This document shows positions 1 through 64,000 of a DNA stretch of 64,000 nucleotides, piece by piece. Position 1 is the stretch's first letter, and each line of letters opens with the position of its first letter. The notes below the pieces were generated by a model, which did no database searches, was not told where the DNA came from, and saw nothing but the letters and a program-made list of their open reading frames with translations. Both the position numbers and the translations under genes were made by a program. This DNA comes from a phage. Location of the stretch: the NCBI GenBank assembly GCA_025829515.1, contig GCA_025829515.1_4865.1; one strand, 5' to 3'.

Positions 1-55
1 ATGATACGATTATGAAACGTATTGAGTACGCTTATAGAGCCCGAGGAGGTCGCTA

Positions 56-1369
56 ATGTCGTTTGGTCGGTTACAACAGATGGCGAACGGTCACATCGCT
101 AATGCTCGGGGGTTACCGGCTATCGACTACGGGATATTCCTCACGGTACACGGTGCCCCAGTGACGGTGTTGAAGATGCTGTCTATCATTCACACCGGTC
201 ACTTTACGCGTGATATCTGTTTATTGACACATCTCACCTTGGCTATACCCTACAGCCACATGCGAATGATCACGTCGTCCGCAGAAGGGGATTTGAAGGT
301 AAAGCTGTTATTGCGTCGTGGACAGAAAATCGCGGGGGTCTTTAACTACCGCGGCATCGTGATAAATAACCGCGACCACAACGCGGAATCACCAACGATG
401 TTCTTGAGTCAGTCTGATGAGAAATCTATCGCTTTGGTAACATTGGAGCTGATGGATGAGTCGATGTGGTTCCTGCGTAATCGTCAAGTGGGCGGCATCT
501 ACCACGAAACAGATGGGTTAACAGTGGCACGCTCGATACTGGCGGATACGTTACCGGAAGGGGTGGCTGCAGAGGGGCAGTTGAAAGGGATTGAATACGA
601 TGAAGAAGAACAGCAGGCATATCGGGACATCGTTATACCAGACTCTGAAGACTTCTTAAGCGTGTTTGATTATCTGCAGAACCATTACGGTGTTTACAGC
701 AAAGGTATTGGGGTCTTCCAATACCTACAACGATGGTATCTGTATCGACCTTGGGACTCGTTGAAGTTTAATAACACAACGAAGCCTAAACTGGTCATCT
801 ATAATCTGCCTCGTGAACAGGCTGCTCACATTGACCGCACCACCGATATCGCGGGTAATGTTATCTATCTGATTTGTGGCGGCGACACCAGTAGTTTGGA
901 ATACCGTGACCAGGCCGCGCTTAACCATGGTACGGGTTACCGGGTAGGGTCTGTACGTGTGTTGGATGGGCGTAGTAGTTCATTTACGCCTGGCGACATC
1001 AGTATGACCACACCTGATAAGTTTGTGGCGCAGGCCGACCCTGCTGCGTATCCAGGCGGCGTGGTTAACGCACCAATCGATCCTGATAAGCACTTTAGCG
1101 ATACCGATAAACCGCAGCGGTCTAAACTGGAGATGAGTCTGGGTACGATTGTGCAAACAACCTGGAACCGTTCAACGCACGGCATCCTATATCCCGGTAT
1201 GCCGGTAAAATACGTTTTTGCCAACGAGTATGGGGTCTATACCCGCTACGGCACGTTGGTGGGTGAAGTGTTCCAGTCTGCTGTCGACGGTCAAACGATG
1301 GCATCAGGACGCTATAACACCCAATCACAACTGAGTCTTTGGCTCAAAGATGAAAAATTTACAGCTTAG
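56..1369 (+). CDS. hypothetical protein (437 aa)
   Basis: Long ORF; SD GAGGAGG at 43-49, 6 nt before ATG. No recognisable motif. Confidence 0.75.
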   Translation: MSFGRLQQMANGHIANARGLPAIDYGIFLTVHGAPVTVLKMLSIIHTGHFTRDICLLTHLTLAIPYSHMRMITSSAEGDLKVKLLLRRGQKIAGVFNYRGIVINNRDHNAESPTMFLSQSDEKSIALVTLELMDESMWFLRNRQVGGIYHETDGLTVARSILADTLPEGVAAEGQLKGIEYDEEEQQAYRDIVIPDSEDFLSVFDYLQNHYGVYSKGIGVFQYLQRWYLYRPWDSLKFNNTTKPKLVIYNLPREQAAHIDRTTDIAGNVIYLICGGDTSSLEYRDQAALNHGTGYRVGSVRVLDGRSSSFTPGDISMTTPDKFVAQADPAAYPGGVVNAPIDPDKHFSDTDKPQRSKLEMSLGTIVQTTWNRSTHGILYPGMPVKYVFANEYGVYTRYGTLVGEVFQSAVDGQTMASGRYNTQSQLSLWLKDEKFTA

Positions 1370-1412
1370 TCATCTAGTATGACCCGTAAGTAACCTTAAG
1401 GAAAATATTGCA

Positions 1413-2210
1413 ATGAAAGCGATTCACACCTTTCGCATGACCGGCCAAACTGTTCTCGACATTGATGCGTACGAAGCCGCTAACTTCACCAAACCGACCA
1501 AGCTCTGGGATCGCCTGGTTAAGGTACTACCGCAAAGCGGTGAGGTGCAGTTGGATTTTGTCATGGCATCGACGTTGGATAAAACAGTGGCAGTTATTTA
1601 TACTGCTGACGGTGTGCAGAGTAAGAAGGACCTGGCAATCGAAGATAAAGGCGGGCTGGGTTATCACTTGTTCCTGCACTGCGTAACCACTGCACCGATT
1701 TCAGCTGCGCTGGCGGGACAGTACGGTTTCGCGAATGCGTATTTCCTGGCACAGAAACTCGCCGTGAATGTTATTCCGGGTGACGTGACCACTTACCCTG
1801 AATACGTACAGCGTATCCTGCCAGAGCACTTCGCTGCAGACGACTACGATTTCAACGTGTTCCGTTTCGCATTGATCGGCGAATCGCGCGATCCAGAATA
1901 CACCGTTGGCTTGCGTGCCTGTCTGCGTCACTCCGTTATCTCTTCGGATGAAGGGATGTCGAATAACGTGAACGAAGTGTTCCCGATGATGCAAGTCGGT
2001 CCGTATATCACTTTCAACTCGTACATTCCGTTCCCGGCACAGATTCTGCCGCCGCAGAACGATAACAGTGTACTGCCAATCGCCGACAAGTATTCACTGC
2101 GTGCGAGCGAAGCAGTTGAAGTGATTAACGATCGTCGCTTTACATTGTCAGTGACCAGCGGCATCAGTGAACCGGAAGTTGCGGTCTCTCAGAGCCTGGA
2201 TTTGATGTAA
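1413..2210 (+). CDS. hypothetical protein (265 aa)
   Basis: Long ORF with AAGGA upstream; followed by strong terminator. Confidence 0.75.
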   Translation: MKAIHTFRMTGQTVLDIDAYEAANFTKPTKLWDRLVKVLPQSGEVQLDFVMASTLDKTVAVIYTADGVQSKKDLAIEDKGGLGYHLFLHCVTTAPISAALAGQYGFANAYFLAQKLAVNVIPGDVTTYPEYVQRILPEHFAADDYDFNVFRFALIGESRDPEYTVGLRACLRHSVISSDEGMSNNVNEVFPMMQVGPYITFNSYIPFPAQILPPQNDNSVLPIADKYSLRASEAVEVINDRRFTLSVTSGISEPEVAVSQSLDLM

Positions 2211-2217
2211 ATGTGTG

Positions 2218-2252
2218 CCTGGTCTCCTTGTGAGACCAGGTCTCTTTATTTT
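2218..2252 (+). terminator. rho-independent terminator
   Basis: Perfect 9 bp stem cctggtctc/gagaccagg, loop cttgt, then tctctttatttt. Confidence 0.8.
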
Positions 2253-2304
2253 AGCCCTCTAAACGCACTCACAACCTTCTAAAGCCACTCTAACGGTAGA
2301 ACGA

Positions 2305-2356
2305 CCCTCTATAGTGATAAAAGCTCTCAAAACGCGTTTGAGAGCGTTATAGAGGG
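2305..2356. repeat. imperfect nested palindrome (structured element upstream of promoter-like motif)
   Basis: ccctctata...tatagaggg outer arms with inner gctctcaaaacg/cgtttgagagc arms; sits between terminator and promoter motif. Confidence 0.5.
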
Positions 2357-2376
2357 TGTACTCTGAATAAAAATAA

Positions 2377-2400
2377 TTTCAGATATATATTACCTAGGTG
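2377..2400 (+). promoter_or_regulatory. conserved promoter-like motif, copy 1 (TTTCAGATATATATTACCTAGGTG)
   Basis: One of three near-identical copies (also 30881, 49652), each after a terminator and before a conserved leader ending in AAGGAG-ATG; contains TATATTAC. Confidence 0.55.
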
Positions 2401-2452
2401 ATAGAAGACAATCTATCAACTCAATCGACTATTAATCTAAAGGAGTATTGCC

Positions 2453-2596
2453 ATGTTAACTCGTAACCATAAACGTGCCATCTTTGCCATCGTTGCTGTT
2501 GTTGCTTTCGCGGTACTGTCTATCACTGTAACTCAAGATTACAATAAGTGTATCGATAACGGTAACTCTGTTGCCATGTGTACAGGTCGCGGCTAA
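2453..2596 (+). CDS. small membrane protein (47 aa, one TM helix)
   Basis: Not in ORF track (<60 aa). AAGGAG 8 nt before ATG; hydrophobic core AIFAIVAVVAFAVLSITV; stop overlaps next start (TAATG). Confidence 0.6.
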   Translation: MLTRNHKRAIFAIVAVVAFAVLSITVTQDYNKCIDNGNSVAMCTGRG

Positions 2597-2778
2597 TGGA
2601 CTTTTCTGATGCGCAGTTTGCCGAGTTCTTATCTCACCCGCGTGTTAAACGTGAGTGGGATAATCTCACTAACAGTGTTCGTCGTCAGGACGAAGAAGAA
2701 ATCGTTCACGTTACCGCACAAGTCTTACTCGTCTCACCGACAGGTAATGTGTTTCCAATGCAGCAGGAGATTTACTAA
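2596..2778 (+). CDS. hypothetical small protein (60 aa)
   Basis: ATG overlapping upstream stop (TAATG); same frame as track ORF 2578-2778, whose annotated start is GTG. Confidence 0.55.
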   Translation: MDFSDAQFAEFLSHPRVKREWDNLTNSVRRQDEEEIVHVTAQVLLVSPTGNVFPMQQEIY

Positions 2779-2966
2779 TGGGTGTTTTAGTTAATTACGA
2801 TGGTAAAAACGGAATCGTGCTTCGTGAAGTGGAAGATAACGAAGCAGTAGAGGTGAATCCGCAAACCTCAGAACGCACATTTATCGTGGGGCCGAAAAGC
2901 GCACTACCGAAGCCGGACTGGAAAGAAGAGCTGGCGAAGTTCCGTGGGGAACTCGGGAAGAAGTAG
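2778..2966 (+). CDS. hypothetical small protein (62 aa)
   Basis: ORF with TAATG start overlap; followed by terminator. Confidence 0.6.
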   Translation: MGVLVNYDGKNGIVLREVEDNEAVEVNPQTSERTFIVGPKSALPKPDWKEELAKFRGELGKK

Positions 2967-2978
2967 TATAGCTAATTT

Positions 2979-3007
2979 AATACCACCTACGGGTGGTATT
3001 ATTTTTT
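2979..3007 (+). terminator. rho-independent terminator
   Basis: Stem aataccacc/ggtggtatt, loop tacg, then T-run. Confidence 0.75.
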
Positions 3008-3025
3008 GCCTAAGGAACGTGAAAA

Positions 3026-3442
3026 ATGATTAATGAGAAGCTCCAAAAGTATTTAAAGAATGACACCGACTGGATGGTCCTTGACCAGTACGGACGATTT
3101 GTTCCGCTATCCAAGGATTCCCCTATACCCCGTGACAAGGCGATTTATATTCCTGACGGTAAGGGCGGTTATCGTTTCTGGGAAGGCCAGGAAGTAAAAG
3201 AGGAAATGTTCTACATGGAGCCGAAGTTCCGTGCGGCGTTCCCATCGAAAAATATCAACGGCTATGTTTACAACGCAATTCCGCCAATTACGCATCCTAA
3301 CTTTGAGGTTGTGAACTACCCCGCAACTGTTCTGGATTGGCAACGTGCCATTAGTGAACACTACACGATCCCGCTTGAAGGTGTTTACTTCCCATTCCGT
3401 GATATTAGTTTAGATGACTTTATTAACTCTCTTAAGGACTAA
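3026..3442 (+). CDS. hypothetical protein (138 aa)
   Basis: ORF with AAGGA upstream. Confidence 0.7.
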   Translation: MINEKLQKYLKNDTDWMVLDQYGRFVPLSKDSPIPRDKAIYIPDGKGGYRFWEGQEVKEEMFYMEPKFRAAFPSKNINGYVYNAIPPITHPNFEVVNYPATVLDWQRAISEHYTIPLEGVYFPFRDISLDDFINSLKD

Positions 3443-3444
3443 AA

Positions 3445-4305
3445 ATGTACAGCATTACTGATTTCATCAAAAGTTCAGATTTCCCCCTACCTCCCGACCA
3501 CGAAGTATTGGCTAGCGATCCGTTAACCGATGCGGCCATTGTCCAGCTGGACCGCGACAAACGTCGTACTTACGTCGTGTTGGTCGAAGGGCAGAGCTAC
3601 GGCCTGTCTTCTTACGACCTGGAGCAGCAGGAGCGTTTCCTCGATGAAAACCGCAAAACGTCAATGTATAGCGCTATCTCGCGTGCGCTGTGCAAGGTAA
3701 TGGCAACCGTTACAGACAGCAAAAAGCGTATCGCTGTGTTACAGGGTATCAATGCACTAACGACCAAAATCCAACAACTTGAAGGTTTCCATTGCCCGCG
3801 ATTGGAAGCCGCACAGAAGGATGCTAAGGGCGATGAGGCCATGGCACTGTTTGAAGGCAATACTGTCTTTGCAACAGCTGAAGCTTGTTATCTCACCTAT
3901 CCAACTTTTAACTATACGCCAATCAGCGACACCGTAGACGGGATTAAAGTAGAGAACGTCGTGCAATGGGGTCGTGCAAATCTCAAGTTTGTGATGTCCC
4001 ATGAAGAAGAAAATCAAGATGGCCTTGGGCAGAAGATTCAACGTTGGTTCACGGCGCGTTTGGACGCCGACTGGGAAGCGCATGTTAACGCAGAGCTTCG
4101 TAAATTTCACGCGGTAGTCGCATTGTTAAAAGAAGACGCTCCCGCCCCGAAACAATCGAAGGCACCAGTGGTTGGCTGGACGTGTTCCGGCTGTAACCGC
4201 AACCATGTCGCTACAGTACCGAGAACTCATCGCTACACTTCGCAGACGATGAACATTGCTTGCCCGGCTTGCGGTAAGATCAACGAAGTTGATTATAAAC
4301 CGTAG
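3445..4305 (+). CDS. hypothetical protein with C-terminal zinc-ribbon-like CxxC...CxxC (286 aa)
   Basis: C-terminus CSGCNRNH...CPACGKINEV; coupled to upstream gene. Confidence 0.7.
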   Translation: MYSITDFIKSSDFPLPPDHEVLASDPLTDAAIVQLDRDKRRTYVVLVEGQSYGLSSYDLEQQERFLDENRKTSMYSAISRALCKVMATVTDSKKRIAVLQGINALTTKIQQLEGFHCPRLEAAQKDAKGDEAMALFEGNTVFATAEACYLTYPTFNYTPISDTVDGIKVENVVQWGRANLKFVMSHEEENQDGLGQKIQRWFTARLDADWEAHVNAELRKFHAVVALLKEDAPAPKQSKAPVVGWTCSGCNRNHVATVPRTHRYTSQTMNIACPACGKINEVDYKP

Positions 4306-4312
4306 TAGTACC

Positions 4313-4351
4313 CCCTCTTACCTTCGGGTAAGAGGGTTTTATATTTATTTT
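4313..4351 (+). terminator. rho-independent terminator (UUCG tetraloop)
   Basis: ccctcttacc-ttcg-ggtaagaggg plus ttttatatttatttt; hairpin identical to the one at 30800-30823. A second hairpin gctctctcc-cgaa-ggagagagc follows at 4372-4393. Confidence 0.8.
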
Positions 4352-4419
4352 CCGAAAAGAAAATAAAAGGCGCTCTCTCCCGAAGGAGAGAGCTTATTCA
4401 CATCCACTTAGAGGTTAAC

Positions 4420-4566
4420 ATGAATACCTTTATACAACAACTGCGTCAGCAACAGCTGAAACAAGTCGCTTTTCAACAACGTCTGCAAGAGGTTAGCCGC
4501 CAACCGCAGACTTCCACCCGTACCATTAAAGGACTAGGAGGTGACATCATCTTCAATAAGAAGTAA
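4420..4566 (+). CDS. small Gln-rich protein, paralog 1 (48 aa)
   Basis: Not in track (<60 aa). GAGG 5 nt before ATG; same length and about 40% identity to 4679-4825 with shared C-terminal IKGLGG(D/E)I motif; own terminator. Confidence 0.55.
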   Translation: MNTFIQQLRQQQLKQVAFQQRLQEVSRQPQTSTRTIKGLGGDIIFNKK

Positions 4567-4575
4567 CACTAACCA

Positions 4576-4597
4576 GGGGTGCTCGAACACCCCTTTT
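4576..4597 (+). terminator. terminator hairpin
   Basis: ggggtg-ctcgaa-cacccc followed by tttt. Confidence 0.6.
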
Positions 4598-4678
4598 AAC
4601 TCCCGTGACAGTATATCAGTGCATTGTGTACCACCACAGCGCAGCGATATATTAACAACCTGCCTAAGGAGGCACTAC

Positions 4679-4825
4679 ATGGAACAACTACGTTCGCAAA
4701 TACTTAACCATTACGTTAAGCAAACCCAATTCAACCAACGTGTACAACAGTTGACTGCGCCCAAGCAGAACACTGTTCGTCGTATCAAGGGTTTAGGAGG
4801 TGAAATACTACTAAACAAAAGTTAA
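4679..4825 (+). CDS. small Gln-rich protein, paralog 2 (48 aa)
   Basis: AAGGAGG 6 nt before ATG; the track ORF 4541-4825 is a read-through extension across the terminator. Synonymous third-position differences relative to paralog 1 (att/atc, aaa/aag, gga/ggt). Confidence 0.6.
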   Translation: MEQLRSQILNHYVKQTQFNQRVQQLTAPKQNTVRRIKGLGGEILLNKS

Positions 4826-4838
4826 CATGAAATAACTC

Positions 4839-4866
4839 TTACCCGAGTGTTCCAGCACTCGGGTAA
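4839..4866 (+). terminator. hairpin, probable terminator
   Basis: 11 bp stem ttacccgagtg/cactcgggtaa; T-run lies about 27 nt downstream (4894-4901), so efficiency is uncertain. Confidence 0.45.
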
Positions 4867-4957
4867 TTCCATGCATATAAATAGTTCGTCGTATTTTTTT
4901 TGATCTTGGCAGGACGCATAAACTGCCCGTAGGGGAGCCTAAGCTCCCCAGTGTTCG

Positions 4958-6520
4958 TTAGAACAAATCATCACCCATTCCACCGGTGAAGAAGTTGATA
5001 GACGACGCTGTTACGGTTTCTTCTTTATCACAATCCCAAGGCAGGATGCCAACATCCTGGAAAGGTATCACTGTGTAGTGATAAGATTCTTTAGTATCGA
5101 TAATGGTGCGGTGCTTACCGCGTTGAACTTCTAAGAAGCTATGGCCGTTGACCACACGCTTGTTAAAATACATTTCACCATCGGCCTCGTTATCAAGGCT
5201 CGAACAACTATCGTAAAGACCACGACCAGGTAAGTTCTTACAGAAACCTACCGGGTCTAACGCTTTTAAGCGCTTACCTTCTGGGGAAATCTGGTGTGGG
5301 GCAATTAAGAACCCACGGTTGCGTACCACTTGAATGTTACGAGCAATACGATAAATTTCTTTGATATCACTCCCGGCAATGCCGTTGCCGTGTCCTGCTT
5401 TGCTGATTGTGCCTAAGTAGTCTGCGCGAATGCCAACAACATGATAACCGCGACGACGTAAGTCGAGAATAAGGTCGTTGATGTAGTGCACTTTAAAATC
5501 GGAGTTGGTGTGCTTTTGGAAAACGTAGTCCCAACCGTTTGCGCGAATCTTACCACAGAGGTAATCAGACATTGCTGTTGTGTGTGCTAACTTCTCTTCA
5601 GCGGTCGCATCTTGGGCAATGGTCATCTGTGGAACTTGTCCTTCAAAATGACCGTACAGTGCTTGATAGCCGTAAGCTAAGTTAACGTCGAGTTCGTTTT
5701 CTAAACTCAAGTCAAGAATAATTGGTTGCAGTGTGCCCTTCACATCCGCCATTACTTTCTCAGGCGTGTTGAAGATAGGAATCGACAAGCTCAGTAAGAG
5801 ACTGAACAAAGACTTACAGTTAAAAGGTAACGCCGGCATTAGCCACAGTTCTTCGGTAATCCCTTTGTTACAACCGAGCATTTGGTTAATGGCTTTCCAG
5901 CCCGTCTGCAAACCATTACCTGCTGCTTTCTTGTTAATCGAGTCGAACACTTTAACAAACGGAGCACGATTATCCGTAACCAGCTCACCAACCAGTGATG
6001 GAATCTTATTATGAGAGCGTTCACCGAACGTAGATAGCGCCTCTTTGAGTTCGAGCACTGCGGTGTTCAGATCAACACGTGTCTCAGTTCCATTCAATGC
6101 TCCGAACGCGCGACCCATTTTTGTTTTGAGTTCGACGCTCTGTAAACATTGACGTAATTGGAAATAATATTGAGACAGTTGTCGATTAAGATGCTCGGTA
6201 CGTTTGTCTTCTTCCTCGGGCAAATCGTCTTCGAGGAATTTGGTAATCGTATCGTATAGAGGACGTACTTGAGTGGTGGCCAGCTTCAAGCGCTTCATAA
6301 CGCTCGCGTGGTCGTATTCCATGCCGCCGTCTATGATAGATGTGATAATGTCCTTGATCTCGATGAGTGCAAAGCGCTCTTCGCCATCTTCCGCATATTC
6401 CGGAAGCTTGATCTGCATCAGAACTTTTCTTATGACATCATGATCCTTGCTAGGGTCCGTCAGCATAGATTCTGTATACAGTGCGGCTAAGGCGGTTATC
6501 AACATCATTTTACTATTCAT
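4958..6520 (-). CDS. hypothetical protein (520 aa), hydrophobic N-terminus
   Basis: Long - strand ORF; AAGGA 6 nt before ATG on - strand; N-terminus MNSKMMLITALAALYTESMLT is signal-peptide-like; hairpin 4932-4949 at 3' end. Confidence 0.75.
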   Translation of the reverse strand: MNSKMMLITALAALYTESMLTDPSKDHDVIRKVLMQIKLPEYAEDGEERFALIEIKDIITSIIDGGMEYDHASVMKRLKLATTQVRPLYDTITKFLEDDLPEEEDKRTEHLNRQLSQYYFQLRQCLQSVELKTKMGRAFGALNGTETRVDLNTAVLELKEALSTFGERSHNKIPSLVGELVTDNRAPFVKVFDSINKKAAGNGLQTGWKAINQMLGCNKGITEELWLMPALPFNCKSLFSLLLSLSIPIFNTPEKVMADVKGTLQPIILDLSLENELDVNLAYGYQALYGHFEGQVPQMTIAQDATAEEKLAHTTAMSDYLCGKIRANGWDYVFQKHTNSDFKVHYINDLILDLRRRGYHVVGIRADYLGTISKAGHGNGIAGSDIKEIYRIARNIQVVRNRGFLIAPHQISPEGKRLKALDPVGFCKNLPGRGLYDSCSSLDNEADGEMYFNKRVVNGHSFLEVQRGKHRTIIDTKESYHYTVIPFQDVGILPWDCDKEETVTASSINFFTGGMGDDLF

Positions 6521-6534
6521 GGAGCATCCTTAAA

Positions 6535-7059
6535 ATGCAAATTCGTTTTAGTCCACCGTGGGAAGTTCAATCTAACATAGATAAAGGGGCTGGCGTTAAA
6601 AAGTTGGAGGAACTCCAAGCAAGCTTCTTTAACTGGTTATATGACTGCTCGTCGGGCTTTAGTTCCATCATACTGCCAGTGAGTGACCCTATTTCGATTT
6701 ATAAATCGATTATGGCACCACCTGCACTTCCGACTCTTTATTATGACCAGGTCTTAAACCTGGTTGAGAAAGGTACGAATGAAACCCTTGCTGATTTATA
6801 TGGGGAATCATTCGACGGTCGTTTACGTTGGGTGTTCTCACAACGTGGCGATGTTGTTGTGGCGTCTTTTGCAGAAGCTAAATCCGGACCGGGTTTTTCT
6901 TTAAGTGAAGACCACGCTGCGAAAAAGATGTTCTGCGCAGAACTTTTTAAATATATGCGTCCCAAGACTCGTGTCGTGGATGATACGTTCAGTACGTCGA
7001 CGCAGTTTGCTGCGCACGAAGTGCTGACGCAGTTGTACGCATGTCATTTATCTAAATAA
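6535..7059 (+). CDS. hypothetical protein (174 aa)
   Basis: ATG at 6535 preferred over track start 6481, which would overlap the divergent - strand gene; GGAG at 6521-6524. Confidence 0.6.
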   Translation: MQIRFSPPWEVQSNIDKGAGVKKLEELQASFFNWLYDCSSGFSSIILPVSDPISIYKSIMAPPALPTLYYDQVLNLVEKGTNETLADLYGESFDGRLRWVFSQRGDVVVASFAEAKSGPGFSLSEDHAAKKMFCAELFKYMRPKTRVVDDTFSTSTQFAAHEVLTQLYACHLSK

Positions 7060-7071
7060 GGTAAACTTGAA

Positions 7072-9369
7072 ATGAAAGATACCCGTATCGCTAGTCTGGA
7101 CCAGCTGGTTCAGCAGGGCAATGCTCTGGTCGCTGCTGCCAAGGCAGGCTCTTCCGCTAATGACGTATGGCAAACCGTAGCCGTTGGCGAATCTGTACGT
7201 AAAAATGCTGCCGGCTTCACCAACCTGCGTGACACTGCTCAGCAGCACTACGAAGCTGTAAACCCTGGCAAAACCATGAGCCACGCTGCTCAGGTTGCTT
7301 CTGCGATGATTCTGGCTGCTGCCGGTCACGAAGATGACTTCATGACCCGTGTTGCTGCTGAGAGCGCGAAGCCGGAATATGCCAGCTACATGCCGATCGC
7401 TATTTCTGGTGCAGCATCTCTGGCTGCTGACTACGGTAAAACTCCGCTGGTCGCAACCGAATACTACACCAACAAAGACCTGGACAAAAACCTGGGTCTG
7501 ACCTGGACGCTGAACGTGCGTGCTCTGGAAACTCAATCCAAGTTTGCAGAAACCCTGTTCCCGACCATCACTGTGGACACCAACGACGTCGGCATCACCG
7601 TTCGTACCAAAGTTACTACTGTAACTCGCGGTATCCTGAACGCCCTGCTGACCAAAGACGTGGTTGAAGACAACCGTCAGCCGCTGCATAACGCGCTGTC
7701 TAACCACAAAGTCCTGCAGGACGATGCTATCCGTATCGTACCTTACGTGATGGAAACCGGTGAGAACGCGAAGTTCTTCGTATCCGAAGACATCATCGAA
7801 AACGAAAACGTTCAGCTGGGTCGTGTGCCGGCGTATCCGACCAACTACCTGAGCTTCTCTGAACGTCGTCTGAACCTGTTCCAGCTGTCTGCCCATCCGG
7901 GTATCGTGCAGGAAGGTTACGATGAAACCGACGAAATCGCACCGGGTGCGGCGCTGGGTAGCCTGCTGCTGTCTGTGCGTAAGCCGACTGAAGAAGCGAA
8001 AGATGGCGCGCTGATCAAACTGAACGTACGCGACATGCAGTTCGCTACCTTCCAGCGTCCTCCTGAAGGTGATGGCCGTGAGCTGGTCCTGCAGTTCCGT
8101 CGCACTGTGTTCTCCCTGAACGCCAAGTCTCTGGACTGGAAAGGTGCTGAAATCCCGGCACTGGCCGCTCTGGCACAGAACGATTACACCATTCGTTATT
8201 CCATGAACATCAGCATGTCTCTGTTCACCAACGGTCAGTTCTCTGGTCGTGTTGACGTGACTGCACCGTCTCTGGAAATCGAAGGTCTGTACGACGCAAC
8301 TGGTACTGCTGTTGATATCGAAAGCGGCACCGGCAAAGTCATCATCGACAACCTGAAACTGGAGCTGCTGGGCTGGCGCTTCGACGGTACTCGTACCAAC
8401 GAGAACCGGAGAACCCAGGGCCTTCTGCTCGACCCGATTTGGGAACAAGAGAACTACAAACTGCAGTACGGTTCTCCGATCATGACCAAATCTCCGGTTG
8501 GCGTTGAATACGACGACACCGAACGTCTGGACGACCTCGTTTCTGCGGTTAACATCCGTAACGAAATGCTGGCTATCACTCAGACTCTGTCTTACACCGA
8601 AGCGGTTAAGAACGCAGCTGCGTCCATGATCACTCCGTGGGACAAACCTGCTATCCGCGGCCTGGGCCGTCACTGGGTTGCTCCGTGGTACAGCGAAAGC
8701 GACTACGAAGTGGACAAAGTGATCCAGTCTCTGGATACCAAAGATGCGCTCATCAACGCCCGTCAGGGTCTGGTACAGCGTATCGGCGACCAGGTAACTC
8801 GTGCTATCCAGGATTCTCGTTTCATGCCGGCTCTGCGCCTGCTGACTGCGGACCCGAACGCACTGCCGAAAGTTGTTATCGCAACTGACGAACCGACTGC
8901 TGCAATGCTGCTGCTGGTTCAGGGTGACCAGCGTCTGCTGGGCGATCGCTACGAGTACGAAGTTATCACCACCAACGATGACCGCTGGCGTGTGAAGAAC
9001 GAAGCTGACGGCAGCTGGACTCGCCGCCTGCAGTGGGTTCTGAAAGTTCCAACCGCTGATGATGGTTCTTACTGTGTTCTGAACTGGGGTAACCACTTCT
9101 GGTCTCCGATCATGGTAACCAACATCAACATCCAGCGTAACGGCGCTACCAGCAAAGAGCTGGCAGTACAGCCTCGTAACGCGCACATCTGCCACTGCCC
9201 GATCACTGGTCTGATCTGGATTAAAGGTATCACCAAGTTCGTGGAAGAGAAACTGGCGTTCAACGTCACTACTACTTCCAACGGTACCGGCGGTACTGAC
9301 GGTGGTAATGCTGGTGATGTTGGCGGCGGTACCCAGCCAGGTACTGGCGGTGAAGGCGCTGGCGGCTAA
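7072..9369 (+). CDS. major structural protein, candidate major capsid protein (765 aa)
   Basis: Strongest high-expression codon bias in the window (CTG, CGT, GGT, ACC; antisense frame stop-free); size fits large-phage capsid/sheath proteins; Gly-rich C-terminal tail. Capsid vs sheath vs other abundant protein is not resolved. Confidence 0.45.
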   Translation: MKDTRIASLDQLVQQGNALVAAAKAGSSANDVWQTVAVGESVRKNAAGFTNLRDTAQQHYEAVNPGKTMSHAAQVASAMILAAAGHEDDFMTRVAAESAKPEYASYMPIAISGAASLAADYGKTPLVATEYYTNKDLDKNLGLTWTLNVRALETQSKFAETLFPTITVDTNDVGITVRTKVTTVTRGILNALLTKDVVEDNRQPLHNALSNHKVLQDDAIRIVPYVMETGENAKFFVSEDIIENENVQLGRVPAYPTNYLSFSERRLNLFQLSAHPGIVQEGYDETDEIAPGAALGSLLLSVRKPTEEAKDGALIKLNVRDMQFATFQRPPEGDGRELVLQFRRTVFSLNAKSLDWKGAEIPALAALAQNDYTIRYSMNISMSLFTNGQFSGRVDVTAPSLEIEGLYDATGTAVDIESGTGKVIIDNLKLELLGWRFDGTRTNENRRTQGLLLDPIWEQENYKLQYGSPIMTKSPVGVEYDDTERLDDLVSAVNIRNEMLAITQTLSYTEAVKNAAASMITPWDKPAIRGLGRHWVAPWYSESDYEVDKVIQSLDTKDALINARQGLVQRIGDQVTRAIQDSRFMPALRLLTADPNALPKVVIATDEPTAAMLLLVQGDQRLLGDRYEYEVITTNDDRWRVKNEADGSWTRRLQWVLKVPTADDGSYCVLNWGNHFWSPIMVTNINIQRNGATSKELAVQPRNAHICHCPITGLIWIKGITKFVEEKLAFNVTTTSNGTGGTDGGNAGDVGGGTQPGTGGEGAGG

Positions 9370-9400
9370 TAATCCGTAAGGATTACGTTGCCTAAGATTA

Positions 9401-9438
9401 GCTTACTCCCTTCGGGGAGTAAGCTTTTTCTTTTTTTC
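9401..9438 (+). terminator. rho-independent terminator (UUCG tetraloop)
   Basis: gcttactccc-ttcg-gggagtaagc plus tttttctttttttc. Confidence 0.85.
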
Positions 9439-9444
9439 TAAAAA

Positions 9445-9469
9445 TTTATAGATAGATATTATCTTAGGG
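9445..9469 (+). promoter_or_regulatory. promoter-like motif variant (TTTATAGATAGATATTATCTTAGGG)
   Basis: Shares the AGATA-N-ATATTA core with the three-copy motif; sits between terminator and AAGGAG-ATG of the next gene. Confidence 0.4.
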
Positions 9470-9504
9470 AGAGAGTCGTTCGGTTTTAACTTAAGGAGAC
9501 AGTA

Positions 9505-10203
9505 ATGGTAATCAATTTAGAAAAATCAAGATTAGTTGCGCCTATGTTCGACGGCAGAGGATTTATGGCAGCCGGCTTTTTTGCATCGGAATGCTCTGTT
9601 CCCTTCCGTGAAAATTCTGAAGAACCTACTAATTTTTATCTCAGTCACGATGCGGTAAGTGCGATATTGCAGTGGGTGAGGATGTGGGAACTTCATTTAC
9701 AAGGTGATGATAGTCTGCGGATGGATTATCCGCAGTTAAATATAAACGGTGTTGTGTTCACTCTATATTCCATCGCCGACTACGACTACAATGAGCTGAA
9801 AAATATACACCCTAGCCAGGCAACGCAAATATTCGACACCATACGTCAGAACTTCGCGACTGGGTTTACTGAACGGAAAGATTTGTGGGAAAAAGCCAAT
9901 CACCCATTTGGTAGTTATTCTGCGGAGTCGTTTAACGTTCTCGGCAGAAGGATGGAGTTTGACTACGATAACGCCGCAGTGCGTTATAATTACCAAATCG
10001 TGAATCAGCCGATCCCCGCCCCGTATGCGTCTCTCGAGTTAACGATGGTAAAGATAGCCGATGCACTCCTCTCAGTAGCAAACACGAACACGTATCCGCA
10101 AGCTGGATACGAGCTGGGTCTGAAGTTGGGCTTCGGCGACCAGAAGTTGGCCGATTTAACCCGCGACCAACTCCGCGAAATAGCCCAACGCCTAATACCC
10201 TAA
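9505..10203 (+). CDS. hypothetical protein (232 aa)
   Basis: ORF with AAGGAG 6 nt before ATG. Confidence 0.75.
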   Translation: MVINLEKSRLVAPMFDGRGFMAAGFFASECSVPFRENSEEPTNFYLSHDAVSAILQWVRMWELHLQGDDSLRMDYPQLNINGVVFTLYSIADYDYNELKNIHPSQATQIFDTIRQNFATGFTERKDLWEKANHPFGSYSAESFNVLGRRMEFDYDNAAVRYNYQIVNQPIPAPYASLELTMVKIADALLSVANTNTYPQAGYELGLKLGFGDQKLADLTRDQLREIAQRLIP

Positions 10204-10250
10204 AGTTTTTTACGTTACGGGCACTGGGTATGAACCCGTGCCCAAAGTAA

Positions 10251-10276
10251 TCTGAGATAGATATTATCTACGTGAA
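10251..10276 (+). promoter_or_regulatory. promoter-like motif variant (TCTGAGATAGATATTATCTACGTG)
   Basis: Same AGATAGATATTATCT core as 9451; preceded by hairpin 10219-10243. Confidence 0.4.
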
Positions 10277-10308
10277 TAATTCTTTTGGTATTATTACTGG
10301 GATGCTCA

Positions 10309-11313
10309 ATGAACCGTTATGATTTAGACGTTCAGCCAACGCTAACCCAGCGGCCCATGCACCGTGGTGCCGTGTCGAAGACTATCACGTACGAAAATAA
10401 TACCGGGTTTCCCATTTACGTCACTGAACTCAGTGGCGGGCATTTTGTTTTAGCCCCGTCGTCCACCACAGCGGCGGAATTTGGGATTGTTATTTACGTG
10501 ACCTATACGGTGTTTGCGAACGGTGCTAACCTATCTGGTTTGCGCGACGCACATTCGCCAAAGCAGTATGCGCAGATATGTAAGGAATTAACTACGAACG
10601 GCGAAACAACGCTGATGTATGTAGTTGATGATATCGGTGCATTAATGCGAGGCGACTTGGTGGTGTTGAAGAAGCTAGGAATGGCTTTCTCTACCCAACC
10701 AGTAAAACTCGATTCTGAGGTTATTGGTAAGCCTGGAGGGGATCGTAAAGAATTTGCCTTGGGCGTGGTAGTTGTGCAGAAGTACGAAGACCCAGCACCT
10801 TTAAAGTGGCTGAGGTTCTATACAACGATGTTGGAAGTCGAACCGATTCGATCGAAGTATTACGACGAGGGTATTTACATGGTAATCGGTGGTGCGGAGT
10901 GTGTCGAAGGGGGTAAGATGATAATGTACGCTTTCGATGACCCGATGTCCCCGTTCCGGGCGTTTGCATCTGAAGATGAAGCGAGGCGTTATCGGTGGCT
11001 CGATAACATTCCAGAGTTGCGAGATGTTCGTGCGAAGCTGGAAGCCACGTATCAGGCCAAGTTGCAAGATCTCGATGAGAAAAAGAATCGGCAAGACCTC
11101 GATTATCGTACGCAACTTAATAATCTGGCGCTGGAGAAGGAGAGGATTAACACCCTTAACGCAATCCAGACGAATGAGCTTAAGTTGCGTTCCGATGTTC
11201 GTAAAGACCAATACGAGTCCCGAGCTTATCAGCGAAAAGATAGCTCGGAGTTCTTGAAATCCATTCCCGCGTATTTGGCTGCAGGGGTAGCACTCGTTGG
11301 GATGATTCTCTGA
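10309..11313 (+). CDS. hypothetical protein with C-terminal coiled coil and TM anchor (334 aa)
   Basis: In-frame ATG at 10309 (track start 10285 is TTG); C-terminal heptad-like region ending in hydrophobic AYLAAGVALVGMIL. Confidence 0.65.
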   Translation: MNRYDLDVQPTLTQRPMHRGAVSKTITYENNTGFPIYVTELSGGHFVLAPSSTTAAEFGIVIYVTYTVFANGANLSGLRDAHSPKQYAQICKELTTNGETTLMYVVDDIGALMRGDLVVLKKLGMAFSTQPVKLDSEVIGKPGGDRKEFALGVVVVQKYEDPAPLKWLRFYTTMLEVEPIRSKYYDEGIYMVIGGAECVEGGKMIMYAFDDPMSPFRAFASEDEARRYRWLDNIPELRDVRAKLEATYQAKLQDLDEKKNRQDLDYRTQLNNLALEKERINTLNAIQTNELKLRSDVRKDQYESRAYQRKDSSEFLKSIPAYLAAGVALVGMIL

Positions 11314-11324
11314 GGGAGGCCGGT

Positions 11325-13103
11325 GTGTTTAAAGATGCGATTAGGAAGATTAAAGAGGCAGGCGAAATAGTGCCTTTTAATCGTGCAATTGCAGAAGGAG
11401 TTGGGTACACACAAGCTAAAGATGGGATACATGATCGTGTGGCAACCATTCTACGTCGTGAGTTGACGTATGATGAAATCGATAACCCGAAATTACCAGA
11501 AGGGTTAACGGTGTTAGGCTGCCGTCAGATGTCCCCGTTTGAAGCTTTTATCTTTAAGTTATCGAAGTCGGATAACAATTCACGAAACAATCGTGGCCGG
11601 TCAATTATTAACATCTCATCCACTGACACGTATATGGTAATGGCCTCGTTCCGAGTTCCAGGCGATCCTCGCCCGGTGCAACGACCAATGAGCCTGCCGT
11701 TTATTCGTCGTGGCGGCTTAATGAACTACTACGGTACAACGTACCACGTAGCACCTGTAATCCACCAACCTGGTATTTGTCGTGAGCACGGTGGTATCTT
11801 TATTAACTTTGACTTCACACGCAAGGTGTCTATCAAGTTCTGTAAGAAACCAACGAAGATTCTGGTGAATGGTCGCCCTGAGCAGCTGTTCTTGCCAGGT
11901 ACATCGAATCTGTTTGTCTCAACTGGACAGATTGGACACGACACCGATGAGAAGCCACTGATGTATTGGCTCTTTGGGCGTTATGGCTTTAAACAAGCCG
12001 TGAAGCGTTATGCGGGCGTTGATGTGACGATTTGGCCAGCGATTAAAGTACGTGATGTGGACTTAACGAAGTATGTGGTGATTCAATCTGGTGAGCCACA
12101 ACTCGCGAAGACCATCCAGTACGTACTGTTGGTTAAACGTGAAGATATGCCTAACACCGATGCAGGGCGTTGGGATCAAAACGAACATCTGTTGCTGGTA
12201 GCGACTGCCGCATTCTTCAAAGCGGCGCACTATTACGCAGGTAAACAGAACAGTAAGAACGGTCGTGCACCAACACTGCCGGGGCTGTTTACACAGATTA
12301 ACGAAATGGCAATGGACGAAGATATTGCGAACCTCAATTCTGCAGCCTCCTGGCGCGAAGTGTTGGGTCGTAGTATTCGCGGACTGAAGCCTTCGGATAT
12401 CGAACTGAGTCGCAGTATGGACAGCCACTTCCAGGAATGTGAACGCTATGTCAACAGCACCTTCCGTGGTGAGCTGATGGCAAACGATCCGTCCATCCCT
12501 GATGATTTGGATATGTTTGATTTCCTCTGGTACACCACGCAGCTGATGGTGCGTACTCGTCTTACCAAACAAGATGATATTCCGTCTATGTACGGAAAAC
12601 GTCTCACGGTAACCGATTACTTACTGTTGGGCCAACGTGGCTTTACCACAACGATCTCGAAAATACGTTGGAAGCTGGGGCAGTTGGAACATCGGACTCC
12701 AGAGACAGCGGCGAAGTCTATTCGAGACGCACTGAACAAACAGATCGTGCTCAATCTGGTGATGCGCACCATTACGAGCAACGGCGGTATCAGTTTCTTC
12801 AATGCCTCTACAGAATCAATGGTATTGGCAGTGTCTACGCACGCCATCGGTCAAACCGAAACCGATGCTAAGCGTTCGAAGAAAGGAGGCAAGACCGTTA
12901 ACTTGAACGACCGTACTAAGCACGCATCTGCGTCGCATCTGGAATGTGGTAACGTCTACTATATTCCTAAGTCGGCACCGTTTAAGGCGAACATCCTCAA
13001 CCCGTACATGAAGACCAACCCAAGTTTGGTAATGATGCGGAATCCTAAACTGGACCCGTACATCAGACCGACCGAAGAAGACATTGCTAAAATCGGCCGC
13101 TAA
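11325..13103 (+). CDS. hypothetical protein (592 aa)
   Basis: GTG start with GGGAGG 5 nt upstream, immediately after upstream stop. Confidence 0.75.
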   Translation: MFKDAIRKIKEAGEIVPFNRAIAEGVGYTQAKDGIHDRVATILRRELTYDEIDNPKLPEGLTVLGCRQMSPFEAFIFKLSKSDNNSRNNRGRSIINISSTDTYMVMASFRVPGDPRPVQRPMSLPFIRRGGLMNYYGTTYHVAPVIHQPGICREHGGIFINFDFTRKVSIKFCKKPTKILVNGRPEQLFLPGTSNLFVSTGQIGHDTDEKPLMYWLFGRYGFKQAVKRYAGVDVTIWPAIKVRDVDLTKYVVIQSGEPQLAKTIQYVLLVKREDMPNTDAGRWDQNEHLLLVATAAFFKAAHYYAGKQNSKNGRAPTLPGLFTQINEMAMDEDIANLNSAASWREVLGRSIRGLKPSDIELSRSMDSHFQECERYVNSTFRGELMANDPSIPDDLDMFDFLWYTTQLMVRTRLTKQDDIPSMYGKRLTVTDYLLLGQRGFTTTISKIRWKLGQLEHRTPETAAKSIRDALNKQIVLNLVMRTITSNGGISFFNASTESMVLAVSTHAIGQTETDAKRSKKGGKTVNLNDRTKHASASHLECGNVYYIPKSAPFKANILNPYMKTNPSLVMMRNPKLDPYIRPTEEDIAKIGR

Positions 13104-13134
13104 TTATTACATCTCTTAAGGAGTATTATTTACA

Positions 13135-14805
13135 ATGAGCATTACTGTTGAACAAATCAAAAACGTCATCGTTAAACATCTCGATCAGGACGCGGTACTG
13201 TCGCAGTTGAATAACGTGATGCGTAGTCGTAGCATTCCGCCAGATCAGGCGTTAAAGATTGCGACGTATGTTGCGGCATGGGCAGCATCCAAAGGGGGTA
13301 GTGAAGCACAGGTTATCGCATATGCAGTCGATGCGTATAAAGCAGCTGCCTATCAGCAAGTGCATAACGCAGGCGACGCGTATAACGACGATCGTCACAC
13401 CAAACTGGTTAATGCTTGGGAACAAGTCGGTAAGATTCTTGCCGAAATTCGTTCTCAGCAGTCCGGCGGTTTGGGTGGCAGTGGTGGTTTAGGTGGTGGT
13501 AGCAACGCAGGCGGGTTACTGGGCGGTAACAGTTCTGGCGGTGTGCGTGTTACTGACGGCTTGACTATGTCTTCTGCGCCATCCGGTGGTGTTAAGATTG
13601 GTAACACAGATGCGGCACTAACCGTGATTGCTGGCGGTGCAGGTCTTAACCTGGTCAGTGATCCTATTCTGAACCCACAGCCAGCGCAAGTAGCCCCAGC
13701 ACAACAGCCCCAGCCTGAACCAGCACCGGTGCCTGTACAACCAATGCCGGTGTCTAATGCTACAGTTAATAACCCAGTGCTTTCCCCACTCGGCGCAACA
13801 GAAGAAACCGAGAAGGACACTACCAATGGCCCAATTAACAACATTCTGCAGGAGATTGATTTGATGGAAGACTACGCACTTCACGAGCTGAAAACCCCCG
13901 AGCTTAAAATGTCGATTCCAGCGAAGGAAGCTAACAGTCGCATTAAGCAATCTGTTTACGCGGAAACGCGTGATTGGGCTACACCGTTGCAAGATATCTT
14001 TAACGGTAATGAAGAGGTTGTTTTCTACGACGGGGCTGACCTGATTGTGCGTGCACGGGATAGTTATCGCGCGTATCTGGTTGGTGTTAACACTGATATG
14101 TGCGAACGCATGAAGCAATTTGTTGCTAAGCACGACGCACTGAAATCCGATCTCGACAGCCTGGCGCTGGTAGAAGATGTTGAAACTATCATGGCTAAGG
14201 TGAAACGTACGATCGATGAGCTGCGTAAGAACACGAAAGAACTGCACGATTATGCGATTGCGAACAGCAGCGAAGCAGAAGTGGTTATCAGTGAGATTTC
14301 TCGCTTTGCTAACGCGTATCTGGCGAACATCACGTTCTTGGTACATAACGCGCTGTCGCTGGGCACTAAGCGTGGTAAAGATGTGCCGAAGTTCAAAGCC
14401 ATCGATTTCGAACGGAAAATCAGCGATATTGATTTCTTCGTAAAAGATCTGTTCACTGCAACCGCTGGCGACAATGGCGTAAGTGAATATGAAGATTGGT
14501 TCCGTGACCTGTTCCTGATGGTGGCGAACTCTCTGCGCAAACTGACTATCAAGCTGAGCGATTCTGGCAAGGTGGTTAATCTGATTCAGAGCCAGTTCAC
14601 CATCGTGATTCCAGGCATGTACCATTCTGTTGATAAACACGACGTAGTTACGGTAGCGTCTCTGGGCAATACCGCAGACCCGGTTGTGTCTATCTACGAA
14701 GCAGTACAGGAAAACGTGCCACATGCAATTGTATTGATGCAGCTGCCGCAGCACACTTACTTGCTTCTGAGCAATGGTGAGAAAACTGCACCAGTGTTGT
14801 ACTAA
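13135..14805 (+). CDS. hypothetical protein with Gly-rich and Pro/Gln-rich linkers (556 aa)
   Basis: AAGGAG upstream; low-complexity GGLGGSGGLGGG and PQPAQVAPAQQPQPEPAPVPV segments; terminator follows. Confidence 0.75.
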   Translation: MSITVEQIKNVIVKHLDQDAVLSQLNNVMRSRSIPPDQALKIATYVAAWAASKGGSEAQVIAYAVDAYKAAAYQQVHNAGDAYNDDRHTKLVNAWEQVGKILAEIRSQQSGGLGGSGGLGGGSNAGGLLGGNSSGGVRVTDGLTMSSAPSGGVKIGNTDAALTVIAGGAGLNLVSDPILNPQPAQVAPAQQPQPEPAPVPVQPMPVSNATVNNPVLSPLGATEETEKDTTNGPINNILQEIDLMEDYALHELKTPELKMSIPAKEANSRIKQSVYAETRDWATPLQDIFNGNEEVVFYDGADLIVRARDSYRAYLVGVNTDMCERMKQFVAKHDALKSDLDSLALVEDVETIMAKVKRTIDELRKNTKELHDYAIANSSEAEVVISEISRFANAYLANITFLVHNALSLGTKRGKDVPKFKAIDFERKISDIDFFVKDLFTATAGDNGVSEYEDWFRDLFLMVANSLRKLTIKLSDSGKVVNLIQSQFTIVIPGMYHSVDKHDVVTVASLGNTADPVVSIYEAVQENVPHAIVLMQLPQHTYLLLSNGEKTAPVLY

Positions 14806-14812
14806 GTAATAC

Positions 14813-14848
14813 GGAGACCTTCGGGTCTCCTATTATTATTTTTTATTC
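14813..14848 (+). terminator. rho-independent terminator (UUCG tetraloop)
   Basis: ggagacc-ttcg-ggtctcc followed by T-rich run. Confidence 0.8.
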
Positions 14849-14870
14849 TATCGTGAAAAGGAGTATTAAA

Positions 14871-15137
14871 ATGTCTAGTGTTGAAGCAGTAATCTATTTT
14901 GAAAACGATGGGGTCGCAGGGTGCGGCTTCCCGAAGACAGCTGGGGTTAAATCTCTGTTGGCAAAGTATAAAGAAGAGCTTAAGAAAACGGCAGGGCAGA
15001 ACCCTGGCGTGCCACTGCGTAGTGTTTTTCCTGAGATGGAGAAGGCTGCAAAAGTTGATCCGGTGTTGGGTATGTTCTGCGGGATGATCAAAGAGCGATT
15101 CCCTGACATTGATAAGTACCACATTACGCTGGTGTAA
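14871..15137 (+). CDS. hypothetical protein (88 aa)
   Basis: ATG at 14871 with AAAAGGAG 7 nt upstream (track start 14853 is GTG inside the terminator tail). Confidence 0.65.
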   Translation: MSSVEAVIYFENDGVAGCGFPKTAGVKSLLAKYKEELKKTAGQNPGVPLRSVFPEMEKAAKVDPVLGMFCGMIKERFPDIDKYHITLV

Positions 15138-15139
15138 TT

Positions 15140-15160
15140 ATTATAGAGTAGCTCTATAAT
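15140..15160. promoter_or_regulatory. perfect 9 bp inverted repeat, operator-like
   Basis: attatagag-tag-ctctataat immediately before the SD/ATG of 15172. Confidence 0.3.
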
Positions 15161-15171
15161 GAGGTTCGAGC

Positions 15172-15474
15172 ATGGTAAAGTTCATTGTTGTCAATATGGA
15201 TTTTGAGCGTAGTGTGCGTTTTCGCTTTGAGTTACCTGAAAACAAAGCGACTGAAGCTTTCTTAGCCGACTTCCACAAAGCCAAAACTGCGATCAGTCAT
15301 GGACGTCGCTGGCAAATCTTCTATAACGCCCGTAAAGGCCTCCTGAAGGCGTTAAAAGCAGCAAAGGATACAAAGGTATTGGAAAAGCTAGAACCTTTCC
15401 AGAACGACCCTCTGGCGATTGGTATCATGCTCGACGAATTGGTTAATAAACCTAAAGCTGCTACAGAAGATTAA
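15172..15474 (+). CDS. hypothetical protein (100 aa)
   Basis: ORF with GAGG upstream; ends at the bidirectional terminator. Confidence 0.65.
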   Translation: MVKFIVVNMDFERSVRFRFELPENKATEAFLADFHKAKTAISHGRRWQIFYNARKGLLKALKAAKDTKVLEKLEPFQNDPLAIGIMLDELVNKPKAATED

Positions 15475-15539
15475 AAAAAAAGAAAAGGTACCTCTCCCCG
15501 AAGGGAGAGGTAAACCTTATTTCTTTTTCTTTTTTTGTT
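15474..15539. terminator. bidirectional terminator between convergent genes
   Basis: Hairpin cctctccc-cgaa-gggagagg (15491-15510) flanked by an A-run upstream and a T-run downstream. Confidence 0.75.
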
Positions 15540-18283
15540 TAGAGGACGTTGTCTGGGTTGTCGTCGGTAGTTCCTTCACCGCCTTCTGTGCCTTCCGTTC
15601 CCTCGGTAGTTGTTTCCGTGGTTTCGGTCGACTCAGTAGTTTCCTCTGTACTATCGCCACCGGTGCCGTTATCCGTATCGAGATCGAGGTCTAAATCATC
15701 GTCACCCCCACCGCCGAGATCCCCATCATCACCACCAGTGTCACCGCCCGCATCAAAACCACCACCGAATCCGCCGGAAGCATCATTAGGATCAAGGTCG
15801 GCATTCTTCGCTAACGTTTCCAGTCGTCCGGTGAAACGTTTCGCCAATTGAATCAGCGTTTTCGAAGCAGCCATCGCTTCATCAGTCATCATGGTGATGT
15901 TGTCCTGACGAGAATCATCGTCGTAAACCAGATCGAAGAAGTCGGTTTCAATACCTTGTTTACGCAGCCAGTTGCGCGTATAGAAGGACTTGATCATCGT
16001 CTTCAGATCGTTCGGGTCCATCGAGATGCCTTCTTGCTGGAGTTGCGCAGCAATGTCATCCGTTACAACCAGATCAGCCAGCTTCTCAAAGAACTCCGTA
16101 CGTTTATCGAACAGCTCCATCTGCGAAGCTGCTGCCGATGTGTCGGGTGGTGGTAAGGTTACTTTCATACCGTTGATAAACGCAGCCAGATACTCAGAGA
16201 CCTTTTTCGTAATCTGGTCAGTAGTCATCCCATTGCCGTTAGCATTGATGTACTCTGCAATGATTTTAATCATCGCTGATTGCAACGACGGAGAGGCCAA
16301 CATCCCATTAACTACGTAACGTGTCAGTGGCTTAGAGAGAATCTCTTGCTTCTTAACAACCTGCTGGGTGACCAGTAACGATTTAGAGAAGATCTGTGAA
16401 GCAAACTCGATGTTCTCGGGGGTCATTACCAGGTCAGGGTCAACACCTGCGATGTGACAAGTGCGACGTAACAGACCTTCGTCGAAATCCTTATCCGGGT
16501 ATTTATAATCCGGCGTAGTGTCCGACACAGACACTTTGGTACTACCGTAGTAGTCGTTACCAATAACGTTAAACGCAATACCTGCGTTTGTCGTCATTGC
16601 CCAGGTGTCGTTCATGTCCCCCCACATCGGTTGACGACGGTTATAGGAGTTCATGATGTCTGTTTTCAGCTGGTCAATTGTTTTCTGACCGTTCATGTCG
16701 TCTGGTGCCAACTCAATGTCGTACTGCATGTGACGTGCAGAGTTCAGCACCGCAGAGTTCATGGTAGCGAACAACAGCGCCATACGGACAGTAGAGATAA
16801 CGAACGAGCGTTCGGTAATAGATACACCGATACCATCTTCATCAAAGTCCGTGGCAAAATAGCAAAGGTTTTCCGCAGGAATATAAATAACCTGCGTATG
16901 ACGTTTTGCCAGATGGCGCGCCAGCATGATACGGCTGAACGTTTCGGTTACTGTCATGCTAATCTCAGCACCACCCAACGCCTCACCCAACGCTTTTGTC
17001 AGCTGGTCTTCAGCAATCTCACCATAACGCGCTGTTAAGCGGTTAGCAATGTCTGGTGTGATTCGGGTTGTGTTGCCCATCCCCAGATTCGCGCGGTTGA
17101 TTGTCGAATCTACCATACCGTCGTTGTTCAGGTAGTTCATGAAGTTCGCATCCCCGTAAAGTGTGGAACGCGAGTTAATGAAGTTACCCATTTCGTCAAC
17201 GATGGCCAGATAACCTATGGGGTTACGAACATCGTCTCCGATAACGAGTGGGAGTGTGGACTCTGCTGGCAGTAATCGTTCCGTGTATTCGATTTTGTTG
17301 GCATCGGAGAAACTCATCTTCGGTACTTCGCCGTAAAGCTTTTGCTCAGGCGTTTTCTGGTACGCTTCGTTGAGGTCGCCGATGTTGATTAAACCGAGTT
17401 TTGCCTTCTCTTGTTCGCTGTCTGTGAACTGGTCAGCGTTATACTCTGACGCACCTGTCGGCGTAGAAGGTTGTTCATATGCGTACTGCTCTAACTGACC
17501 GAACAGGCCGGTGCGAGCATTCTCCTGTGCCACACGGCGATAAGCCTCTGGTAGCAGGGTAATACGCGGGTTGTCGGTGATAACGATATCCAGGGAAGCT
17601 AACATACCGTCTGCTTTAAACGGACTGTTAGGGGCTGCTGCAAAGTTAAGTTTAATGGTTTGTGGCTTGGTGGGCTTGTCAGCGCCACGTGCACGACCCA
17701 GAATACTTTCTACGCCAACCTTCGGTTTGTTTTCACCGCCAATCTTGCCCAGGATACCCAACTGACGTTCAAAGAAGTCAGATTGGCTACGGCGCAACGA
17801 TTCGGTTGCAACAGACGGCTTTAAGCCGAAGAGTTCATCGAATCCGGTATCTGAAATCAGCAACACCGGGCTCGCGCCTTTGGATTTCAGTGCATCGTAA
17901 ATCCACTGATACAGTTTGTTGGGTAACTGGCGCGTGTGGTCATGGAATTCACGCACAGGTTCCAATAACTGCTGACGCAGGTCGATCGGGATATCAGCCA
18001 CGTTGTCGTAAATCAGCGTGGTGTTAATCAAATCTTTTGTGGACAGGAGCGAGGAGGTCGCGATGGTAACAATGACCTCTAACTCAGGGAGCGCATCAAA
18101 GATACGTTCGGCATTTTTAACGGTGCGAATGCGGCTACTCGCAATGCCCGTGAGTTCTGTACGGGTTGGTGTAACGCCGCCATCTTCACGCTTACCGCGT
18201 TGCTGCTGAGCCGACGGGCTCGTGGACTTACGCAGTATGGCAGCTACCGCGGGGTCGCCCGTTAATTTACTAATATCTTCCAT
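15539..18283 (-). CDS. large virion-type protein with acidic disordered C-terminal tail, candidate portal (914 aa)
   Basis: Long - strand ORF; GGAGA 6 nt before ATG; C-terminal about 80 aa low-complexity acidic (DLDLDLD, TEETTESTETTETTTEGTEG). Portal assignment is inference from size and composition only. Confidence 0.3.
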   Translation of the reverse strand: MEDISKLTGDPAVAAILRKSTSPSAQQQRGKREDGGVTPTRTELTGIASSRIRTVKNAERIFDALPELEVIVTIATSSLLSTKDLINTTLIYDNVADIPIDLRQQLLEPVREFHDHTRQLPNKLYQWIYDALKSKGASPVLLISDTGFDELFGLKPSVATESLRRSQSDFFERQLGILGKIGGENKPKVGVESILGRARGADKPTKPQTIKLNFAAAPNSPFKADGMLASLDIVITDNPRITLLPEAYRRVAQENARTGLFGQLEQYAYEQPSTPTGASEYNADQFTDSEQEKAKLGLINIGDLNEAYQKTPEQKLYGEVPKMSFSDANKIEYTERLLPAESTLPLVIGDDVRNPIGYLAIVDEMGNFINSRSTLYGDANFMNYLNNDGMVDSTINRANLGMGNTTRITPDIANRLTARYGEIAEDQLTKALGEALGGAEISMTVTETFSRIMLARHLAKRHTQVIYIPAENLCYFATDFDEDGIGVSITERSFVISTVRMALLFATMNSAVLNSARHMQYDIELAPDDMNGQKTIDQLKTDIMNSYNRRQPMWGDMNDTWAMTTNAGIAFNVIGNDYYGSTKVSVSDTTPDYKYPDKDFDEGLLRRTCHIAGVDPDLVMTPENIEFASQIFSKSLLVTQQVVKKQEILSKPLTRYVVNGMLASPSLQSAMIKIIAEYINANGNGMTTDQITKKVSEYLAAFINGMKVTLPPPDTSAAASQMELFDKRTEFFEKLADLVVTDDIAAQLQQEGISMDPNDLKTMIKSFYTRNWLRKQGIETDFFDLVYDDDSRQDNITMMTDEAMAASKTLIQLAKRFTGRLETLAKNADLDPNDASGGFGGGFDAGGDTGGDDGDLGGGGDDDLDLDLDTDNGTGGDSTEETTESTETTETTTEGTEGTEGGEGTTDDNPDNVL

Positions 18284-18294
18284 TGGGGTCTCCG

Positions 18295-20478
18295 ATGCAG
18301 AGATTTAACATTTTTCGTGACCAGGCTATCCAGTTAGCGAAATCCCTGATTGTCAAATCAGAGAGCATCGCACAACAGATGAACCTGGCAATAACCAAAA
18401 ACGGCGGTTTCGTTTCCGAGAACCGTGAGACGTGGCGGTATTACCTACACTTAGCAGGTAAACGACATGCAATCGACAAGCCGATATACATTACGTCACT
18501 CGACACGCAAGAGCAGATAGAGTTAACGACGCAGAACCTCTCCCGTCATAAAAAGACCTCAAACGTATATCGTTCTAACCCGGAGTATATCGACGACTTA
18601 ATCGCCGAGTATCCGGACTACGCAGTATACATTCGCGGTACTTTCAATCCGATTGATATTGCATACGCGATACGTGTCGATGACTGCTCAATTTTGTATT
18701 ACGATCCTGCTTTAGTTGAACCGCAGGAGACGTCGTTAATTACACATATTGAGAACTTTATTCGTGCAGCACATGTGCGTTTCATGGCTGATGGCTGGAA
18801 AGTTCACAACGACTGTTTCGTACTGGCCTTTTACATGCAGCAGTACCCGGTGTGGCCGGGGCTTATCATGTACATCCGCAAACGGTTACAGTTTACGACC
18901 GAAACGCACTCCTACTACGTGACCGAGTTCTTGGCTTCGCACCAAGAACTGCACGAGTTCATGCCGTACCTGACCCTCAAGCAGAAATTCACACTGTATC
19001 GCAATATCCGTTACTGGGAACGTAACTCTGGTAAGGAAGAAATCTTTACCTGGATGATTGACACCCTGCTGACGGGTTGGGGTATGCCTGCTGTTGGATA
19101 TAAGGTCGCCCAGCAGATTCACGACCCGACGACGGGCAGTGACGATGACCTGACACCACTCCCGATCGGCTACCAGTCATCGCTTAACTATACTGAACGT
19201 GACTCGGGCCGTGACCTGGACATTGTTAGCACAACTGACATCATCCAGAAAGAAATCAATCTGGCGTACAATAACCCAGTGCACGAACCTGACTATCAGG
19301 AAGACCTCGATCGGCGTTTGAGCTTGACGCAGTATCCGAACCTGCCAACGAAGTTAGTTGAGGTAACGGCGATTGACCCAGAGGCCATCGAACGTTGGGA
19401 ATTTATGCATGGCTTGTTCAACGAGTGGATGCATATCGTGGCACGTGGACAGTACAACATTTACCACGAAATTCTTAACCCAACGAACGGGGATACGCTA
19501 AAGCTCACTTCAAAAGAGCTGCTGGCACTGTTCTTGTATGCGAGCTTCAAAGGTTATTCTGGCGTAGCACTGGATAAAATCCCGGTGTGGAATGTGTTTG
19601 GTGTGTTAATCAAACGCTGGGTTGGTTTTGATGAGATGGTGCAGCATCTGCCAAGCTCATGGCCCGGCCGTTTTAATGCGCTGATTAACTATTACACGGA
19701 CACGCATCATGAAGTTATCGGTAATTTGATGTCTGCAGATGAGTTGTACGATGAAATCAGCGAAATCATGGTGCAGAAGCGTCGTCGTTACCGTTACTCG
19801 TATAATCGACACAAGCTAGCCGACCGTGCTGCCGGCACAATGCTGTTTACCTACCATTACCGTGACTATAAGTGCGATCTTGACCTACCTTACCGCGATT
19901 ACGACGAGTTCTTCAAAACGTTTGGTTTTGATTACGAGTTAGTCTCCGCGGAAACCTGGCAGGACATCGCCACCGACGCTTTAAACGTGGCCACTAATCT
20001 GGAAACACGTGCGTCTGTCTCACAAGCTGAAATACAACGCGCGATGGTGCGGTTAATGACGAAACTCTCGTCGTATACTGTCCATTTTGCCGCACGTATG
20101 GGTTCTGACACCTACGATGTCACCGACCCAGTCATCCCGATTCTGGATGATATTCTCGCAGAGGCTGCCGATACAACAAATATCATTTACCCTCTGACAG
20201 ACGTGCAGCGCGTGAGCCGTAGTTCATTCATGACGACGGATAAACCCATCCCTGTCGCTCCCGTGATAAAGGAAATGGCAATCCCGCAACGTATTAAGTT
20301 GCGGATGAATGTCTACCCTGGTATCCGTGTGAAGGTCGAGCAGGATGTTGTGGTCGATACGGTACAACCGCCTATCGACGTTGTCCGTGTGCGGACGTCA
20401 TTTGAGGAGTGGACGCTTGCCGAGCGCGTGGCCGACCGTGACATGGATGGCTTCCGGCTAGACCAATTACCAAAGTGA
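18295..20478 (+). CDS. hypothetical protein (727 aa)
   Basis: ATG at 18295 (track start 18283 is TTG coinciding with the divergent gene start); no Walker A, so not a terminase large subunit. Confidence 0.7.
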   Translation: MQRFNIFRDQAIQLAKSLIVKSESIAQQMNLAITKNGGFVSENRETWRYYLHLAGKRHAIDKPIYITSLDTQEQIELTTQNLSRHKKTSNVYRSNPEYIDDLIAEYPDYAVYIRGTFNPIDIAYAIRVDDCSILYYDPALVEPQETSLITHIENFIRAAHVRFMADGWKVHNDCFVLAFYMQQYPVWPGLIMYIRKRLQFTTETHSYYVTEFLASHQELHEFMPYLTLKQKFTLYRNIRYWERNSGKEEIFTWMIDTLLTGWGMPAVGYKVAQQIHDPTTGSDDDLTPLPIGYQSSLNYTERDSGRDLDIVSTTDIIQKEINLAYNNPVHEPDYQEDLDRRLSLTQYPNLPTKLVEVTAIDPEAIERWEFMHGLFNEWMHIVARGQYNIYHEILNPTNGDTLKLTSKELLALFLYASFKGYSGVALDKIPVWNVFGVLIKRWVGFDEMVQHLPSSWPGRFNALINYYTDTHHEVIGNLMSADELYDEISEIMVQKRRRYRYSYNRHKLADRAAGTMLFTYHYRDYKCDLDLPYRDYDEFFKTFGFDYELVSAETWQDIATDALNVATNLETRASVSQAEIQRAMVRLMTKLSSYTVHFAARMGSDTYDVTDPVIPILDDILAEAADTTNIIYPLTDVQRVSRSSFMTTDKPIPVAPVIKEMAIPQRIKLRMNVYPGIRVKVEQDVVVDTVQPPIDVVRVRTSFEEWTLAERVADRDMDGFRLDQLPK

Positions 20479-20485
20479 GAGACTT

Positions 20486-21013
20486 ATGGGATACCGTATA
20501 GATTTATCAAAAACCCCGAAACAGATTCTGGTTGAGAGAATCAATTACGTTTTTAAGTTATCGTATAGTGAAAATAACTACGAGTTTAACCCACGTGGGG
20601 TGTGGCCGCTAACCCAAGCAGAGCGACGCGCTAAAGGTGTGGAGTCTAAAGTTGCGGCGCGCTTTGTAAATGGGGTACACGGCACTCAAGAGTTTTACCT
20701 GACTCGTGCGGACTTAAACAAGTTACTTAAAGACGTAACGGTTGAAGTCCCGAAGGGTGCGGCAGAATGGAGCCATGAATTAGTTCCGTATATTGTCGAT
20801 GAGCTGGGTCTCCAGCTTGACACCTACGATATCATGGTTGAACCGATTACCCCAGAAATGGAATCGTATGAGGCGCGCTTAATCCCGCACCATCTATCTT
20901 TCAAAGGCACGATTGCGATTACTTTTGTTGACCCAACTCCCCGTAAGCTGGCGCAGCTGGTAACTAAACGGGCACTCGACGGGTTTCGCCCAGGAGAATT
21001 TTTAAATGGCTAA
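20486..21013 (+). CDS. hypothetical protein (175 aa)
   Basis: ORF overlapping the next gene start by 8 nt. Confidence 0.7.
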   Translation: MGYRIDLSKTPKQILVERINYVFKLSYSENNYEFNPRGVWPLTQAERRAKGVESKVAARFVNGVHGTQEFYLTRADLNKLLKDVTVEVPKGAAEWSHELVPYIVDELGLQLDTYDIMVEPITPEMESYEARLIPHHLSFKGTIAITFVDPTPRKLAQLVTKRALDGFRPGEFLNG

Positions 21014-21893
21014 CACCAAAGTTTACGATGGTAAACTGTCAACAGTGACTCTTAACGCGATGCGACTTACGACCGCGTTATTGACAGGTGCTGACGTGCA
21101 GTACCCACAGAAATCCACGATGAACGAGTTTTATAAACTCATGACCTCGAAAGTTCCCGATGGCGCTACACGTCCGCATTTAGGATACATGTGCGTGGGT
21201 AACCGTGGTCACATCGTTGATCAGTCTGATGTTGTGGCAGACGTTGTTCCCGTCGCGAAATCCCCGATTGCGTCAGGGATGTTCTCGCGCGTTCCATTGG
21301 TACTGCGTACGTTGGATAATGACTTGTCTGATGAGCAACGTAAACAGTACGCTTTCCGTACTCGTGAAACTATCGGCGCGCGGGATTACTGGGCGTATTA
21401 TCTGAAACGTATCGACATGCGCGCAGTGAAGACCACTGACCTGGATATCACTCGCGAAAACGGTGTTGAAACCGTCAAAGATTTCGTCTATACCGATGCG
21501 GAACTGAACCCGGTACCGAAAGAACTCCCAGACTACGATTACGACGATGACGGCACTGTAGAGATCCCCGACGGTCGTTATGTTGAATCGGGCGCAGACC
21601 TGGTGATTCCATGGACTGAGTTTGATGTTCAGGAATACATGAACGTGACGGCGATTCTACGTGGTACGCCACGCAGTTCGATTATCTCTGAAATTGCGCT
21701 GTGCTCTGGCGTTGATACCCCTGAAACGGGTGAGTCGGCTACCGGTTCACAGTTCAGCTACGACGAAGCTATCGGTGTGCAGGCGTTGTACTACATCTCC
21801 CTGTTCACTAACCTGGCACAGACCAACGATCGTCTGTCACTGACCATCCGTATCGGCCAGCCGGCACCGTGGTTCTTAGGGACAGCTAACTGA
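21006..21893 (+). CDS. hypothetical protein (295 aa)
   Basis: ORF; stop overlaps next start (TGATG). Confidence 0.7.
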   Translation: MANTKVYDGKLSTVTLNAMRLTTALLTGADVQYPQKSTMNEFYKLMTSKVPDGATRPHLGYMCVGNRGHIVDQSDVVADVVPVAKSPIASGMFSRVPLVLRTLDNDLSDEQRKQYAFRTRETIGARDYWAYYLKRIDMRAVKTTDLDITRENGVETVKDFVYTDAELNPVPKELPDYDYDDDGTVEIPDGRYVESGADLVIPWTEFDVQEYMNVTAILRGTPRSSIISEIALCSGVDTPETGESATGSQFSYDEAIGVQALYYISLFTNLAQTNDRLSLTIRIGQPAPWFLGTAN

Positions 21894-22543
21894 TGCTGAT
21901 TCCCGAGCCGAGGTTACCCGACAGTATGGTGAGGATTGCGGCTGTTGACCCCGGTACTGCCCATCTTGGGATGGCGGTTATCGACTGGGAATTTGGCCAA
22001 CCTCAAGGTGAAGTTGTCTGGGCGGGCACGGCTCATGTTGCGGACCCTACGCACAATGGCTCTTTTGGTGAGTGCGTAGGGAAACGCGATGCGCGTTTGG
22101 TAGAATTAGAAGAACGCTTTCGTGAGTTTTTAAAACTGGCAAGGCCGACTTTTGTCGCTACCGAAACTCCGTTCATGCGAAGAGCTAAGCTCTCAGCGTA
22201 CGAATCTGGGGTGGAATTGCAACTGATGTTGCGGCGAACGCTTTGGGACGTGTTTCCCGAAAAATATCTCCATGGGTTTAATCCTATTATTGTGAAGTCG
22301 TACGTTGGTGTGGAAGCAAAGGGTACAGATAAATCGCATATGCAACAAGCGGTGACCAAACTCTACGCGAACCATACCCGGTGCGACTTATCGGTATTGG
22401 ATGAACACAGTATCGATGCCGTGGCGGTGGGTAATATCTTCGTCAGGGTCAACTTATTAAACCTAAATAGTCTTCTTCCGCCCAAGGTTAAAGTTCCTAA
22501 AGCTAAGGCCGGTAAGCAGAAAGGAAGACGCCGGAGGAAATAG
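21893..22543 (+). CDS. RuvC-like Holliday junction resolvase (216 aa)
   Basis: N-terminal VRIAAVDPGTAHLGMAV resembles the RuvC first catalytic Asp strand; later VATETPF and DEHSIDAVAVG resemble the Glu and Asp/His motifs; basic C-terminal tail. Confidence 0.5.
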   Translation: MLIPEPRLPDSMVRIAAVDPGTAHLGMAVIDWEFGQPQGEVVWAGTAHVADPTHNGSFGECVGKRDARLVELEERFREFLKLARPTFVATETPFMRRAKLSAYESGVELQLMLRRTLWDVFPEKYLHGFNPIIVKSYVGVEAKGTDKSHMQQAVTKLYANHTRCDLSVLDEHSIDAVAVGNIFVRVNLLNLNSLLPPKVKVPKAKAGKQKGRRRRK

Positions 22544-22545
22544 CG

Positions 22546-23118
22546 ATGTCGCAGTCTTTGCAAGAAGCCTCGACGGATGTGTTGGATGTTCTTATCCAGG
22601 CGGGCACCAATAAATTAAGCCTGGAAGAGAGTAACCGACTAAAAACAGCCGCCCAGACCGCTTTGGGAAGTGATGTTGAAATTGATGTCACTAAACCTGC
22701 TAACGTGATTCTTACTTCTTTACGCCCCCTCATTCTTGAGCAGGTGGGGAACATGGCGAAAACGTTTGAATCGCAAGCAAAAGCCGCTGTAGAAAGCATG
22801 GATGAAAAGCTCGCCAAAGAAACGTTATTGACCCTGTGGCCAAATTTGAAAGGTCCGCAGAAAGTCCTTATCGTTTTGTTGGTGCTGACCACTGTGGTGA
22901 TTACTGGCGCGATGGCCTGGGACACGCACCTGCATTATCCACAGGAGTTAACGGATGTGCTGATTGTGGCGCTCTTACCTTTGTTTGCTCAGGCCGTGTT
23001 CTTTACATGGCCGATTAAGACGCTTGCTTACAATTCGATGGCCATTGGTGCCAAGGTTGTTGAATACAAGCTGAATAAGAGCAACGCGAAGCAACAGACT
23101 ACCGCACCTAAAGAGTAA
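22546..23118 (+). CDS. membrane protein (190 aa)
   Basis: GGAGG upstream; two hydrophobic segments (VLIVLLVLTTVVITGAMAW, VLIVALLPLFAQAVFF). Confidence 0.7.
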   Translation: MSQSLQEASTDVLDVLIQAGTNKLSLEESNRLKTAAQTALGSDVEIDVTKPANVILTSLRPLILEQVGNMAKTFESQAKAAVESMDEKLAKETLLTLWPNLKGPQKVLIVLLVLTTVVITGAMAWDTHLHYPQELTDVLIVALLPLFAQAVFFTWPIKTLAYNSMAIGAKVVEYKLNKSNAKQQTTAPKE

Positions 23119-23122
23119 TTAA

Positions 23123-23167
23123 GCCCTCTTCTCCTCCTGGAGAAGAGGCTTCTTATTTTTTTTTATT
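23123..23167 (+). terminator. rho-independent terminator
   Basis: cctcttctcc-tcct-ggagaagagg followed by a long T-run. Confidence 0.8.
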
Positions 23168-23215
23168 ACGTCTACGTAAATTACTGTGTAAGCACGGCCC
23201 AAAAGGAATATAAAA

Positions 23216-23854
23216 ATGCAATTACAATTTCGTCAACGGTCTGTACTACTACCGTTTAGCGCTATATTAGGTTCGTTTACCAAAATGCTGTCTGTGGATT
23301 TTACTGCAGCTGAGAAAGAAGCGCTGTTATTGGCGGCAGTCGAAGAAGTATTGTGGGAGGCGTTTTACGTAGTGCCGTTTCGTAGATGCTTAAACGCCCC
23401 GTATGTTGAAGGGCAGTTTGTCAGCGCGCTTTCCGCTGCGATTACCAAACGTAAACTAAATGCCATGGCGCATGTCAAAGAGATCACCGCGCAACGAGGA
23501 CGGATATTCGCTACCATCAGAAATGTGTTAATTAAAGAAGGGTTTCTTGCAGATGCGTTAGGTCCCGAGGTTCCTTGGGAACCGGGTCATCCACCGCGTC
23601 AGTTTGACCACGGGTACAAGTTAAGTATAATTATGCCACGCGGTAAGCGTGACGTCTCATTGGGGAAATGGTTACAGATAAGTTGGGTTCGTCCTACTAT
23701 CGATTGGCAAGAAATGTCGGTCAATCGCTATCTGGAACACCTGGCAAAAACACCGGCACAGTTTCACCGTTCAACAATCCTGCCGCTACACTTGCTGTTA
23801 AAACCGTCCCTGTCATTGGCAGAAGCCAGATACCTGCTTAGTGGAGAGAAGTGA
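23216..23854 (+). CDS. hypothetical protein (212 aa), coupled to downstream GNAT
   Basis: AAGGA upstream; stop overlaps the GNAT start (ATGA). Confidence 0.7.
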   Translation: MQLQFRQRSVLLPFSAILGSFTKMLSVDFTAAEKEALLLAAVEEVLWEAFYVVPFRRCLNAPYVEGQFVSALSAAITKRKLNAMAHVKEITAQRGRIFATIRNVLIKEGFLADALGPEVPWEPGHPPRQFDHGYKLSIIMPRGKRDVSLGKWLQISWVRPTIDWQEMSVNRYLEHLAKTPAQFHRSTILPLHLLLKPSLSLAEARYLLSGEK

Positions 23855-24336
23855 TGCTTGTTATTAATGTGGTCGAGGATAAGATTCCCGCGAATGTTTA
23901 TCCTGAACTGGTTGAATGGGTACGCGACTTAAACAGTATTCGCGAGGAGCCTATTAAACTCACGATGTTTGTTGAGGATGATATCGTGCGGGGAATCATG
24001 GCATGGGAACCTGGCCATTTGGTCTATATGGTTGTGCCCGAAGAATCGCGGCGGGGCGGTGTCGGCAGATTTATGCTTAAGTATCTTCAGCAGAACTCCG
24101 ATCGTAAACACATCAGCTGTCGTGTTCACCCGACCAACATTCCCGCGCTAGGATTCTTTCACCAACAAGGCTTCCAGATTGACCGATGGTATATTGCTGC
24201 TGACGGCCAACGGTATTTTCGTATGACGAACTACAATGTTATTTCGTCACACACGCCGCCGGAGGAAAAGCTTTTAACTCATTACGCTGAAAGCGTTCCC
24301 ATTTTTCTTTCGATGGCAGAAGGTCATTTCGTCTAA
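23851..24336 (+). CDS. GNAT-family N-acetyltransferase (161 aa)
   Basis: Acetyl-CoA loop-like RRGGVGRFML and C-terminal GFFHQQGFQI. Confidence 0.65.
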   Translation: MMLVINVVEDKIPANVYPELVEWVRDLNSIREEPIKLTMFVEDDIVRGIMAWEPGHLVYMVVPEESRRGGVGRFMLKYLQQNSDRKHISCRVHPTNIPALGFFHQQGFQIDRWYIAADGQRYFRMTNYNVISSHTPPEEKLLTHYAESVPIFLSMAEGHFV

Positions 24337-24353
24337 ACGAGCGAGAGTGTATA

Positions 24354-24830
24354 ATGATACGTGTTGCTTACGAAACACGAGATACGGATGGAACCCGTAT
24401 AAACGTCATCCGCCGTGTGGAGCTTGTTCCTCAGCATGAACTGAATATTGCAGACAGTTCGCTTAGGGGCACTCCTGTTAAGATTCTGAATCTTACGAGA
24501 TGTTCTTTTCATCACAGTAAGACATCACCAGCAATACGGTCCAGTAAAAGAAAAAGTTATGCCGATTTAAAACGTCGGTTGTCCCGGCATTTTCGTCGGA
24601 GTGCCTGGAAGGCTTTAGTTGAGGTTTTGGTCGACGAGCACCTTATCCAGAGGTTGGAGTGGGAAGAAGTTCTCAGGGAAGCGGGCTATCCAACAAAACC
24701 TTTCTCTTATCACTGGCATCACTTCAAAAAACAGTTCCATGATGCCTTACAGGTATCGCCAAACACTCGCAACATGATTCACCGTTTGGAGAAAATGGAC
24801 TGGCTTCTACCCTATCTGGAAGAGGACTAG
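24354..24830 (+). CDS. hypothetical protein (158 aa)
   Basis: ORF in operon context. Confidence 0.65.
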   Translation: MIRVAYETRDTDGTRINVIRRVELVPQHELNIADSSLRGTPVKILNLTRCSFHHSKTSPAIRSSKRKSYADLKRRLSRHFRRSAWKALVEVLVDEHLIQRLEWEEVLREAGYPTKPFSYHWHHFKKQFHDALQVSPNTRNMIHRLEKMDWLLPYLEED

Positions 24831-24832
24831 AT

Positions 24833-25222
24833 ATGATGCGTGCTGTATTAGCTGTGTTTATAGTCTGCGTTACTGCGCCAGTAAACGCCTTTACCATTCA
24901 GGACTTCCCGCAGTATAAACCGATGTGGGAAACTGACGCACCTGTGAAATTCAGCGACAAAGATGAACCAGTCGTGACGGTGGAAAATGGTGAGTTTGCC
25001 GTGGTTAACTACGGACGTTCTGAACTGTGTCCAGGCGGTGGCTTTTATCTCGTTAACACAAAGCGCAAGACGTACCAGCCAATAGATGCGGGTACGTGTT
25101 CGTCGAAAGTTAAAGCGACAATTGCCCCGTCAGTACGAACACACTGCAGAGTTAATAACCTACGGTTAACTTTTTGGGTAGGTAAAGAAATTTCCGCACG
25201 GTATCCTTTGTACGATTATTAA
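24833..25222 (+). CDS. predicted secreted/periplasmic small protein (129 aa)
   Basis: Signal-peptide-like N-terminus MMRAVLAVFIVCVTAPVNA; terminator follows. Confidence 0.65.
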   Translation: MMRAVLAVFIVCVTAPVNAFTIQDFPQYKPMWETDAPVKFSDKDEPVVTVENGEFAVVNYGRSELCPGGGFYLVNTKRKTYQPIDAGTCSSKVKATIAPSVRTHCRVNNLRLTFWVGKEISARYPLYDY

Positions 25223-25229
25223 ACACAGC

Positions 25230-25268
25230 GTATAGGGGCTTCGGCCCCTATACTGTTTATTATTTTCC
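25230..25268 (+). terminator. rho-independent terminator (UUCG tetraloop)
   Basis: gtataggggc-ttcg-gcccctatac plus T-rich run. Confidence 0.8.
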
Positions 25269-25313
25269 TGTGAAGTATTATGACCCCCCTTAATCAAATA
25301 CCAGGAGCGAGGC

Positions 25314-25931
25314 ATGTCTTTTGTTATTGACTTTAACCACCATCATAGTCAAACCTTGCTCGATTTAGTCAATGCTTTTAATGCTGAAACCGTTTATACG
25401 CCCCTGACCACAGAACGTATCCGTGTGGAGAGTTATGGTCCACCGGAACCGGACGGTCGTGTAAGTGCTTTGCTGACTAATAAGAGTAAGCCAGATGACT
25501 ATGTGGTTGTGCGTTACCGCAAATTGAGCTTAAATGATATAATCACATTGGGACCTGAACATCTCACGTGGTTTGATTTGTCGAAAGGTAAACCGGCCGA
25601 TTTGCGCGTATGGTCTGAACCTGCAATGGCCAGTTTTGAATCGGCGTGTGCAGAACGCGGCATCGTTGTAAGTAAGGCGTGGGAAAACCCCGCGCAATGC
25701 CACGTAGAGTACGACATCCTGACCGATCGATATATCCTCGTCTATGAATGTGAATCGTTTGTTTACGAATCACGCACACGTATTACGCTACCGTACCATA
25801 TCGGCCAAGACTTAACCAAGACAACGCTGCCTGGTCTGGAATACGACTTGGCTGGTTTCTGGGGGCGTAAGCTGTTAGAAGAAGTGACTATCACGAAGCT
25901 TAACGGTTTTCGTTATCGTGTGTTTGTTTAA
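25314..25931 (+). CDS. hypothetical protein (205 aa)
   Basis: ORF with AGGAG upstream; flanked by terminators. Confidence 0.7.
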   Translation: MSFVIDFNHHHSQTLLDLVNAFNAETVYTPLTTERIRVESYGPPEPDGRVSALLTNKSKPDDYVVVRYRKLSLNDIITLGPEHLTWFDLSKGKPADLRVWSEPAMASFESACAERGIVVSKAWENPAQCHVEYDILTDRYILVYECESFVYESRTRITLPYHIGQDLTKTTLPGLEYDLAGFWGRKLLEEVTITKLNGFRYRVFV

Positions 25932-25936
25932 GACAC

Positions 25937-25978
25937 TACCCTCGCCCGTTTAGCGAGGGTAGGTATTTATTTTTTTCT
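25937..25978 (+). terminator. rho-independent terminator
   Basis: taccctcgc / gcgagggta stem followed by atttatttttttc. Confidence 0.75.
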
Positions 25979-26012
25979 TACGAATCGTCCACTCCGTATA
26001 GGAGGTAAGTCC

Positions 26013-26612
26013 ATGAAAAAGATTTATAAAATTGCGGTAATCGGTTCTCGGAAGACTGATGAAGATACCATGTCTGAAATGTACATGCGATTGTTACGTG
26101 GGTTTAATGCGCTGCACGCCAAAGATTACACGATTCATTTTTCCTCTGGCGGCTGCTGGTGTGGTCCAGACCAATTGCAATTCCGATTTGCCCGACAGTG
26201 GGCGAATACAATCGACCAAGATACCGGCAAGAAAGTGGTGTGGGATGATGAGTTCATTTGTTACCTACCCGATGAGAAAAAGCTCTGGCTCAAGAAACAG
26301 AATCCCAACGTAGAGTTCCGTGTAATCCCTCAGGATGACCGCTATCGTGAGATAGTAGGTAAGCTTCATCCCGCGCCAGAAAAGCTCCAGGAGTTCGCCT
26401 GGGCGCTTCATGGCCGTAATCTGAATATAATTATGGGCGATGATTTAGCAACGCCTGTAGACGCAGTTTATTACTCTGCGCCTTTAGATAAACAAGGTAA
26501 TCCGACCGGCGGTACTGCCATGGGCGTGAAATACGCTAAGCAGTGTGGTATTCCTTGTTACCACCATGCGCTTGAAGGACATCTGTGGCTTGAGAGCTTG
26601 TGCTTATTATGA
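26013..26612 (+). CDS. SLOG/DprA-like Rossmann-fold protein, putative (199 aa)
   Basis: AGGAGG upstream; pattern IAVIGSRK ... SSGGCWCGPD ... TGGTAMGVKYAKQCGIPCY resembles the Gly-rich loops of the DprA/LOG (SLOG) superfamily. Motif-level only. Confidence 0.35.
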   Translation: MKKIYKIAVIGSRKTDEDTMSEMYMRLLRGFNALHAKDYTIHFSSGGCWCGPDQLQFRFARQWANTIDQDTGKKVVWDDEFICYLPDEKKLWLKKQNPNVEFRVIPQDDRYREIVGKLHPAPEKLQEFAWALHGRNLNIIMGDDLATPVDAVYYSAPLDKQGNPTGGTAMGVKYAKQCGIPCYHHALEGHLWLESLCLL

Positions 26613-26642
26613 CCACGTTGCCTTTAATCAGAGGTCGCTATT

Positions 26643-26915
26643 ATGCAAACTACCAGTTTAGCTCGTCGTTTGTGGGAAGCATTCTTCCCTACGCCGTCAA
26701 AACCGATTAAGAAGGTGACTAGCCTTCGCTTGTTCCCAGGCTCCGAGGATGAGTTCTTCGATTACCTGGAACGCCACGGTTTTGATTCGAAAGTCGCACC
26801 ACAAGAAAATGACCCAATTCAGACAGTTTACACCACGCCGGATACGGGAGAGATATTTGCCTTGTGTGTTCGATGGCCACATCGCAACTACTACTATACT
26901 TTGACGCAGATGTAA
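26643..26915 (+). CDS. hypothetical protein (90 aa)
   Basis: ORF with GAGG upstream. Confidence 0.6.
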   Translation: MQTTSLARRLWEAFFPTPSKPIKKVTSLRLFPGSEDEFFDYLERHGFDSKVAPQENDPIQTVYTTPDTGEIFALCVRWPHRNYYYTLTQM

Positions 26916-26925
26916 GGAGCAGGGG

Positions 26926-28059
26926 ATGTCGACGCTCGATTTAGATTTAGAAGTCCTGACTGACGACTACGATCGCCTGGTCGCACTCGAAGGTCTGGGA
27001 GTTAAGCCCGACTTCCCTGCGGTTTGCGCGATCCGTCAGCGTTGGTGCTTAACCGACGACGGTGAAGATATGTTGGTTGCTCGTGAATCGCGCGAAGCGA
27101 TGGAGCGTGCTCAGTTTATGACTGATACTGACCCGCGGGCTGGCATCCATCGCGCAGCAGGGCGCATTACTGCGAAAGCTGTTAAAGGTACTGGAAAGTT
27201 AGTGGGTGCTGGACTAGGTGCAACCGCAAAGGGCGCGGGTAAACTCTCGAAAAAGCTCGCATTACGCTTTTACGATTTCGCGGAAGCGCTAGCGAAAGAA
27301 CAAGCCGACCGTTTGAAAGAAATAACTTCGAAAGCTGCTTTCATGGAACGTAAGCTCAATAAGCTTAAAACGCGAATGTCACTGCTAGATGACCACAAAA
27401 CACTCGCTGCGGTCGACGTTCACACGAGTAGCTGGACGTCTAAAATTTGCTTTGAAGATCGACCCGATTTTGAAGCGTGTGTTAAGTTTTCTAAACAAAC
27501 AAATGCGTACGAAGGCGTCGTGCAAAAGTACACGGTTTACACACGCACCGCTCTGAAGAAAAGCAAAGCATTCGAAGGGCCGGGCTTAAAACAAATCAGC
27601 AAGTCCACGAACTGGGCAGTTAAGCGTGCTGCTGGGTTGCTTGGCATCATCGATCCCTTTAAAAAGGTGGAAGCTTTTCCTGTCCCTGGAAATATCGTTG
27701 TGGTTGAGCACCATAGTGGTAAGGTCAGTTGGGCAATTGCGCGTGACGGTGAGTATGGTGAAACCATTAAATCGCTGGATATGCATCAGTGTGGGAAAGC
27801 AATAGAGGCTGTGGAAGCACTTATCAAATCTATTGCTGCACGTGGAACAAAGAACCGTGTTGTGGGCTACACCGGCATTTACGAAGAAGTGGAAGCGATG
27901 AAGTCCGAGCTTAAGAACCTAGAAGGGGATGAGCTGAAGGAGGCCACGTTACGTTACCGTAATGCAATGGCGATGGAAGACGCTTTCACCACGGCGTTGG
28001 TACGTGTGGCGGAGGGTCTAATGGAGTGGACGAAGCAATCGTTGGCTGAGGTGAAATGA
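26926..28059 (+). CDS. hypothetical protein (377 aa), coupled to downstream GNAT
   Basis: AAGGAG upstream; stop overlaps the GNAT start (ATGA). Confidence 0.7.
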   Translation: MSTLDLDLEVLTDDYDRLVALEGLGVKPDFPAVCAIRQRWCLTDDGEDMLVARESREAMERAQFMTDTDPRAGIHRAAGRITAKAVKGTGKLVGAGLGATAKGAGKLSKKLALRFYDFAEALAKEQADRLKEITSKAAFMERKLNKLKTRMSLLDDHKTLAAVDVHTSSWTSKICFEDRPDFEACVKFSKQTNAYEGVVQKYTVYTRTALKKSKAFEGPGLKQISKSTNWAVKRAAGLLGIIDPFKKVEAFPVPGNIVVVEHHSGKVSWAIARDGEYGETIKSLDMHQCGKAIEAVEALIKSIAARGTKNRVVGYTGIYEEVEAMKSELKNLEGDELKEATLRYRNAMAMEDAFTTALVRVAEGLMEWTKQSLAEVK

Positions 28060-28523
28060 TGAAAATTGTTTTTGTCACCAAGCCCAACTCTCCGTATGGA
28101 AAGAAATATTACGCCGACTTGTTAGGACTACACAACAAGTTATACGACGATCAGAAAATAAAACTTGCCGACTTAAACGGTCGTGAAGGGTTTAATCAAA
28201 TCTCAAAACTGGAGGAGGTTTGGGGTGAAGGTACGCTGTGCGCTTGCGCCGTTGATGACCGTGGTGTGGCTGTTGGCTTCATCACCTTTGGCTACACCAA
28301 AAAGGGACAACGTTTCCTCTGGGTATATAACTTTTTTGTAGATGAATCGGTTCGTTCACAAGGCGTTGGTCATGAACTGATCGAAGCCGTAGAGAACTAT
28401 GGCAAATCAAAAGGTTGCGCGTGGATGCAGCTTAACGTGCTCGGTAATAACGACCGTGCTATTGCGTTTTATGAACGTTTCGGATTCCGAACTGAATACC
28501 AGGATATGGTAAAGGAGCTTTAA
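28056..28523 (+). CDS. GNAT-family N-acetyltransferase (155 aa)
   Basis: VRSQGVGHELIEAV acetyl-CoA loop and C-terminal AIAFYERFGF. Confidence 0.7.
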   Translation: MMKIVFVTKPNSPYGKKYYADLLGLHNKLYDDQKIKLADLNGREGFNQISKLEEVWGEGTLCACAVDDRGVAVGFITFGYTKKGQRFLWVYNFFVDESVRSQGVGHELIEAVENYGKSKGCAWMQLNVLGNNDRAIAFYERFGFRTEYQDMVKEL

Positions 28524-28524
28524 C

Positions 28525-29133
28525 ATGGTAGCTGTCCGCAGCGTGCCACATCAGACTGGCTCGCGATATACTTTTTGTGTAAAGCGTTTTGGGGCAAGAA
28601 ATCGCCCTGGTTGGAAGGTGGTACGTGCGATGGGACAGTTCTGGCAATTACCGCCCGGCACGTTAAAATATTTTTCAGTAGACAGAATAACCCGGTTCTT
28701 AAATGCGGCTGACCCAAGTCAACGGTCCAGTTTTATAGCAGGGGTTGTTTGTCGTCCCGATGGGAAAACACGCGATGCAACCACACGTGGAATTTACTGG
28801 ACAGGACAGAACGCGTTTCAGGTTGGCTTACCTTGCCTGAAGTGTGAAGTGACGCCGTTTAATGGCCCCTATGCCGATGCGTACTTCACCGGTATCTTTG
28901 TGTCGTTCCCAGACGACCCGTCTTTAAACTACTTTCTATCGGTAGACAAAGACGTCAGTATTGATACCTTCTACAAATACTTGTTGTTTTACAGCCGGTA
29001 TATCCGCGTGACTCCTGTGCATGAAGATTGGTATTATAAAAATCCCTTGAACTATGGGAGGGACAGGAGACTAGAAGGATGTTCTATCGAGAGCTTCAAC
29101 TCTGTACCGCAGCGCTCCATGGCGCTAATGTGA
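28525..29133 (+). CDS. hypothetical protein (202 aa)
   Basis: ORF immediately after the GNAT gene; 3' end overlaps the next ORF by about 55 nt. Confidence 0.6.
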   Translation: MVAVRSVPHQTGSRYTFCVKRFGARNRPGWKVVRAMGQFWQLPPGTLKYFSVDRITRFLNAADPSQRSSFIAGVVCRPDGKTRDATTRGIYWTGQNAFQVGLPCLKCEVTPFNGPYADAYFTGIFVSFPDDPSLNYFLSVDKDVSIDTFYKYLLFYSRYIRVTPVHEDWYYKNPLNYGRDRRLEGCSIESFNSVPQRSMALM

Positions 29134-29450
29134 GCAAGAACGGGGACCTGGAAGACGTCGCGCAAGCCTTACGGACTGTGTCGGAGGTTGACCAGGTCGA
29201 TATCGACGCTAAGTATTTAGGCGGCGGTGTAAAGCGTATTCAGTTGACCGTGCGAGCCAAACATGGCAGCTGCTCGTTACATTTTCGAGTCAGTGCGGAT
29301 TATTTCCTGGTACTGCGCTCCACATTCAGTCACGATGGTCGGACTCACCGGGTTCGGTGGATGCACGACATTACTAAATTTGGCTACCCGCTTGCAGAAC
29401 AACGTAAAGTCGTGCATGACTTTATGGCTGCAGTCGTTGCGGGGTTTTAA
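29079..29450 (+). CDS. hypothetical protein (123 aa)
   Basis: ORF with GAAGG upstream; overlaps the previous gene in a different frame. Confidence 0.5.
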   Translation: MFYRELQLCTAALHGANVSKNGDLEDVAQALRTVSEVDQVDIDAKYLGGGVKRIQLTVRAKHGSCSLHFRVSADYFLVLRSTFSHDGRTHRVRWMHDITKFGYPLAEQRKVVHDFMAAVVAGF

Positions 29451-29462
29451 GGGGAGACTGTG

Positions 29463-30059
29463 ATGTCTGAGATGATTCTCGATTCGCTGTTTTTGATTAC
29501 GGTTGCAAACATCAATAAAAACGGCAATCTTCCAGAATACGTAGACATAAGTCGTCATGGCTTTAAGCGTCGTTATCAAATCGGTAAGGTACTAGAGATT
29601 GCCTGTTTAGTAACGAACATGCGTAGACCGGTGGAAGGCTGTAGCGTTAAACATGCACAGATGATACTCGGGCGTGCTATTTCAGAAGTACGTCGTAAGC
29701 GTCGTCGCGCACCGTATCGCTTTTATCCTAACTCCACCAAACAGGTGGTCGGTGAGGGGGAAGGTGTGGTTGATTTGCGTGAGGCCAGTTGCAATGTAGG
29801 TGGTATTGCACGTGACTGGTTAATGAGCATTATCAGTAAGCATCCACGTACGCCTACACCGCAAGAAGGGCAGGCGGTACTCGCACTTATGCGTAAGACC
29901 CATTTGGTGATTACTGACACACCAAACCAGGCAGCACGAATGCAGCACTATTTAGCATGTCGTGGATTTACCACACTTGCAGTACCTTCAGAATACGCAG
30001 CTGATATTAAACTTCCGACAGTTCCCGAGTGGTCTGAACCGAAAGTTGATCATCAGTGA
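29463..30059 (+). CDS. hypothetical protein (198 aa)
   Basis: ATG at 29463 with AAGGGGAG 6 nt upstream (track start 29460 is GTG). Confidence 0.65.
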   Translation: MSEMILDSLFLITVANINKNGNLPEYVDISRHGFKRRYQIGKVLEIACLVTNMRRPVEGCSVKHAQMILGRAISEVRRKRRRAPYRFYPNSTKQVVGEGEGVVDLREASCNVGGIARDWLMSIISKHPRTPTPQEGQAVLALMRKTHLVITDTPNQAARMQHYLACRGFTTLAVPSEYAADIKLPTVPEWSEPKVDHQ

Positions 30060-30065
30060 GTTATA

Positions 30066-30109
30066 CCCACTCCTTCGGGAGTGGGTCGACTCTATTCTTT
30101 TTTTTCTTT
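30066..30109 (+). terminator. rho-independent terminator (UUCG tetraloop)
   Basis: cccactcc-ttcg-ggagtggg plus a T-run. Confidence 0.8.
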
Positions 30110-30169
30110 ACGTCTGGTCGCTATATTGTGACACCACTACAATTAATTAAACTTTTGGGGAAGAATAAA

Positions 30170-30793
30170 ATGTTAAACTCAGTGGCGCTGGATGGTCCAG
30201 ATTTTTCTGGCAAATCAACACTCGCTATAACGATTCAAGCGATGTTGCGCTCCGCTGGCGTTAATGCCATCATCGTCAATCACCCGACGAATACCACTGA
30301 AGCCGGTATTAGTGCACGCTCTCTGGTTATCCAGCACGCCTCTAATGAACGTATTGCCAAAGCGATGTGTCTGGATTTCCAATACACGATGGATTTCGTT
30401 GTACCAGAGCACGATGTCGTTATTTTTGACCGTTTTTGTCAATCGACTATTGTCTACCAGGGCGTAGATGGTAAAGGGGAAGTTTTCCGTTCGCGGGTAT
30501 TAGACCACATTAACGCACCAAAGCTTTACGTGGCAACCGATGTATCTTACGAAACCGCCACAGAACGCTTTAAGAAGCGCGTAGAAGCACAAGGTAAGCA
30601 CTGGGATGATGAGGTACTGACAGCGAAGTATCTGCGCACACAGACCGATTGGGACGCCTTACGCGACCATTACCGTTTTGCGTTCCACATCACTACAGAC
30701 GGTGGTGATAAGTTTCCACTGATGCGAATTACAGCAGACGACGATATGGCGTTACAAGCCGCCCGTATCGTTGAACGTATTCTGGCAGGTTAG
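30170..30793 (+). CDS. tmk: thymidylate kinase-like nucleoside monophosphate kinase (207 aa)
   Basis: P-loop LDGPDFSGKST near the N-terminus and DRFCQSTIVYQG matching the Tmk DR(H/Y)xxSxxAYQG motif; internal ATG 30170 chosen because track start 30056 lies inside the terminator. Confidence 0.6.
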   Translation: MLNSVALDGPDFSGKSTLAITIQAMLRSAGVNAIIVNHPTNTTEAGISARSLVIQHASNERIAKAMCLDFQYTMDFVVPEHDVVIFDRFCQSTIVYQGVDGKGEVFRSRVLDHINAPKLYVATDVSYETATERFKKRVEAQGKHWDDEVLTAKYLRTQTDWDALRDHYRFAFHITTDGGDKFPLMRITADDDMALQAARIVERILAG

Positions 30794-30798
30794 TTGTA

Positions 30799-30836
30799 CC
30801 CCTCTTACCTTCGGGTAAGAGGGCATTGTCTTTTTT
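30799..30836 (+). terminator. rho-independent terminator (UUCG tetraloop)
   Basis: ccctcttacc-ttcg-ggtaagaggg, identical 24-nt hairpin to 4313-4336, then a T-run. Confidence 0.8.
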
Positions 30837-30880
30837 ACAGATCAGAACAGTCCTATGCTTTTTGCTTCCAGTCCACTAAA

Positions 30881-30908
30881 TTTCAGATATATATTACCTT
30901 AGTGAGAG
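30881..30908 (+). promoter_or_regulatory. conserved promoter-like motif, copy 2
   Basis: TTTCAGATATATATTACCTTAGTGAGAG; same downstream leader (aatcgactattaatctaaaggagtatt) as copy 1. Confidence 0.55.
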
Positions 30909-30955
30909 TTGTCGTTAAACTCTCTAATCGACTATTAATCTAAAGGAGTATTCTA

Positions 30956-31321
30956 ATGCGTTTTAAACATCAAACCGTTGTGTTGGCAAAGAAAGCATTT
31001 CTGGTTCGTCTCTCTTACATTATTACTCGTGTCACTGCGAAGGATGTTACGCAGAAAGACATTGCATTGTTGGTAGGCTGCTCACCGTCACAAATCTCTG
31101 CGATTAAAAATGAACGCGAGAAAGCCGTGACTATCGAAACTCTGATGCGTGTTGCCGATACACTGCGCCTGAATTACGAAATCGTTTACCGTTCCATCAA
31201 CGGCAAATGCCGCCATAGCTTCAAAATTGAATCCTGCATCGACTACATGAACAACTGTCCTATCCGGGTACGAGAAACAGGACTTAAAGTCATGGCACGT
31301 AAACCTTCTGCAGTGATGTAA
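30956..31321 (+). CDS. XRE-type helix-turn-helix DNA-binding protein (121 aa)
   Basis: QKDIALLVGCSPSQISAIKNE matches the HTH_XRE pattern; first gene after promoter cassette copy 2. Confidence 0.55.
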   Translation: MRFKHQTVVLAKKAFLVRLSYIITRVTAKDVTQKDIALLVGCSPSQISAIKNEREKAVTIETLMRVADTLRLNYEIVYRSINGKCRHSFKIESCIDYMNNCPIRVRETGLKVMARKPSAVM

Positions 31322-31358
31322 ATTAAGGAGCATTTATGAACATAGATGAGGGCTTCGA

Positions 31359-31748
31359 ATGAACTGGTATGTGAGCGGTATCACCCGTCGTGTAATGACG
31401 GAAGAGGATGATCGATGTAAACATCTTAAAGTGGGGTCTATAGCTCCACGTTATACGGCAGAGTGCGACCCATGGGGCCGCGAAACGTATTACATGTGCG
31501 AGAACTGCTGGGAAAAGCTGCAGGCTGAAATTGCAGCTGAAGAAGTGGTCTGCGACGATTGCAAAGGTACCTTCCCGAAACGGGATACTGTTGAGTGGAA
31601 ATGGCACGACTTTGACCCCAGTCAAGGGGATAAAGGACTTTGTATCTGTAATAACTGCGTGTCTTTACCGACACATTTAAACCGTGTAGAGAATGACCGT
31701 CGGGCATTTGAACACGACTGTCCAGAAGCAGCTTTCTGGGATAACTAG
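31359..31748 (+). CDS. Cys-rich zinc-finger-like protein (129 aa)
   Basis: Paired cysteines CENCW, CDDCKG, CICNNC; preceded by an 8-codon micro-ORF (31336-31362) that carries the strong SD and overlaps the start as ATGA. Confidence 0.6.
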   Translation: MNWYVSGITRRVMTEEDDRCKHLKVGSIAPRYTAECDPWGRETYYMCENCWEKLQAEIAAEEVVCDDCKGTFPKRDTVEWKWHDFDPSQGDKGLCICNNCVSLPTHLNRVENDRRAFEHDCPEAAFWDN

Positions 31749-31770
31749 TATAACCCTTAAGGAGTATATC

Positions 31771-32427
31771 ATGGCGAAGGCCCCTAAAACTGTAGCAAAA
31801 GATTCAATGGCAAGCAACGCGATTAAAGCCACAAAAACGCGTACTACCGAATCTCCACGCTCACCTACCATTCCTAAACCGGATGTAATTGTACCAATCA
31901 GTGAACGTCTGAAAACAATTCACATCGAGCGCGAATATCCGATTGACCTTGGTCAGGAAATCGTTGCGGTTAACCTTGGTAGCGACGTACGCTTTACCAT
32001 CTATAAAGGCGCGCATCTGAACAACATGGTGCTAACCCGCGGTGATGAAGTTATCGGTCTGTCTCGTTACGACACGCAAATCGAAAACATCTATCCGGTG
32101 TTTGCAGTAGCGATGTTGCGTTTGTTCATGCAGGATAAAGCCGACCTTTGTGGTCAGCTTGCGGGTATGGCGGATCGTGTTGGTCATATTCTGCCGACGC
32201 TGGTGAAACTGTACCCAGTTACGATTGACGTGGCGTTTACTACTGTAGACAACAACCACGGTTATATCGTGCTGACCAAAGACGGTAAAGTTATCGCTGG
32301 TAATCTGACTGATAACGAAGTGCAGAAGCATATGGACAAATTTGCGTTCATGGTGAATCGCTTGGCGCACGTCAGTGTCAAACATTCTGAAACTTGGACG
32401 ACGCTTGTCTCCAAACCTGAACTGTAA
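31771..32427 (+). CDS. hypothetical protein (218 aa)
   Basis: ATG at 31771 with AAGGAG upstream (track start 31693 is upstream in frame); terminator follows. Confidence 0.7.
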   Translation: MAKAPKTVAKDSMASNAIKATKTRTTESPRSPTIPKPDVIVPISERLKTIHIEREYPIDLGQEIVAVNLGSDVRFTIYKGAHLNNMVLTRGDEVIGLSRYDTQIENIYPVFAVAMLRLFMQDKADLCGQLAGMADRVGHILPTLVKLYPVTIDVAFTTVDNNHGYIVLTKDGKVIAGNLTDNEVQKHMDKFAFMVNRLAHVSVKHSETWTTLVSKPEL

Positions 32428-32430
32428 TCA

Positions 32431-32468
32431 TTAAGGGGTCTTCGGACCCCTTAATTTTTTGTCTTTTT
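32431..32468 (+). terminator. rho-independent terminator (UUCG tetraloop)
   Basis: ttaaggggtc-ttcg-gaccccttaa plus ttttttgtcttttt. Confidence 0.85.
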
Positions 32469-32516
32469 ACGCGTTATCCTCATGTTGTGACAGCATTACC
32501 TTTTGAGGGCATTACA

Positions 32517-33518
32517 ATGAAAACTGTGGCTAAATTGTTCCGCAGCAGCATTCGCTCTGCCGAGTTCCAAAATAACGTCGGTACCGATACTGTACGAGCA
32601 CGCCGCCTAAAAGAGTTTCTAAAGGACGAGACTTATTCTGTTTACGTGGTCCGGAATAAAGAAACCTGGGAGGGTTATTTAGTGGCCACCTATCGACACG
32701 GTGACCCTACACTAACCTGTCACTATTTTGAGGAGTTTGTACCTGGGGCGTTCGATAAAGTTGGTTTGGCCCTTGTGCTCGACCATACCGGATTCGAATA
32801 TATGTCGTGCCCAGCACCTACTGACGATGTTGAACAAAAACTGGTCGAAAAAGGGTTTGTTCTTTCAGATATCGTTTGGGCATGTCATTCTAAACTGTTT
32901 GACAAAGTAATCACCGCATCAGAAATCAAGATTATTTCTGGTGATGCATACGCAGAACTTACCAAGGAAGATAAAGACGTTATCCTGAATTTGATTAGCG
33001 GTGCAATTTGCGAAGAGTTAGAGTACGATGTGCGCGGCTACTATACACACATTGGTCCGTTAGCAGAAACAGTAATAGCAAGAATTCAGCACGCTAATGT
33101 GGAGACTGCAATTTGGCGAGACGGTCATGATATCGTCGGTATTGCCCAGATGCGCTTGGTTACACCAGGCGTCGTTGAACTTTCTGGTTTAACCGTTGCA
33201 CCTACGCACCGTAAACGTGGCATTGGTCGCCGGCTAATGGGCGCGCTATTCGATTTCGCACAACGTCATTCCGACCAAGTCTATATTGAAACAGCTGCTG
33301 ATAATAATCCAGCAAATCACCTGTACGGCAACATCTTACGTTGCAAGCAGGTACTGCGTACACTAACGTTGAAACGCGATCCTGAACTTATTAGCTGGAA
33401 ACGGGTGAATGGGAACCGCGCCGATCGAGTGCTGAAAGAAGAACCTAGCATTCCGGTGGAGACTACAACCAGGCTGACTATCAGTGATATGTTTCAATCT
33501 GGCATGAGAGGATGTTAA
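32517..33518 (+). CDS. two-domain protein with C-terminal GNAT acetyltransferase domain (333 aa)
   Basis: C-terminal VELSGLTVAPTHRKRGIGRRLMGALFDFA is a GNAT acetyl-CoA-binding motif; N-terminal about 200 aa unassigned. Confidence 0.6.
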   Translation: MKTVAKLFRSSIRSAEFQNNVGTDTVRARRLKEFLKDETYSVYVVRNKETWEGYLVATYRHGDPTLTCHYFEEFVPGAFDKVGLALVLDHTGFEYMSCPAPTDDVEQKLVEKGFVLSDIVWACHSKLFDKVITASEIKIISGDAYAELTKEDKDVILNLISGAICEELEYDVRGYYTHIGPLAETVIARIQHANVETAIWRDGHDIVGIAQMRLVTPGVVELSGLTVAPTHRKRGIGRRLMGALFDFAQRHSDQVYIETAADNNPANHLYGNILRCKQVLRTLTLKRDPELISWKRVNGNRADRVLKEEPSIPVETTTRLTISDMFQSGMRGC

Positions 33519-33521
33519 CGG

Positions 33522-34340
33522 GTGATAAAACCAATTTTAAAATGGATGGGTGGTAAGAGTCGTGTACTGCCCGAGCTGCTACAGGTGTTTCCGGATGCTG
33601 AGTATTTCGTTGAACCTTTTGTGGGCGCAGGGTCAGTGTTTTTAAACACTAAATACCCGAACTATATTCTCGGCGACACGAACCCGGACTTAATCGAGTT
33701 ACTGACCATGGCGCGCGATCGTCCGGAAGCGCTGATTCTGGAAGCAAAGGCGCTCTTTGCAAATGGGACGGACCGCGGTCTCTACATGGAACGGCGCGAG
33801 GGATTTAACAGCGAAGCAACCACGGGGAAACCTAATCTCCAGCGCGCCGCGATGTTCCTGTATCTTACACGTCATGGTTACAATGGTTTGTGCAGATACA
33901 ATCAGTCGGGTGGGTTTAACGTGCCCTATGGTCAACACCCGAACGGTGTCTATTTCCCTGAAGAGGAAATTCTGGCGTGGGCAAAACGTTGTTCGGAAAC
34001 CAACGTCGAGCTGCTCTGCGCGGACTTCCGCGACATCCTAAATAAGTGCCCATCTAACGCTGTGATATACGCCGACCCGCCCTACATCCCACTTTCGGAT
34101 ACGGCTAAACATGCGCAGTATCACAGCAAAGAATTTTCACAAGCTGACCACCGCGAGTTAGCGAAACTTTTAAAACAACAAGCTGCCGATGGCAATAAGG
34201 TCGTTCTGTCAAACGCAGATACGTTACTCACACGTGACATCTACTACGGTTTTACCTGGCGTGAAGTTCAGGTGGGCCGATATATGTCCGCCGATGCGAA
34301 TAAACGTAAAGCGGTGACAGAGCTAATCGGCACCTTATAA
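33522..34340 (+). CDS. dam: Dam-type DNA N6-adenine methyltransferase (272 aa)
   Basis: Dam signature blocks LKWMGGK, VEPFVGAGSVFLNT, LYLTRHGYNGLCRYN, FNVPYG and catalytic DPPY; GTG start. Confidence 0.92.
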   Translation: MIKPILKWMGGKSRVLPELLQVFPDAEYFVEPFVGAGSVFLNTKYPNYILGDTNPDLIELLTMARDRPEALILEAKALFANGTDRGLYMERREGFNSEATTGKPNLQRAAMFLYLTRHGYNGLCRYNQSGGFNVPYGQHPNGVYFPEEEILAWAKRCSETNVELLCADFRDILNKCPSNAVIYADPPYIPLSDTAKHAQYHSKEFSQADHRELAKLLKQQAADGNKVVLSNADTLLTRDIYYGFTWREVQVGRYMSADANKRKAVTELIGTL

Positions 34341-34349
34341 GGTACCAAC

Positions 34350-35153
34350 ATGCAACTATTTAATCTATACGGTATGGACAAAAATGACCTGACCGTAGAG
34401 TTTAGTGGTCGATTGACCACCTTGGGGCAACTCCGTGAACGGATTCAAGATTTGCGACCCGTCGCAGACCAAGAAGACGATCATTGGTTAGTGTTGAGCA
34501 ATAGCGGTCGTGCGCAAATGTATTTTCGTGGATGTCGTTCAGGTATTGTTTACTACATCTACGAGTTGCACGTGCTTTCCGAGCCCCTGTTCCACGAGTG
34601 GAAGCGTTTAACGCGACTCCTGGAAGTGCAGATGCTTGATATCACCTGTTTTCCGCATGACACCGAACATGCGGCATTGTACCAACGTCTGGGGTTCGAA
34701 GCTGTAACGAAGCGTGTGGAGATTACTGTCAGTCCGAAATACGGTTTTACGTCAGACCCATCGGTTGTCCCGTTGGAGACATTGTCATTAGAACAAACCC
34801 AAGATGTTTGCTATCTAATGCGACCTACGCTAAAAGACGCAGGAACGCGTGAGATGTTGGGTGAATTAGCAAATGGTTTTGTCTCTGCGTTCGTGGGGCT
34901 GCACGGCCAGAAACCGTTTTCATTAATGCTTTATAAGGAGTTCCCGAAGAGCATCATTACTGAGCAATTCTGCTGCCAAACTTTTGACCCGGTTGCTTAC
35001 TCGGTAGAGTTTCTAAAACACTACCACGCCATTTTGCATTTGGCGGGACAGAAAGGTAAGAAGGTCAACATGGGCGTTGCGATAGAGCACGAGTTTCCTT
35101 CTATCGAAGGGTTAGAGTATCGTGTAATCACGCATCACTACACCCTTGCGTAA
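34350..35153 (+). CDS. hypothetical protein (267 aa)
   Basis: ORF in operon; contains AALYQRLGFE, weakly GNAT-like. Confidence 0.65.
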   Translation: MQLFNLYGMDKNDLTVEFSGRLTTLGQLRERIQDLRPVADQEDDHWLVLSNSGRAQMYFRGCRSGIVYYIYELHVLSEPLFHEWKRLTRLLEVQMLDITCFPHDTEHAALYQRLGFEAVTKRVEITVSPKYGFTSDPSVVPLETLSLEQTQDVCYLMRPTLKDAGTREMLGELANGFVSAFVGLHGQKPFSLMLYKEFPKSIITEQFCCQTFDPVAYSVEFLKHYHAILHLAGQKGKKVNMGVAIEHEFPSIEGLEYRVITHHYTLA

Positions 35154-35162
35154 GGAGAGAAT

Positions 35163-35975
35163 ATGCTGAGAGTTATCGAACGCACGGAGAGGATTCTGGA
35201 CCGAACGTGGTTGGAAGACCGTAAAGCGTTATCGTTGTTAAACGATATCGATCCTTCCACGTTACAAGATGAACGTCGTCTTTACTACCGAATCTTTGAA
35301 GTTTTCAGTCGGGACACAGTTGCGCCCGACGCGATCGTGCTCTGTCTGGACCACGGATACATGTTAGAAGTTATCAACATGGTTCGTGCTTTAGACGCCC
35401 AGTTAACCTCGCTTGCGGATGCTTTACTCCGCTCAGCGGGGTGTAACTACGCGATGCATTTTACTCGTTCGGAAGGGGACGAATATGCTCGCATGGGCTT
35501 TTGTTGCGAAACGATAAACTACCGCAAAATTAATACATCGGTGCCAAGTCACGATGAGGATTTCTGTGGGGATGTCAGTTCGCTGTTCGATAGTAAGAAA
35601 GCGTTCTTGGATTGGGTTAGAATGCTTTACGGTACAAGCTCTATCTACTCAACGCTCGTCATGGGCGGGAGGATGATGTCATGGCGGAGCAGCGATAGTT
35701 ACAAACTGACAGTGCTCTCACATCGTGGACAACGCTGGGTTATTGGTGGATGGTTTACCGCAGAAGGGGTGGTTACCCTAAGCCGTGAGGAGTTCGGACT
35801 GTTGATGCACTGTATCCAGTCTGAATTACCGGTGGGGGATGAATTAGTTTACACTTACCACCAATATACTGGGGGACCAGCCGCAATGTGGTTATTAGAA
35901 AACGGTTGGCTACCCGAAAGTTATGTGTACGGACGTGCCCTGAAAACTACTAATGGAGAAAATAATGCAAATTAA
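35163..35975 (+). CDS. hypothetical protein (270 aa)
   Basis: ORF with AAGGAG upstream. Confidence 0.65.
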   Translation: MLRVIERTERILDRTWLEDRKALSLLNDIDPSTLQDERRLYYRIFEVFSRDTVAPDAIVLCLDHGYMLEVINMVRALDAQLTSLADALLRSAGCNYAMHFTRSEGDEYARMGFCCETINYRKINTSVPSHDEDFCGDVSSLFDSKKAFLDWVRMLYGTSSIYSTLVMGGRMMSWRSSDSYKLTVLSHRGQRWVIGGWFTAEGVVTLSREEFGLLMHCIQSELPVGDELVYTYHQYTGGPAAMWLLENGWLPESYVYGRALKTTNGENNAN

Positions 35976-36243
35976 TCGTACAGTGTCGAAGTCTAAAGAA
36001 GTCGTTTACAACGTTGAGGACGGCGACGTAATGCAGTTCCGTGCCGTTATTGACGAACAGCACGTACTCCAAGTTGTTTATTCGAAAGAAGAGATGACTC
36101 GTGCACATAGTCGCGTGTTGGAAAAGCTCGTCGCGAAAGCCAAACAACGCGACGGCATTAAATCCTACAACGTTATGTACGGTTATCAGTTACGTGAGGT
36201 GGAAGGGGAGCTGTTAATCACCCCTGTTCCGGTAACGGCGTAA
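35965..36243 (+). CDS. hypothetical protein (92 aa)
   Basis: ATG at 35965 with GGAG upstream (alternative in-frame ATG at 35953). Confidence 0.55.
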   Translation: MQINRTVSKSKEVVYNVEDGDVMQFRAVIDEQHVLQVVYSKEEMTRAHSRVLEKLVAKAKQRDGIKSYNVMYGYQLREVEGELLITPVPVTA

Positions 36244-36283
36244 TTCGCCATTGTATGACCCTTAAACACCGTTGAGGTTAACT

Positions 36284-36766
36284 ATGGATATGATCGAATT
36301 AGGTCAGCTCCCTCAGCACGATTTCGATTTAGGCGTGCGCCATGAGGAAGGGGCCGACGCGAACACACTAATGGCCCGCTACTACGAGCTACTGACCGGT
36401 CAACCGTTGGACGATGAACACATCAACCGTTTTGAAAAACTGTTGGCACAACTCATCACCTCTAACGCAGAACGCATTGGCATGTTGAACGAAATGAACT
36501 TTGCCGATGTAGAGCCGTCTGACGCTCAGAAGATTCTTATCGATGGCCCTGTGCCAAGCGATGAAGTACAAGACCTTCTGGCAGGTATCCGTGCAGGCTT
36601 CGATGAAGCTGCTGAGAAATACGCGGAAGAGCTGGCAGATGTCGATTTGGCTGCGCCGGTTGACCCGAATCCATCTGCAGAGGAGACTGCAGCTGCGAAA
36701 TTGAAACTCGCACGCTTTATCTGTGCTGCTGTCTTGACAGACGACCGTGAAGAAAACCAACTGTAA
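36284..36766 (+). CDS. acidic hypothetical protein (160 aa)
   Basis: ATG at 36284 with GAGG 6 nt upstream (track start 36272 is TTG); Asp/Glu-rich. Confidence 0.6.
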   Translation: MDMIELGQLPQHDFDLGVRHEEGADANTLMARYYELLTGQPLDDEHINRFEKLLAQLITSNAERIGMLNEMNFADVEPSDAQKILIDGPVPSDEVQDLLAGIRAGFDEAAEKYAEELADVDLAAPVDPNPSAEETAAAKLKLARFICAAVLTDDREENQL

Positions 36767-36809
36767 GGCCCGCCTCCTTGCCCACGGGTGAGGAGGTCCC
36801 TTTTTATTT
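36767..36809 (+). terminator. rho-independent terminator
   Basis: cctcct ... aggagg stem with GC-rich loop, then tccctttttattt. Confidence 0.7.
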
Positions 36810-36862
36810 ACATCAGTCCACTAACTTATGTGAAACAACCCACGTAATGAGGAATTAAGAGA

Positions 36863-37180
36863 ATGTGGTTAAGTGCTATTCATCGTGACCTGCCAAAACG
36901 TGAAGTGACTCTTTCTGTCGATGCGGAACCGATTACCGTTGGTGTCGCTAACTTCGACCGTATGGAAGAAGGGCAGTATGTCGTGGTGGACAACGATGAA
37001 AACGAATTCATGTTATTCCATCCCGAAGTTGATGCGTCTGAAATCCGCGAGGGTTCTATCTTGTTTTCTTGGCAAGACAAAGAAACTAAACAGTGGATGT
37101 GGTGCGTTGCTAACACAACCAATGAAAAAGGTACCGCGTATGCCCCAGGACAGCTTCATGTCGAACCTAAACCCCATTGA
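36863..37180 (+). CDS. hypothetical protein (105 aa)
   Basis: ORF with GAGG upstream. Confidence 0.6.
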   Translation: MWLSAIHRDLPKREVTLSVDAEPITVGVANFDRMEEGQYVVVDNDENEFMLFHPEVDASEIREGSILFSWQDKETKQWMWCVANTTNEKGTAYAPGQLHVEPKPH

Positions 37181-37472
37181 GCCCACACTGACGCACCAGG
37201 AACTGCACGTCCGTTTTATTCGGGCGTTCACACCCCCGTTAGGTGGTGAGGTACACGATCGTTCCGTGGTTGCAGAAGTTAAAGGTATCGGCGAAGAACT
37301 AATGACACTGTCTAATATTGTGACGGGTGTTGAGTTCACGTTACCGTTAAACGTATTTCGGTTTATTCCGCGCGTAAACGAAACGCTGCTCATCGACCGT
37401 GTACATCATCGGATTATGGCGCAGGTACATCCTAGCCGTAAAGAGTATGTGCGCTTAGAGATGATGGTCTAA
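37140..37472 (+). CDS. hypothetical protein (110 aa)
   Basis: Internal ATG of track ORF 36921-37472, chosen to minimise overlap with 36863-37180; start uncertain (alternative ATG at 37158). Confidence 0.45.
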   Translation: MPQDSFMSNLNPIEPTLTHQELHVRFIRAFTPPLGGEVHDRSVVAEVKGIGEELMTLSNIVTGVEFTLPLNVFRFIPRVNETLLIDRVHHRIMAQVHPSRKEYVRLEMMV

Positions 37473-37480
37473 CGCACGAC

Positions 37481-37510
37481 TTTTCAGATAGATGTTATTT
37501 TACTGAACCT
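37481..37510 (+). promoter_or_regulatory. promoter-like motif variant (TTTTCAGATAGATGTTATTTTACTGAACC)
   Basis: Shares TTTCAGATAGATGTTAT-N-TGAACC with the copy at 45886; lies just upstream of the 37535 gene. Confidence 0.4.
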
Positions 37511-37534
37511 AACTGTAAAGAAAGGAAAAAGTAG

Positions 37535-37840
37535 ATGGCTAAACAATACACAATTGTTAAACGCGCAGGTACGACTCTGCTGTACGTGGAGAAAGGTTGT
37601 GAGAACACTGCAACCGCCAAGAAACTGAACCTGCAAGGGTTTCTGTATCAAGGTCTCCGCGCGGGTTTGACCATCACTTTCAAAGGCTTACCACAGGCGA
37701 AGAATCTGCGCGTCGTGCGTGCAGACGGTGTAGAGCGTGCCTTGGTAGCCGACACCCCGGTTGATACTATCCCTGCCACTAAGAAGGCAGCGAAAGCAAC
37801 CAAGAAAGTCGTCGATAAACGCAAACGCGCTGTCGCTTAA
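37535..37840 (+). CDS. small basic protein, possibly nucleic-acid binding (101 aa)
   Basis: Lys-rich C-terminal tail KKAAKATKKVVDKRKRAVA; terminator follows. Confidence 0.6.
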   Translation: MAKQYTIVKRAGTTLLYVEKGCENTATAKKLNLQGFLYQGLRAGLTITFKGLPQAKNLRVVRADGVERALVADTPVDTIPATKKAAKATKKVVDKRKRAVA

Positions 37841-37845
37841 GTAGT

Positions 37846-37888
37846 CCCCTACCTAACTTCGGTTAGGTAGGGCTCTTTTTATTTTTAA
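37846..37888 (+). terminator. rho-independent terminator (UUCG tetraloop)
   Basis: ccctacctaac-ttcg-gttaggtaggg plus ctctttttattttt. Confidence 0.85.
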
Positions 37889-37906
37889 CCCTCTGGGGGA
37901 TATACC

Positions 37907-38359
37907 ATGTTTCAATGTTCAGTCGTCAATGATGCGGAATTGGCCGTGTACAAGCAGCGCACAATCCGGGCGCTGGATGCTGAAAAACCAGTCGATGTTA
38001 AAACGCGTGCAATCATTAGGGCATTTAGCGAATGGCCGAATATCGCAACCGTTTGGGCATTCACGGGAGAAGTTCGCAAAGACGGAGACAAGCTTCGTAC
38101 ACGTAGACACCACAGCTTAACATTTGTGGCAACCGAGGCGGGTCTTAAAGACATTAATCATTTATTAGAAGGATGGCAGCCGCACGAATACGGGAAACGT
38201 TTTCAGTTAAACTTTACTTGGCTGCGTCAAGAAGGCAACGCGAATCTCTGTTATCCAAGCTGGACGTTTAGACTCAACTATCGACCTGACCCAGATGTGA
38301 TGGAAAGAGTGATGGAGCACTGGCTCGCACTCGCAATTTTTACAGAACACAACCATTAA
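37907..38359 (+). CDS. hypothetical protein (150 aa)
   Basis: ORF after terminator. Confidence 0.65.
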   Translation: MFQCSVVNDAELAVYKQRTIRALDAEKPVDVKTRAIIRAFSEWPNIATVWAFTGEVRKDGDKLRTRRHHSLTFVATEAGLKDINHLLEGWQPHEYGKRFQLNFTWLRQEGNANLCYPSWTFRLNYRPDPDVMERVMEHWLALAIFTEHNH

Positions 38360-38387
38360 ATGAAGACACCCTTAAGGAGAATTAAAG

Positions 38388-38858
38388 ATGCCAGTTTTAT
38401 ACGGTGGTGTGGATCTGAAAGTTTTGGATCGGTTTAAACTACGGGCATCCGAAGCGCTCGTAAACGGTTGGGTCGAGCGTGGGGTACGGGATGCGTGTGA
38501 AGTTATTTGCCGTTACCCCGGCGCGACGACAATGTGGTCATGTCATGGACACGGACCATATTCTAAAAAGAACTCGCCAGGGGAGTTCCATGTAGTGTTT
38601 GTTCTTGGTGTTGGCTTTGAGCACAAAGCGCATGAGCTAGTTGCTGAGTTAATGAAAGCGGATATTCCACCGTTGTGGGATTTATCCATGGCGAGACTCA
38701 TGTACCCTGATGATGATTTCGTTTATGACCTCAGCGAAATCACCCTGAAAAACACGTATAACGCGTGGAAGATAACGTATCGTTATCTGCACACCGAACA
38801 ATCCCTTCGTGAAATTCGTAAAGTATTCCACACAGTTTGCAAAAAGGTTTTTAACTAA
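38388..38858 (+). CDS. hypothetical protein (156 aa)
   Basis: AAGGAG upstream; TAATG coupling to next gene. Confidence 0.7.
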   Translation: MPVLYGGVDLKVLDRFKLRASEALVNGWVERGVRDACEVICRYPGATTMWSCHGHGPYSKKNSPGEFHVVFVLGVGFEHKAHELVAELMKADIPPLWDLSMARLMYPDDDFVYDLSEITLKNTYNAWKITYRYLHTEQSLREIRKVFHTVCKKVFN

Positions 38859-39556
38859 TGGCTAAGCAAAAGAAACCCCGTAACAAAAAGTATAACCCGA
38901 AAGTTGCCACAGAACGTACGGCACACACCGTCGCTGAAAACGCTCTGAATCGTATCACGTTTATCGGCAGTTCGATTCGTCGCCTCGGGCCGTACGCGGG
39001 CCGTGGTTTTCACTTTACGGCAAGTCCTCGTATTCGTGCTATCGCCACAGATATGTTAGTCGGTGGGCTGTTCGACCAACCGCGACCATGGCATCTTTGG
39101 GTGATGCACCTCACTGAACTCGACACCGGTGAAATTGTAACAGAAACCGCAGTTGCCACACTCGACGATTATACTTTGGCGGACTTCTGTGAACACGCTG
39201 AGAAGTTAGTTAAATCGTTACGCCCTGAACAGGAAGAGGGGAAGTATTTCGGTTATGCATTTGTGGCCGCCCCGAACGAGCGGTACGACTTCAAAGCGGA
39301 AGAAGACCAACTCATTGAAAACTTCATGCATTCTGGACTACTTGATACGTCGTTACATCTGTCGGAAGAGCAACAGTTCGTTAGTCGTGCAGAAATGGCC
39401 AACCTGCTCGTTGGTTATACTCGGAAGTTTGACGTGACCGTTGAACATGTCAAAGAAGTACCAGAGATTGTGAGCAAGAAAGACGAGGTGGTGCTTCCGG
39501 TTGACGAGGTTGTCAGTAAAGTAGCGACTGCGATAGGGGCAACGGGGGATTACTGA
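38858..39556 (+). CDS. hypothetical protein (232 aa)
   Basis: ORF in coupled operon. Confidence 0.7.
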   Translation: MAKQKKPRNKKYNPKVATERTAHTVAENALNRITFIGSSIRRLGPYAGRGFHFTASPRIRAIATDMLVGGLFDQPRPWHLWVMHLTELDTGEIVTETAVATLDDYTLADFCEHAEKLVKSLRPEQEEGKYFGYAFVAAPNERYDFKAEEDQLIENFMHSGLLDTSLHLSEEQQFVSRAEMANLLVGYTRKFDVTVEHVKEVPEIVSKKDEVVLPVDEVVSKVATAIGATGDY

Positions 39557-39765
39557 TGAATCTACGTTGGCCGATCGTGGCTGCTGTGTTGTTTTGTATT
39601 TATATCGCCATCAGCACCAGTACCCGCACTGCAGAACGTCGCGAGACCGCAACCAGTACGTTCAGAATGTGCATTGACCGCATAGACCCGAACAGCACCA
39701 CTTATCCTGACGCGGTGAATGCGTGCCGTAAAGCAGTTGCTGAGATATTGAAAGAGGAAAATTAA
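39556..39765 (+). CDS. small membrane protein (69 aa)
   Basis: TGATG coupling; N-terminal TM helix WPIVAAVLFCIYIAIS. Confidence 0.6.
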   Translation: MNLRWPIVAAVLFCIYIAISTSTRTAERRETATSTFRMCIDRIDPNSTTYPDAVNACRKAVAEILKEEN

Positions 39766-39992
39766 TGGAAAACCTCACACCGATTGAGATAGTGTCGCCA
39801 TTCGACCGTTACGTATATGGACAAACGCAAGCAAAGAAAATGCTGGCGATTGCGCTACGTAATCGATATCGTGCCAACAAACTCAACGTAGTGGACCGTA
39901 TGTCGGTCCACAAACAGAACCTTTTAATAGAAGGTCCAACAGGCACGGGTAAAATGGCGCTGATGCGTGAAGAAAAACAGAAACAAAAGTGA
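39765..39992 (+). CDS. truncated HslU-like AAA+ ATPase N-terminal fragment (75 aa)
   Basis: Aligns by eye to the first about 70 residues of HslU as recalled ([32 protein letters not shown] ... ILMIGPTGVGKT versus PIEIVSPFDRYVYGQTQAKKMLAIALRNRYRA ... LLIEGPTGTGKM); ORF stops right after the degenerate P-loop; TAATG-coupled. Confidence 0.6.
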   Translation: MENLTPIEIVSPFDRYVYGQTQAKKMLAIALRNRYRANKLNVVDRMSVHKQNLLIEGPTGTGKMALMREEKQKQK

Positions 39993-40000
39993 GGTAAAGG

Positions 40001-41008
40001 ATGGCGAAGCTCGTTTCGTTTTCAGCAGGGTTGGATTCCACCTGGATAATGTATCAGCTGCTATGCAAAGCACCGGCCAATGAAGCACGACATGTCCGTC
40101 CTGCGTATTTCTCCATGTGGAATGGAGGTAACGCGAACTTCATGGAAATTCTTTGTAGCGTGGCCATTGTTGAACGGTTGATGGATAGACACCATGCACA
40201 AACCGATCATGTTACATGGGCGGTGCTCGGGGAAGAGAACTTCCCGCCTGTCGTTAGCGCTGGATATGCTAACGGCTGGTCGCCTCTGGTTCAGCAGGGC
40301 AATGTTGTTAACGGTCTCGCTAAACTGATGTGTGGTATTACGCGCAAACAGCACCACGCCTATGCAGTTGTTGGTTGGAATAAGCTAGATGCGTTGGAGA
40401 ATAGTCTAGAGCTGGGAGATTGGACATTAGACGAGTACGCTCGCTTAAAGAACCTCTATAGCGAATTGATGTATTTCCAAGATCATGCCGGTCGCGTTCC
40501 ACCGCTTCTAACACCTGCGTGGGATAAAGAGAAACTGGAAATGTGGCAGGAGTTGCCGGAAGATATTCGTAGGTTGGTACAGGTCAGTAACTACAACAAC
40601 TACGAATTCGCGATAGACCGTGAGAATAACGTGCTCATCGTTTATGCCAATCCGTCAGCAAAGTCGCAGAATTATCGTAGTCTTGGTATTACACCGTCAG
40701 TGGGATGGGAGATTAAAATCAACGATGCTTACAGACGGGTATGGTGTTCTGCTCTTGGTAGTGCTATTTCTGCTATGGGTTTGGACGTGCCGGCTTTTGC
40801 TAACTTTAAGGACACGGAAAGAAACCACACGACCTTTACGGTAAGTGAAGATACTGACCGGTTATGTATCACATCGTTTACCGCGGAAGAGTGGTGCGAG
40901 TATGCGCCACATTTTAAAGCGCTTCAGGAGAAAGAAAAAGAGATAGCGAAAAATGCCAAAGCAAGTAAAGCTGTGGACGCTCCAACTGGCGAAGTGGCGG
41001 ATAGCTGA
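40001..41008 (+). CDS. PP-loop ATP pyrophosphatase superfamily protein, QueC-like N-terminus (335 aa)
   Basis: N-terminal LVSFSAGLDSTW resembles the SGGxDS PP-loop (QueC VVVFSGGQDSTT); no QueC-type C-terminal Cys cluster seen. Confidence 0.4.
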   Translation: MAKLVSFSAGLDSTWIMYQLLCKAPANEARHVRPAYFSMWNGGNANFMEILCSVAIVERLMDRHHAQTDHVTWAVLGEENFPPVVSAGYANGWSPLVQQGNVVNGLAKLMCGITRKQHHAYAVVGWNKLDALENSLELGDWTLDEYARLKNLYSELMYFQDHAGRVPPLLTPAWDKEKLEMWQELPEDIRRLVQVSNYNNYEFAIDRENNVLIVYANPSAKSQNYRSLGITPSVGWEIKINDAYRRVWCSALGSAISAMGLDVPAFANFKDTERNHTTFTVSEDTDRLCITSFTAEEWCEYAPHFKALQEKEKEIAKNAKASKAVDAPTGEVADS

Positions 41009-41336
41009 AAAACGGAATTTGCCAAAGCTGGATATAACGGTTAAGTCGGGGCTGAAATATTTGGCACCCGACTGGGACTTTCTGATGGACTACAAGAAGT
41101 CTGACAAAGGCCCCGACGCAGAAGCTGCGTATACCAAACGCTACCTGCAGAAACTTAGTCGGTTGTTTGATGAAGACACTGATAAGTTGATAGAGATTCT
41201 CCGCCAGGGCGAGGTCGTACTAATGTGCTATTGCCCACCGGGGAAATTCTGTCATCGCCACTTGCTAGTTTCTTACCTTATTGAAATCGGTGAGTGGTTC
41301 GGTTATGAAGTAATTTACATGGGCGAATTATCGTAA
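40953..41336 (+). CDS. hypothetical protein with CYC-x6-CHRH motif, DUF488-like? (127 aa)
   Basis: Overlaps the 3' end of the PP-loop gene by 56 nt; motif VVLMCYCPPGKFCHRHLL. DUF488 attribution is from recollection and weak. Confidence 0.45.
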   Translation: MPKQVKLWTLQLAKWRIAEKRNLPKLDITVKSGLKYLAPDWDFLMDYKKSDKGPDAEAAYTKRYLQKLSRLFDEDTDKLIEILRQGEVVLMCYCPPGKFCHRHLLVSYLIEIGEWFGYEVIYMGELS

Positions 41337-41347
41337 GGAGAGTCCTC

Positions 41348-41743
41348 GTGAAATTGATTATGCCTAAAACAGTTCCTAATCAGGATATGGTTACGACTAC
41401 ACTGTTTTCTGAATCATTACGTAACTCTGTACGTCAGACCGCTTCACGTCTAGACGTAGCAGTTGAAGAACTCGACCCAGAAATCTTCATGAAGTATGCG
41501 TTTATTGCAGAAGGTTACGCGATCGCCCTGAGTTATGCGCGGTATGTCGATGACGTGACAGAAGCTAAACGTTATTTAGAAGGCTGTTGTCAAGTTTTCC
41601 GTGAAGAAATCACCGAGATGGAGATGGTTGACCGCGGCTTACCTGAATTTGTAAAGGTGGGTTACGATAAGCTGTTGCAATCCATCGCGGATGAAATCGG
41701 ACGTCGCGGGTTAACTGTAGTGCACAGCGCTACACTGCACTAA
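41348..41743 (+). CDS. hypothetical protein (131 aa)
   Basis: GTG start with AAGGAGAG 6 nt upstream; terminator follows. Confidence 0.6.
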   Translation: MKLIMPKTVPNQDMVTTTLFSESLRNSVRQTASRLDVAVEELDPEIFMKYAFIAEGYAIALSYARYVDDVTEAKRYLEGCCQVFREEITEMEMVDRGLPEFVKVGYDKLLQSIADEIGRRGLTVVHSATLH

Positions 41744-41756
41744 CACCGTACGAGTA

Positions 41757-41798
41757 GGCTACCACACGATCATATGTGTGGTAGCTTATTTTTTTTGT
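41757..41798 (+). terminator. rho-independent terminator
   Basis: ggctaccacac-gatcatat-gtgtggtagc plus ttattttttttg. Confidence 0.85.
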
Positions 41799-41812
41799 TT
41801 CTGGAGGCGTTA

Positions 41813-42346
41813 ATGGCAGACCGCTATCAGCCCGACCTAACACTCTCGTCGAAAGCGCTTGTCGTGGCGTTGATTAATCACGATAACGGCTTGTCATTAT
41901 CGCCTGACGAGATTGTGATAAGCGGGGTAGGGCCTATCGACTTAGGTGTTGAAAGTGCCCGTACCACGCAAGCGTACATTGCAAAAGCACGTAAACCTAA
42001 CGGTAAGAAGATTACCGTCTATTACGACCGTCTAGCTGCTAATAAGATTATCGACCCGCAAGGACCGATACTGGTTACTGTAGCTCCCGGCGACACCTAT
42101 GCTGATTTAGCGACAGTTGTAAACCAGTTGTGCGGTTTAAACTTGTCACGTGAGGACATCTCGACAGGGGTTATTACACCAACAAACGAGCCGTTGATTG
42201 CACCGATGAGTGACGATTCGCCGGCTTGGACGGCTACCTTTACATTCACGGCGTTTAATGAAAAAGAAGCTGTGGCAAGTCTGGATGAAGAAACTGTTTT
42301 ATGCATCGGTGATGATGCAGTGTTAACCTACGGAGACGATGCATAA
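41813..42346 (+). CDS. hypothetical protein (177 aa)
   Basis: ATG at 41813 with GGAGG 5 nt upstream (track start 41774 lies inside the terminator). Confidence 0.7.
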   Translation: MADRYQPDLTLSSKALVVALINHDNGLSLSPDEIVISGVGPIDLGVESARTTQAYIAKARKPNGKKITVYYDRLAANKIIDPQGPILVTVAPGDTYADLATVVNQLCGLNLSREDISTGVITPTNEPLIAPMSDDSPAWTATFTFTAFNEKEAVASLDEETVLCIGDDAVLTYGDDA

Positions 42347-42819
42347 TGGCAACTGTAGTCAAAAAGAAACGTTTGCATGAACTCGATTCTTACAACGGTG
42401 ATAAGTCGAGCGCAGTAGCGCTTATCAGCGTTGATGAAAAGGAGTACAAACTTCCTCTCAGTGAAATCGGCGGTGGTGGGGCAGATGCAAACCCTATCCA
42501 AAACTTATCCGGTGCTGACGGTGTCGTTGAAATAGATCCCAATATTGCGGACGACTTCATTATCCGTTTAGGTGACCCCACCACTGCGCTTTCTATCACA
42601 CCTATTACCGACCCGGTTCCGGGTACGCGATATGAGTTATTACTGACGCTACGTCAGGGTACCGGTGCAAACAAAATCACCTGGCCGGCTTCGGTTAAAT
42701 GGCCTAACGGTGCAGAACCTCCGTTATCGTACACGCTGGACGCCGAGGATGTGTTGTCTTTGTCATCTACGGATGGCGGCACAACCTGGAAAGGGGCCAT
42801 TTGCGGAACAGGATACTAA
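42346..42819 (+). CDS. hypothetical protein, possible virion component (157 aa)
   Basis: TAATG-coupled; Gly/Thr-rich; precedes the 1005 aa protein. Confidence 0.6.
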   Translation: MATVVKKKRLHELDSYNGDKSSAVALISVDEKEYKLPLSEIGGGGADANPIQNLSGADGVVEIDPNIADDFIIRLGDPTTALSITPITDPVPGTRYELLLTLRQGTGANKITWPASVKWPNGAEPPLSYTLDAEDVLSLSSTDGGTTWKGAICGTGY

Positions 42820-42822
42820 GCC

Positions 42823-45800
42823 ATGCGCAAATTTAAAATCTCTGCTAAACGACATGCGCTGAACTACGCACTGTCGCTGGCTTACGGACATCAGGACTTT
42901 GTTCGTCGAAACACCGGCTTAACTAACGACGCCCACAATGACCATTATCTGATTAACCCAGAAGGGGTGCTATCTAATAACCGGCATTTCATTGCTGACT
43001 CCATGGCAGTGTATCAACCTAATGGTGACGCCACCACAGAAGGTCAATCGTTGCTGATTATTGGCTACTGTCACATGTACATTGCTACCAAAAACCAGAT
43101 GTGGTTAGATGCGGCGATTCGTGCATGGGAAGCGTACGCTACCTACTATTACGCAGGTCAGGCCATTCCCGATTCACCACAACGTTGGATTTGTAACTGG
43201 CTAGTTAACGGTAAAGAGCCAGTGCTGGCAGACTATCCGGTGCATCCGACCGAGCCAACCCACGGTGGTTATAAGTGTGTACCGGTAACGTTTACGAACG
43301 GGCGTTGCCAGATACCCCAAGGCGCACCATTCTTTGGTGAATATCTGAACAATTTCTTTTCTGCGCATCGTGGCCATCCTACTTGGGGTGCGGTTAATGC
43401 CGACGTACAGAAAATTAAGGAATCGGAAGACGGGTTAATTGACTGGTCTAAAGTCCCTGATTACTTAATCGTCAATCCAGAGAAACCTTACGATGTAAAA
43501 GCGTGGGTGGACTGGAACACGATGCTAAACGACCCAACCGGATATACACCAATGTGGGGCGGTTCTACCTCGAAAGGTCCGCGGTACGAACCTGACTGGT
43601 TTGTTGTGTGGACGGGTGAGAAGGTTCAAGACGGCGATGTCATCGAATCCGGTTTACCTGATGCCCAGAAAGGAACCGTACAATTAAAGGACACTAGTAT
43701 TAACGGTGTATATTTGATTAACTACGCTTCCCAGGTACCTGTAGAGCACGGCGGATATTTGTTTGACCGCAATGAGCCGTGGCACAACCGTCCGGTTCAT
43801 ACCCCGTTAAAAGGGTCTGTTAACCAGATGGGTAACGCGGCAGATGCGGAAGTGTGGTTTATTGATGCCTGTTATCTGCTCTGGCGTATCACGGGTGAAC
43901 CGCGCTATAAAGCCGCATTAGACTCTGTGTTCTATACAGCGCACGAGTACACGTATATCGATGCGAAGGACAAGTTTTTCCGTCGTTCTAAGCTAGCCGA
44001 AACGCCATTTACAGATGGTATCTCGTACGACTATAAATACCCCAGCACTGTTGAGGTCGCTTACAGTCGTGATGAAAATGGTGATATTGTGTTCCGTTCT
44101 GAGGAAGCTGTGCAGAACTTTATGGAACAGCAAGCCGTGCGTTTCAGGATAAACAGTCAATCGAAGTTACGTGTGACATATGGCGGTGTTTGCGACAACG
44201 GTGATGCACTGGCGTGTAAAGTGATGGTGGATATTAACCCCGTCAAAGCGGATACTGAAGAAGTAAACTGGTACGGCTGTACGCTTCCGGGATCAACATC
44301 GATGGAAGTAGAACAGCATGACATCGATTTAGGGCATCTGGCCAGAATGACCAATCCGGCCAACGGCGAAGATTACATCATTGCCGATGCGCGAGCATGT
44401 TCGGACTACGGTGGGTGTACGTGGCAGGAGAAGTTTGAGAACAACATTTACGATGGTCGTTCAGGCACAATCGTAGAAGCGTTATTCCCGAACGACGATG
44501 CGGGTTTCATTATCGGTTTCTGGTTAACCGATGCCGGCGTTGCACCCCCGCAGTCAATTGTCTATCGTGCCGATGCTGATTTCAACTTCCGTTTCGAAGA
44601 TACCGACAAGTGGCGTTGGTGGTGGATGTTGCCCGCGACTAACGGGGAATGGAAACAGGTTATTATTCGCCCTGAAGACGCAACACTCTCGGGCTATCAA
44701 CCTGACCACGATACTGATGTCGAAACAAAACCGGCTGCGCCAAACTACACAACTATCGATCAGGTAACCATACTGCCCGATTCGGCTGTGGAGAATGCGC
44801 ACTTTAGCTGGTATTGCGTAAACGATGTTCCGCCACTGTTTAATGCAGATGATGGTTGGACGTTAACGTTCCGTATTGTAATTCGGGGAGGTTCTGCATT
44901 TACGGGTAAAGTGGGCGATTGTACGATAAAAGATTACCGTCTTGACTCGCTCGCGTATTGTCCAGGTACGATACCGTTCTCGAACATTTATTCGGAAGGA
45001 ACGTATCAGCTAGGTGCATGGCACGGGATGCCGTATCCCGGCTATCAGTATCCGTTTATGTACACCATACACACCGATGATCGCTACAAAGACTGGCTCT
45101 TAAATCAGATTCGGTTTATGCACGATTCACAAACCAACTACCAAACGCAGATAGGTGAGTTAGGTCCAGGTTGTGCGGCGTATATTTGGAACCGTTGGGA
45201 TAACTACTCTTACGGCCCGGCAGATACGTGGACAACGTTCCATTGGGGCGATGGACATCCGTGGGCAGGTTATCAGCCGCGCGCGTATAACGCCGCTGCG
45301 CGTTGTTGGTACGAATTAGTTGTGCGTGGTAAAGAGGTTCCACCTGAGCTAGTAGTGTACGTTGAAAATTGGGCTAAGTGGCTCGTAGGGTTCTTAGACC
45401 GCTTTGACAACCACACCCCGAATGAATTCCCTACGGCACCAAATAAACCGGTATGGGTAGAGAATGATTTCACAGCACATATGTGTGCGCTCTGGATAGC
45501 AGGCAGTGCTTACGCAGCAATGGCCGGCTGTACAGTGGAAGGGTTGAGCCGTATTATGGATATGGGGATGAAGGAGATGGGTGATAACTTCACCGTCACC
45601 GACATTCCAGGAAAAGCCATTAACGGTGCCTGGTCTCCGTGGGCAAATCCTACCACGGATAACGGTCAGGCTTTTGGGTTTTATACTGGAGAAGCGATGC
45701 GCGCCATCGGATTGTATCTCCTCTATAAAGAACACGGCCCAGGGCATGATATTTATCGTGACTTGGCAATCCCCGACCACACAACAGCCTCGCTCGATAT

Positions 45801-45840
45801 AACGTTTACTATCCCAGACGATCCGCTCGAAACTAATTAA
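42823..45840 (+). CDS. large Trp/Tyr-rich protein, possible tail-associated enzyme (1005 aa)
   Basis: Very long ORF rich in aromatic residues; N-terminal region loosely resembles alpha/alpha-toroid glycosidase-like folds. Function is speculative. Confidence 0.3.
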   Translation: MRKFKISAKRHALNYALSLAYGHQDFVRRNTGLTNDAHNDHYLINPEGVLSNNRHFIADSMAVYQPNGDATTEGQSLLIIGYCHMYIATKNQMWLDAAIRAWEAYATYYYAGQAIPDSPQRWICNWLVNGKEPVLADYPVHPTEPTHGGYKCVPVTFTNGRCQIPQGAPFFGEYLNNFFSAHRGHPTWGAVNADVQKIKESEDGLIDWSKVPDYLIVNPEKPYDVKAWVDWNTMLNDPTGYTPMWGGSTSKGPRYEPDWFVVWTGEKVQDGDVIESGLPDAQKGTVQLKDTSINGVYLINYASQVPVEHGGYLFDRNEPWHNRPVHTPLKGSVNQMGNAADAEVWFIDACYLLWRITGEPRYKAALDSVFYTAHEYTYIDAKDKFFRRSKLAETPFTDGISYDYKYPSTVEVAYSRDENGDIVFRSEEAVQNFMEQQAVRFRINSQSKLRVTYGGVCDNGDALACKVMVDINPVKADTEEVNWYGCTLPGSTSMEVEQHDIDLGHLARMTNPANGEDYIIADARACSDYGGCTWQEKFENNIYDGRSGTIVEALFPNDDAGFIIGFWLTDAGVAPPQSIVYRADADFNFRFEDTDKWRWWWMLPATNGEWKQVIIRPEDATLSGYQPDHDTDVETKPAAPNYTTIDQVTILPDSAVENAHFSWYCVNDVPPLFNADDGWTLTFRIVIRGGSAFTGKVGDCTIKDYRLDSLAYCPGTIPFSNIYSEGTYQLGAWHGMPYPGYQYPFMYTIHTDDRYKDWLLNQIRFMHDSQTNYQTQIGELGPGCAAYIWNRWDNYSYGPADTWTTFHWGDGHPWAGYQPRAYNAAARCWYELVVRGKEVPPELVVYVENWAKWLVGFLDRFDNHTPNEFPTAPNKPVWVENDFTAHMCALWIAGSAYAAMAGCTVEGLSRIMDMGMKEMGDNFTVTDIPGKAINGAWSPWANPTTDNGQAFGFYTGEAMRAIGLYLLYKEHGPGHDIYRDLAIPDHTTASLDITFTIPDDPLETN

Positions 45841-45845
45841 GTGTA

Positions 45846-45888
45846 TACCAGCTATCCTTCGGGGTGGCTGGTACGCTTTATTTTATTT
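45846..45888 (+). terminator. rho-independent terminator
   Basis: taccagc / gctggta stem enclosing a cc-ttcg-gg mini-hairpin, then tttattttattt. Confidence 0.7.
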
Positions 45889-45913
45889 CAGATAGATGTT
45901 ATCTCAGTGAACC
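45886..45913 (+). promoter_or_regulatory. promoter-like motif variant (TTTCAGATAGATGTTATCTCAGTGAACC)
   Basis: Matches 37481 variant; overlaps the terminator T-run; upstream of 45968 gene. Confidence 0.4.
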
Positions 45914-45967
45914 TCTGAAATTTACGTTTCAATCAGAGCTTATGTCATGTATTAAGGAGCACTTAAA

Positions 45968-46300
45968 ATGTCTAAAGTCTATCACATTGCGGTATTGCGT
46001 CAGGCAACTGACCTTGAAAGCGACGGTGAACTTCGAATGCAGGAAGCCATTCTGAGCACTGTTAAAGAACTTAACCAAGCAAACAATTTCGATGCACGCT
46101 TCGAAGCGCTGCCTGTAAGCCGTGGTGCTTTCTACGGCAGTCAAATACTGGCAACCCAGTATGCGATGGCGTTAAGTGAATTGCGTAATAACCCTAGCCC
46201 AGAGACCGCAGCGAAGATGAACAAGCTGTCGTTATGGATGAATAACCTGGATGTCCCCGCAGCATCCACTGTAAGTGGTTTGGGGGTGGTTAATGGGTAG
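45968..46300 (+). CDS. hypothetical protein (110 aa)
   Basis: AAGGAG upstream. Confidence 0.65.
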   Translation: MSKVYHIAVLRQATDLESDGELRMQEAILSTVKELNQANNFDARFEALPVSRGAFYGSQILATQYAMALSELRNNPSPETAAKMNKLSLWMNNLDVPAASTVSGLGVVNG

Positions 46301-46628
46301 AGTAATCGGTGTTGCCAGACCAATGCGTCTCAATAGGACACCGATGATAAAACGTGATATCGGTGAAGCTGTAAAACAGTTGTCGAATATCGACGGTTAC
46401 ACCTTTAAAGTGATAACACTGTACGACTACCCAGAAGGTAAAGTTCCGCAAGAGGCGCTGGATATATTCGTTAATGTATTAGACGATTGCCTTAAGAGTC
46501 CAACGGACGTAAATCTTATCAAACTAAACACCATGTCCCTTGAACTGTACCGGCTGCGTAAAATGGGCATTCATGCTCGCATCGGTAAAGGTGACCAAAC
46601 GTTAGCCGAATACTGGGCTAAACAGTAA
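46293..46628 (+). CDS. hypothetical protein (111 aa)
   Basis: ATG overlapping upstream stop by 8 nt (track start 46275 is GTG). Confidence 0.6.
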   Translation: MGRVIGVARPMRLNRTPMIKRDIGEAVKQLSNIDGYTFKVITLYDYPEGKVPQEALDIFVNVLDDCLKSPTDVNLIKLNTMSLELYRLRKMGIHARIGKGDQTLAEYWAKQ

Positions 46629-46655
46629 GCTATTTTAAATCCTAAGGAGCATTAA

Positions 46656-47174
46656 GTGAATATTATCATGAACCTGTATACCAAACGGGAACGTAACGTT
46701 TTAGAATCGGGCGTTGCCCCGGAAGTATTGGCTGCGGGGGATATTAGTATCGACCCATTGAAAGTGAAAGTCGCGGAACTGTTCCCTCGTGATGAATGGG
46801 ACATCTGGTATTTCCGTTGTTCGTCGGTATTAAATGCAATCAAGCAACTGTCTGATTATCAGCCTGGTCCGTATATCGGTACTTGGCACTGGTACGTTCC
46901 ACGCACACCAAACTTCCTTTACCTGCACGACGATGATAAACGTACTCATATTCGCACTGTAGCGACGCCTGCGCGTTTGGAGCGTTATCTGGAGCTAATC
47001 CACGACCGGCCTCGTAACGAGCTGCAGAGCATCGTAGAGGTGCTCAGACAGGTACCTTTAGACGGTATACTGGAACTGGACATGAAAATCGCCGATCGTC
47101 CGAGACATTACTGGGAATTTTCCTGGGTAGACGCGAAGTACGAAAACCATAACGTTATCTATCTGAAACGTTAA
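46656..47174 (+). CDS. hypothetical protein (172 aa)
   Basis: GTG start with AAGGAG 6 nt upstream (alternative ATG at 46668). Confidence 0.65.
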   Translation: MNIIMNLYTKRERNVLESGVAPEVLAAGDISIDPLKVKVAELFPRDEWDIWYFRCSSVLNAIKQLSDYQPGPYIGTWHWYVPRTPNFLYLHDDDKRTHIRTVATPARLERYLELIHDRPRNELQSIVEVLRQVPLDGILELDMKIADRPRHYWEFSWVDAKYENHNVIYLKR

Positions 47175-47184
47175 GGGGGACAGG

Positions 47185-47505
47185 ATGTTGAACTGGTTAC
47201 TTGCGCTGATTAACAAGCGACAAAAACAACTGTACGAAGAAAACCGAGAATTAGCTGCCGCTAACCGTCGTGTACAGGCCGATAACTTGCAGTTAAGACA
47301 CGACCTCGCGAAACTGGACGTTAATGCGAGTAGGCTCTGCACGCACATAAGTCGCTGTCACGACATTATCGAACGTATTGGGCACTACCATCTTACGTCC
47401 CCTGCGCGTCGTGCCTATGACGCGGCCGTTCAGGGATTAAAAGATACCAGGAGTGCGTACGACGAGATGTTAGAAGAATTTAGTAAACGTGAGGATAAAA
47501 ACTAA
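47185..47505 (+). CDS. coiled-coil protein (106 aa)
   Basis: N-terminal heptad-like region; TAATG coupling to the next gene. Confidence 0.6.
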   Translation: MLNWLLALINKRQKQLYEENRELAAANRRVQADNLQLRHDLAKLDVNASRLCTHISRCHDIIERIGHYHLTSPARRAYDAAVQGLKDTRSAYDEMLEEFSKREDKN

Positions 47506-47888
47506 TGGAAATGCCAATGAACACCGACTTAGCACTGGCAATCGAACACATGAAAAACCATCAGCTGACGTTACTGAATGCAAGCACAGACGGACAACGT
47601 CAAGGGTATGCACTCGTTGCAAAAGCAGCGTTAGAACTTAACAAAATCCTGCTCGCTAAACTCTACAGCCTGGAGAACAGCGTGCTTCACGCAACGCATC
47701 TGGGTGAGGCCAGCGAGCTGGTTACAGACGTGCGCCTATATGCATCGCGCGAAATGGAGCGCTTAGTCAACGAGTGGAACCTTCAGTGTAACAGTGAGCG
47801 TGCTGATAACGATCCACGTAAAGTTGCACTGACGCCAGGCGTGTATATCAAGGACGGTAGCATCAACGAATATACCGGATTTAACTGA
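47505..47888 (+). CDS. hypothetical protein (127 aa)
   Basis: Coupled ORF. Confidence 0.6.
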   Translation: MEMPMNTDLALAIEHMKNHQLTLLNASTDGQRQGYALVAKAALELNKILLAKLYSLENSVLHATHLGEASELVTDVRLYASREMERLVNEWNLQCNSERADNDPRKVALTPGVYIKDGSINEYTGFN

Positions 47889-47911
47889 TCGGTAGATAAG
47901 GGTGATTGTGA

Positions 47912-48337
47912 ATGGTAACCATAGACGTAGCTATCTCTATCGAGCTTCAACGCATCGGTGTAGGTACACTAAAACTTCGTTATCGCGATTTACCGCATTA
48001 CAACAAGATGTTTGATGTTGGGGTGATAAAGTTTTATAACCGGTACGGGCCAAGAGAACTATGTCTATGGTTTGTTGAGTTAGCGATAACCTACGGCGAG
48101 TTCTATCATCCTAACATACCACATGTCAGACATGTGTCAAGAGGGCACCTGGAAACTTCCAGAGAGTTCTGTCAGCGATTGTATAGCGCGATGGAGGAGT
48201 CCGCACCCATCGACTATGACGTGCCACCTGAACTGTTATTAATCGACCACGAAGGAGAAGCTGGTGTCTATTTCATTACGGGGACTGACTATTCACGAGA
48301 TTCAGAAATATTTACTCGAGGGCGGGAAACTGACTGA
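47912..48337 (+). CDS. hypothetical protein (141 aa)
   Basis: ORF; 3' end overlapped by the next ORF. Confidence 0.6.
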   Translation: MVTIDVAISIELQRIGVGTLKLRYRDLPHYNKMFDVGVIKFYNRYGPRELCLWFVELAITYGEFYHPNIPHVRHVSRGHLETSREFCQRLYSAMEESAPIDYDVPPELLLIDHEGEAGVYFITGTDYSRDSEIFTRGRETD

Positions 48338-48569
48338 CGACTATCAAACCGCAGATATGTTGCTACAGTCATTTGTACCGTTACGTGCTGAGTATTACGA
48401 AATCGCGTTCCTGGGCGATGAATATTGTGTCCGTACACAAGGTCGCGAGTACGAAGCAGTTCGCGTACCACGAACACTCGGCGGGGTGATGATACTTATC
48501 GCTAATATCGAAGCACTCAATGCGAAATGTGCGTTATACATCGCACATGGAGGTCGCAATGGATTTTAA
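48264..48569 (+). CDS. hypothetical protein (101 aa)
   Basis: GTG start with GGAG at 48254-48257; overlaps upstream gene by 74 nt in another frame. Confidence 0.45.
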   Translation: MSISLRGLTIHEIQKYLLEGGKLTDDYQTADMLLQSFVPLRAEYYEIAFLGDEYCVRTQGREYEAVRVPRTLGGVMILIANIEALNAKCALYIAHGGRNGF

Positions 48570-48634
48570 GTGGGAACCGTTAACGTTAGCAGAAATTCGT
48601 AACAGAATCGATAGAGCTATTGCAAGGAGAAAAC

Positions 48635-49036
48635 ATGTTCGGCCTGTTTCAGGAGAAAAAACAGTTGCGTCGCCAATTAGAAATACTGGAATTGGAACTC
48701 AGCCTATCAAAGACTGAGTTGGAAATTTCGAAAGAAGCGTGGAAAAGAAATCTTGATGAATCTTTCGAAGAACGCCGTAAGCTTACACGACTACTTTCTG
48801 AGGAACAGTCTAAGAACCGGAAACTCGAAGATGAGCTACGGGATGCCCGACGAGATGCGGATCTGCGTGACAAGATGTTAGGACGGAACCTGGGTGCCCT
48901 AATCTATTTCATAGAGCAACGTTGGGAACCAAAAACACTCCTTGAGTTGCTCTATGAAAAACTCTCCTGTGTAGGTAAACGTTCTGCGGCCATCGAGTAT
49001 TTCCGTAGTCACGGTTTCGAGGTAAAAGATGAGTAA
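48635..49036 (+). CDS. coiled-coil protein (133 aa)
   Basis: ATG at 48635 with AAGGAG 5 nt upstream (track start 48620 is TTG); charged heptad repeats. A competing 52 aa ORF (48559-48717, GGAGG SD) overlaps its start. Confidence 0.6.
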   Translation: MFGLFQEKKQLRRQLEILELELSLSKTELEISKEAWKRNLDESFEERRKLTRLLSEEQSKNRKLEDELRDARRDADLRDKMLGRNLGALIYFIEQRWEPKTLLELLYEKLSCVGKRSAAIEYFRSHGFEVKDE

Positions 49037-49113
49037 ATTAGAGGTTGGCAGGCTGTTCGTTAATCCTTAAAAGCAACAGTTTCAAATTAGTTACGACCAT
49101 AAGGAGTATTAAA

Positions 49114-49554
49114 ATGTTAAAGCCACGCAAACAGAAAAGATTACAGTTTGTCAAAATAGTACATCCGGAGTCCCGTCGTGTTACAGGTGGACGTCTCTAC
49201 GTGGGTAAACACCGTAGTCGTCTTATCAGCTGGTCGGCAATGGCCAACGTAGCCACCCAACTCCAGGCAATGGTTGAAGACCGTTGTCAGTTAAAAGGTG
49301 ATTTCTTTCAAGAGAAGAAACCCTATCGTGATATCTTCCGTACACTAAAAGCGTGCTGGGTACTCAGCTGGGTGCCTGGCCGCGAACAACTTTATTTTCT
49401 GCGTAAGTTCCCACGCCCTATGCCGAAGGAAAACATTAGCGTTTTCTTAGACAAACTAAAACGCTTTAATGACATCGGCATTAACGCTAATAAAGAGCAA
49501 GTTTCTGCTACAGTAGCAGCCCGGAAACTCTTACGCGATTACGTGGCCGATTGA
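49114..49554 (+). CDS. hypothetical basic protein (146 aa)
   Basis: ATG at 49114 with AAGGAG upstream (track start 49045 extended). Confidence 0.65.
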   Translation: MLKPRKQKRLQFVKIVHPESRRVTGGRLYVGKHRSRLISWSAMANVATQLQAMVEDRCQLKGDFFQEKKPYRDIFRTLKACWVLSWVPGREQLYFLRKFPRPMPKENISVFLDKLKRFNDIGINANKEQVSATVAARKLLRDYVAD

Positions 49555-49595
49555 CTTGAGAGGCACTTATCCCAAAAGAGGTCAATAAAGCAGCA

Positions 49596-49631
49596 CCCTA
49601 CTCCTTCGGGAGTAGGGTTTCTTCTTTTTTT
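49596..49631 (+). terminator. rho-independent terminator (UUCG tetraloop)
   Basis: ccctactcc-ttcg-ggagtaggg plus tttcttcttttttt. Confidence 0.85.
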
Positions 49632-49651
49632 GTCTAGTCCGATTACAATTA

Positions 49652-49680
49652 TTTTCAGATATATATTACTTAGGTGAGAG
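49652..49680 (+). promoter_or_regulatory. conserved promoter-like motif, copy 3
   Basis: TTTTCAGATATATATTACTTAGGTGAGAG; leader ctaatcgaccattatcttaaggag related to copies 1 and 2. Confidence 0.55.
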
Positions 49681-49729
49681 TTAACCATTAACTCTTATCT
49701 AATCGACCATTATCTTAAGGAGTTTTAAC

Positions 49730-50176
49730 ATGTACATTCTGAATAACGAACTTACTAAGTACGCTAGCAAAAACCCGATTATGATTTCTTTCCTAATCGT
49801 GATGGCGGCCAACAAACAAGACCCTAGCGAATTCACTACTGAGGACTTCGAAGAGATTATCGCTAACGCCAAAGAAGCCACGTTCCAGACCACAGAGCCT
49901 ACTCGCGACGAGTTCCCCCTAGGTGAAGCCGGCGATGTAATGTTTAACGACATGGTTGCTTCGTACTACATCAATAGACGTGGTATGGAAATCGAATACG
50001 ATGAACTTCCTACTAGCAGCTTTGCTGAAATGATTCGTGATTATCGTCGTCAAGTTGTCTCTGACGATATCGTAAAGAAATACATGGCACAAATCAGCCC
50101 ATTCAGTCTTGAATTCGAAAACCGCGCGGTTGCCTTAGCAACACATCGCCTGCGTTTAGAAAAAGAAGTACACTAA
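49730..50176 (+). CDS. hypothetical protein (148 aa)
   Basis: First gene after promoter cassette copy 3; AAGGAG upstream. Confidence 0.7.
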   Translation: MYILNNELTKYASKNPIMISFLIVMAANKQDPSEFTTEDFEEIIANAKEATFQTTEPTRDEFPLGEAGDVMFNDMVASYYINRRGMEIEYDELPTSSFAEMIRDYRRQVVSDDIVKKYMAQISPFSLEFENRAVALATHRLRLEKEVH

Positions 50177-50237
50177 TAATAACCCGGCGGGCAAAGTCCC
50201 GCCAATCAACCTGCAATCTACAAAAAAGGAATATCCC

Positions 50238-50456
50238 ATGCGCAACCTCTTCTCCAAATCTGAAATCAAACCTGTTGTTGAAACCACCGCCAAACGTAAG
50301 CCTGACATGATTGACCTGCTGCTGAAAATGTCTGCAGCAGAAGCCAAAGCTTTCATGAAAACAATGAAAGACGGCGATAAAATGATTGACAATGTTGAAG
50401 TAACCTACGGTGTTAAAGACCGCCCAAAGAATAACGGCCTCGTGTGGGTCTGTTAA
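50238..50456 (+). CDS. small protein, probably abundant (72 aa)
   Basis: AAAAGGA upstream; high-expression-type codon usage. Confidence 0.6.
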   Translation: MRNLFSKSEIKPVVETTAKRKPDMIDLLLKMSAAEAKAFMKTMKDGDKMIDNVEVTYGVKDRPKNNGLVWVC

Positions 50457-50477
50457 TCGACGATTGAGGATAAAGTC

Positions 50478-50909
50478 GTGAACGTAATCAAAAAGCTGAA
50501 CGGCGATACTTTCCATGCTCTGATGCCGAAGGGTGCACGTATTCGGATAAACAACAAAAACAAACCCTATAAGACGGACTACACGTTCGACACCACTGAC
50601 CACGCATTCGGTATCTGCGACGAAGGGACGAACGATGTCAAATGGATTATCGTGGTATACGAAACGTCTAGTGGGTATAAGTTCTGGGATGCCTATGAAC
50701 TGCAGAAGGGCTATTGGTGGTATGTCAGTTGGGAAGCTTTCAATGACAAGGTATCTTATTCGTGGAACGACTTCCCGCACTTTTGCTGGGATAGTTGGTT
50801 TCATGATTGCGGGGATAAGATTTCTGATCTTGTCCAGGAACTCTACAAACACTACAAAGAACACAATGGAAACTTCGTCTATCCTGAATGGGAACTGCCG
50901 AAGTCGTGA
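50478..50909 (+). CDS. Trp-rich hypothetical protein (143 aa)
   Basis: GTG start with GAGGA upstream; terminator follows. Confidence 0.6.
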   Translation: MNVIKKLNGDTFHALMPKGARIRINNKNKPYKTDYTFDTTDHAFGICDEGTNDVKWIIVVYETSSGYKFWDAYELQKGYWWYVSWEAFNDKVSYSWNDFPHFCWDSWFHDCGDKISDLVQELYKHYKEHNGNFVYPEWELPKS

Positions 50910-50914
50910 AGAAA

Positions 50915-50960
50915 AGGGAGCTTCGGCTCCCCTTCTTTTTTGTTTCCTTTTCTTTTTTTG
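50915..50960 (+). terminator. rho-independent terminator (UUCG tetraloop)
   Basis: gggagc-ttcg-gctccc followed by a very long T-rich run. Confidence 0.8.
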
Positions 50961-51062
50961 TTTGCTCTTGTTCGGATTCTGGTACGCACTACGCTTTTAA
51001 TATGCTGGCAGGGGGTCTAAAAATCTTACGACCTCAATAATCCCTTAACTCGAGTTAACGCG

Positions 51063-51860
51063 ATGTCTTTTACTTCAAAACAGAATCTGCTAAAACTCAT
51101 CAACGAAGAGAATAAGATAAGCCCACCGCTTACCTTTGACGATGTTGATATCGGACTGCCGGAGGTTGTGTCAGTAGACGGTCGTGATTCGGAGGTAGTC
51201 CTTACCTCGAAGATGCGCGGTGATGAAGGTACGCAAGTGATTGTGGACTACCATCGTCGCCCATTAGAGGACTACCTTACAGGCGATGTTGCCTTTGGAG
51301 ACGAGGACGTGCAAACCACGCACGACTTACTCGCGGCGATTAACGAGCGTTTTAATCTGTCTATCTTACCTGAGGATATCGAAGATAACCCCATTGATGG
51401 ACAGACGCACACAGTCGTTGCTGTTGAAACTTCCCACGAGTGGCGAAGTCAAGCGGTCATCGAGCTGAAACCTGCTACACCTCTGGCAGAAGTAGTAACC
51501 AATACAGAGTTGAGCGGTCTTCTGTACCCGGATCACCAGGACATCCAGTTGGGTCAGGCGTATATCTATTCGCGTGACATCGATTGTAGCCACATCTCTC
51601 GTTTCCTGAGCCTCTTAGCGGTCGGTATCGAGGTAGATGACACGGCGTTGGCAATCGAACTCAACAAATGTGTTCCTGAGATTTGGGTAGCTGAAGATAC
51701 CCCATCCCCGTATAACCTGCGTGGTGCCACTGTCGTATTCGACGGCGTACCTGCAGACTTGCCGGGAGCAAATACGGCGTTCGCGAATGTCGTGTCAGTG
51801 CAACTGACCGATAAATGTACGAACTTCCAGGGCAGCCTCAACCTACACTTTAACAACTAG
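51063..51860 (+). CDS. paralog family 1 member 1, virion/fibre-like (265 aa)
   Basis: Shares an N-terminal domain of about 90 aa (LL..IN..N ... NT ... YDR ... L) and a C-terminal LH(F/Y)N motif with six downstream paralogs. Confidence 0.7.
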   Translation: MSFTSKQNLLKLINEENKISPPLTFDDVDIGLPEVVSVDGRDSEVVLTSKMRGDEGTQVIVDYHRRPLEDYLTGDVAFGDEDVQTTHDLLAAINERFNLSILPEDIEDNPIDGQTHTVVAVETSHEWRSQAVIELKPATPLAEVVTNTELSGLLYPDHQDIQLGQAYIYSRDIDCSHISRFLSLLAVGIEVDDTALAIELNKCVPEIWVAEDTPSPYNLRGATVVFDGVPADLPGANTAFANVVSVQLTDKCTNFQGSLNLHFNN

Positions 51861-51870
51861 GAGGGTATAG

Positions 51871-52713
51871 GTGTCTATTTACGATAAGCCCTCGAAAGAG
51901 ATGTTGTTAGATGCTATTAACCGACAGAACGGATTAACGGCCAATCCACTCACATGGGAGCAGGTTGCAACTGGCTTCCCTGAGTCTGTCCAAACGCCTG
52001 GCGCTGACCGGAATACGCGTGTGCTCTTATACGGGTTGAACGGCAAGGGCTACAAAGGCAACGTTACGCTCGAATACGACCGTATCGAAATGGAAATTCT
52101 GTTCAGGAACGTAATACCGGTAGTCGTTGCCGACCCGGTAAATAAACTCTCTGAGTTGTTGCCGTTTCTGAATGCGAAATACGGCTTGTCTTTAGTTGCC
52201 GATGATATCGTTGACCAGTCAGTAAAAGATTTGGGAGAAAGCTGGTTAATCGATGTGACTATTAAGCCCGGTTGCTTGGCCTGGCAAGGTGGTTTCCGTT
52301 TACGCTTTGCGAAGTTCTTCCCGAACTTGGCGGATGTGGTGACGGATGTTGACCTCAGCGCAATAATCGCACCGTTCGTGGTTGCTAGTAAACCACAGGC
52401 CGAGTATGTGGCGTATGGTTACGATTGGACTGAACTGCAAAAACAGTTCACCACCGATTGGGTTTACAACCGTGCAATCACTGCAGCGGATGTTGAGTTG
52501 TTGAATGAAGTGGTGCCATTAAAGTTTGCATATGTGACGGGGGCGAATGCGCAACCTGAACAAATTGCACTCCAAGGTGCACGATTTATGGGGATAACTT
52601 CAGTCACACCGAACGATAGTTACAACCCCGATTATCAGCGTGTGGCGATTATCAAGCTAGCTGCGGACAGCAACTACGCCGGTAATCTCATCCTTCATTA
52701 TCTCCCGATATAA
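51871..52713 (+). CDS. paralog family 1 member 2 (280 aa)
   Basis: GTG start with GAGGG 5 nt upstream; family N-terminal domain; ends LHYLPI. Confidence 0.7.
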   Translation: MSIYDKPSKEMLLDAINRQNGLTANPLTWEQVATGFPESVQTPGADRNTRVLLYGLNGKGYKGNVTLEYDRIEMEILFRNVIPVVVADPVNKLSELLPFLNAKYGLSLVADDIVDQSVKDLGESWLIDVTIKPGCLAWQGGFRLRFAKFFPNLADVVTDVDLSAIIAPFVVASKPQAEYVAYGYDWTELQKQFTTDWVYNRAITAADVELLNEVVPLKFAYVTGANAQPEQIALQGARFMGITSVTPNDSYNPDYQRVAIIKLAADSNYAGNLILHYLPI

Positions 52714-52723
52714 GGATTTTGAC

Positions 52724-53569
52724 ATGCCACTTTTAGCCACAGCTGAAAAGATTATTATCGCGGAAGTTAACGTCGAAAACAATCTCGATTTAAAAGTCGA
52801 GGATGTTGTTTTTGGTGTCCCTGCGATTCCAACGTCTGACGAAGACTTGGCAAAAGCTAACGGTCACAACGCGATGGTGCGCATTCAGGCATTGGCCACG
52901 GCTAATGCTATCGGTGCCACTACCGTGTATTACGATCGTGTTGACTTCGCAGACATGTTTACCGATCCGGACGGGATTCAACCTTTACGTGTTCCTGCGC
53001 GTCTCGATGCTGTTTACCAGATGCATGACGTGGTCGGGTTAATTAACCAGTATTACGGTCTCAGCCTTAAACCTGCAGATGTGGTGAATACCGAAATCGA
53101 CAGGAAGACATGGCGTGTGGATCTGGTTGCCACGCCCACTTCTTTAGGTTGGATAGGGCAACAACAGGTACAGCTGTTACCAGGCGATGCCTTGCTTCCT
53201 GCAAACTTCGAACCGTTAACAGTGACACCTTACGAGTACCCGTATTTCAACATCAAGGTCGGTCAAGGTGCAGTTTATTCGTATCCCTGGCGCTTTGATA
53301 ATTTCGCGGAGGAATTTCAACGACTAGGTGCTGCGATAACCACAGAACGTCTGGCACAGATTCTCAAAACGGTCACCGGGGATAACTGGACAACGTACCG
53401 TAACCCTATCGACTTTAACCTTCGTGAAGCCGTCGTCGTCTATAACGGGCGTAACAAAGCGGAATTACCAACCAACCCAGCAGTCGACAACGTGCTGATT
53501 GTGGAGCTGTCGTTGTACTGTCTGAATTTTGGCGGGCGTTTGTATTTGCATTACAACGACCCTGATTAA
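52724..53569 (+). CDS. paralog family 1 member 3 (281 aa)
   Basis: Family member by position and C-terminal LHYN motif. Confidence 0.65.
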   Translation: MPLLATAEKIIIAEVNVENNLDLKVEDVVFGVPAIPTSDEDLAKANGHNAMVRIQALATANAIGATTVYYDRVDFADMFTDPDGIQPLRVPARLDAVYQMHDVVGLINQYYGLSLKPADVVNTEIDRKTWRVDLVATPTSLGWIGQQQVQLLPGDALLPANFEPLTVTPYEYPYFNIKVGQGAVYSYPWRFDNFAEEFQRLGAAITTERLAQILKTVTGDNWTTYRNPIDFNLREAVVVYNGRNKAELPTNPAVDNVLIVELSLYCLNFGGRLYLHYNDPD

Positions 53570-53590
53570 TCCTGAGTAAAGGAAGTAAGA

Positions 53591-54502
53591 ATGAAACCTT
53601 TAAACAAAACGTCCGATCAGCTGGTTCTGGATTTTATTAATGAGAAAAACCCAGACGCAGAACTGGAACTTTCTAAAATAACGCTCGGCACACCGACCCC
53701 TATTGTCGATGAAGGTGCCGATCGCAATACCAGCATGACCCTGACTGCGAAAAAGAACTCCGGGTACATCGGTACTCAGGACGTGACTTATAATCGCCTG
53801 GAAGGCGGTGCGCTGTTCCGTAATGTAACCGCATACCTCGACGTTAAACTGCCGAAAACCACCACCGACCTGCTGACGACCCTGAACACCCAATACGGAT
53901 TGAAGCTGACCGAAGACGATATCGTTCCGGCGGCTATTCCGGAAAATACCAACCCGCCGCTGACTAACCCGAACGATCCGGACCCAGCACCGGTTGACCA
54001 TGTCATTACCTTCAAAGAAGACTGCTACGCTTATCTGGGCAGCATCCCGGTTAAAATCGGTGCTAAGCCTCAGGTTGGTGAACGTCTGAGTCTGGTGGTA
54101 ACACAAACCAAGCTCGACGGCCTGGTTTACCCAGATGGTCCAAGCGAAGCGAAGGGTCAGGGCTACATCTACTCTTACGGTGTAGACTGCACAGCAATCG
54201 CAGCATTCCTGAAAGTACAGACGAAAGGTGTTATCGCTGGCGACTCTGCATTCCCGGTTGAGCTGAATAAAGTTGTGCCGGAACTGTGGGTTGCATCTGA
54301 TGAGCCTGCGGATTATAACCTGAAAGGTGCTAACGTGTTGTACGTTGGTTCTACTACTGACGATGGCACTGCTTCAGGCGACGATCCTAAGAAACCGGTT
54401 GAAGGTGCAAACACTGCTTACAACCAGGTTCTGCTGCTGCAGCTGGATGACACTCTGTGCACCAACTTCCAGGGCGTCATGTACCTGCACTTTAATGCCT
54501 AA
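53591..54502 (+). CDS. paralog family 1 member 4, codon-optimised and probably the abundant member (303 aa)
   Basis: Family N-terminal domain; markedly stronger high-expression codon bias than its neighbours; the only member followed directly by a terminator. Confidence 0.7.
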   Translation: MKPLNKTSDQLVLDFINEKNPDAELELSKITLGTPTPIVDEGADRNTSMTLTAKKNSGYIGTQDVTYNRLEGGALFRNVTAYLDVKLPKTTTDLLTTLNTQYGLKLTEDDIVPAAIPENTNPPLTNPNDPDPAPVDHVITFKEDCYAYLGSIPVKIGAKPQVGERLSLVVTQTKLDGLVYPDGPSEAKGQGYIYSYGVDCTAIAAFLKVQTKGVIAGDSAFPVELNKVVPELWVASDEPADYNLKGANVLYVGSTTDDGTASGDDPKKPVEGANTAYNQVLLLQLDDTLCTNFQGVMYLHFNA

Positions 54503-54514
54503 TTAGGCCTCGCT

Positions 54515-54556
54515 GGGAGGAGGAAATCCTCCTCCTGGCTACTCCTTTCTTTTTTG
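54515..54556 (+). terminator. rho-independent terminator inside the paralog array
   Basis: ggaggagg-aaat-cctcctcc plus T-rich run. Confidence 0.75.
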
Positions 54557-54571
54557 GCCGAGGAGGCTATT

Positions 54572-55411
54572 ATGGCTTTATATAGTCTGTCTCAGCGACA
54601 ATATCTGTACGATGCGATTAATGCCGAAAACCCGGATGCTGTTCTACCGATGGGTTTAGACAATGCTATCATCGGTACGCCGAAAGCAATCACACCGACA
54701 GCAAGCGGTGCCAATACTGAGATTATCATTCGTGGTCGTCAAGGTCGTGGCTATATCGGTCCTCAGACGTTCCGTTATAAGCGCTTGTCGCTGAACGACT
54801 TATTTAAGAACATGACACCTCAGGTAACTGCACCGAATGCCTACGGTTGGTTGAACGTGGAGTCGAAACGTACTGCGTTTGCGCAGAACCTGAACGGTCG
54901 TTATGGATTAAACCTGGTTGCAGACGATATCCCAGAACAATACGTTTATCTGAACGTAAACAACACGATGCGCATTAACGCTAGCTGTATCCAATACACT
55001 GGCAGCATCACCTTTATGTCTATCCGGGGTAAGAATAGTCTCGAAGACCTCGTGGTAAACGACATCTTGTTGGCTTTGAACCACCCTGCAGCAGCAAGCA
55101 CTGGTAAGAAATACATGGGCTTCTTGACGTACGGGGAAGACTTTACCGATGAAGTGCAGGTTATGGCCTCGTTTAAGAACGGGCGAATGGATGTAGGAAG
55201 TAACTTTGATTTGGGTTACACGTCCAATCTGATGGCCACATTGGTCGCACGTGGGGTACCGTCGTTTGATCCGACGAACTGCACAATTACCCGCTACAAA
55301 ACGAGTGAGTTGGCGACCGCCAATAAAGCGTACGATAACGTATTGCTGATTACCGGCATTCAGAACGACCCGAAAGTAATCGGCGAGTGTATGTTGCACT
55401 ACAACAACTAG
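54572..55411 (+). CDS. paralog family 1 member 5 (279 aa)
   Basis: ATG at 54572 with GAGGAGG upstream (track start 54554 is TTG inside the terminator tail). Confidence 0.7.
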   Translation: MALYSLSQRQYLYDAINAENPDAVLPMGLDNAIIGTPKAITPTASGANTEIIIRGRQGRGYIGPQTFRYKRLSLNDLFKNMTPQVTAPNAYGWLNVESKRTAFAQNLNGRYGLNLVADDIPEQYVYLNVNNTMRINASCIQYTGSITFMSIRGKNSLEDLVVNDILLALNHPAAASTGKKYMGFLTYGEDFTDEVQVMASFKNGRMDVGSNFDLGYTSNLMATLVARGVPSFDPTNCTITRYKTSELATANKAYDNVLLITGIQNDPKVIGECMLHYNN

Positions 55412-55421
55412 GAATTAGCGA

Positions 55422-56309
55422 ATGGCTATTTATCAACCTTCTAAAGACGTCCTGTTGGCAGCAGTGAACGCACAGAACTCGCTTGCTGTTAAGATGACTG
55501 ACATCATCTGGTCCTCGCCAAAGGACATCCGTGGTACGGAGAAGGAAACGCTGACTAACCGTAACACGCAAATTAAAATTACGGCAGATGGGGTAACGGG
55601 CTCTACCTGGTCGGGTAAGAAAAATGTCTTCTACAACCGCATGAAAGTCGAAGACTTGTTAGTGCTGATTGGTGACACGTTGGCGATCGGCCCATCCAAC
55701 GAAACCTTGTATGCGGCCATTCCTGGACTGAACCAACGTTACGGTTTTGTTCTGGAAGAAGCTGACCTGCAGGACGCAGATATCGAATGGAACGGTGATA
55801 AGACCGAAGGTACTGTGCGCGTTGTTGCACATCCGGAGTCTATCGGCTGGGTTGGACAGGCGACATTTAAAGTCGTGAAAGGCGATGAGTCGTTAGTCTC
55901 TGCGGTCACTACTAACGTCCTGACCGGTCTGAAATACCCGAACGGTCAGATGGGTTCCGAAACCGTTACTGCGGTCATTGCAGAGGTTTATTCCTACCCG
56001 TACAACTTCACCAAATACCGTGATGAGTTGCTGGCATACGTGCCGGGTATTCTGTCCGGGCAGCCGTTAACGGATATGGTTAACCTGCTGAAAGATATCA
56101 CGGGTACTGCATGGGTAGCGACCACCTCCGCTTCCTACGGTTTGGCGGGCGCGGAGGTTATCAGCGTTGGTCTGAATGACCCTGTTGCAATGCCGACAAA
56201 CGCGAAGTACAAGTATGCGCTGGTGTTGAAACTGCCTGTTACCTGTACCACCATCGTCGGAACGTTGTATCTCCAGTTCAACGATCTGGACGATCCAAGC
56301 GAGGTATAA
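55422..56309 (+). CDS. paralog family 1 member 6 (295 aa)
   Basis: Family N-terminal domain; ends LYLQFNDLDDPSEV. Confidence 0.7.
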   Translation: MAIYQPSKDVLLAAVNAQNSLAVKMTDIIWSSPKDIRGTEKETLTNRNTQIKITADGVTGSTWSGKKNVFYNRMKVEDLLVLIGDTLAIGPSNETLYAAIPGLNQRYGFVLEEADLQDADIEWNGDKTEGTVRVVAHPESIGWVGQATFKVVKGDESLVSAVTTNVLTGLKYPNGQMGSETVTAVIAEVYSYPYNFTKYRDELLAYVPGILSGQPLTDMVNLLKDITGTAWVATTSASYGLAGAEVISVGLNDPVAMPTNAKYKYALVLKLPVTCTTIVGTLYLQFNDLDDPSEV

Positions 56310-56312
56310 TTG

Positions 56313-57140
56313 ATGATCAACTATGCTAAGCCGTCAAACGAGTTGGTCTTTGACCTCATTAACCGGGATAACCCAAACCTACCTATTAAAGCGTCGCCGG
56401 CAAACTGCTACGTGGAGAAAGTGACACAGGTTCCCGTTAATGCAGCTTCCAACAACCGCAATACGTCGGCACGCTTGCGCGGTATTCAGGGTTCTGGATT
56501 TCGAGACGCAATCACCGTTTACTACGACCGTGTGAACTTAGCGCGGTTATTGCCGTGGGGGCCTTCCGTCCAGGCGCAGTTCGTCACGTTTGACGCACCC
56601 AACCTCCACTCAGCCTTTTCGGTGCTCTTGGATACCTACGGAGTAAACTTCTCCGCAATCGATATCCAAAACTACTCACTGTTTGGTGCCAATACCCCAA
56701 ATTACACCAATACACAGACCATTGCAGCGCTATCGACATCTCCGGCTTATATCGGTTCTGCGACGTTGCGTTATAACCGTGGTTTACCGGTACTAGACAC
56801 TTCGGTGAAATCGGATGTCTTGAATGCGATTCAAGAGCCTATTTCACCGTCTCTCGGTAAGAAGTGTATTGATTTGTTGACGTACGGTATTGACTTTACC
56901 GCGTATAAAAACCTACTGACAGTAGATGCTTCTGGCCTACCGCAGTGGGCTGGTTTGCGTAAGGTGTTGGATGACCTGGGTATTCCGAACTACGCGGGGC
57001 CACTGAACAGCAACACCGTTCAGGATGTGCCGACTTCCACCGCTCAGTTCGCTAACAAATCGTACGACCGCGTGGTTATCCAAACGGGTATCGATGAGGA
57101 AGGCGTGAAAGGCGTGGCGTACTACCACTATAACAGCTAA
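56313..57140 (+). CDS. paralog family 1 member 7 (275 aa)
   Basis: ATG at 56313 (track start 56310 is TTG); family N-terminal domain; ends YYHYNS; terminator follows. Confidence 0.7.
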   Translation: MINYAKPSNELVFDLINRDNPNLPIKASPANCYVEKVTQVPVNAASNNRNTSARLRGIQGSGFRDAITVYYDRVNLARLLPWGPSVQAQFVTFDAPNLHSAFSVLLDTYGVNFSAIDIQNYSLFGANTPNYTNTQTIAALSTSPAYIGSATLRYNRGLPVLDTSVKSDVLNAIQEPISPSLGKKCIDLLTYGIDFTAYKNLLTVDASGLPQWAGLRKVLDDLGIPNYAGPLNSNTVQDVPTSTAQFANKSYDRVVIQTGIDEEGVKGVAYYHYNS

Positions 57141-57145
57141 GTGTA

Positions 57146-57170
57146 GGGGCTCTTCGGAGCCCCATCTTTT
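57146..57170 (+). terminator. terminator hairpin (UUCG tetraloop)
   Basis: ggggctc-ttcg-gagcccc followed by atctttt. Confidence 0.7.
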
Positions 57171-57187
57171 GGCGATGCGGAGTCCCT

Positions 57188-58600
57188 ATGCTATTTTACT
57201 CGAAGGAGTCGGCACTGCTTGTATACGACCAAGTCAATCGGGATAACCCTGATTTAGTTATTAAGCTGACGCCGGCTATCGCTGCTTTAACCAGTGGCCC
57301 AACCTCAGTTACGTTAAACCAACGTAACACCAAAGCTGTTTTCACCGGGTATCCAGGGACAGGTGTACAAGGTAATGTTACCGTGTACTACGACCGGATT
57401 AACCTGGCCACCTTATTTAATTTTGTGCCGACTGTGGCTATCAAAGACACAGTCTTAACGGTACGAGACGCGTTACCTGCAATAAACGACGCATTAGGAC
57501 TTACATTAGTTGCTTCTGATTTGCAGTCACCTGACGCAAGTTTACCTAAACCGAGCGTTTCGCCGCAGACGTTGAAATTAAATATCTCAGGCAATTGCCC
57601 TGCGTTTACAGGCAGCTTAACGATACGTTATACCGTCCCGAGTGGTGCAATTTACCCCGATTCTGGACCTGGCCCTAAAACGTTGCTGCAAGGTAACACT
57701 ATCGCGGGTTATTTCGGAACAACCAGAACTGCAGAGTTGTTTACACACTCTCAACTTCTTAATGCCACTATATCGGCCGGTGCGTTACCACCGGTACATT
57801 CTGGTGCCGAAGGTTGGTACAAGTTCTTTTACCAGGGTAGGGTTATTTACCTCCCGATCAGTCCTGTCGCTGGCTCCATCTCCTGGAATACGTTATATAC
57901 AAACGGACTCGTTTACGGAACAGACGATAACGGTAAATACCCTGCAGCGACGCCCGTTAACCAGGGACGCATCATTAGCTTTACAGGCGCAGACAACAAA
58001 AGGTTTTACTTCCGTGTTCGTCTACCTAGTGCCGGGAAAGACCCATACGTCAGCGGCACCCCAACTGCCGCTGAGTTAGCAGGTAGTGAGTTTGAGATGT
58101 TCAACTTTCTGTATAATGGAACGTGGGACAAACCGATTAACAGTTACTGGACGCTGTTCTGTTTATTGAAAGATACACTGAAGACCAACGTCGCCCATCA
58201 TCGCATGGCGACGTTGTCTGGAGCAAGTTGGACAAACTTAGAAAAATCATCGAGTGCGGGCAACTACTACTGGTTCCCGGTGCTGGAGTTGGTGGATAAG
58301 TCCACAGTTACCTTGGGTTTAGAAGATATCCACGGTACGGCAGATTACAGTCTCCAACCGTGCAGCGTGTCCGCAGAAAACACATTTAGTCTCAAGCCGT
58401 TAGTGCTCGGTAATCCGGATACTACCGATTTCGAACCGGTAGTTGTTACTTCAGAAAACAGTTTCGCACTGCATCCGCCTGCTTTAATGCTGCCGAAGAC
58501 AGTCGACTTCCAACCTATTGCGGCTACCGCTGAAATGTATACGCCCCCTGACAAGACAACGTTAACGTCTCTTAACGGTGAACTGGACGGCTTTAAGTAG
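57188..58600 (+). CDS. cassette gene A1: family 1 N-terminal domain plus GPGP module, fibre/receptor-binding candidate (470 aa)
   Basis: N-terminus homologous to family 1; central GPGP...GYFG...ELF...YGTDD...RLP module; C-terminal NGELDGFK shared with A2. Confidence 0.7.
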   Translation: MLFYSKESALLVYDQVNRDNPDLVIKLTPAIAALTSGPTSVTLNQRNTKAVFTGYPGTGVQGNVTVYYDRINLATLFNFVPTVAIKDTVLTVRDALPAINDALGLTLVASDLQSPDASLPKPSVSPQTLKLNISGNCPAFTGSLTIRYTVPSGAIYPDSGPGPKTLLQGNTIAGYFGTTRTAELFTHSQLLNATISAGALPPVHSGAEGWYKFFYQGRVIYLPISPVAGSISWNTLYTNGLVYGTDDNGKYPAATPVNQGRIISFTGADNKRFYFRVRLPSAGKDPYVSGTPTAAELAGSEFEMFNFLYNGTWDKPINSYWTLFCLLKDTLKTNVAHHRMATLSGASWTNLEKSSSAGNYYWFPVLELVDKSTVTLGLEDIHGTADYSLQPCSVSAENTFSLKPLVLGNPDTTDFEPVVVTSENSFALHPPALMLPKTVDFQPIAATAEMYTPPDKTTLTSLNGELDGFK

Positions 58601-58611
58601 AGGTATCATCT

Positions 58612-59610
58612 ATGTCTTTTACTTTGCGTTGGAAAAATCCAAACGTAATCTCTACGGTAGTAAAAATCTACCGTGATGTTAAAGATATCACACCAAGCGC
58701 TTTGCCTGAACCGATTGCAACGCTCTCAAACGGCGAGACAGAATGGCGTGATACCACCGCCACACCAGGCGCAACCTATTATTACCTTCTGACGGTAACC
58801 GCCAACGGTAAAACAGTGGCATCGTCTAGCCAGAAATATACCATTGAACTGAAGCGGGGAATCGGTCCAATGACTATTCTAAACGGTGACGACCGTTTAG
58901 GGTTTATGGGTGCGGTTCCTTACGACGAACAGTGGCTTCCGTCGCAAATGCCACCTGCATTTTTGGCGATGTTCCCTAACCTACTAACCGATCGTGTGGC
59001 GTTGTATAAATTTACCCGAAACGGGAAGATCTATTACATGCTATCTAGCACGTCGCAGTTCCCGAATACGCCTGTGGACTGGGCTTCCCTCTATCAAGCT
59101 GGTTTAGTCTACGGTACAGGCGATGCTGGCCCAGAGAACGGCCATGGAACGCTACCGGCCACTCCACAAGACGCTAAGATAGTCCACAGAGGGGATACGT
59201 ACATTATGCGTCTTCCTCGCGGCCTGACGACGTCTAGCGAGTCTCCTGCGTATCCTTTCGTGGCTGACTACAATGGGAAAACCCACGATGAAATCGCTTC
59301 TCTAACCAACCCGTGCGAGTATAACGATTTACTTTACACGATGGTTAACGAGGTGCCGAAGAAACAACGTTGGGCTAACTGGGCAACAATCGGTTATACT
59401 TATCTGGGACAGGGTACTTTGGGAACCTTGGCACAGTATTTCGGCGGTGGTGTTCTCTGTATGGAACACGACACCGCGGAAGACCGTGTGCTCCATCGTG
59501 GTATTTTTAACAATGCCGGTGGAACACCCGTATCCACGATTCAGCGTATAAACTATTTATCACCCACCACGAAAGGGCGCTACTACCCTATCTTTGAACT
59601 GGTCGAGTAA
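58612..59610 (+). CDS. cassette gene B1: FN3/Ig-like N-terminal domain plus shared module (332 aa)
   Basis: FN3-like N-terminus (W..P ... KIYRD ... TYYY..TVTA); paralog of 61988-62974. Confidence 0.7.
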   Translation: MSFTLRWKNPNVISTVVKIYRDVKDITPSALPEPIATLSNGETEWRDTTATPGATYYYLLTVTANGKTVASSSQKYTIELKRGIGPMTILNGDDRLGFMGAVPYDEQWLPSQMPPAFLAMFPNLLTDRVALYKFTRNGKIYYMLSSTSQFPNTPVDWASLYQAGLVYGTGDAGPENGHGTLPATPQDAKIVHRGDTYIMRLPRGLTTSSESPAYPFVADYNGKTHDEIASLTNPCEYNDLLYTMVNEVPKKQRWANWATIGYTYLGQGTLGTLAQYFGGGVLCMEHDTAEDRVLHRGIFNNAGGTPVSTIQRINYLSPTTKGRYYPIFELVE

Positions 59611-59619
59611 GGGGCAGTC

Positions 59620-60543
59620 ATGACTATACGGTTAAGCTGGCCGTCCCAAGCCAGCAAAGGTCTTACCGCGATTGAAATCTACCGCAAGGAAGGATGGAAC
59701 GCAACAATCGACGTTTACAACCCAGGCACACCCCACGCCACCTTATCCGGTAGCGCGGTAGAGTTCGTAGATAATATCGATACCCTGACGAAGAATACAA
59801 CTTATCGTTACTGGGTAGCTGCTGTGAAAGATAATGAACGACTTATCGGCAATCCGATTACGCAAGGGTTCTATCCGGACACTGGACCGGGGCCACAAAC
59901 TATTTTGCGTGGCGATTGGGCGTCAGGCTATTTCGGTACGGTATCTAATACCGAGTTCTTTAATACTGCCGAGTTAAAACTCATGTTAACCGCGCAGCAG
60001 GGAAACATGTTTACTTACGACCCTCAGGAATGGCACAAGTTTATTTTCCGTGGGCGAATTGTCTTCTTCCCAGCGACGATGCATTCGAAAAGCAACTCGG
60101 TACAAATGGCGTATCAGTACGGCATGATGTACGGGACCGATGATGTCGGAAGTATTGTTCCGCAGGGAGCCACGGCGACTAAACAAGATTGTAAGGTCAC
60201 GAAGGATGGTCGTACGTACCGTATCCGATTACCTTACGCAGTCCCGTACGACGCGGCACTCTCAGGACAGGATTACAACAACGGTGAATGGCGAAACACA
60301 ATGGGCCGTTTGTATCCTGTCGGTGCACAGTACGCAGCCCTCGGTCTTGGTGCGATTGACTCACTTGAAAGACAAGGCGCGACTGCGCAGCCGAATGAGT
60401 CAGGTGCCGCTGTATTAGCTCCTTTGTGGAGCAACAACATATTCGCTTATGCGTATGGCACCGTGCCTATGGGGATTAGTAACACCGCAGGTGTCGGGAA
60501 CTCGGCCACGATATTCTTTGCTTTTGAATTAGTCTTACCGTAA
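59620..60543 (+). CDS. cassette gene C1: FN3/Ig-like N-terminal domain plus GPGP module (307 aa)
   Basis: IEIYRK ... TYRYWVAAVKD FN3-like; DTGPGPQ..GYFGTV..ELF module; paralog of 62977-63876; ends ELVLP. Confidence 0.7.
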   Translation: MTIRLSWPSQASKGLTAIEIYRKEGWNATIDVYNPGTPHATLSGSAVEFVDNIDTLTKNTTYRYWVAAVKDNERLIGNPITQGFYPDTGPGPQTILRGDWASGYFGTVSNTEFFNTAELKLMLTAQQGNMFTYDPQEWHKFIFRGRIVFFPATMHSKSNSVQMAYQYGMMYGTDDVGSIVPQGATATKQDCKVTKDGRTYRIRLPYAVPYDAALSGQDYNNGEWRNTMGRLYPVGAQYAALGLGAIDSLERQGATAQPNESGAAVLAPLWSNNIFAYAYGTVPMGISNTAGVGNSATIFFAFELVLP

Positions 60544-60556
60544 TGGAGTAAATACC

Positions 60557-61975
60557 ATGGGGTTGTATACAGAACCTTCAATGGAACTGCTCTGCCAACA
60601 AATTGTGCGTGACAATCCCGGTTTAGCAGGAAAAATCACCCCTGACTCCATTGGGGTCAGGGGTGTTCCTGTTGCGAAAAACGTTAACGGACGAAACACT
60701 CAGATTACGTTGGTAGGAAAACCCGGTAAAGGATTTGCTGGGGAAATAACGGTATATTACGACCGGTTGAATCTGGCCAGTCTATTTAAGTCTGGCCCGA
60801 ATATGGTGAGTATTCCACGTAGCGCACAAACCCATGCGGAAGCGTTACCGGCGTTCAATGAATTGAACGGGTTGAACTTAACCGCGAGTGACATCACCAG
60901 TCCAAACGTTGCATTAATGAAATACGCTACGCCGGAAACTGTAACTCTGACGGCGCACGCTAACTCCTTGTGTTATACCGGGTCATGCAAGATGACCTAT
61001 GTTTACGAACCGATTGCGATGTATCCGAAGTCGGGTCCTGGGCCAAAAGGATTAATGGCCGGTAATGAGTTATACGGATTCTTTGGGCTGGTAAGCGCGG
61101 AAGAGTTATTCACATCTGATGAAATGGTGTATGCCCTCTATAACGGCACCAACTGGCCTAACCGCTACGCTATCAAGTGGCTCAAATTCTTTCTGAATGG
61201 GGCGGTAGTGTTTGTTCCGACCCGTGCGATTTGCAACGTTACCTGGGCAGACCTGTACAACAAGGGTGCAATATTTGATTCCGGAGACGCAGGACCTCGC
61301 CCGAAGTCGACTTACACACCTGTCGATGTTGAACAGTTGAAATACATGGTAAAACGGGATGATGAAGGAACGCATTATTTCAGAATGTCTATCCCGTATT
61401 ACACCGAGAACGCCGCCGCGCCTGATTGGAGTAAACCGCCGTCAATCACCTCTATCCTGTCACTGACCAGCAAATTGGGGTCGGTGAACGTATATGGGGA
61501 GTGGGGAACTCTTAGCACGACTGATGCTAACTTCCTGGATTACGTGTGGTTACGACATCAGTTCGGTGCCGACCAAGCGTATTACCAGTCTATCAGTGGG
61601 AGCTATCGTTCATACACCTACATCTACACCTCTTCTGGCTTTTGGCCAATCCTGGAGATGTTTGATGTTGCCAATGAACCTGTGCCGTTGATTGACGAAG
61701 GTGCAGAGCTAACATGGGCACCGTCCGTGGTTACTCTGACGGACATCGACCAAAATGAATCGCTTCGTGTGGTGCCTATTACGGAAACCTCCGCTGCAGC
61801 GAATCCACGTCCTCTGCTTGCCGCGACGGACAATGATGAACGTGCATATTCCGTCGCGGTAACAGGCATGGCTAGCGTTAAGATTAGACCGATTATTCTC
61901 ACGACTGACCAAATCGCCCAACCTTCAAAAATTACTCTGGGCGATACTAACGGTGAGTTGGATGGATTCCAATAA
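60557..61975 (+). CDS. cassette gene A2 (472 aa)
   Basis: Paralog of A1 (shared N-terminal domain, GPGP module, C-terminal NGELDGFQ). Confidence 0.7.
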   Translation: MGLYTEPSMELLCQQIVRDNPGLAGKITPDSIGVRGVPVAKNVNGRNTQITLVGKPGKGFAGEITVYYDRLNLASLFKSGPNMVSIPRSAQTHAEALPAFNELNGLNLTASDITSPNVALMKYATPETVTLTAHANSLCYTGSCKMTYVYEPIAMYPKSGPGPKGLMAGNELYGFFGLVSAEELFTSDEMVYALYNGTNWPNRYAIKWLKFFLNGAVVFVPTRAICNVTWADLYNKGAIFDSGDAGPRPKSTYTPVDVEQLKYMVKRDDEGTHYFRMSIPYYTENAAAPDWSKPPSITSILSLTSKLGSVNVYGEWGTLSTTDANFLDYVWLRHQFGADQAYYQSISGSYRSYTYIYTSSGFWPILEMFDVANEPVPLIDEGAELTWAPSVVTLTDIDQNESLRVVPITETSAAANPRPLLAATDNDERAYSVAVTGMASVKIRPIILTTDQIAQPSKITLGDTNGELDGFQ

Positions 61976-61987
61976 GAGGTAACGACA

Positions 61988-62974
61988 ATGGCTTTTACAA
62001 TTCGTTGGACGAACAATAACCCTGGGGCTTCGACCGTGAAGCTGTACCGCGACACCAAACCTCTGGTGCGTACGGCATTACCTGAACCTCTGGCAACGTT
62101 CACTGACGGGGAAACTGAGTATACTGACCGAACGGCGATACTGGGGACAACGTATTACTACATGACCACCGTGACAGTGGGAAGCCGGACACTGTTCAGT
62201 CCGCAGAAATCAATTCTGATTCAGAACCGTCGCGGTATCGGCATCGTGGCTCCACAGTACGGTGATGACCGCTTTGCGTATTACGGGTATGTGGCGTACG
62301 GTGAATTACCTAGCGCGGGTGATTATCCGCCAGGGTTTGTGGCCCTTTCTGGATACGACCCAACTGTTAAGCCGGGCTTGATGAAGTTCCAGCTAGACGG
62401 TAAAATTCTGTATCTGTTTAGTGGTCTTCGTGTGAACGGCAACACGCTGTATAGCCGTGATGCGATTTATAACGCGGGTTTGCTGTACGGTGTGGCGGGA
62501 CCTGGTCCGGAAGGCGGTCATGGCGATTTACCTGACGTTGACCAGGCTGGGGAGTTTACGTGGTTGGGTGACCGCTATCGGATGCGCCTGCTGCGCGGTT
62601 TAACACTCGACAGTGAAAGCCCGGTCATGACACTCGATGCACAGTGGAACGGTAAACTCCATGACGCGTCACCGTATACTGCCGATAGCGAATACAACCG
62701 ACTCATCTATGGGATAAGTAGCTGGTTCCCAGAAAAGAAAAAAGTGATGTCCCTGATAAAGTGGTCGAACTCCAGCATATTCGGAAGTGGATCGCTGGTG
62801 GCAGGCCGTGGGGCGCATTGTCAGGAGTTTGACCCAGACCGTAAGTTGGGGCTGACGCGCGGATGGGCGGCGGCGGATTCCACTGATACCGTGGATAACC
62901 TCCAGCGTATACAACATGTCCCTGGTGCGACCGGCGGTATTTGGATTCCAGTAATCGAGCTTATCGAGGATTAA
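61988..62974 (+). CDS. cassette gene B2 (328 aa)
   Basis: Paralog of B1 (FN3-like N-terminus, GPGPEGGHG, ends IELIED). Confidence 0.7.
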   Translation: MAFTIRWTNNNPGASTVKLYRDTKPLVRTALPEPLATFTDGETEYTDRTAILGTTYYYMTTVTVGSRTLFSPQKSILIQNRRGIGIVAPQYGDDRFAYYGYVAYGELPSAGDYPPGFVALSGYDPTVKPGLMKFQLDGKILYLFSGLRVNGNTLYSRDAIYNAGLLYGVAGPGPEGGHGDLPDVDQAGEFTWLGDRYRMRLLRGLTLDSESPVMTLDAQWNGKLHDASPYTADSEYNRLIYGISSWFPEKKKVMSLIKWSNSSIFGSGSLVAGRGAHCQEFDPDRKLGLTRGWAAADSTDTVDNLQRIQHVPGATGGIWIPVIELIED

Positions 62975-62976
62975 TC

Positions 62977-63876
62977 ATGCCTATTACATTAAACTTTGCA
63001 CAACGGAAGCCACAGGCGCTCGATAACATTGAAATCTATCGCAAGACGCCGGGCAACGCCACCATTGATGTTAATGCACCGGGAACGCCTCTGGCAACCC
63101 TTCCGGGTGACGCTACATCGTACGAAGACAACGCTGTGGAAAACAACACCACTTACCGTTATTGGATTGCTGCGGTTAAAGACGGTGAGCGTGTCTTCAA
63201 CACCCCTACCGCCCAAGGGTTCTTTTTAGACACCGGGCCTGGCCCCCAGAAACTGTTATACGGCGACTGGCACGCTGGATACTTTGGAACAGTAACGCCA
63301 GCAGAGTTATTCACTAACGCGGAACTGAACAGCCTCGTGGTGAATATGTTCAGTTCCGCCGTTGGTGCCTGGCATAAGTTCATTTACAAAAACCGTATTC
63401 TGTTTATGTCCGATAACTCGATAATATACGCTAGCCCGCAGTTCATTTATAACCAGGGGCTGATGTACGGCCAGGATGGCAACGGATATGTGCCGAGCTG
63501 GGCTAGTGCACGTAACCAACGCCGCACGGTGACGAAAAACGGTTACGAATACGTGGTGCGCTTGCCGTATTTGTTCGACTACAAATACTGGACGTCTTTC
63601 GTTGGAGGCGGTAACACCGAGTTGTATCTCGACGGTGAGTGGTTTAACACCTTCGCGCGCCTGTACAACTACAGTGGGCAGTTTCCGCGCTTTGACGACC
63701 TTCCGGTCGGTTCAATCGATTCGGTTACTGCCCAACAATCTGCATTCTTTGCGGCTATGAATAACTCGTTCAGTCAGTGGTACAACCGTCCACCTTACCC
63801 AGAGTCGCCGACATGGAGTAACTACGGTACCACTACAGTGCGTTCTATTGCGGTACTTGAACTCGTTCTGCCTTAA
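62977..63876 (+). CDS. cassette gene C2 (299 aa)
   Basis: ATG at 62977 with GAGGA 6 nt upstream (track start 62941 is TTG inside B2); paralog of C1. Confidence 0.7.
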   Translation: MPITLNFAQRKPQALDNIEIYRKTPGNATIDVNAPGTPLATLPGDATSYEDNAVENNTTYRYWIAAVKDGERVFNTPTAQGFFLDTGPGPQKLLYGDWHAGYFGTVTPAELFTNAELNSLVVNMFSSAVGAWHKFIYKNRILFMSDNSIIYASPQFIYNQGLMYGQDGNGYVPSWASARNQRRTVTKNGYEYVVRLPYLFDYKYWTSFVGGGNTELYLDGEWFNTFARLYNYSGQFPRFDDLPVGSIDSVTAQQSAFFAAMNNSFSQWYNRPPYPESPTWSNYGTTTVRSIAVLELVLP

Positions 63877-63887
63877 CAGGAGACTTC

Positions 63888-64000
63888 ATGGGATTGTATA
63901 GCGCACCCGAACTGGAATTACTCTGCCAACAAGTCGTAAGGGATAACCCTGAACTCGCAGGAAGAATCAGCGCTGATTCGATTGGGGTGAGGGGTGTTCC
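63888..64000 (+). CDS. cassette gene A3, 5' partial (runs off the window)
   Basis: N-terminus MGLYSAPELELLCQQVVRDNPELAG is nearly identical in pattern to A2; GGAG upstream. Confidence 0.65.
   Translation, partial: MGLYSAPELELLCQQVVRDNPELAGRISADSIGVRGV

What the first reader, a model, noticed from the sequence alone, without database searches (positions are those of the whole stretch)
33522..34340. Dam methyltransferase in a virulent-phage context
All canonical Dam blocks including DPPY are present. Phage Dam orthologs commonly protect against GATC-targeting restriction systems or tune host mismatch repair and gene expression; combined with the GNAT cluster this looks like an anti-defence or host-takeover neighbourhood.
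Basis: established knowledge. Interest (0 to 1): 0.35.

Follow-up and report, generated by a model that had tools for sequence, protein, structure and literature searches.

The report
Orphan Dam methylase, GATC-poor jumbo phage
The gene is an intact, conserved DNA adenine (GATC) methylase that public records already annotate in SPN3US-like giant Salmonella phages; the less ordinary point is that this phage group also avoids GATC more than any other four-letter word.

Summary
The ORF at 33522-34340 (+, 272 aa) is a full-length Dam-family N6-adenine DNA methyltransferase (TIGR00571 255.6 bits against a cutoff of 114.85; 41% identical to E. coli Dam). It has the LKWxGGK motif, the AdoMet motif EPFVGAGS and the DPPY motif. 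Six of the seven EcoDam GATC-contact residues are conserved.

The window is a SPN3US-like (Seoulvirus) virulent jumbo phage. The gene is already annotated as a DNA adenine methylase in more than 20 genomes, so it is not new.

No restriction enzyme partner was found, so the methylase is an orphan. It is under strong purifying selection (dN/dS 0.028) and appears vertically inherited across several jumbo-phage genera.

GATC is the most depleted tetranucleotide (110 observed against 254 expected after codon-preserving shuffles, z = -13). Dam-less sister phages (CR5, Phobos) are depleted further (0.16-0.20). phiKZ, E. coli and the Dam-less coliphage Goslar are not depleted.

The "GNAT cluster" exists as a paralogue array, but its link to Dam is not conserved. 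An anti-defence role is plausible but untested.

The parts
33522..34340 (+). Dam-family (D12 class, alpha-type) N6-adenine DNA methyltransferase CDS, 272 aa, GTG start
33506..33512 (+). Shine-Dalgarno GAGAGGA, 9 nt upstream of the GTG start. There is nothing comparable before the internal ATG 33546 that public annotations use.
33537..33557 (+). N-terminal LKWMGGK motif. K7 corresponds to EcoDam K9, a first-base-pair contact.
33612..33641 (+). Motif I (FxGxG-type AdoMet-binding loop), EPFVGAGSVF. It is followed by the invariant acidic D52 at 33675-33677.
33870..33938 (+). Target-recognition hairpin RHGYNGLCRYNQSGGFNVPYGQH. It carries Y120, N121, L123, R125 and P135 (EcoDam Y119, N120, L122, R124, P134) and H139 in place of EcoDam Y138.
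34074..34085 (+). Catalytic motif IV, DPPY
32430..32455 (+). Terminator-like hairpin (11-bp stem, TTCG loop, T run) closing the upstream transcription unit. It marks the likely 5' boundary of the six-gene unit that contains Dam.
32487..33518 (+). Two-domain protein with a C-terminal GNAT acetyltransferase domain, stopping 3 nt before the Dam start. Public records start it at 32517.
34350..35153 (+). 'dn1', 267 aa (phrog_9941). It is a divergent paralogue of the adjacent GNAT family, with no Pfam-detectable GNAT domain.
35163..35975 (+). 'dn2', 270 aa (phrog_13677), function unresolved. It is found with Dam and dn1 in the three Dam-positive lineages sampled.
36772..36797 (+). Terminator-like hairpin (11-bp stem) marking the likely 3' boundary of the unit GNAT-Dam-dn1-dn2-35953..36243-36272..36766

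Best explanation
The gene encodes an active, solitary (orphan) GATC-specific DNA adenine-N6 methyltransferase of the Dam family.

Shown: it has every sequence feature needed to bind AdoMet, flip the target adenine and read G-A-T-C as E. coli Dam does. It is intact and under purifying selection. It has been inherited vertically in a block of enterobacterial jumbo-phage genera. It has no nuclease partner.

Inferred: during infection it methylates the phage's own replicating DNA at the GATC sites that remain, so that progeny genomes carry the same mark as the DNA of their Dam-positive hosts. Those sites would then be poor substrates for nucleases that act on unmethylated GATC, namely MutH of methyl-directed mismatch repair and MboI/DpnII-type restriction enzymes. 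This works alongside an older second strategy, the purging of GATC from the genome. Lineages that carry Dam tolerate about twice as many GATC sites as their Dam-less sisters.

Approximate confidence: 0.9 that it is a functional GATC Dam, and 0.4-0.45 that self-protection of phage DNA is its main role.
For: Family membership and motifs.

GATC-contact residues, with roles taken from PMC4417163: K9, Y119, N120, L122, R124 and P134 are all conserved. Y138 is H here and in most homologues, including a chromosomal Dam from Orbus.

Selection and inheritance: dN/dS is 0.028 against SPN3US. Full-length orthologues occur in every relative whose major capsid protein is at least 74% identical, at the same map position. 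Dam identity falls in step with capsid identity.

No nuclease partner: no restriction-enzyme or defence model hits in seven neighbours, and the best PADLOC model is the orphan methyltransferase.

GATC avoidance:
- In the window there are 114 sites against 249-300 expected, making GATC rank 1 of 256 tetramers.
- In CDS there are 110 against 254 +/- 11 after synonymous-codon shuffling, z = -13.
- One-base neighbours of GATC are at or above expectation.
- Ratios in Dam-positive relatives are 0.32-0.43 (window, Parshik, Asesino).
- Ratios in the Dam-less Derbicusvirus are 0.16-0.20. CR5 was checked over its whole 224-kb genome.
- There is no depletion in phiKZ or in E. coli K-12.

Literature: GATC avoidance and MutH counter-selection in enterobacteriophages (PMC5014478). 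Phage Dam has been proposed as an anti-restriction function in SPN3US-like phages and jumbo phages generally (PMC6614189; PMC7824862).
Against: No methylation or expression data exist for this phage group.

SPN3US has a chimallin homologue and a shell-like lattice (PMC9365700). Its replicating DNA is therefore probably already shielded from host nucleases. DNA modification is reported as uncommon in such phages. Whether Dam even enters the shell is unknown.

The Dam-positive versus Dam-less contrast in GATC density rests on a single phylogenetic split.

Goslar, a Dam-less nucleus-forming coliphage, keeps a normal GATC density (4.8 per kb; ratio 1.24 by base composition and 0.89 by codon shuffle). 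Unmethylated GATC is therefore not a general liability for this kind of phage.

If Dam protected fully, the continuing roughly 2.3-fold depletion would not be needed.

Over-expressed Dam can trigger the Salmonella retron-Sen2 toxin (bioRxiv 10.1101/2020.06.22.160242), so carrying Dam may also have a cost.
Confidence: 0.55

Rival explanations
1. Host-directed takeover. The enzyme acts mainly on host DNA in the cytoplasm. It would rapidly convert hemimethylated GATC to the fully methylated state, blinding MutH strand discrimination, releasing SeqA sequestration, or altering Dam-regulated host genes. The phage genome inside the shell would be largely untouched.
For: The SPN3US lineage probably replicates inside a chimallin shell, so a protein that is not imported would meet only host DNA. 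Dam dosage is known to disturb mismatch repair (PMC5014478). The gene lies in a block of non-structural genes of unknown function.
Against: This does not explain why GATC density in the phage genome tracks the presence of Dam. Host DNA in Dam-positive hosts is already mostly methylated, so the added effect would be small. There are no localisation or timing data.
Confidence: 0.15
2. Phage-internal epigenetic signal. GATC methylation marks particular sites that control packaging, replication or transcription timing, as Dam does at the phage P1 pac site (the P1 example is from my own knowledge).
For: Long-term conservation of the gene. One local cluster of 7 GATC in 391 bp at 15682-16072 (scan P about 0.01 for the whole window and 0.05 within its region).
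Against: The cluster is made of Asp-Leu codons inside a structural gene and is absent from the Parshik and CR5 orthologues. Only 4 of 114 GATC sites lie outside coding sequence, with no intergenic enrichment. Closely related Derbicusvirus phages manage without Dam.
Confidence: 0.1
3. Methylase half of a phage-borne GATC restriction-modification or exclusion module. One of the uncharacterised downstream genes (dn1 or dn2) would be the nuclease, used against unmethylated competitor phages.
For: Dam, dn1 and dn2 are adjacent, tightly spaced and found together in all three Dam-positive lineages sampled. They are not detected in Dam-less CR5 (whole genome) or in the Phobos region sampled. Their sizes (267-272 aa) recall the three-gene DpnII cassette (from my own knowledge).
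Against: dn1 is a divergent paralogue of the neighbouring GNAT family. No Pfam, PADLOC or PDB-sequence match to any nuclease was found for dn1 or dn2. Their co-occurrence with Dam is equally well explained by lineage divergence of the GNAT1-GNAT2-CR5_101 array.
Confidence: 0.05
4. Passenger gene with no present fitness role, or an enzyme whose specificity has drifted away from GATC.
For: Relatives without Dam are viable. EcoDam Y138 is replaced by His. The score is below the cutoff of the E. coli Dam equivalog model.
Against: dN/dS is 0.028, and Dam is more conserved than its neighbours (70.5% against 42-65% in Asesino). The reading frame is intact in all good-quality genomes. His at the Y138 position is the majority state among homologues. 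R124, L122 and P134, which read the third and fourth base pairs, are conserved.
Confidence: 0.05

Closest known systems
E. coli Dam (EcoDam; PDB 2G1P, 4RTJ and others)
   Same: The fold family and domain order are the same: motif I, then the recognition hairpin, then DPPY. Identity is 41% over the full length. K9, Y119, N120, L122, R124 and P134 are conserved, so GATC is the predicted target.
   Different: It is not an orthologue: NF008152 scores 242 bits against a cutoff of 441. Y138 is His. The gene is phage-encoded, has a GTG start, and lies in a phage operon rather than the host dam locus.
Dam methylases of other phages (T4 Dam, PDB 1YFJ; P1 Dam; Dams of temperate enterobacterial phages such as Salmonella phage SI7)
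   Same: All are solitary phage-encoded GATC methylases without a cognate nuclease. The proposed roles are anti-restriction and saturation of methylation.
   Different: It is only distantly related to T4 Dam (E = 4e-10). Identity to prophage-type Dams is 46-49%, and those carry a Cys-rich C-terminal tail that is absent here. The host phage here is probably nucleus-forming and is itself GATC-poor.
M1.DpnII (DpnM, PDB 2DPM), the Dam-like methylase of a GATC restriction-modification system
   Same: Same family and predicted site, with a full-length alignment at E = 1e-40.
   Different: DpnM works with a restriction enzyme. No nuclease was detected here.
GATC avoidance in enterobacteriophages (McClelland 1984; Deschavanne and Radman 1991, as cited in PMC5014478)
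   Same: Strong, specific under-representation of GATC in phages of Dam-positive, MutH-positive hosts.
   Different: Here the avoidance coexists with a phage-encoded Dam. It is graded: weaker in Dam-carrying genera and stronger in Dam-less sister genera. It occurs in a jumbo-phage group thought to shield its DNA in a protein shell.

Membership tests
Dam family (D12 class N6-adenine DNA methyltransferase; TIGR00571 / PF02086) | Score above the curated profile cutoffs over the full domain | tested here: met
   TIGR00571 scores 255.6 bits against 114.85, over residues 2-269. PF02086 scores 182.7 bits against 22, over profile positions 1-249 of 253.
Dam family (D12 class N6-adenine DNA methyltransferase; TIGR00571 / PF02086) | Catalytic motif IV (D/N)PP(Y/F) | tested here: met
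   D185-P-P-Y188 is invariant in a 16-sequence alignment that includes EcoDam.
Dam family (D12 class N6-adenine DNA methyltransferase; TIGR00571 / PF02086) | AdoMet-binding motif I (FxGxG) and the following acidic residue, in alpha-class order: motif I, recognition region, then motif IV | tested here: met
   EPFVGAGS at residues 31-38, D52, the hairpin at 117-139, and DPPY at 185-188.
Dam family (D12 class N6-adenine DNA methyltransferase; TIGR00571 / PF02086) | GATC-reading residues of EcoDam (K9, Y119, N120, L122, R124, P134, Y138; roles from PMC4417163) | tested here: met
   Six of seven are identical (K7, Y120, N121, L123, R125, P135). Y138 is H139, which is the majority state among homologues.
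Dam family (D12 class N6-adenine DNA methyltransferase; TIGR00571 / PF02086) | Actual N6-methylation of adenine in GATC | not testable with these tools
   Needs DpnI/MboI digests or long-read methylation calling. No published data were found for this phage group.
Orthologue of chromosomal E. coli/Salmonella Dam (NCBIfam equivalog NF008152) | Score at or above the equivalog cutoff | tested here: not met
   242.2 bits against a cutoff of 441. Identity to EcoDam is 41%.
Type II restriction-modification system | A cognate restriction endonuclease encoded next to the methyltransferase | tested here: not met
   Seven neighbours within the unit and upstream give no restriction-enzyme or defence hit in PADLOC. 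The best model for the methylase is 'orphan methyltransferase'. Pfam and PDB-sequence searches of dn1 and dn2 are empty. A very divergent nuclease cannot be excluded for dn2.
   Asesino has Dam without the upstream GNAT. CR5, EarlPhillipIV and Phobos have GNAT1-GNAT2 without Dam.
   32487-33518 has a clear GNAT domain. dn1 is related to that family by profile comparison (91.6%) but has no Pfam GNAT hit in any of 12 members. dn2 is unresolved. The AlphaFold model of dn1 was unusable, with pLDDT 40.5.

The most novel reading that the evidence does not exclude
In this clade the phage Dam and GATC purging may be two interchangeable answers to a GATC-directed host threat that still reaches a shell-forming jumbo phage. 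Because the chimallin shell would exclude host Dam, progeny DNA of Dam-less lineages would leave the cell unmethylated, and those lineages have had to purge GATC to about 0.16-0.20 of expectation. Lineages that import their own Dam mark their DNA as host-like and have relaxed to 0.32-0.43. If so, the vulnerable moment lies outside the shell (injection or the early vesicle stage), and Dam must be a selectively imported nuclear protein. Goslar is Dam-less yet GATC-normal, so this cannot be general. At most it is a property of the SPN3US/Erwinia/Derbicusvirus supergroup.
Probability: 0.15. Interest if true: 0.55.

Novelty: already known. Interest (0 to 1): 0.3.

Why it matters
The gene itself adds little. 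It is a textbook orphan Dam, already annotated in SPN3US, the SPFM phages and related Erwinia phages, and already suggested in print to counter restriction.

Three things are useful.

1. Annotation correction. The public Seoulvirus gene models start 8 codons too late and delete a DNA-contact lysine. This matters to anyone who clones or expresses the enzyme.

2. A testable contrast. Sister genera infect Dam-positive Enterobacterales with and without a phage Dam, and their GATC avoidance is graded. A Dam-less, GATC-normal coliphage (Goslar) serves as a counter-example. Together these could be used to ask what actually selects against GATC in phages. That question is described as unresolved in PMC5014478. 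They could also be used to ask whether DNA-modifying enzymes are imported into the phage nucleus.

3. A practical point for phage therapy. Dam over-expression is reported to trigger the Salmonella retron-Sen2 toxin, so carrying Dam could influence the host range of these candidate therapy phages.

Tried and rejected
1. GATC cluster at 15682-16072 as a Dam-dependent functional site. It has 7 sites in 391 bp (P about 0.01-0.05). It consists of Asp-Leu codons in a structural gene and is not conserved in the Parshik or CR5 orthologues. Rejected.

2. Six-base palindromes containing GATC (BamHI, BglII, PvuI, BclI sites) as the real target of avoidance. None is depleted beyond what the GATC count predicts. 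Rejected.

3. Codon usage or amino-acid composition as the cause of the depletion. The depletion persists after within-gene synonymous shuffling. Rejected.

4. AlphaFold2 model of dn1 from a 4-sequence alignment. Mean pLDDT was 40.5, so it was unusable and no fold search was run.

5. Profile searches of dn1 and dn2 against PDB sequences gave only spurious weak hits. Pfam at permissive E-values gave nothing.

6. The shallow 3-sequence dn1 profile against the GNAT family gave only 17% probability. It rose to 91.6% after adding distant relatives from the exhaustive search. dn2 stayed unresolved.

7. Sigma-70 promoter scan found fewer sites than in shuffled sequence (8 against 13.1). It is uninformative, because phiKZ-type phages use their own RNA polymerases.

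8. No tRNA and no Rfam family were found in the window.

9. Literature searches for experimental data on gp105/Dam of SPN3US found none.

10. The idea that every chimallivirus of a Dam-positive host must either carry Dam or purge GATC was refuted by Goslar.

Full report
WHAT IS THERE

- It matches Pfam PF02086 (D12-class N6-adenine DNA methyltransferase) at 1.3e-53 over almost the whole model.
- It matches NCBIfam TIGR00571 'dam' at 255.6 bits against a curated cutoff of 114.85.
- It matches PHROG 56 'DNA methyltransferase' at 1.6e-91.
- In PADLOC its best match is the 'orphan methyltransferase' model, at 1.7e-84.
- It falls below the cutoff of the E. coli Dam equivalog model (242 against 441 bits). 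It is therefore a Dam-family enzyme but not an orthologue of the chromosomal gene.
- Against solved structures, the best matches are E. coli Dam entries (2g1p, E = 4e-57, aligned over residues 4-270), then DpnM (1e-40), then T4 Dam (4e-10).

CATALYTIC AND RECOGNITION RESIDUES

I aligned the protein with EcoDam and 14 homologues. The invariant positions include:

- K7-W8-x-G10-G11-K12;
- E31-P-F-V-G35 (motif I);
- D52;
- N121, R125, P135;
- D185-P-P-Y188 (motif IV).

The structural paper PMC4417163 assigns roles in EcoDam. R124 reads the fourth base pair. L122 and P134 read the third. Y119 intercalates. N120 hydrogen-bonds a base. K9 and Y138 read the first base pair. Six of these seven residues are identical here. 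Y138 is His139, but His is the majority state among homologues, including a chromosomal Dam from Orbus. I checked the nucleotide coordinates of all motifs directly. The predicted target is therefore GATC, and the mechanism is the standard AdoMet-dependent, base-flipping N6-adenine methylation. This is inference from homology. No tool here can show activity.

START CODON

Every Seoulvirus record I opened annotates the gene from the internal ATG at window position 33546, giving 264 aa. That start would remove LKW, including the K9 equivalent. Four lines of evidence favour the GTG start:

- The GTG at 33522 has a GAGAGGA Shine-Dalgarno 9 nt upstream, whereas the ATG has none.
- Asesino has ATG at the codon homologous to the GTG.
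- Parshik also starts there, and its 'internal Met' is replaced by Val. Parshik's own annotation is full length.
- tblastn alignments cover residues 1-272 in all relatives.

GENOMIC CONTEXT

The 3.6 kb around the gene is 96-99% identical to SPN3US-like Salmonella, Escherichia and Proteus jumbo phages of about 240 kb, with SPLA5c the best match at 99.1%. These are classified in the genus Seoulvirus. The window also holds the major head protein, a polymerase, a DnaB-like helicase, virion and tail proteins. It has no tRNA and no Rfam family. SPN3US has a diverged chimallin homologue (gp244) and a shell-like lattice (PMC9365700), so this lineage is probably nucleus-forming. Two reviews note that DNA-modification genes are comparatively rare in such phages (PMC7824862; PMC13282480).

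The gene is packed 3 nt after the upstream ORF and 9 nt before the next one. Two strong terminator-like hairpins, at 32430-32455 and 36772-36797, bracket a six-gene unit: GNAT, Dam, dn1, dn2, 35953-36243 and 36272-36766.

THE 'GNAT CLUSTER'

Pfam finds GNAT domains at 23851-24336 (weak), 28056-28523 and the C-terminal half of 32487-33518. The two downstream ORFs give no Pfam hit even at E = 5.

An exhaustive profile search found only about a dozen clusters related to dn1. With those added, dn1 aligns to the adjacent two-domain GNAT family at 91.6% probability (E = 8e-7, 185 columns). No member has a Pfam-detectable GNAT domain, and the acetyl-CoA glycine motif is not matched. dn2 stays unresolved. 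An AlphaFold model of dn1 failed, with pLDDT 40.5.

Synteny shows that the array and Dam are independent:

- Parshik has GNAT-Dam-dn1-dn2.
- Asesino has Dam-dn1-dn2 without the first GNAT.
- CR5, EarlPhillipIV and Phobos have GNAT1-GNAT2-third paralogue at the same place, after thymidylate kinase, with no Dam.

Dam therefore sits inside an older array of GNAT-family paralogues. The cluster is real, but nothing links it functionally to Dam, and no neighbour resembles a known defence or restriction protein.

CONSERVATION

Full-length orthologues (272-274 aa) are present in every relative whose major capsid protein is at least 74% identical: Seoulvirus, SPAsTU/STsAS, pEa_SNUABM_29, Asesino/phiEaH2/Stratton, Machinavirus, Wellington/Kwan and Caitlin/ChrisDB. 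They lie at the same map position.

| Capsid identity (%) | Dam identity (%) |
|---|---|
| 100 | 99 |
| 91 | 79-85 |
| 86 | 70 |
| 75-77 | 53-55 |

The parallel decline fits vertical descent.

Against SPN3US, dN/dS is 0.028. Dam is also better conserved than its neighbours. The nearest relatives outside jumbo phages are 46-49% identical prophage-type Dams of Enterobacterales with a Cys-rich tail. Chromosomal Dams are 41-44% identical, so the donor is unresolved.

GATC occurs 114 times in 64 kb. Base composition predicts 249, and a second-order Markov model predicts 300. GATC is the most under-represented of all 256 tetramers.

After shuffling synonymous codons within each of 79 crude genes, the expectation in coding sequence is 254 +/- 11 against 110 observed (z = -13). 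This was the strongest effect among the motifs tested. One-base neighbours of GATC are at or above expectation, and six-base palindromes containing GATC are not specially avoided. The target of avoidance is therefore GATC itself. Only 4 sites lie outside coding sequence.

Codon-shuffle ratios:

| Genome or region sampled | Phage Dam | GATC observed/expected |
|---|---|---|
| This window | yes | 0.43 |
| Parshik | yes | 0.32 |
| Asesino | yes | 0.34 |
| Eowyn (a different, distant Dam) | yes | 0.35 |
| CR5 | no | 0.20 |
| Phobos | no | 0.16 |
| phiKZ | no | 0.95 |
| Goslar (100-130 kb region) | no | 0.89 |
| E. coli K-12 (host genome) | not applicable | 1.06 |

I confirmed that the whole 224-kb CR5 genome has no Dam homologue and has only 160 GATC sites (0.71 per kb, ratio 0.18). 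The whole 237-kb Goslar genome, from an E. coli nucleus-forming phage, also has no Dam but has a normal GATC density (4.8 per kb; ratio 1.24 by base composition, 0.69 by Markov model).

READING

GATC avoidance in phages of Dam-positive hosts is an old observation, attributed in part to MutH attack on unmethylated sites. Its cause is still described as unclear (PMC5014478).

The pattern here is clade-wide purging that is about twice as severe where the phage lacks Dam and is absent in a Pseudomonas relative. This fits the idea that unmethylated GATC is costly for this supergroup and that the phage Dam partly relieves the cost.

The support is limited:

- The Dam-positive versus Dam-less contrast is a single phylogenetic event.
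- Goslar shows that a Dam-less shell-forming coliphage can keep normal GATC density.
- The shell should already exclude host nucleases.
- Nothing is known about when Dam is made or where it goes.
- Dam over-expression triggers the Salmonella retron-Sen2 toxin by methylating its msDNA, so the gene may carry a cost in some hosts.

VERDICT

The gene is an already-annotated, ordinary orphan Dam.

The added value is the corrected start codon, the demonstration that the GNAT array and Dam are separable, and the graded GATC avoidance with its counter-example. Together these give a concrete experimental handle on why phages avoid GATC and on whether DNA-modifying enzymes enter the phage nucleus.

Noticed in passing
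window 1-64000 (sense strand of genes): Besides GATC, three other tetramers are depleted after codon-preserving shuffles: AATT (158 against 289, z = -10.5), TATG (163 against 264, z = -9.3) and CATA (62 against 114, z = -6.2). CATA and TATG are also low in Parshik, Asesino, CR5 and Phobos. TATG is the consensus core of phiKZ late (nvRNAP) promoters (PMC4666361), so this could reflect avoidance of spurious internal promoters. That idea was not tested.
   Followed up: partly
window 33522-33546; SPN3US NC_027402.1 96851-96875 and other Seoulvirus records: Public gene models for the Dam gene start at an internal ATG, 24 nt downstream of the likely GTG start. This removes the conserved LKW motif.
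   Followed up: yes
window 15682-16072 (inside minus-strand ORF 15539-18283, a virion structural protein): Seven GATC sites lie within 391 bp in an otherwise GATC-poor genome. They are made of Asp-Leu codons and are not conserved in the Parshik or CR5 orthologues.
   Followed up: yes
window 7000-18300 compared with 18300-64000: GATC depletion is weaker in the block holding the major head protein, polymerase and large structural genes (ratio 0.58) than in the rest of the window (0.33-0.38). The reason is unknown.
   Followed up: no
window 30800-30823, 32430-32455, 36772-36797, 37847-37872: A set of very similar strong hairpins (10-11 bp stems, mostly TTCG loops) is followed by a T run and then a TTTAC-like sequence. 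They look like unit boundaries and may combine a terminator with a phage promoter element.
   Followed up: no
window 51063-63876: A long run of similar-sized ORFs (about 265-470 aa). At least two of them (57188-58600 and 60557-61975) match the same virion-structural PHROG 3589. The syntenic CR5 region is annotated as ten consecutive 'virion structural proteins'. This looks like a paralogue array.
   Followed up: no
L005 (CR5) 35825-36712; L013 (Phobos) 30407-31243: The 'hypothetical' third gene after GNAT1 and GNAT2 in Derbicusvirus is related to the N-terminal, non-GNAT domain of the two-domain GNAT family (hhalign 92%, E = 6e-7). That locus is therefore a three-member paralogue array.
   Followed up: partly
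SPFM1, SPFM5, SPFM7, SPFM8, SPFM9, SPFM12, SPFM15, SPFM20 records (phages collection): Several SPFM records match this region only as about 40 short pieces. They yield fragmented, frameshift-like proteins for Dam and dn1. This looks like assembly or sequencing error rather than real gene loss.
   Followed up: no
Goslar MK327938.1, whole genome (L017-L022): This E. coli nucleus-forming jumbo phage has no Dam homologue and a normal GATC density (1138 sites, 4.8 per kb). This contrasts sharply with the SPN3US, Erwinia and CR5 group.
   Followed up: yes

Follow-up and report, generated by a model that had tools for sequence, protein, structure and literature searches.

The window, a stretch of 64,000 nucleotides of phage DNA (contig GCA_025829515.1_4865.1), contains a 75-aa open reading frame (ORF) that is very probably a deletion scar, that is, the decaying remnant of the phage's own gene for an HslU-like ATPase. 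A preliminary description of this DNA had taken the ORF for a phage-encoded mimic of the N-terminus of host HslU. Our analysis corrects that reading, and the apparent mimic of a host protein is a truncated copy of a gene that belongs to the phage itself. The window region shared 98.7% identity with Salmonella phage SPLA1a and 94-97% with other Seoulvirus genomes, and by these identities the phage is an SPN3US-like jumbo phage of the genus Seoulvirus (~240 kb). The features of the locus are collected in Table 1.

Table 1. Features at the locus of the remnant ORF, with positions in the window
Feature	Position	Strand	Evidence or remark
Chimeric remnant ORF	39765..39992	+	ORF list, sequence, HslU similarity, two-segment match to intact loci
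5' segment from the phage hslU-like gene, ending before the junction repeat	39765..39958	+	Collinear with SPLA3 L010 3001-3194
Walker A remnant GPTGTGKM	39933..39956	+	Codon table, 8 nucleotide sequences
Deletion junction, one surviving 9-nt microhomology copy	39959..39967	+	GCTGATGCG in the window, GTTGATGCG in relatives
3' tail EEKQKQK and stop, from the end of the gp148-like gene	39968..39992	+	Identical to the 3' end of the gp148-like gene of SPLA3, 1252 and SPN3US
Upstream 69-aa gene	39556..39765	+	Also found before the intact hslU-like gene of SPLA3, 1252 and MET_P1
Downstream 335-aa gene (phrog_8825), unrelated to HslU	40001..41008	+	Follows the gp148-like gene in intact relatives

Similarity of the short ORF to the N-terminus of HslU

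The ORF begins with an ATG at 39765, ends with a TGA at 39990-39992 and translates as MENLTPIEIVSPFDRYVYGQTQAKKMLAIALRNRYRANKLNVVDRMSVHKQNLLIEGPTGTGKMALMREEKQKQK; its coordinates had been given exactly in the preliminary description. A phmmer search of solved structures aligned residues 1-68 without gaps to residues 1-68 of HslU (E=7e-14), with ClpX as the next-best match (E about 1e-9), and the NCBIfam model TIGR00390 (hslU) matched over profile positions 1-65 of 441 (E=1.7e-15). The resemblance to roughly the first 70 residues of HslU, which had been proposed earlier, was thereby borne out with significant matches to both HslU and ClpX. The score against TIGR00390 was 56.9 bits, below the curated cutoff of 362.45 bits. 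In PHROGs, phrog_4339 matched over profile positions 2-70 of 552 (E=9.9e-30). Pfam gave nothing above threshold for the 75-aa ORF and only generic P-loop matches below it (AAA_7 and Sigma54_activat); the relationship to HslU is visible through NCBIfam, PHROGs and the solved-structure search, and not through Pfam.

The ORF contains the AIALRNR block and a P-loop that reads GPTGTGKM instead of the intact Walker A motif GPTGxGK[T/S], as had been noticed earlier. Codon 64 (39954-39956) is ATG (Met), whereas it is ACG (Thr) in all full-length relatives, a single C-to-T change, and GPTGxGKT is invariant in Salmonella HslU and five full-length phage proteins. The ORF leaves the HslU alignment at position 68 and lacks the GYVG pore-1 loop, Walker B, sensor-1, the arginine finger, sensor-2, the small alpha-helical domain and the large inserted domain. 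The HslV-docking C-terminal tail is missing from the ORF and from the full-length phage homologues alike. Six-frame tblastn of the 64-kb window with four full-length phage homologues revealed no other HslU-like segment, indicating that correction of a sequencing frameshift could not restore a full-length ATPase. Together with the unrelated phrog_8825 gene that follows, this agrees with the earlier statement that the ORF is not one half of a split hslU.

Beyond N-terminal homology, none of the features that define HslU was found in the ORF. It is most fittingly classed as a remnant of phrog_4339, with which it shares homology and the orthologous slot between the 69-aa and 335-aa genes, although its match covers positions 2-70 of 552 as against 2-529 for the SPLA3 protein.

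Full-length HslU-like ATPases in related jumbo phages

SPLA3, MET_P1_082_240 and 1252 are close relatives that carry an intact 1761-bp HslU-like gene (586 aa) in the same slot. The order in SPLA3 and MET_P1 is 69-aa gene, hslU-like gene, 160-aa gp149-like gene, 110-aa gp148-like gene and 335-aa gene, and in 1252, where the gp149-like gene is deleted (D2, below), it is 69-aa gene, hslU-like gene, gp148-like gene and 335-aa gene. The 110-aa product of the gp148-like gene has a signal peptide.

We traced the N-terminal 68 residues through phage genomes by tblastn and found that they recur in many related jumbo phages, with full-length homologues of 569-687 aa in related Erwinia, Cronobacter and Salmonella jumbo phages. 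These include proteins of Erwinia phages ChrisDB (gp132, 580 aa), Wellington (gp148, 580 aa) and pEa_SNUABM_29 (585 aa), of Cronobacter phage CR5 (CR5_127, 687 aa) and of Salmonella phage SPAsTU (AXF51070.1, 586 aa), as well as the full-length phrog_4339 ATPases of SPLA3 (WNT47929.1) and MET_P1_082_240 ('hslU', WFG41614.1). In sequence records, the long genes are labelled 'HslU domain-containing' or 'hslU'.

The 586-aa protein matched TIGR00390 in two blocks (E=1.6e-61) and the Pfam families AAA and AAA_2. Aligned to Salmonella HslU, it keeps Walker A (GPTGTGKT), the GYVG pore loop, Walker B (VVFLDEFDK), sensor-1 (LFVAAG), the arginine-finger segment (ELQGRFPLR) and sensor-2 (LGARRL), and judged by these motifs it is a true HslU homologue. 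The full-length phage proteins differ from HslU in that an insert of 300-400 aa replaces the I-domain and in the missing C-terminal tail for docking to HslV.

In close Seoulvirus relatives the phrog_4339 ATPases occupy the same slot and follow the same upstream gene as the window ORF, and in CR5 the gene is syntenic. Residues 1-68 of the ORF are 91-95% identical to the 586-aa proteins of close relatives and 60-84% identical to those of other genera, but unlike the full-length ATPases the ORF retains only 68 of about 586 residues, has Met for the Walker A Thr and ends in seven foreign residues. With bacterial HslU (ClpY, the ATPase of HslUV; TIGR00390; PDB 1G4A, 1DO0) it shares GQ..AK, AIALRNR and GPTGxGK, yet its identity to Salmonella HslU is only 45.6%, and in contrast to bacterial HslU it has no catalytic, pore, I-domain or HslV-docking part.

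A distant homologue of the ancestral full-length gene is the intact gp116 of Erwinia phage RAY (569 aa), which shares its split-AAA+ architecture and is 34% identical over the N-terminal block and 30% identical over the C-terminal one; of gp116, only the first 69 residues align with the window ORF. The closest experimental observation also comes from RAY gp116, which has been described as an accessory, non-core, HslU-like protein that co-localises with phage DNA, probably in the phage nucleus (Prichard et al. 2023, PMC10299810).

Two further annotations touch on proteases. CR5_121, annotated 'peptidase HslV family', had no Pfam match, and no homologue of it was found in the window. The gp149-like gene is unrelated to CR5_121; its name 'head maturation protease' rests on phrog_7478, and the sole Pfam support for a protease was a sub-threshold Peptidase_S80 match of the Wellington homologue gp144.

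The long form is taken as the ancestral state because full-length genes occur in several genera, while the short form makes up one narrow cluster and its tail belongs to another gene.

The ORF spans a deletion junction

Against the intact locus of SPLA3, the window aligned as two collinear blocks (reference 1-612 and 3034-3309) with a 7-nt overlap, and 2,428 bp of SPLA3 were absent from the window. The collinearity of the 5' segment is part of a 561-nt match of 96.8% identity. The sequence GTTGATGCG is present twice in SPLA3, 1252 and MET_P1, once at codons 65-68 of the hslU-like gene and once near the 3' end of the gp148-like gene. The first copy reads ...GGC GTT GAT GCG GGT... and is translated in frame as A-L-M-R (codons 65-68), and the second reads ...AAG TTG ATG CGT GAA... 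(K-L-M-R-E), ten codons before the end of the gene. The last residues of gp148 of SPN3US and of its homologues in SPLA3 and 1252 are ...NAKLMREEKQKQK, followed by the stop. In the window, the left-hand context of the first copy precedes the single repeat copy at 39959-39967 and the right-hand context of the second copy follows it. Judged from these alignments, the window allele is the intact locus minus 2,428 bp, and it originated by deletion.

In the ancestor of this Seoulvirus lineage, the 69-aa and 335-aa genes were separated by genes for a 586-aa HslU-like AAA+ ATPase, a gp149-like protein (160 aa) and a gp148-like protein (110 aa). One microhomology-mediated deletion of ~2.4 kb between the two GTTGATGCG copies took 518 ATPase codons, the whole of gp149 and almost all of gp148. 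By accident, the fusion is in frame and joins ATPase codons 1-68 to the last seven gp148 codons and the stop. This chimeric origin explains why the similarity to HslU stops at residue 68 and why the next gene is unrelated.

Other deletions at the locus

We scored three deletions relative to SPLA3, each with microhomology at its junction. D1 (1,750 bp, repeat GCGCT(A/G)TT) removes the hslU-like gene from about codon 13 onward in SPN3US and Proteus phage 7, and the patterns of matches suggest that it is also present in the SPFM phages, SEGD1, SaP7 and SPLA5c; SPN3US retains only the first 38 nt of the ORF. D2 (472 bp, repeat AACCC(C/T)A) removes the gp149-like gene in 1252 and Proteus phage 7. 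D3 (2,428 bp, repeat GTTGATGCG) removes most of the hslU-like gene, all of the gp149-like gene and nearly all of the gp148-like gene, and is found in the window, EC001, SPLA1a, Lh1B and JN03. D3 retains codons 13-68, which are missing in D1, indicating that the two are independent. Since D1 and D2 are independent microhomology deletions at this site, the genes of the locus are dispensable.

Two of the three deletions truncate the hslU-like gene, and most sequenced Salmonella and E. coli members of the SPN3US-like group are without the unfoldase through separate short-repeat deletions. The P0012 allele, on a short Logan contig, would represent a fourth deletion that begins in the P-loop and ends within the 335-aa gene at a GCACG repeat, as read from its protein sequence alone.

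Translation of the remnant and expression of its neighbours

The stop codon of the 69-aa gene overlaps the ATG of the remnant (TAATG), and a Shine-Dalgarno sequence, AGAGGA, lies 7 nt 5' of this ATG. Because the start codon, the Shine-Dalgarno sequence and the overlap with the upstream stop are all kept, the 75-aa peptide is probably still made. The remnant stops 8 nt short of the next ATG, and the ribosome-binding region of the 335-aa gene (GAGGTAAAGG) lies inside the retained gp148-derived segment. Retention of this 3' piece of gp148, with the ribosome-binding site of the 335-aa gene, may be the reason why this deletion is viable.

The remnant could also have been kept for the sake of downstream expression, through translational coupling or mRNA protection between the 69-aa and 335-aa genes, in which case the peptide itself would be irrelevant and selection would act against early stops in the ORF. 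The TAATG overlap upstream and the end of the ORF within the ribosome-binding region of the next gene are consistent with such a role, as are the tail variants ending in KVR, which likewise stop just before the next ATG, and the tight gene spacing kept by all three deletions. However, the P0012 allele deletes the junction with the 335-aa gene together with the start codon of that gene, and the missing early stops may simply be due to the short time since the deletion. We consider a role of this kind improbable.

Of the AAA+ large domain, the 68 retained residues of the peptide cover the N-terminal helices, the central beta-1 strand and the P-loop. The strands that enclose beta-1 in AAA+ proteins are deleted here, and nucleotide binding and hexamer contacts require Walker B, sensor-1, the arginine finger and the small domain. 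The window allele has in addition lost the Mg-coordinating Thr of GKT. With these required elements gone, the peptide should be unable to bind or hydrolyse ATP or to form a hexamer, to go by the established structure of AAA+ proteins. It most likely has no function.

Constraint on the remnant

The remnant alleles vary at motif residues. T59R, which turns GPTG into GPRG, occurred in 12 of 18 alleles, and Thr64 of Walker A is replaced by Met in the window allele and by Ala in another. Further changes were R68C, D44Y, Q22P, L4H and A11S/T with L12P/S. The tail is frameshifted in three alleles (EEKTETKVR) and extended in one. No variation at T59, T64 or R68 is seen across Salmonella HslU and five full-length phage proteins whose identity has fallen to ~50%. 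Four of the ten replaced positions lie at phage-invariant columns, where chance would give a share of 33 in 68, indicating that conserved sites are not avoided.

Among five nucleotide sequences, four nonsynonymous and three synonymous changes were specific to the remnant, a count that is compatible with neutrality (P=0.21) and unlikely at the omega of 0.07 found for the same codons in intact genes (P=0.027). Pairwise pN/pS was 0.16 in the remnant group, 0.04-0.19 in the flanking genes and 0.07 for the same codons in intact genes, values that come from small counts and include much synonymous variation common to remnants and intact alleles. The remnant value did not exceed that of the flanking genes (0.17-0.19). 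This common variation is probably older than the deletion or was brought in by recombination. No stop or frameshift was found in codons 1-60 in any of the 16 complete alleles with the D3 junction, for a target of only 204 nt at a divergence of only a few percent. Constraint on the remnant is likely to be relaxed, and the sequence is drifting, with the Thr-to-Met change in GKT as one lesion among several in the remnant alleles.

These results bear directly on the proposal of a dominant-negative mimic, an evolved inhibitor that would co-assemble with or cap the hexamers of host HslU (or ClpX) and so block HslUV proteolysis. Such a mimic would be in keeping with the genuine N-terminal similarity to HslU and ClpX, with an ORF whose translation is probable from its ribosome-binding site and start codon, and with a widespread allele. 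Phages do inhibit host proteases, T4 PinA acting against Lon and lambda cIII against FtsH, and these precedents are small phage ORFs like the one described here, so that a link to an ATP-dependent protease is conceivable. But PinA and cIII are dedicated genes, whereas the ORF in the window is bounded by a deletion and not constant in sequence, and no inhibitory activity is known or implied for it.

The ORF ends at a deletion junction with a tail from another gene, it is about 46% identical to host HslU as against 91-95% to the phage's own full-length gene, and it is without every AAA+ subunit-interface element and the HslV-docking tail. Its alleles differ at invariant motif residues and in the tail, T64M being specific to one allele and T59R commoner, and short forms all belong to one narrow cluster (E<=1e-30, 1.84 billion representatives). 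Even this fragment is gone in SPN3US-type phages. A dominant-negative inhibitor is accordingly very unlikely, and the description of the ORF as a mimic of host HslU does not hold.

There is likewise a slim chance that the expressed peptide has an accidental activity or that loss of the unfoldase was selected. If translated, the peptide might interfere by accident with the folding or assembly of HslU- or ClpX-type unfoldases, either those of the host or, when a sister phage co-infects the cell, the intact HslU-like ATPase of that phage, and such interference would be part of the reason why the deletion allele spreads. A related reading concerns the locus instead of the peptide: at least three independent microhomology deletions suggest that the unfoldase may be disadvantageous in Salmonella or E. 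coli hosts, which seems somewhat more likely than an accidental activity of the peptide.

Distribution of the short form

The exact 75-aa sequence is MCV8334779.1, from a 168,936-bp contig of an 'E. coli' assembly; other contigs with the remnant hold EBX3690280.1 and EBW2509455.1. The short ORF was found as 18 protein alleles on more than 100 contigs (NCBI, ENA, JGI and Logan), many of them ~240 kb in length. As the junction is also common to EC001, SPLA1a, Lh1B and JN03, the decaying remnant is a real, inherited allele. All short forms fall into a single narrow cluster of at least 88% identity. A search of 1.84 billion representative proteins gave no other cluster at E<=1e-30, and the matches that ranked next were full-length phage proteins. 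A stand-alone short ORF was not seen across diverged phages; all more distant relatives were 569-687 aa long. Short matches to the N-terminus of HslU are many among the 1.84 billion representatives and are possibly contig-end fragments of ordinary HslU, which makes their length uninformative. A scan of IMG/VR with the junction-specific pattern GGCGYTGATGCGTGAAGAAAA gave no match. Depositors have labelled the short ORF 'putative heat shock protein' (EC001 and Lh1B), and in the literature searched we found no published study of the short fragment or of the Seoulvirus HslU-like gene.

The preliminary description had also considered a decaying captured host gene, of which the decay stands and the capture does not. 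Bacterial HslU proteins are the best non-phage relatives, but recent capture of a host hslU fragment by illegitimate recombination is refuted by the intact syntenic orthologues: these are present at full length in several jumbo-phage genera and, with the distant homologue in RAY, indicate that the HslU-like gene has long been resident in phages, and the identity to Salmonella HslU is far too low (45.6%) for capture to deserve more than a nominal chance. Equally negligible is a false deletion or frameshift from sequencing or assembly, for which nothing specific speaks beyond the poor quality of some related records, such as N bases in the Lh1B ORF, and against which stand an identical junction in four independently sequenced phages, the recurrence of the ORF across the contigs of four data sources and the lack of HslU-like sequence in any other frame of the window.

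Implications for SPN3US-like phages

The ORF should be annotated as a remnant, and not as a 'putative heat shock protein' or as 'HslU', as in some records. As a by-product, the comparison yields a map of an unstable locus in SPN3US-like jumbo phages. By the gene content and motifs of their relatives, the ancestral gene set of these phages includes a gene for a large HslU-like unfoldase whose inserted domain is oversized and which has no tail for docking to HslV. Because most sequenced Salmonella and E. coli members have lost the gene, the unfoldase is dispensable in the hosts from which they were isolated, and natural isogenic-like pairs of phages exist in which its role can be tested.

Full-length HslU-like proteins and candidate proteases in jumbo phages

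SPN3US-related jumbo phages encode an HslU-like AAA+ protein of 569-687 aa, in which every ATPase motif is present, as is a GYVG pore loop. Compared with HslU, the phage protein carries an insert of 300-400 aa where the I-domain sits and lacks the C-terminal tail that docks HslV. According to one report (PMC10299810), RAY gp116 co-localizes with the DNA of the phage, probably within the phage nucleus. Salmonella phage pSal-SNUABM-04 was described as encoding no HslU subunit (PMC7823757); however, our tblastn search showed that its genome contains a homologue of the HslU-like gene of these phages, present at full length (MT710307.1 106144-107871; 99% coverage, 49% identity) and annotated in the record as "putative DnaA protein".

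In several genera, a protein of 145-161 aa labelled "head maturation protease" (phrog_7478) adjoins or lies near the HslU-like gene. The Pfam evidence for this protein is a Peptidase_S80 match in Wellington gp144 that, at 23.0 bits, stays below the cutoff of 23.4. The protein may be a protease partner of the unfoldase; both the window and phage 1252 have lost its gene by deletion. The N-terminus of CR5_121 (MTTVF...) resembles that of an N-terminal-Thr hydrolase; the protein had no Pfam match at E<=1, and no homologue of it was found in the window.

Coordinates of features in the phage loci (L numbers) and in the window
Feature	Location	Strand	Annotation or match
HslU-like gene, SPLA3	L010 3001-4761
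HslU-like gene homologue	L004 2501-4243
HslU-like gene homologue	L005 2480-4543
HslU-like gene homologue	L006 2474-4216
HslU-like gene homologue	L007 2501-4261
HslU-like gene homologue	L017 1353-3062
gp149-like gene, SPLA3	L010 4842-5324
gp149, SPN3US	L001 4057-4542
gp144, Wellington	L006 412-849
CR5_121, Cronobacter phage	L015 3936-4439		"peptidase HslV family"
335-aa protein	window 40001-41008	+	phrog_8825 (no assigned function)
DUF488-N3a family protein	window 40953-41336	+	Pfam E=7e-12

Deletion alleles and downstream genes

At the HslU-like locus of Proteus phage 7 (L012 1710-1811), the 1,750-bp deletion of the HslU-like gene and the 472-bp deletion of the gp149-like gene are combined, and the gp148-like gene is all that remains between the 69-aa gene and the 335-aa gene. 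The combination points either to losses that occurred one after the other or to recombination of deletion alleles. In P0012, one database allele of the remnant, a further deletion appears to have removed the start of the 335-aa gene. The 335-aa protein itself had no match in Pfam, NCBIfam or solved structures, and its N-terminal VSFSAGLDST motif is similar to the SGGxDS PP-loop found in ATP pyrophosphatases. The 3' end of its gene is overlapped by 56 nt by the start of the DUF488-N3a gene.

The remnant in bacterial isolate assemblies

According to the protein cluster of the window ORF, over 100 contigs carry the remnant; many of these contigs are 237-243 kb long, and they were deposited as assemblies of Salmonella enterica or E. 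coli isolates. Evidently, entire jumbo-phage genomes were co-sequenced with clinical or surveillance isolates; possible explanations are a carrier state, pseudolysogeny and contamination.

Follow-up and report, generated by a model that had tools for sequence, protein, structure and literature searches.

The analyzed window, a stretch of 64,000 nucleotides of phage DNA, contained two overlapping genes on the plus strand, ORF1 (40001..41008, 335 aa) and ORF2 (40953..41336, 127 aa), which are homologous to YP_009153413 and YP_009153414 of phage SPN3US, respectively (gp119 and gp120 by gene order), the latter being annotated as a "DUF488 family protein." The source phage is a giant Salmonella/E. 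coli phage related to SPN3US. The gene block that holds ORF1 and ORF2 is closed by a terminator-like hairpin (41752..41791, plus strand), in which a 17-bp stem is followed by a T run, and a matching hairpin lies upstream of the block at 37847-37872. The neighbors of ORF1 comprised hypothetical proteins, an AAA fragment, and the DUF488 protein. The fragment, a 75-aa ClpX/HslU-like AAA_2 ATPase remnant (39765..39992, plus strand), had been described in the first-pass annotation as an HslU mimic; it corresponds to residues 1-73 of an AAA+ ATPase whose full-length form (572-580 aa) is found in related phages, including those of loci L003 and L005, and it ends just past the Walker A motif GPTGTGK. 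The remnant matched positions 2-70 of 552 in phrog_4339 and positions 1-65 of 441 in TIGR00390 (hslU), and a tblastn search found only residues 1-73 of the AAA ATPase in the window. It was regarded as a neighbor and not as a part of the enzyme. In Erwinia phage pEa_SNUABM_9, the full-length AAA ATPase is followed by a 338-aa gene, which was considered as a paralogue of ORF1 and rejected. The window also encodes a Dam methyltransferase (33522-34340), which had been taken as a hint of more than one DNA/RNA modification activity; the gene is real, but no link to the ORF1/ORF2 locus was found beyond shared synteny.

The family-conserved core of ORF1 (residues 1-245; 40001..40735, plus strand) is composed of a Rossmann-like PP-loop domain (residues ~1-190) and a lid-like segment that bears the invariant K221. 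The pyrophosphate-binding PP-loop, S8-A-G-L-D-S13 (40022..40039, plus strand), is an SxGxDS variant of SGGxDS and sits immediately C-terminal to strand beta-1 (residues 2-6). This loop reads TGGLDS or SGGLDS in relatives, and many family members harbor SGGxES, with Glu in place of Asp, which gives the pattern [ST]-x-G-[LVI]-[DE]-S for the family. Overall identity within the family was 16-35%. The signature of the family consists of E49, Q98-Q99, and G125-W126-x-K-x-D130-x-x-E133 (GWxKxDxxE), followed by P172-x-W174-x3-K178 (PxWxxxK) and K221-x3-Y225-x3-G229 (KxxEYxxxGI). In an alignment of 45 sequences, the PP-loop residues G10 and S13 were invariant, as were Q98, G125, P172, K178, and K221, and conservation of E49, W126, D130, and W174 was at least 90%. 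The C-terminal region (residues 246-335; 40736..41005, plus strand), which was delimited by secondary structure, pLDDT, and alignment, is variable and was kept in close relatives only. In the structure model, it contains a small beta/alpha part, a long helix (residues 295-325), and a disordered tail (residues 326-335). Translation of the gene overlap in two frames revealed that the tail, VDAPTGEVADS, is an other-frame reading of the conserved N-terminus of ORF2. A role of DAPTGEVA as a degron or substrate peptide was rejected because the segment is a +1-frame shadow of that N-terminus, is disordered in the model, and changes where the downstream gene changes.

Family profiles and the structure model indicated that ORF1 belongs to the PP-loop ATP pyrophosphatases, has a predicted QueC/Cap9-like fold, and is closest to QueC-family enzymes in both structure and sequence. 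The Rossmann-like alpha/beta fold of the model could be superposed on solved PP-loop enzymes, and the PP-loop aligned with those of Cap9, QueC, MesJ, and LarE. As a single sequence, ORF1 gave nothing meaningful against Pfam (no family at E ≤ 1, QueC PF06508 included), NCBIfam (no match), PADLOC, or PDB sequences, and its relationship to QueC was exposed only by the family profiles and the structure model. The 45-sequence family profile matched Cap9 (E = 4.8e-6), QueC (2pg3, 2.8e-3), MesJ (4e-3), and LarE (8e-3), with significant similarity to QueC and Cap9 spanning only the first ~50 residues. Eight of the 45 family members matched Pfam QueC (PF06508; best, 2.4e-6), and four matched the PP-loop family ATP_bind_3 (PF01171). 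Comparison of the family with E. coli QueC using hhalign yielded a probability of 91% (E = 9e-7), and E. coli QueC was the sole non-family match of the family HMM among the fetched loci. These results bear out the first-pass annotation, which had recognized a QueC-like PP-loop, the absence of the QueC Cys cluster, and a length ~100 aa in excess of QueC; ORF1 also has an extra C-terminal region. Profile searches, which had been named as a possible refutation, kept ORF1 within the PP-loop superfamily.

The signature motifs of QueC have been defined as YxQxHxxE, VPxRN, and YPDC, together with the zinc motif C(x)8CxxCxxC, and residues Y35, R99, Y131, and Y189 of QueC are essential (PMC13329287). 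When the three substrate motifs were sought in ORF1, only the Glu (E49) was found to be kept; ORF1 reads V-Q-Q-G-N at the VPxRN position, and YPDC is absent. The zinc cluster is also absent, as no conserved Cys column occurred in alignments of either 10 or 45 sequences. The substrate and zinc motifs of QueC and Cap9 are replaced in the ORF1 family by QQ98-99, W126, D130, E133, K221, and Y225. Scaffold residues common to ORF1 and QueC-type enzymes include the Glu after beta-2 and a G...D segment after beta-4. The TPxW...K..MW segment of ORF1 is in register with QueC TPLMWLNKAETW in a sub-threshold HMMER alignment, and the register of the later motifs relative to QueC and Cap9 was derived from such sub-threshold segments and from reading the alignments by eye. 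An interpretation of ORF1 as a genuine QueC, which would provide the preQ0 needed for 7-deazaguanine modification of phage DNA, would be consistent with the QueC-like fold, with the JGI label of one homologue as 7-cyano-7-deazaguanine synthase (QueC), and with the fact that other phages encode QueC for DNA modification (PMC13329287). However, the lack of a PF06508 match even at E ≤ 1 and the loss of all four signature motifs and of the zinc cluster, with the essential residues among them, led us to reject ORF1 as a canonical QueC, and render this interpretation extremely improbable and largely refuted.

The search for partner genes points in the same direction. Based on annotation and spot checks, none of folE, queD, queE, TGT, or dpdA was annotated among the 264 genes of SPN3US. 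Two radical SAM genes of SPN3US were examined as QueE candidates and dismissed, as these are SPASM peptide-maturase-like and have no QueE match, and the "transglycosylase" of this phage is an SLT lytic enzyme. The earlier proposal of a QueC-type (7-deazaguanine) nucleic-acid modification thus loses its ground, both in the partner genes annotated in SPN3US and in the substrate motifs. Judging from sequence, the locus is predicted to encode no 7-deazaguanine DNA-modification pathway, and the substrate of ORF1 is predicted to be other than 7-carboxy-7-deazaguanine. This removes a tempting wrong annotation, as some pipelines name ORF1 homologues 7-cyano-7-deazaguanine synthase.

The ORF1 family comprised 43 representatives among 1.84 billion (1.84e9) proteins, and every sampled context was a phiKZ-like jumbo phage. 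GenBank matches were restricted to jumbo phages of Salmonella, Escherichia, Erwinia, Proteus, Aeromonas, Pseudomonas (EL), and Klebsiella (Miami), and the holders of the gene included SPN3US-like phages and many Erwinia phages. The family occurred on only four contigs of IMG/VR, all from jumbo phages, and was not found in 185,579 species genomes. The ORF1 family is a small and rare QueC-fold lineage for which Pfam offers no model, and its range is limited to phiKZ-like jumbo phages. A 2026 survey of the QueC superfamily was confined to PF06508, and the ORF1 family lies outside its reach (PMC13329287). Homologues in all sampled GenBank records were annotated as "hypothetical" or "Rossmann fold-containing," and the literature examined on SPN3US contained no mention of gp119 or gp120. 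With the present assignment, a gene of dozens of studied jumbo phages gains a motif signature and membership in a concrete enzyme class that can be tested.

ORF2 matched PF22751 (DUF488-N3a) with 46.1 bits (gathering threshold, 27; E = 7.3e-12) over profile positions 26-114 of 118, as well as PF04343 (DUF488) with 28.3 bits (gathering threshold, 22.2). It is a DUF488-N3a protein with a RapZ-C/Cys-phosphatase-like (rhodanese-phosphatase) fold and belongs to the RapZ-C/DUF488/DUF4326 branch of the rhodanese-phosphatase superfamily. DUF488 had been listed earlier among the families to be checked; through PF22751, this assignment proved to apply to ORF2 and not to ORF1. The signature C92-Y-C94-P-P-G-K-F-C100-H-R102 (41226..41258, plus strand) was delineated from invariant columns and secondary structure, with C92, C94, F99, C100, H101, and R102 invariant in 19 homologues. 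This C-x-C-x5-C-H-R loop joins strand 87-92 to helix 101-115 and is placed where Cys-phosphatases have their Cys-Xn-Arg phosphate-binding loop, and we infer that it is the mark of the "active" DUF488-N3a subclade of Pfam. The Aravind laboratory has predicted that the targets of the DUF488-N3a clade are phosphate or sugar-phosphate moieties, either in nucleotides or at the ends of nucleic acids. No functional data were found in the literature on DUF488, DUF4326, YeaO, or gp119 and gp120 of SPN3US. Compared with the DUF488-N3a family, ORF2 is an ordinary stand-alone member with no distinguishing feature.

The 3' end of ORF1 overlaps the 5' end of ORF2, which lies in the +1 frame, by 56 nt (40953..41008, plus strand), and a similar overlap was observed in Erwinia-phage relatives. 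The overlap suggests translational coupling. In Seoulvirus and its Erwinia-phage relatives, the two genes are predicted to be co-transcribed, and their translation is probably coupled. A programmed frameshift that fuses ORF1 to ORF2 was judged unlikely: such a fusion would call for a +1 shift, and ORF2 starts at an ATG of its own, with an N-terminus that is conserved as that of a stand-alone protein in >100 homologues. Coupling does not amount to a proven two-enzyme system, because ORF2 has >1,400 stand-alone phage relatives, most of which have no ORF1 nearby. DUF488-N3a genes without ORF1 were present at five distinct sampled loci, and ORF1 homologues without DUF488 were present in phage EL, phage Miami, and loci L019 and L020. 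The functional pair envisaged by the first-pass annotation is therefore not upheld as such: ORF2 is an evolutionarily separable neighbor and not an obligate partner of ORF1, and the two proteins may, but need not, take part in a joint reaction. Within this lineage, a functional partnership is possible because DUF488 is directly downstream of or overlaps ORF1 in 7 of the 12 distinct loci that carry ORF1 and have sufficient flanking sequence.

Such a pair could in principle transfer sulfur, with ORF1 adenylating a carbonyl or carboxylate and ORF2, which has a rhodanese-phosphatase fold and three invariant cysteines, delivering persulfide sulfur to form a thio-nucleobase or thiocarboxylate. Adenylation of this kind is performed by ThiI, MnmA, TtuA, NcsA, and LarE, and the arrangement would parallel the PP-loop plus rhodanese of E. 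coli ThiI. In contrast to ThiI-type sulfurtransferases with their catalytic Cys/Fe-S site, the ORF1 family has no conserved Cys, and we consider sulfur transfer very improbable.

The interpretation that we favor, and hold to be reasonably probable, is that ORF1 represents a jumbo-phage family of predicted catalytically competent ATP pyrophosphatases on the QueC/Cap9 scaffold, with ORF2 as a separable gene and with no role in a 7-deazaguanine pathway. By analogy with the superfamily, ORF1 would bind ATP, as QueC, Cap9, QatC, NadE, and GMP synthetase do, and would adenylate an oxygen atom of its substrate, in a carboxylate or carbonyl group, while PPi is released; AMP would then be displaced from the adenylate by a nucleophile, for which an amine or ammonia is the most likely candidate. 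ATP-dependent adenylation of a carboxylate or carbonyl is thus the likely chemistry of ORF1, and the adenylation-type reaction on a nucleotide or other substrate that had been proposed earlier is possible by the same analogy. ORF2 would act as a separate enzyme-like protein, and a reaction shared by both proteins would be optional.

The substrate of ORF1 is more likely to be a small molecule (a nucleotide or heterocyclic carboxylate) or a protein terminus than tRNA or DNA, because the protein is acidic and has neither an RNA-binding module nor a catalytic cysteine, although these arguments (pI, no recognizable RNA-binding domains, and no cysteines) are weak. The median pI of the family was 5.7, and the net charge was -1 to -20 in 43 of the 45 members. 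This uniform acidity also bears on the possibility that ORF1 modifies tRNA or other RNA bases in the manner of TilS, ThiI, or TtcA, acting on phage or host tRNA while ORF2 processes an RNA end. Neither Pfam nor the structure model revealed a THUMP domain, a TilS C-terminal domain, or any other RNA-binding module in ORF1, and its closest relatives, QueC and Cap9, have a free base or a protein, and not tRNA, as their substrate, which makes an RNA-modifying role quite improbable.

Since 2025, bacteria have been known to reuse the QueC scaffold for protein-nucleobase conjugation in anti-phage defense (Cap9 and QatC). A QueC-fold lineage is now seen on the phage side as well, in which the ATP machinery is kept, the pocket is fully remodeled, and the zinc site is missing. 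The ORF1 family might be the phage counterpart of Cap9 and QatC. It could be a ligase that uses ATP to join an acid other than a deazaguanine (for example, a carboxylate that is heterocyclic or derived from a nucleotide) to proteins or nucleotides in the course of jumbo-phage infection, or one that couples a nucleobase-like acid to a protein of the phage or its host; a ligase, or else a decoy or antagonist, could also interfere with the type IV CBASS or QatABCD immunity of the host. As a ligase, ORF1 of the Seoulvirus type might cooperate with the DUF488-N3a phosphatase-fold protein. A role as such a counterpart is nonetheless unlikely. The residues with which Cap9 contacts CDG (the motifs RN and YxDC) are absent from ORF1, as is its zinc site, no CD-NTase, QatA, QatB, QatD, or TGT-like gene was detected nearby using Pfam and PADLOC, and ORF1 itself has no PADLOC match. 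Furthermore, no neighboring protein has a conserved N-terminal Gly; the homologues of ORF2 begin with MPK, MRI, MKV, or MEI. If ORF1 were such a ligase, it would represent a new counter-defense or host-takeover modification chemistry, and a protein or nucleotide-derived signal as its true substrate would likewise imply new chemistry in phage-host conflict; if ORF1 serves ordinary metabolism, the gain is a modest one in annotation.

Among known systems, QueC (7-cyano-7-deazaguanine synthase; PF06508; PDB 3BL5 and 2PG3; E. coli b0444) is a fold relative of ORF1, but in ORF1 only the Glu of YxQxHxxE is left, VQQGN stands in place of VPxRN, YPDC and C(x)8CxxCxxC are gone, and the protein is ~100 aa longer. 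Cap9, the QueC-like protein deazaguanylase of type IV CBASS (PDB 9NTO chain B), is among the closest known systems. At ~185 aa, it is a minimal protein in which the zinc site is present and the QueC substrate motifs (Y/FxQx5E, RN, and YxDC; PMC13329287) are intact, whereas ORF1 has 335 aa, no conserved Cys, other pocket residues, and no CD-NTase or TGT-like partner. In addition, Cap9 is encoded in a defense island, whereas ORF1 is encoded by a phage. Motif comparison detected neither the QatC-specific motif set nor the zinc- and CDG-binding residues of Cap9 in ORF1. Nevertheless, ORF1 resembles QatC of the QatABCD defense system in the manner of its divergence, as both have kept the Rossmann core of QueC and the SGGxDS loop, completely remodeled the substrate motifs, and added terminal extensions (PMC13329287).

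Over segment 39500-41800, the window shared 99% identity with Salmonella phage SPLA1a, 98% with Escherichia phage vB_EcoM_EC001, and ~95% with SPN3US, of the genus Seoulvirus (jumbo phages of ~240 kb). Both genes reported in the first-pass annotation were present with exactly the same coordinates and translations, namely ORF1 (40001-41008, + strand, 335 aa; Shine-Dalgarno GAGG, N-terminus MAKLVSFSAGLDSTW) and the overlapping ORF2 (40953-41336, + strand, 127 aa), with its Cys/His motif CYCPPGKFCHRH at residues 92-103. By gene order in RefSeq, their SPN3US counterparts are gp119 (YP_009153413, "hypothetical protein") and gp120 (YP_009153414, "DUF488 family protein"); gp numbers were assigned by gene counting in the RefSeq record, with the major head protein at gp75, as expected, as a control. 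Salmonella phages SPFM1, 5, 7, 8, 9, 12, 14, and 20 (GenBank LR5359xx) matched the locus only in 6-30 short pieces, and their "proteins" showed local identities of 40-76% over small fractions of the query. These records look like error-rich or scrambled assemblies rather than true variants, and contaminate homologue lists.

ORF1 alone had no matches in Pfam, NCBIfam, PADLOC, or PDB sequences, and its sole match was PHROG 8825, which has no assigned function. Its SAGLDS motif is replaced in homologues of 33-37% identity by TGGLDS, a textbook PP-loop, and G10 and S13 were invariant in a 45-sequence alignment with identities down to 16%. The wider-family profile matched Cap9 (E 4.8e-6), QueC (2.8e-3), MesJ/TilS (4e-3), and LarE (8e-3) in the PDB; individually, 8 of the 45 members matched Pfam QueC and 4 matched the PP-loop family ATP_bind_3. 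Alignment with E. coli QueC (hhalign) reached 91% probability over residues 1-53, and the top non-family matches in the BFVD viral structure library were phage QueC proteins. The homologue motif, profiles, and structures thus agree on a PP-loop enzyme, as first proposed; the profile searches could have placed ORF1 outside this superfamily, and the assignment held. The fold and superfamily are therefore assigned with high confidence.

Only 43 members of the ORF1 family were recovered when 1.84 billion representative proteins were searched exhaustively with a profile. GenBank phage matches were exclusively jumbo phages, namely Seoulvirus, ~29 Erwinia phages, Salmonella SA002, Aeromonas AhC3_1, Pseudomonas phage EL and Klebsiella phage Miami with their respective relatives, in which the proteins are labeled "hypothetical" or "Rossmann fold-containing". 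The family also occurred on four jumbo-phage contigs in IMG/VR, and metagenomic members had phiKZ-like surroundings with Peptidase_S80 on contigs of ~237 kb. A pattern-based scan detected none in bacterial and archaeal species representatives (185,579 genomes). ORF1 represents a jumbo-phage-specific lineage of QueC-fold PP-loop enzymes that has no Pfam model and lies beyond the published QueC-superfamily survey.

ORF1 and ORF2 belong to an eight-gene block enclosed by strong terminator-like hairpins on the + strand at 37847-37872 (11-bp stem) and 41752-41791 (17-bp stem), each followed by a T run. No sigma-70-like promoter was found on the + strand, which is expected because the phage uses its own RNA polymerases. 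The two genes overlap by 56 nt, with ORF2 in the +1 frame, an arrangement that speaks for co-expression and translational coupling. Alignment of distant members to ORF1 stops at about residue 245; the remainder is lineage-specific and consists of a small alpha/beta part followed by a 30-residue helix and then a disordered tail. Overlap 40953-41008 is dual-coding, yielding the ORF1 tail (VDAPTGEVADS; AVDAPTGEVADS) in one frame and the conserved ORF2 N-terminal LWTLQLAKWRIAE in the other. The structured N-terminus of ORF2 therefore probably imposes the conservation that this disordered tail seems to show between Salmonella and Erwinia phages.

Immediately upstream, the 75-aa ORF at 39765-39992 (+ strand), previously called an "HslU mimic", is instead a truncated ClpX/HslU-like AAA_2 ATPase gene. 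It matched HslU and ClpX models at positions 1-65 and positions 2-70 of a 552-residue PHROG; related jumbo phages carry the complete ATPase of 572-580 aa, whereas in the window only residues 1-73 are left, ending just past Walker A. In SPN3US the slot is occupied by two small genes that are unrelated, and the site directly 5' of ORF1 is therefore an indel hot spot. The SPN3US annotation also lists an HslV-family peptidase at the genome start. Elsewhere in the window, 37907-38359 (150 aa) and 38388-38858 (156 aa) are adjoining tandem paralogues (both phrog_7413, function unassigned, E ~1e-56 to 1e-59). GNAT acetyltransferases are encoded at three separate places within 10 kb (23851-24336, 28056-28523, and 32487-33518), and the third gene is directly followed by that of a D12-class (Dam-type) N6-adenine DNA methyltransferase (33522-34340; PF02086, E 1e-53).

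ORF2 is an ordinary member of an already known, uncharacterised family, DUF488-N3a, which has >1,400 relatives, the best 120 of which are all stand-alone proteins of ~120-150 aa. A literature search found no experimental function for this DUF488-type family. Burroughs and Aravind reportedly defined, in 2023, a RapZ-C/DUF488/DUF4326 clade within the rhodanese-phosphatase superfamily, which matches the placement of ORF2; DUF4326 is a relative of the ORF2 domain. DUF4326, a rhodanese-phosphatase clade, is predicted to process terminal ribose phosphates in ADP-ribose derivatives (Iyer et al., 2022, PMC9503650), and is reportedly fused in giant viruses to DprA/SLOG-like AMP-binding, anti-Avs-related proteins (bioRxiv 10.1101/2025.06.06.658234). 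The window gene at 26013-26612 (199 aa) positionally matches an SPN3US "DprA-like DNA recombination-mediator protein" gene, and its product had no Pfam match at E <= 0.001.

All retrieved loci were scanned with local HMMs of both families. DUF488 overlapped or directly followed the ORF1 homologue in the window, SPN3US, EC001, L005, L012 (where ORF1 identity was only 25%), L015, and L016, and lay 2.5-2.8 kb away with intervening genes at two loci (L003/L004 and L017). It was not found in the flanks of L019, L020, phage EL, or phage Miami, and five distinct loci (L008, L009/L010, L011, L027, and L028) carried DUF488-N3a without an ORF1 homologue. The adjacent loci all come from syntenic relatives and are therefore not independent evidence of pairing. 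The catalytic pair suggested in the first-pass annotation was not supported.

Canonical QueC combines SGGxDS, YxQxHxxE, VPxRN, YPDC, and a C(x)8CxxCxxC zinc site, with Y35, R99, Y131, and Y189 essential by experiment (2026, PMC13329287). In contrast, the ORF1 family retains only the PP-loop and the glutamate (E49); VPxRN is VQQGN, YPDC is missing, and no alignment position holds a conserved cysteine, which bears out the reported loss of the Cys cluster and leaves no QueC zinc site. ORF1 was therefore rejected as a QueC. Besides E49, the family signature comprises Q98-Q99, G125-W-x-K-x-D130-x-x-E133, P172-x-W174-x3-K178 (in register with QueC TPLMWLNKAETW), and a lid-like segment, K221-x3-Y225-x3-G229, at the sequence position of the QueC zinc-binding region. 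QueC-type DNA modification also failed in the genome check, as the complete SPN3US RefSeq annotation contains no folE, queD, queE, TGT, or dpdA. Because none of these partners is annotated, a 7-deazaguanine DNA-modification role is very unlikely. The only "transglycosylase" of SPN3US was rejected as TGT, being an SLT lytic enzyme. Two side-by-side radical SAM genes outside the window (NC_027402 140024-142139; L021 29025-31140) were rejected as QueE, since the proteins resemble SPASM peptide maturases and lack a QueE match. The larger protein matched CXXX-repeat and PapB-type SPASM models (E 1e-33 to 1e-36), and the pair hints that this jumbo phage encodes a system for RiPP-like peptide modification.

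On its QueC-type scaffold, ORF1 thus keeps the ATP/pyrophosphate site intact, and its remodelled acceptor pocket shows strong conservation across the family. By analogy with the common chemistry of QueC, Cap9, QatC, NadE, GMP synthetase, and related enzymes, ORF1 probably acts by an adenylate-forming mechanism, in which it would adenylate a substrate carboxylate or carbonyl and release PPi, after which a nucleophile would displace AMP. The substrate is not CDG, and any one specific class is doubtful. The acidic surface charge (the family is acidic throughout, median pI 5.7) and the lack of RNA-binding modules and catalytic cysteines weakly favor a small molecule or protein terminus over tRNA or DNA and speak, equally weakly, against a ThiI-like sulfurtransferase; both tRNA modification and an ORF1-ORF2 sulfur-transfer pair have low probability. 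Thymidylate kinase directly follows the ORF1 homologue both in phage EL (gp200-gp201; L025 4001-5771) and in an EL-like metagenomic contig (L020 6001-7956), which may hint at a link to nucleotide metabolism; the window thymidylate kinase (30056-30793) is ~9 kb upstream of ORF1. A role as a protein ligase of the Cap9/QatC kind, or in counter-defence, is likewise improbable. The lineage gains moderate interest, because the QueC scaffold was recently found to conjugate protein to nucleobase in anti-phage defence.
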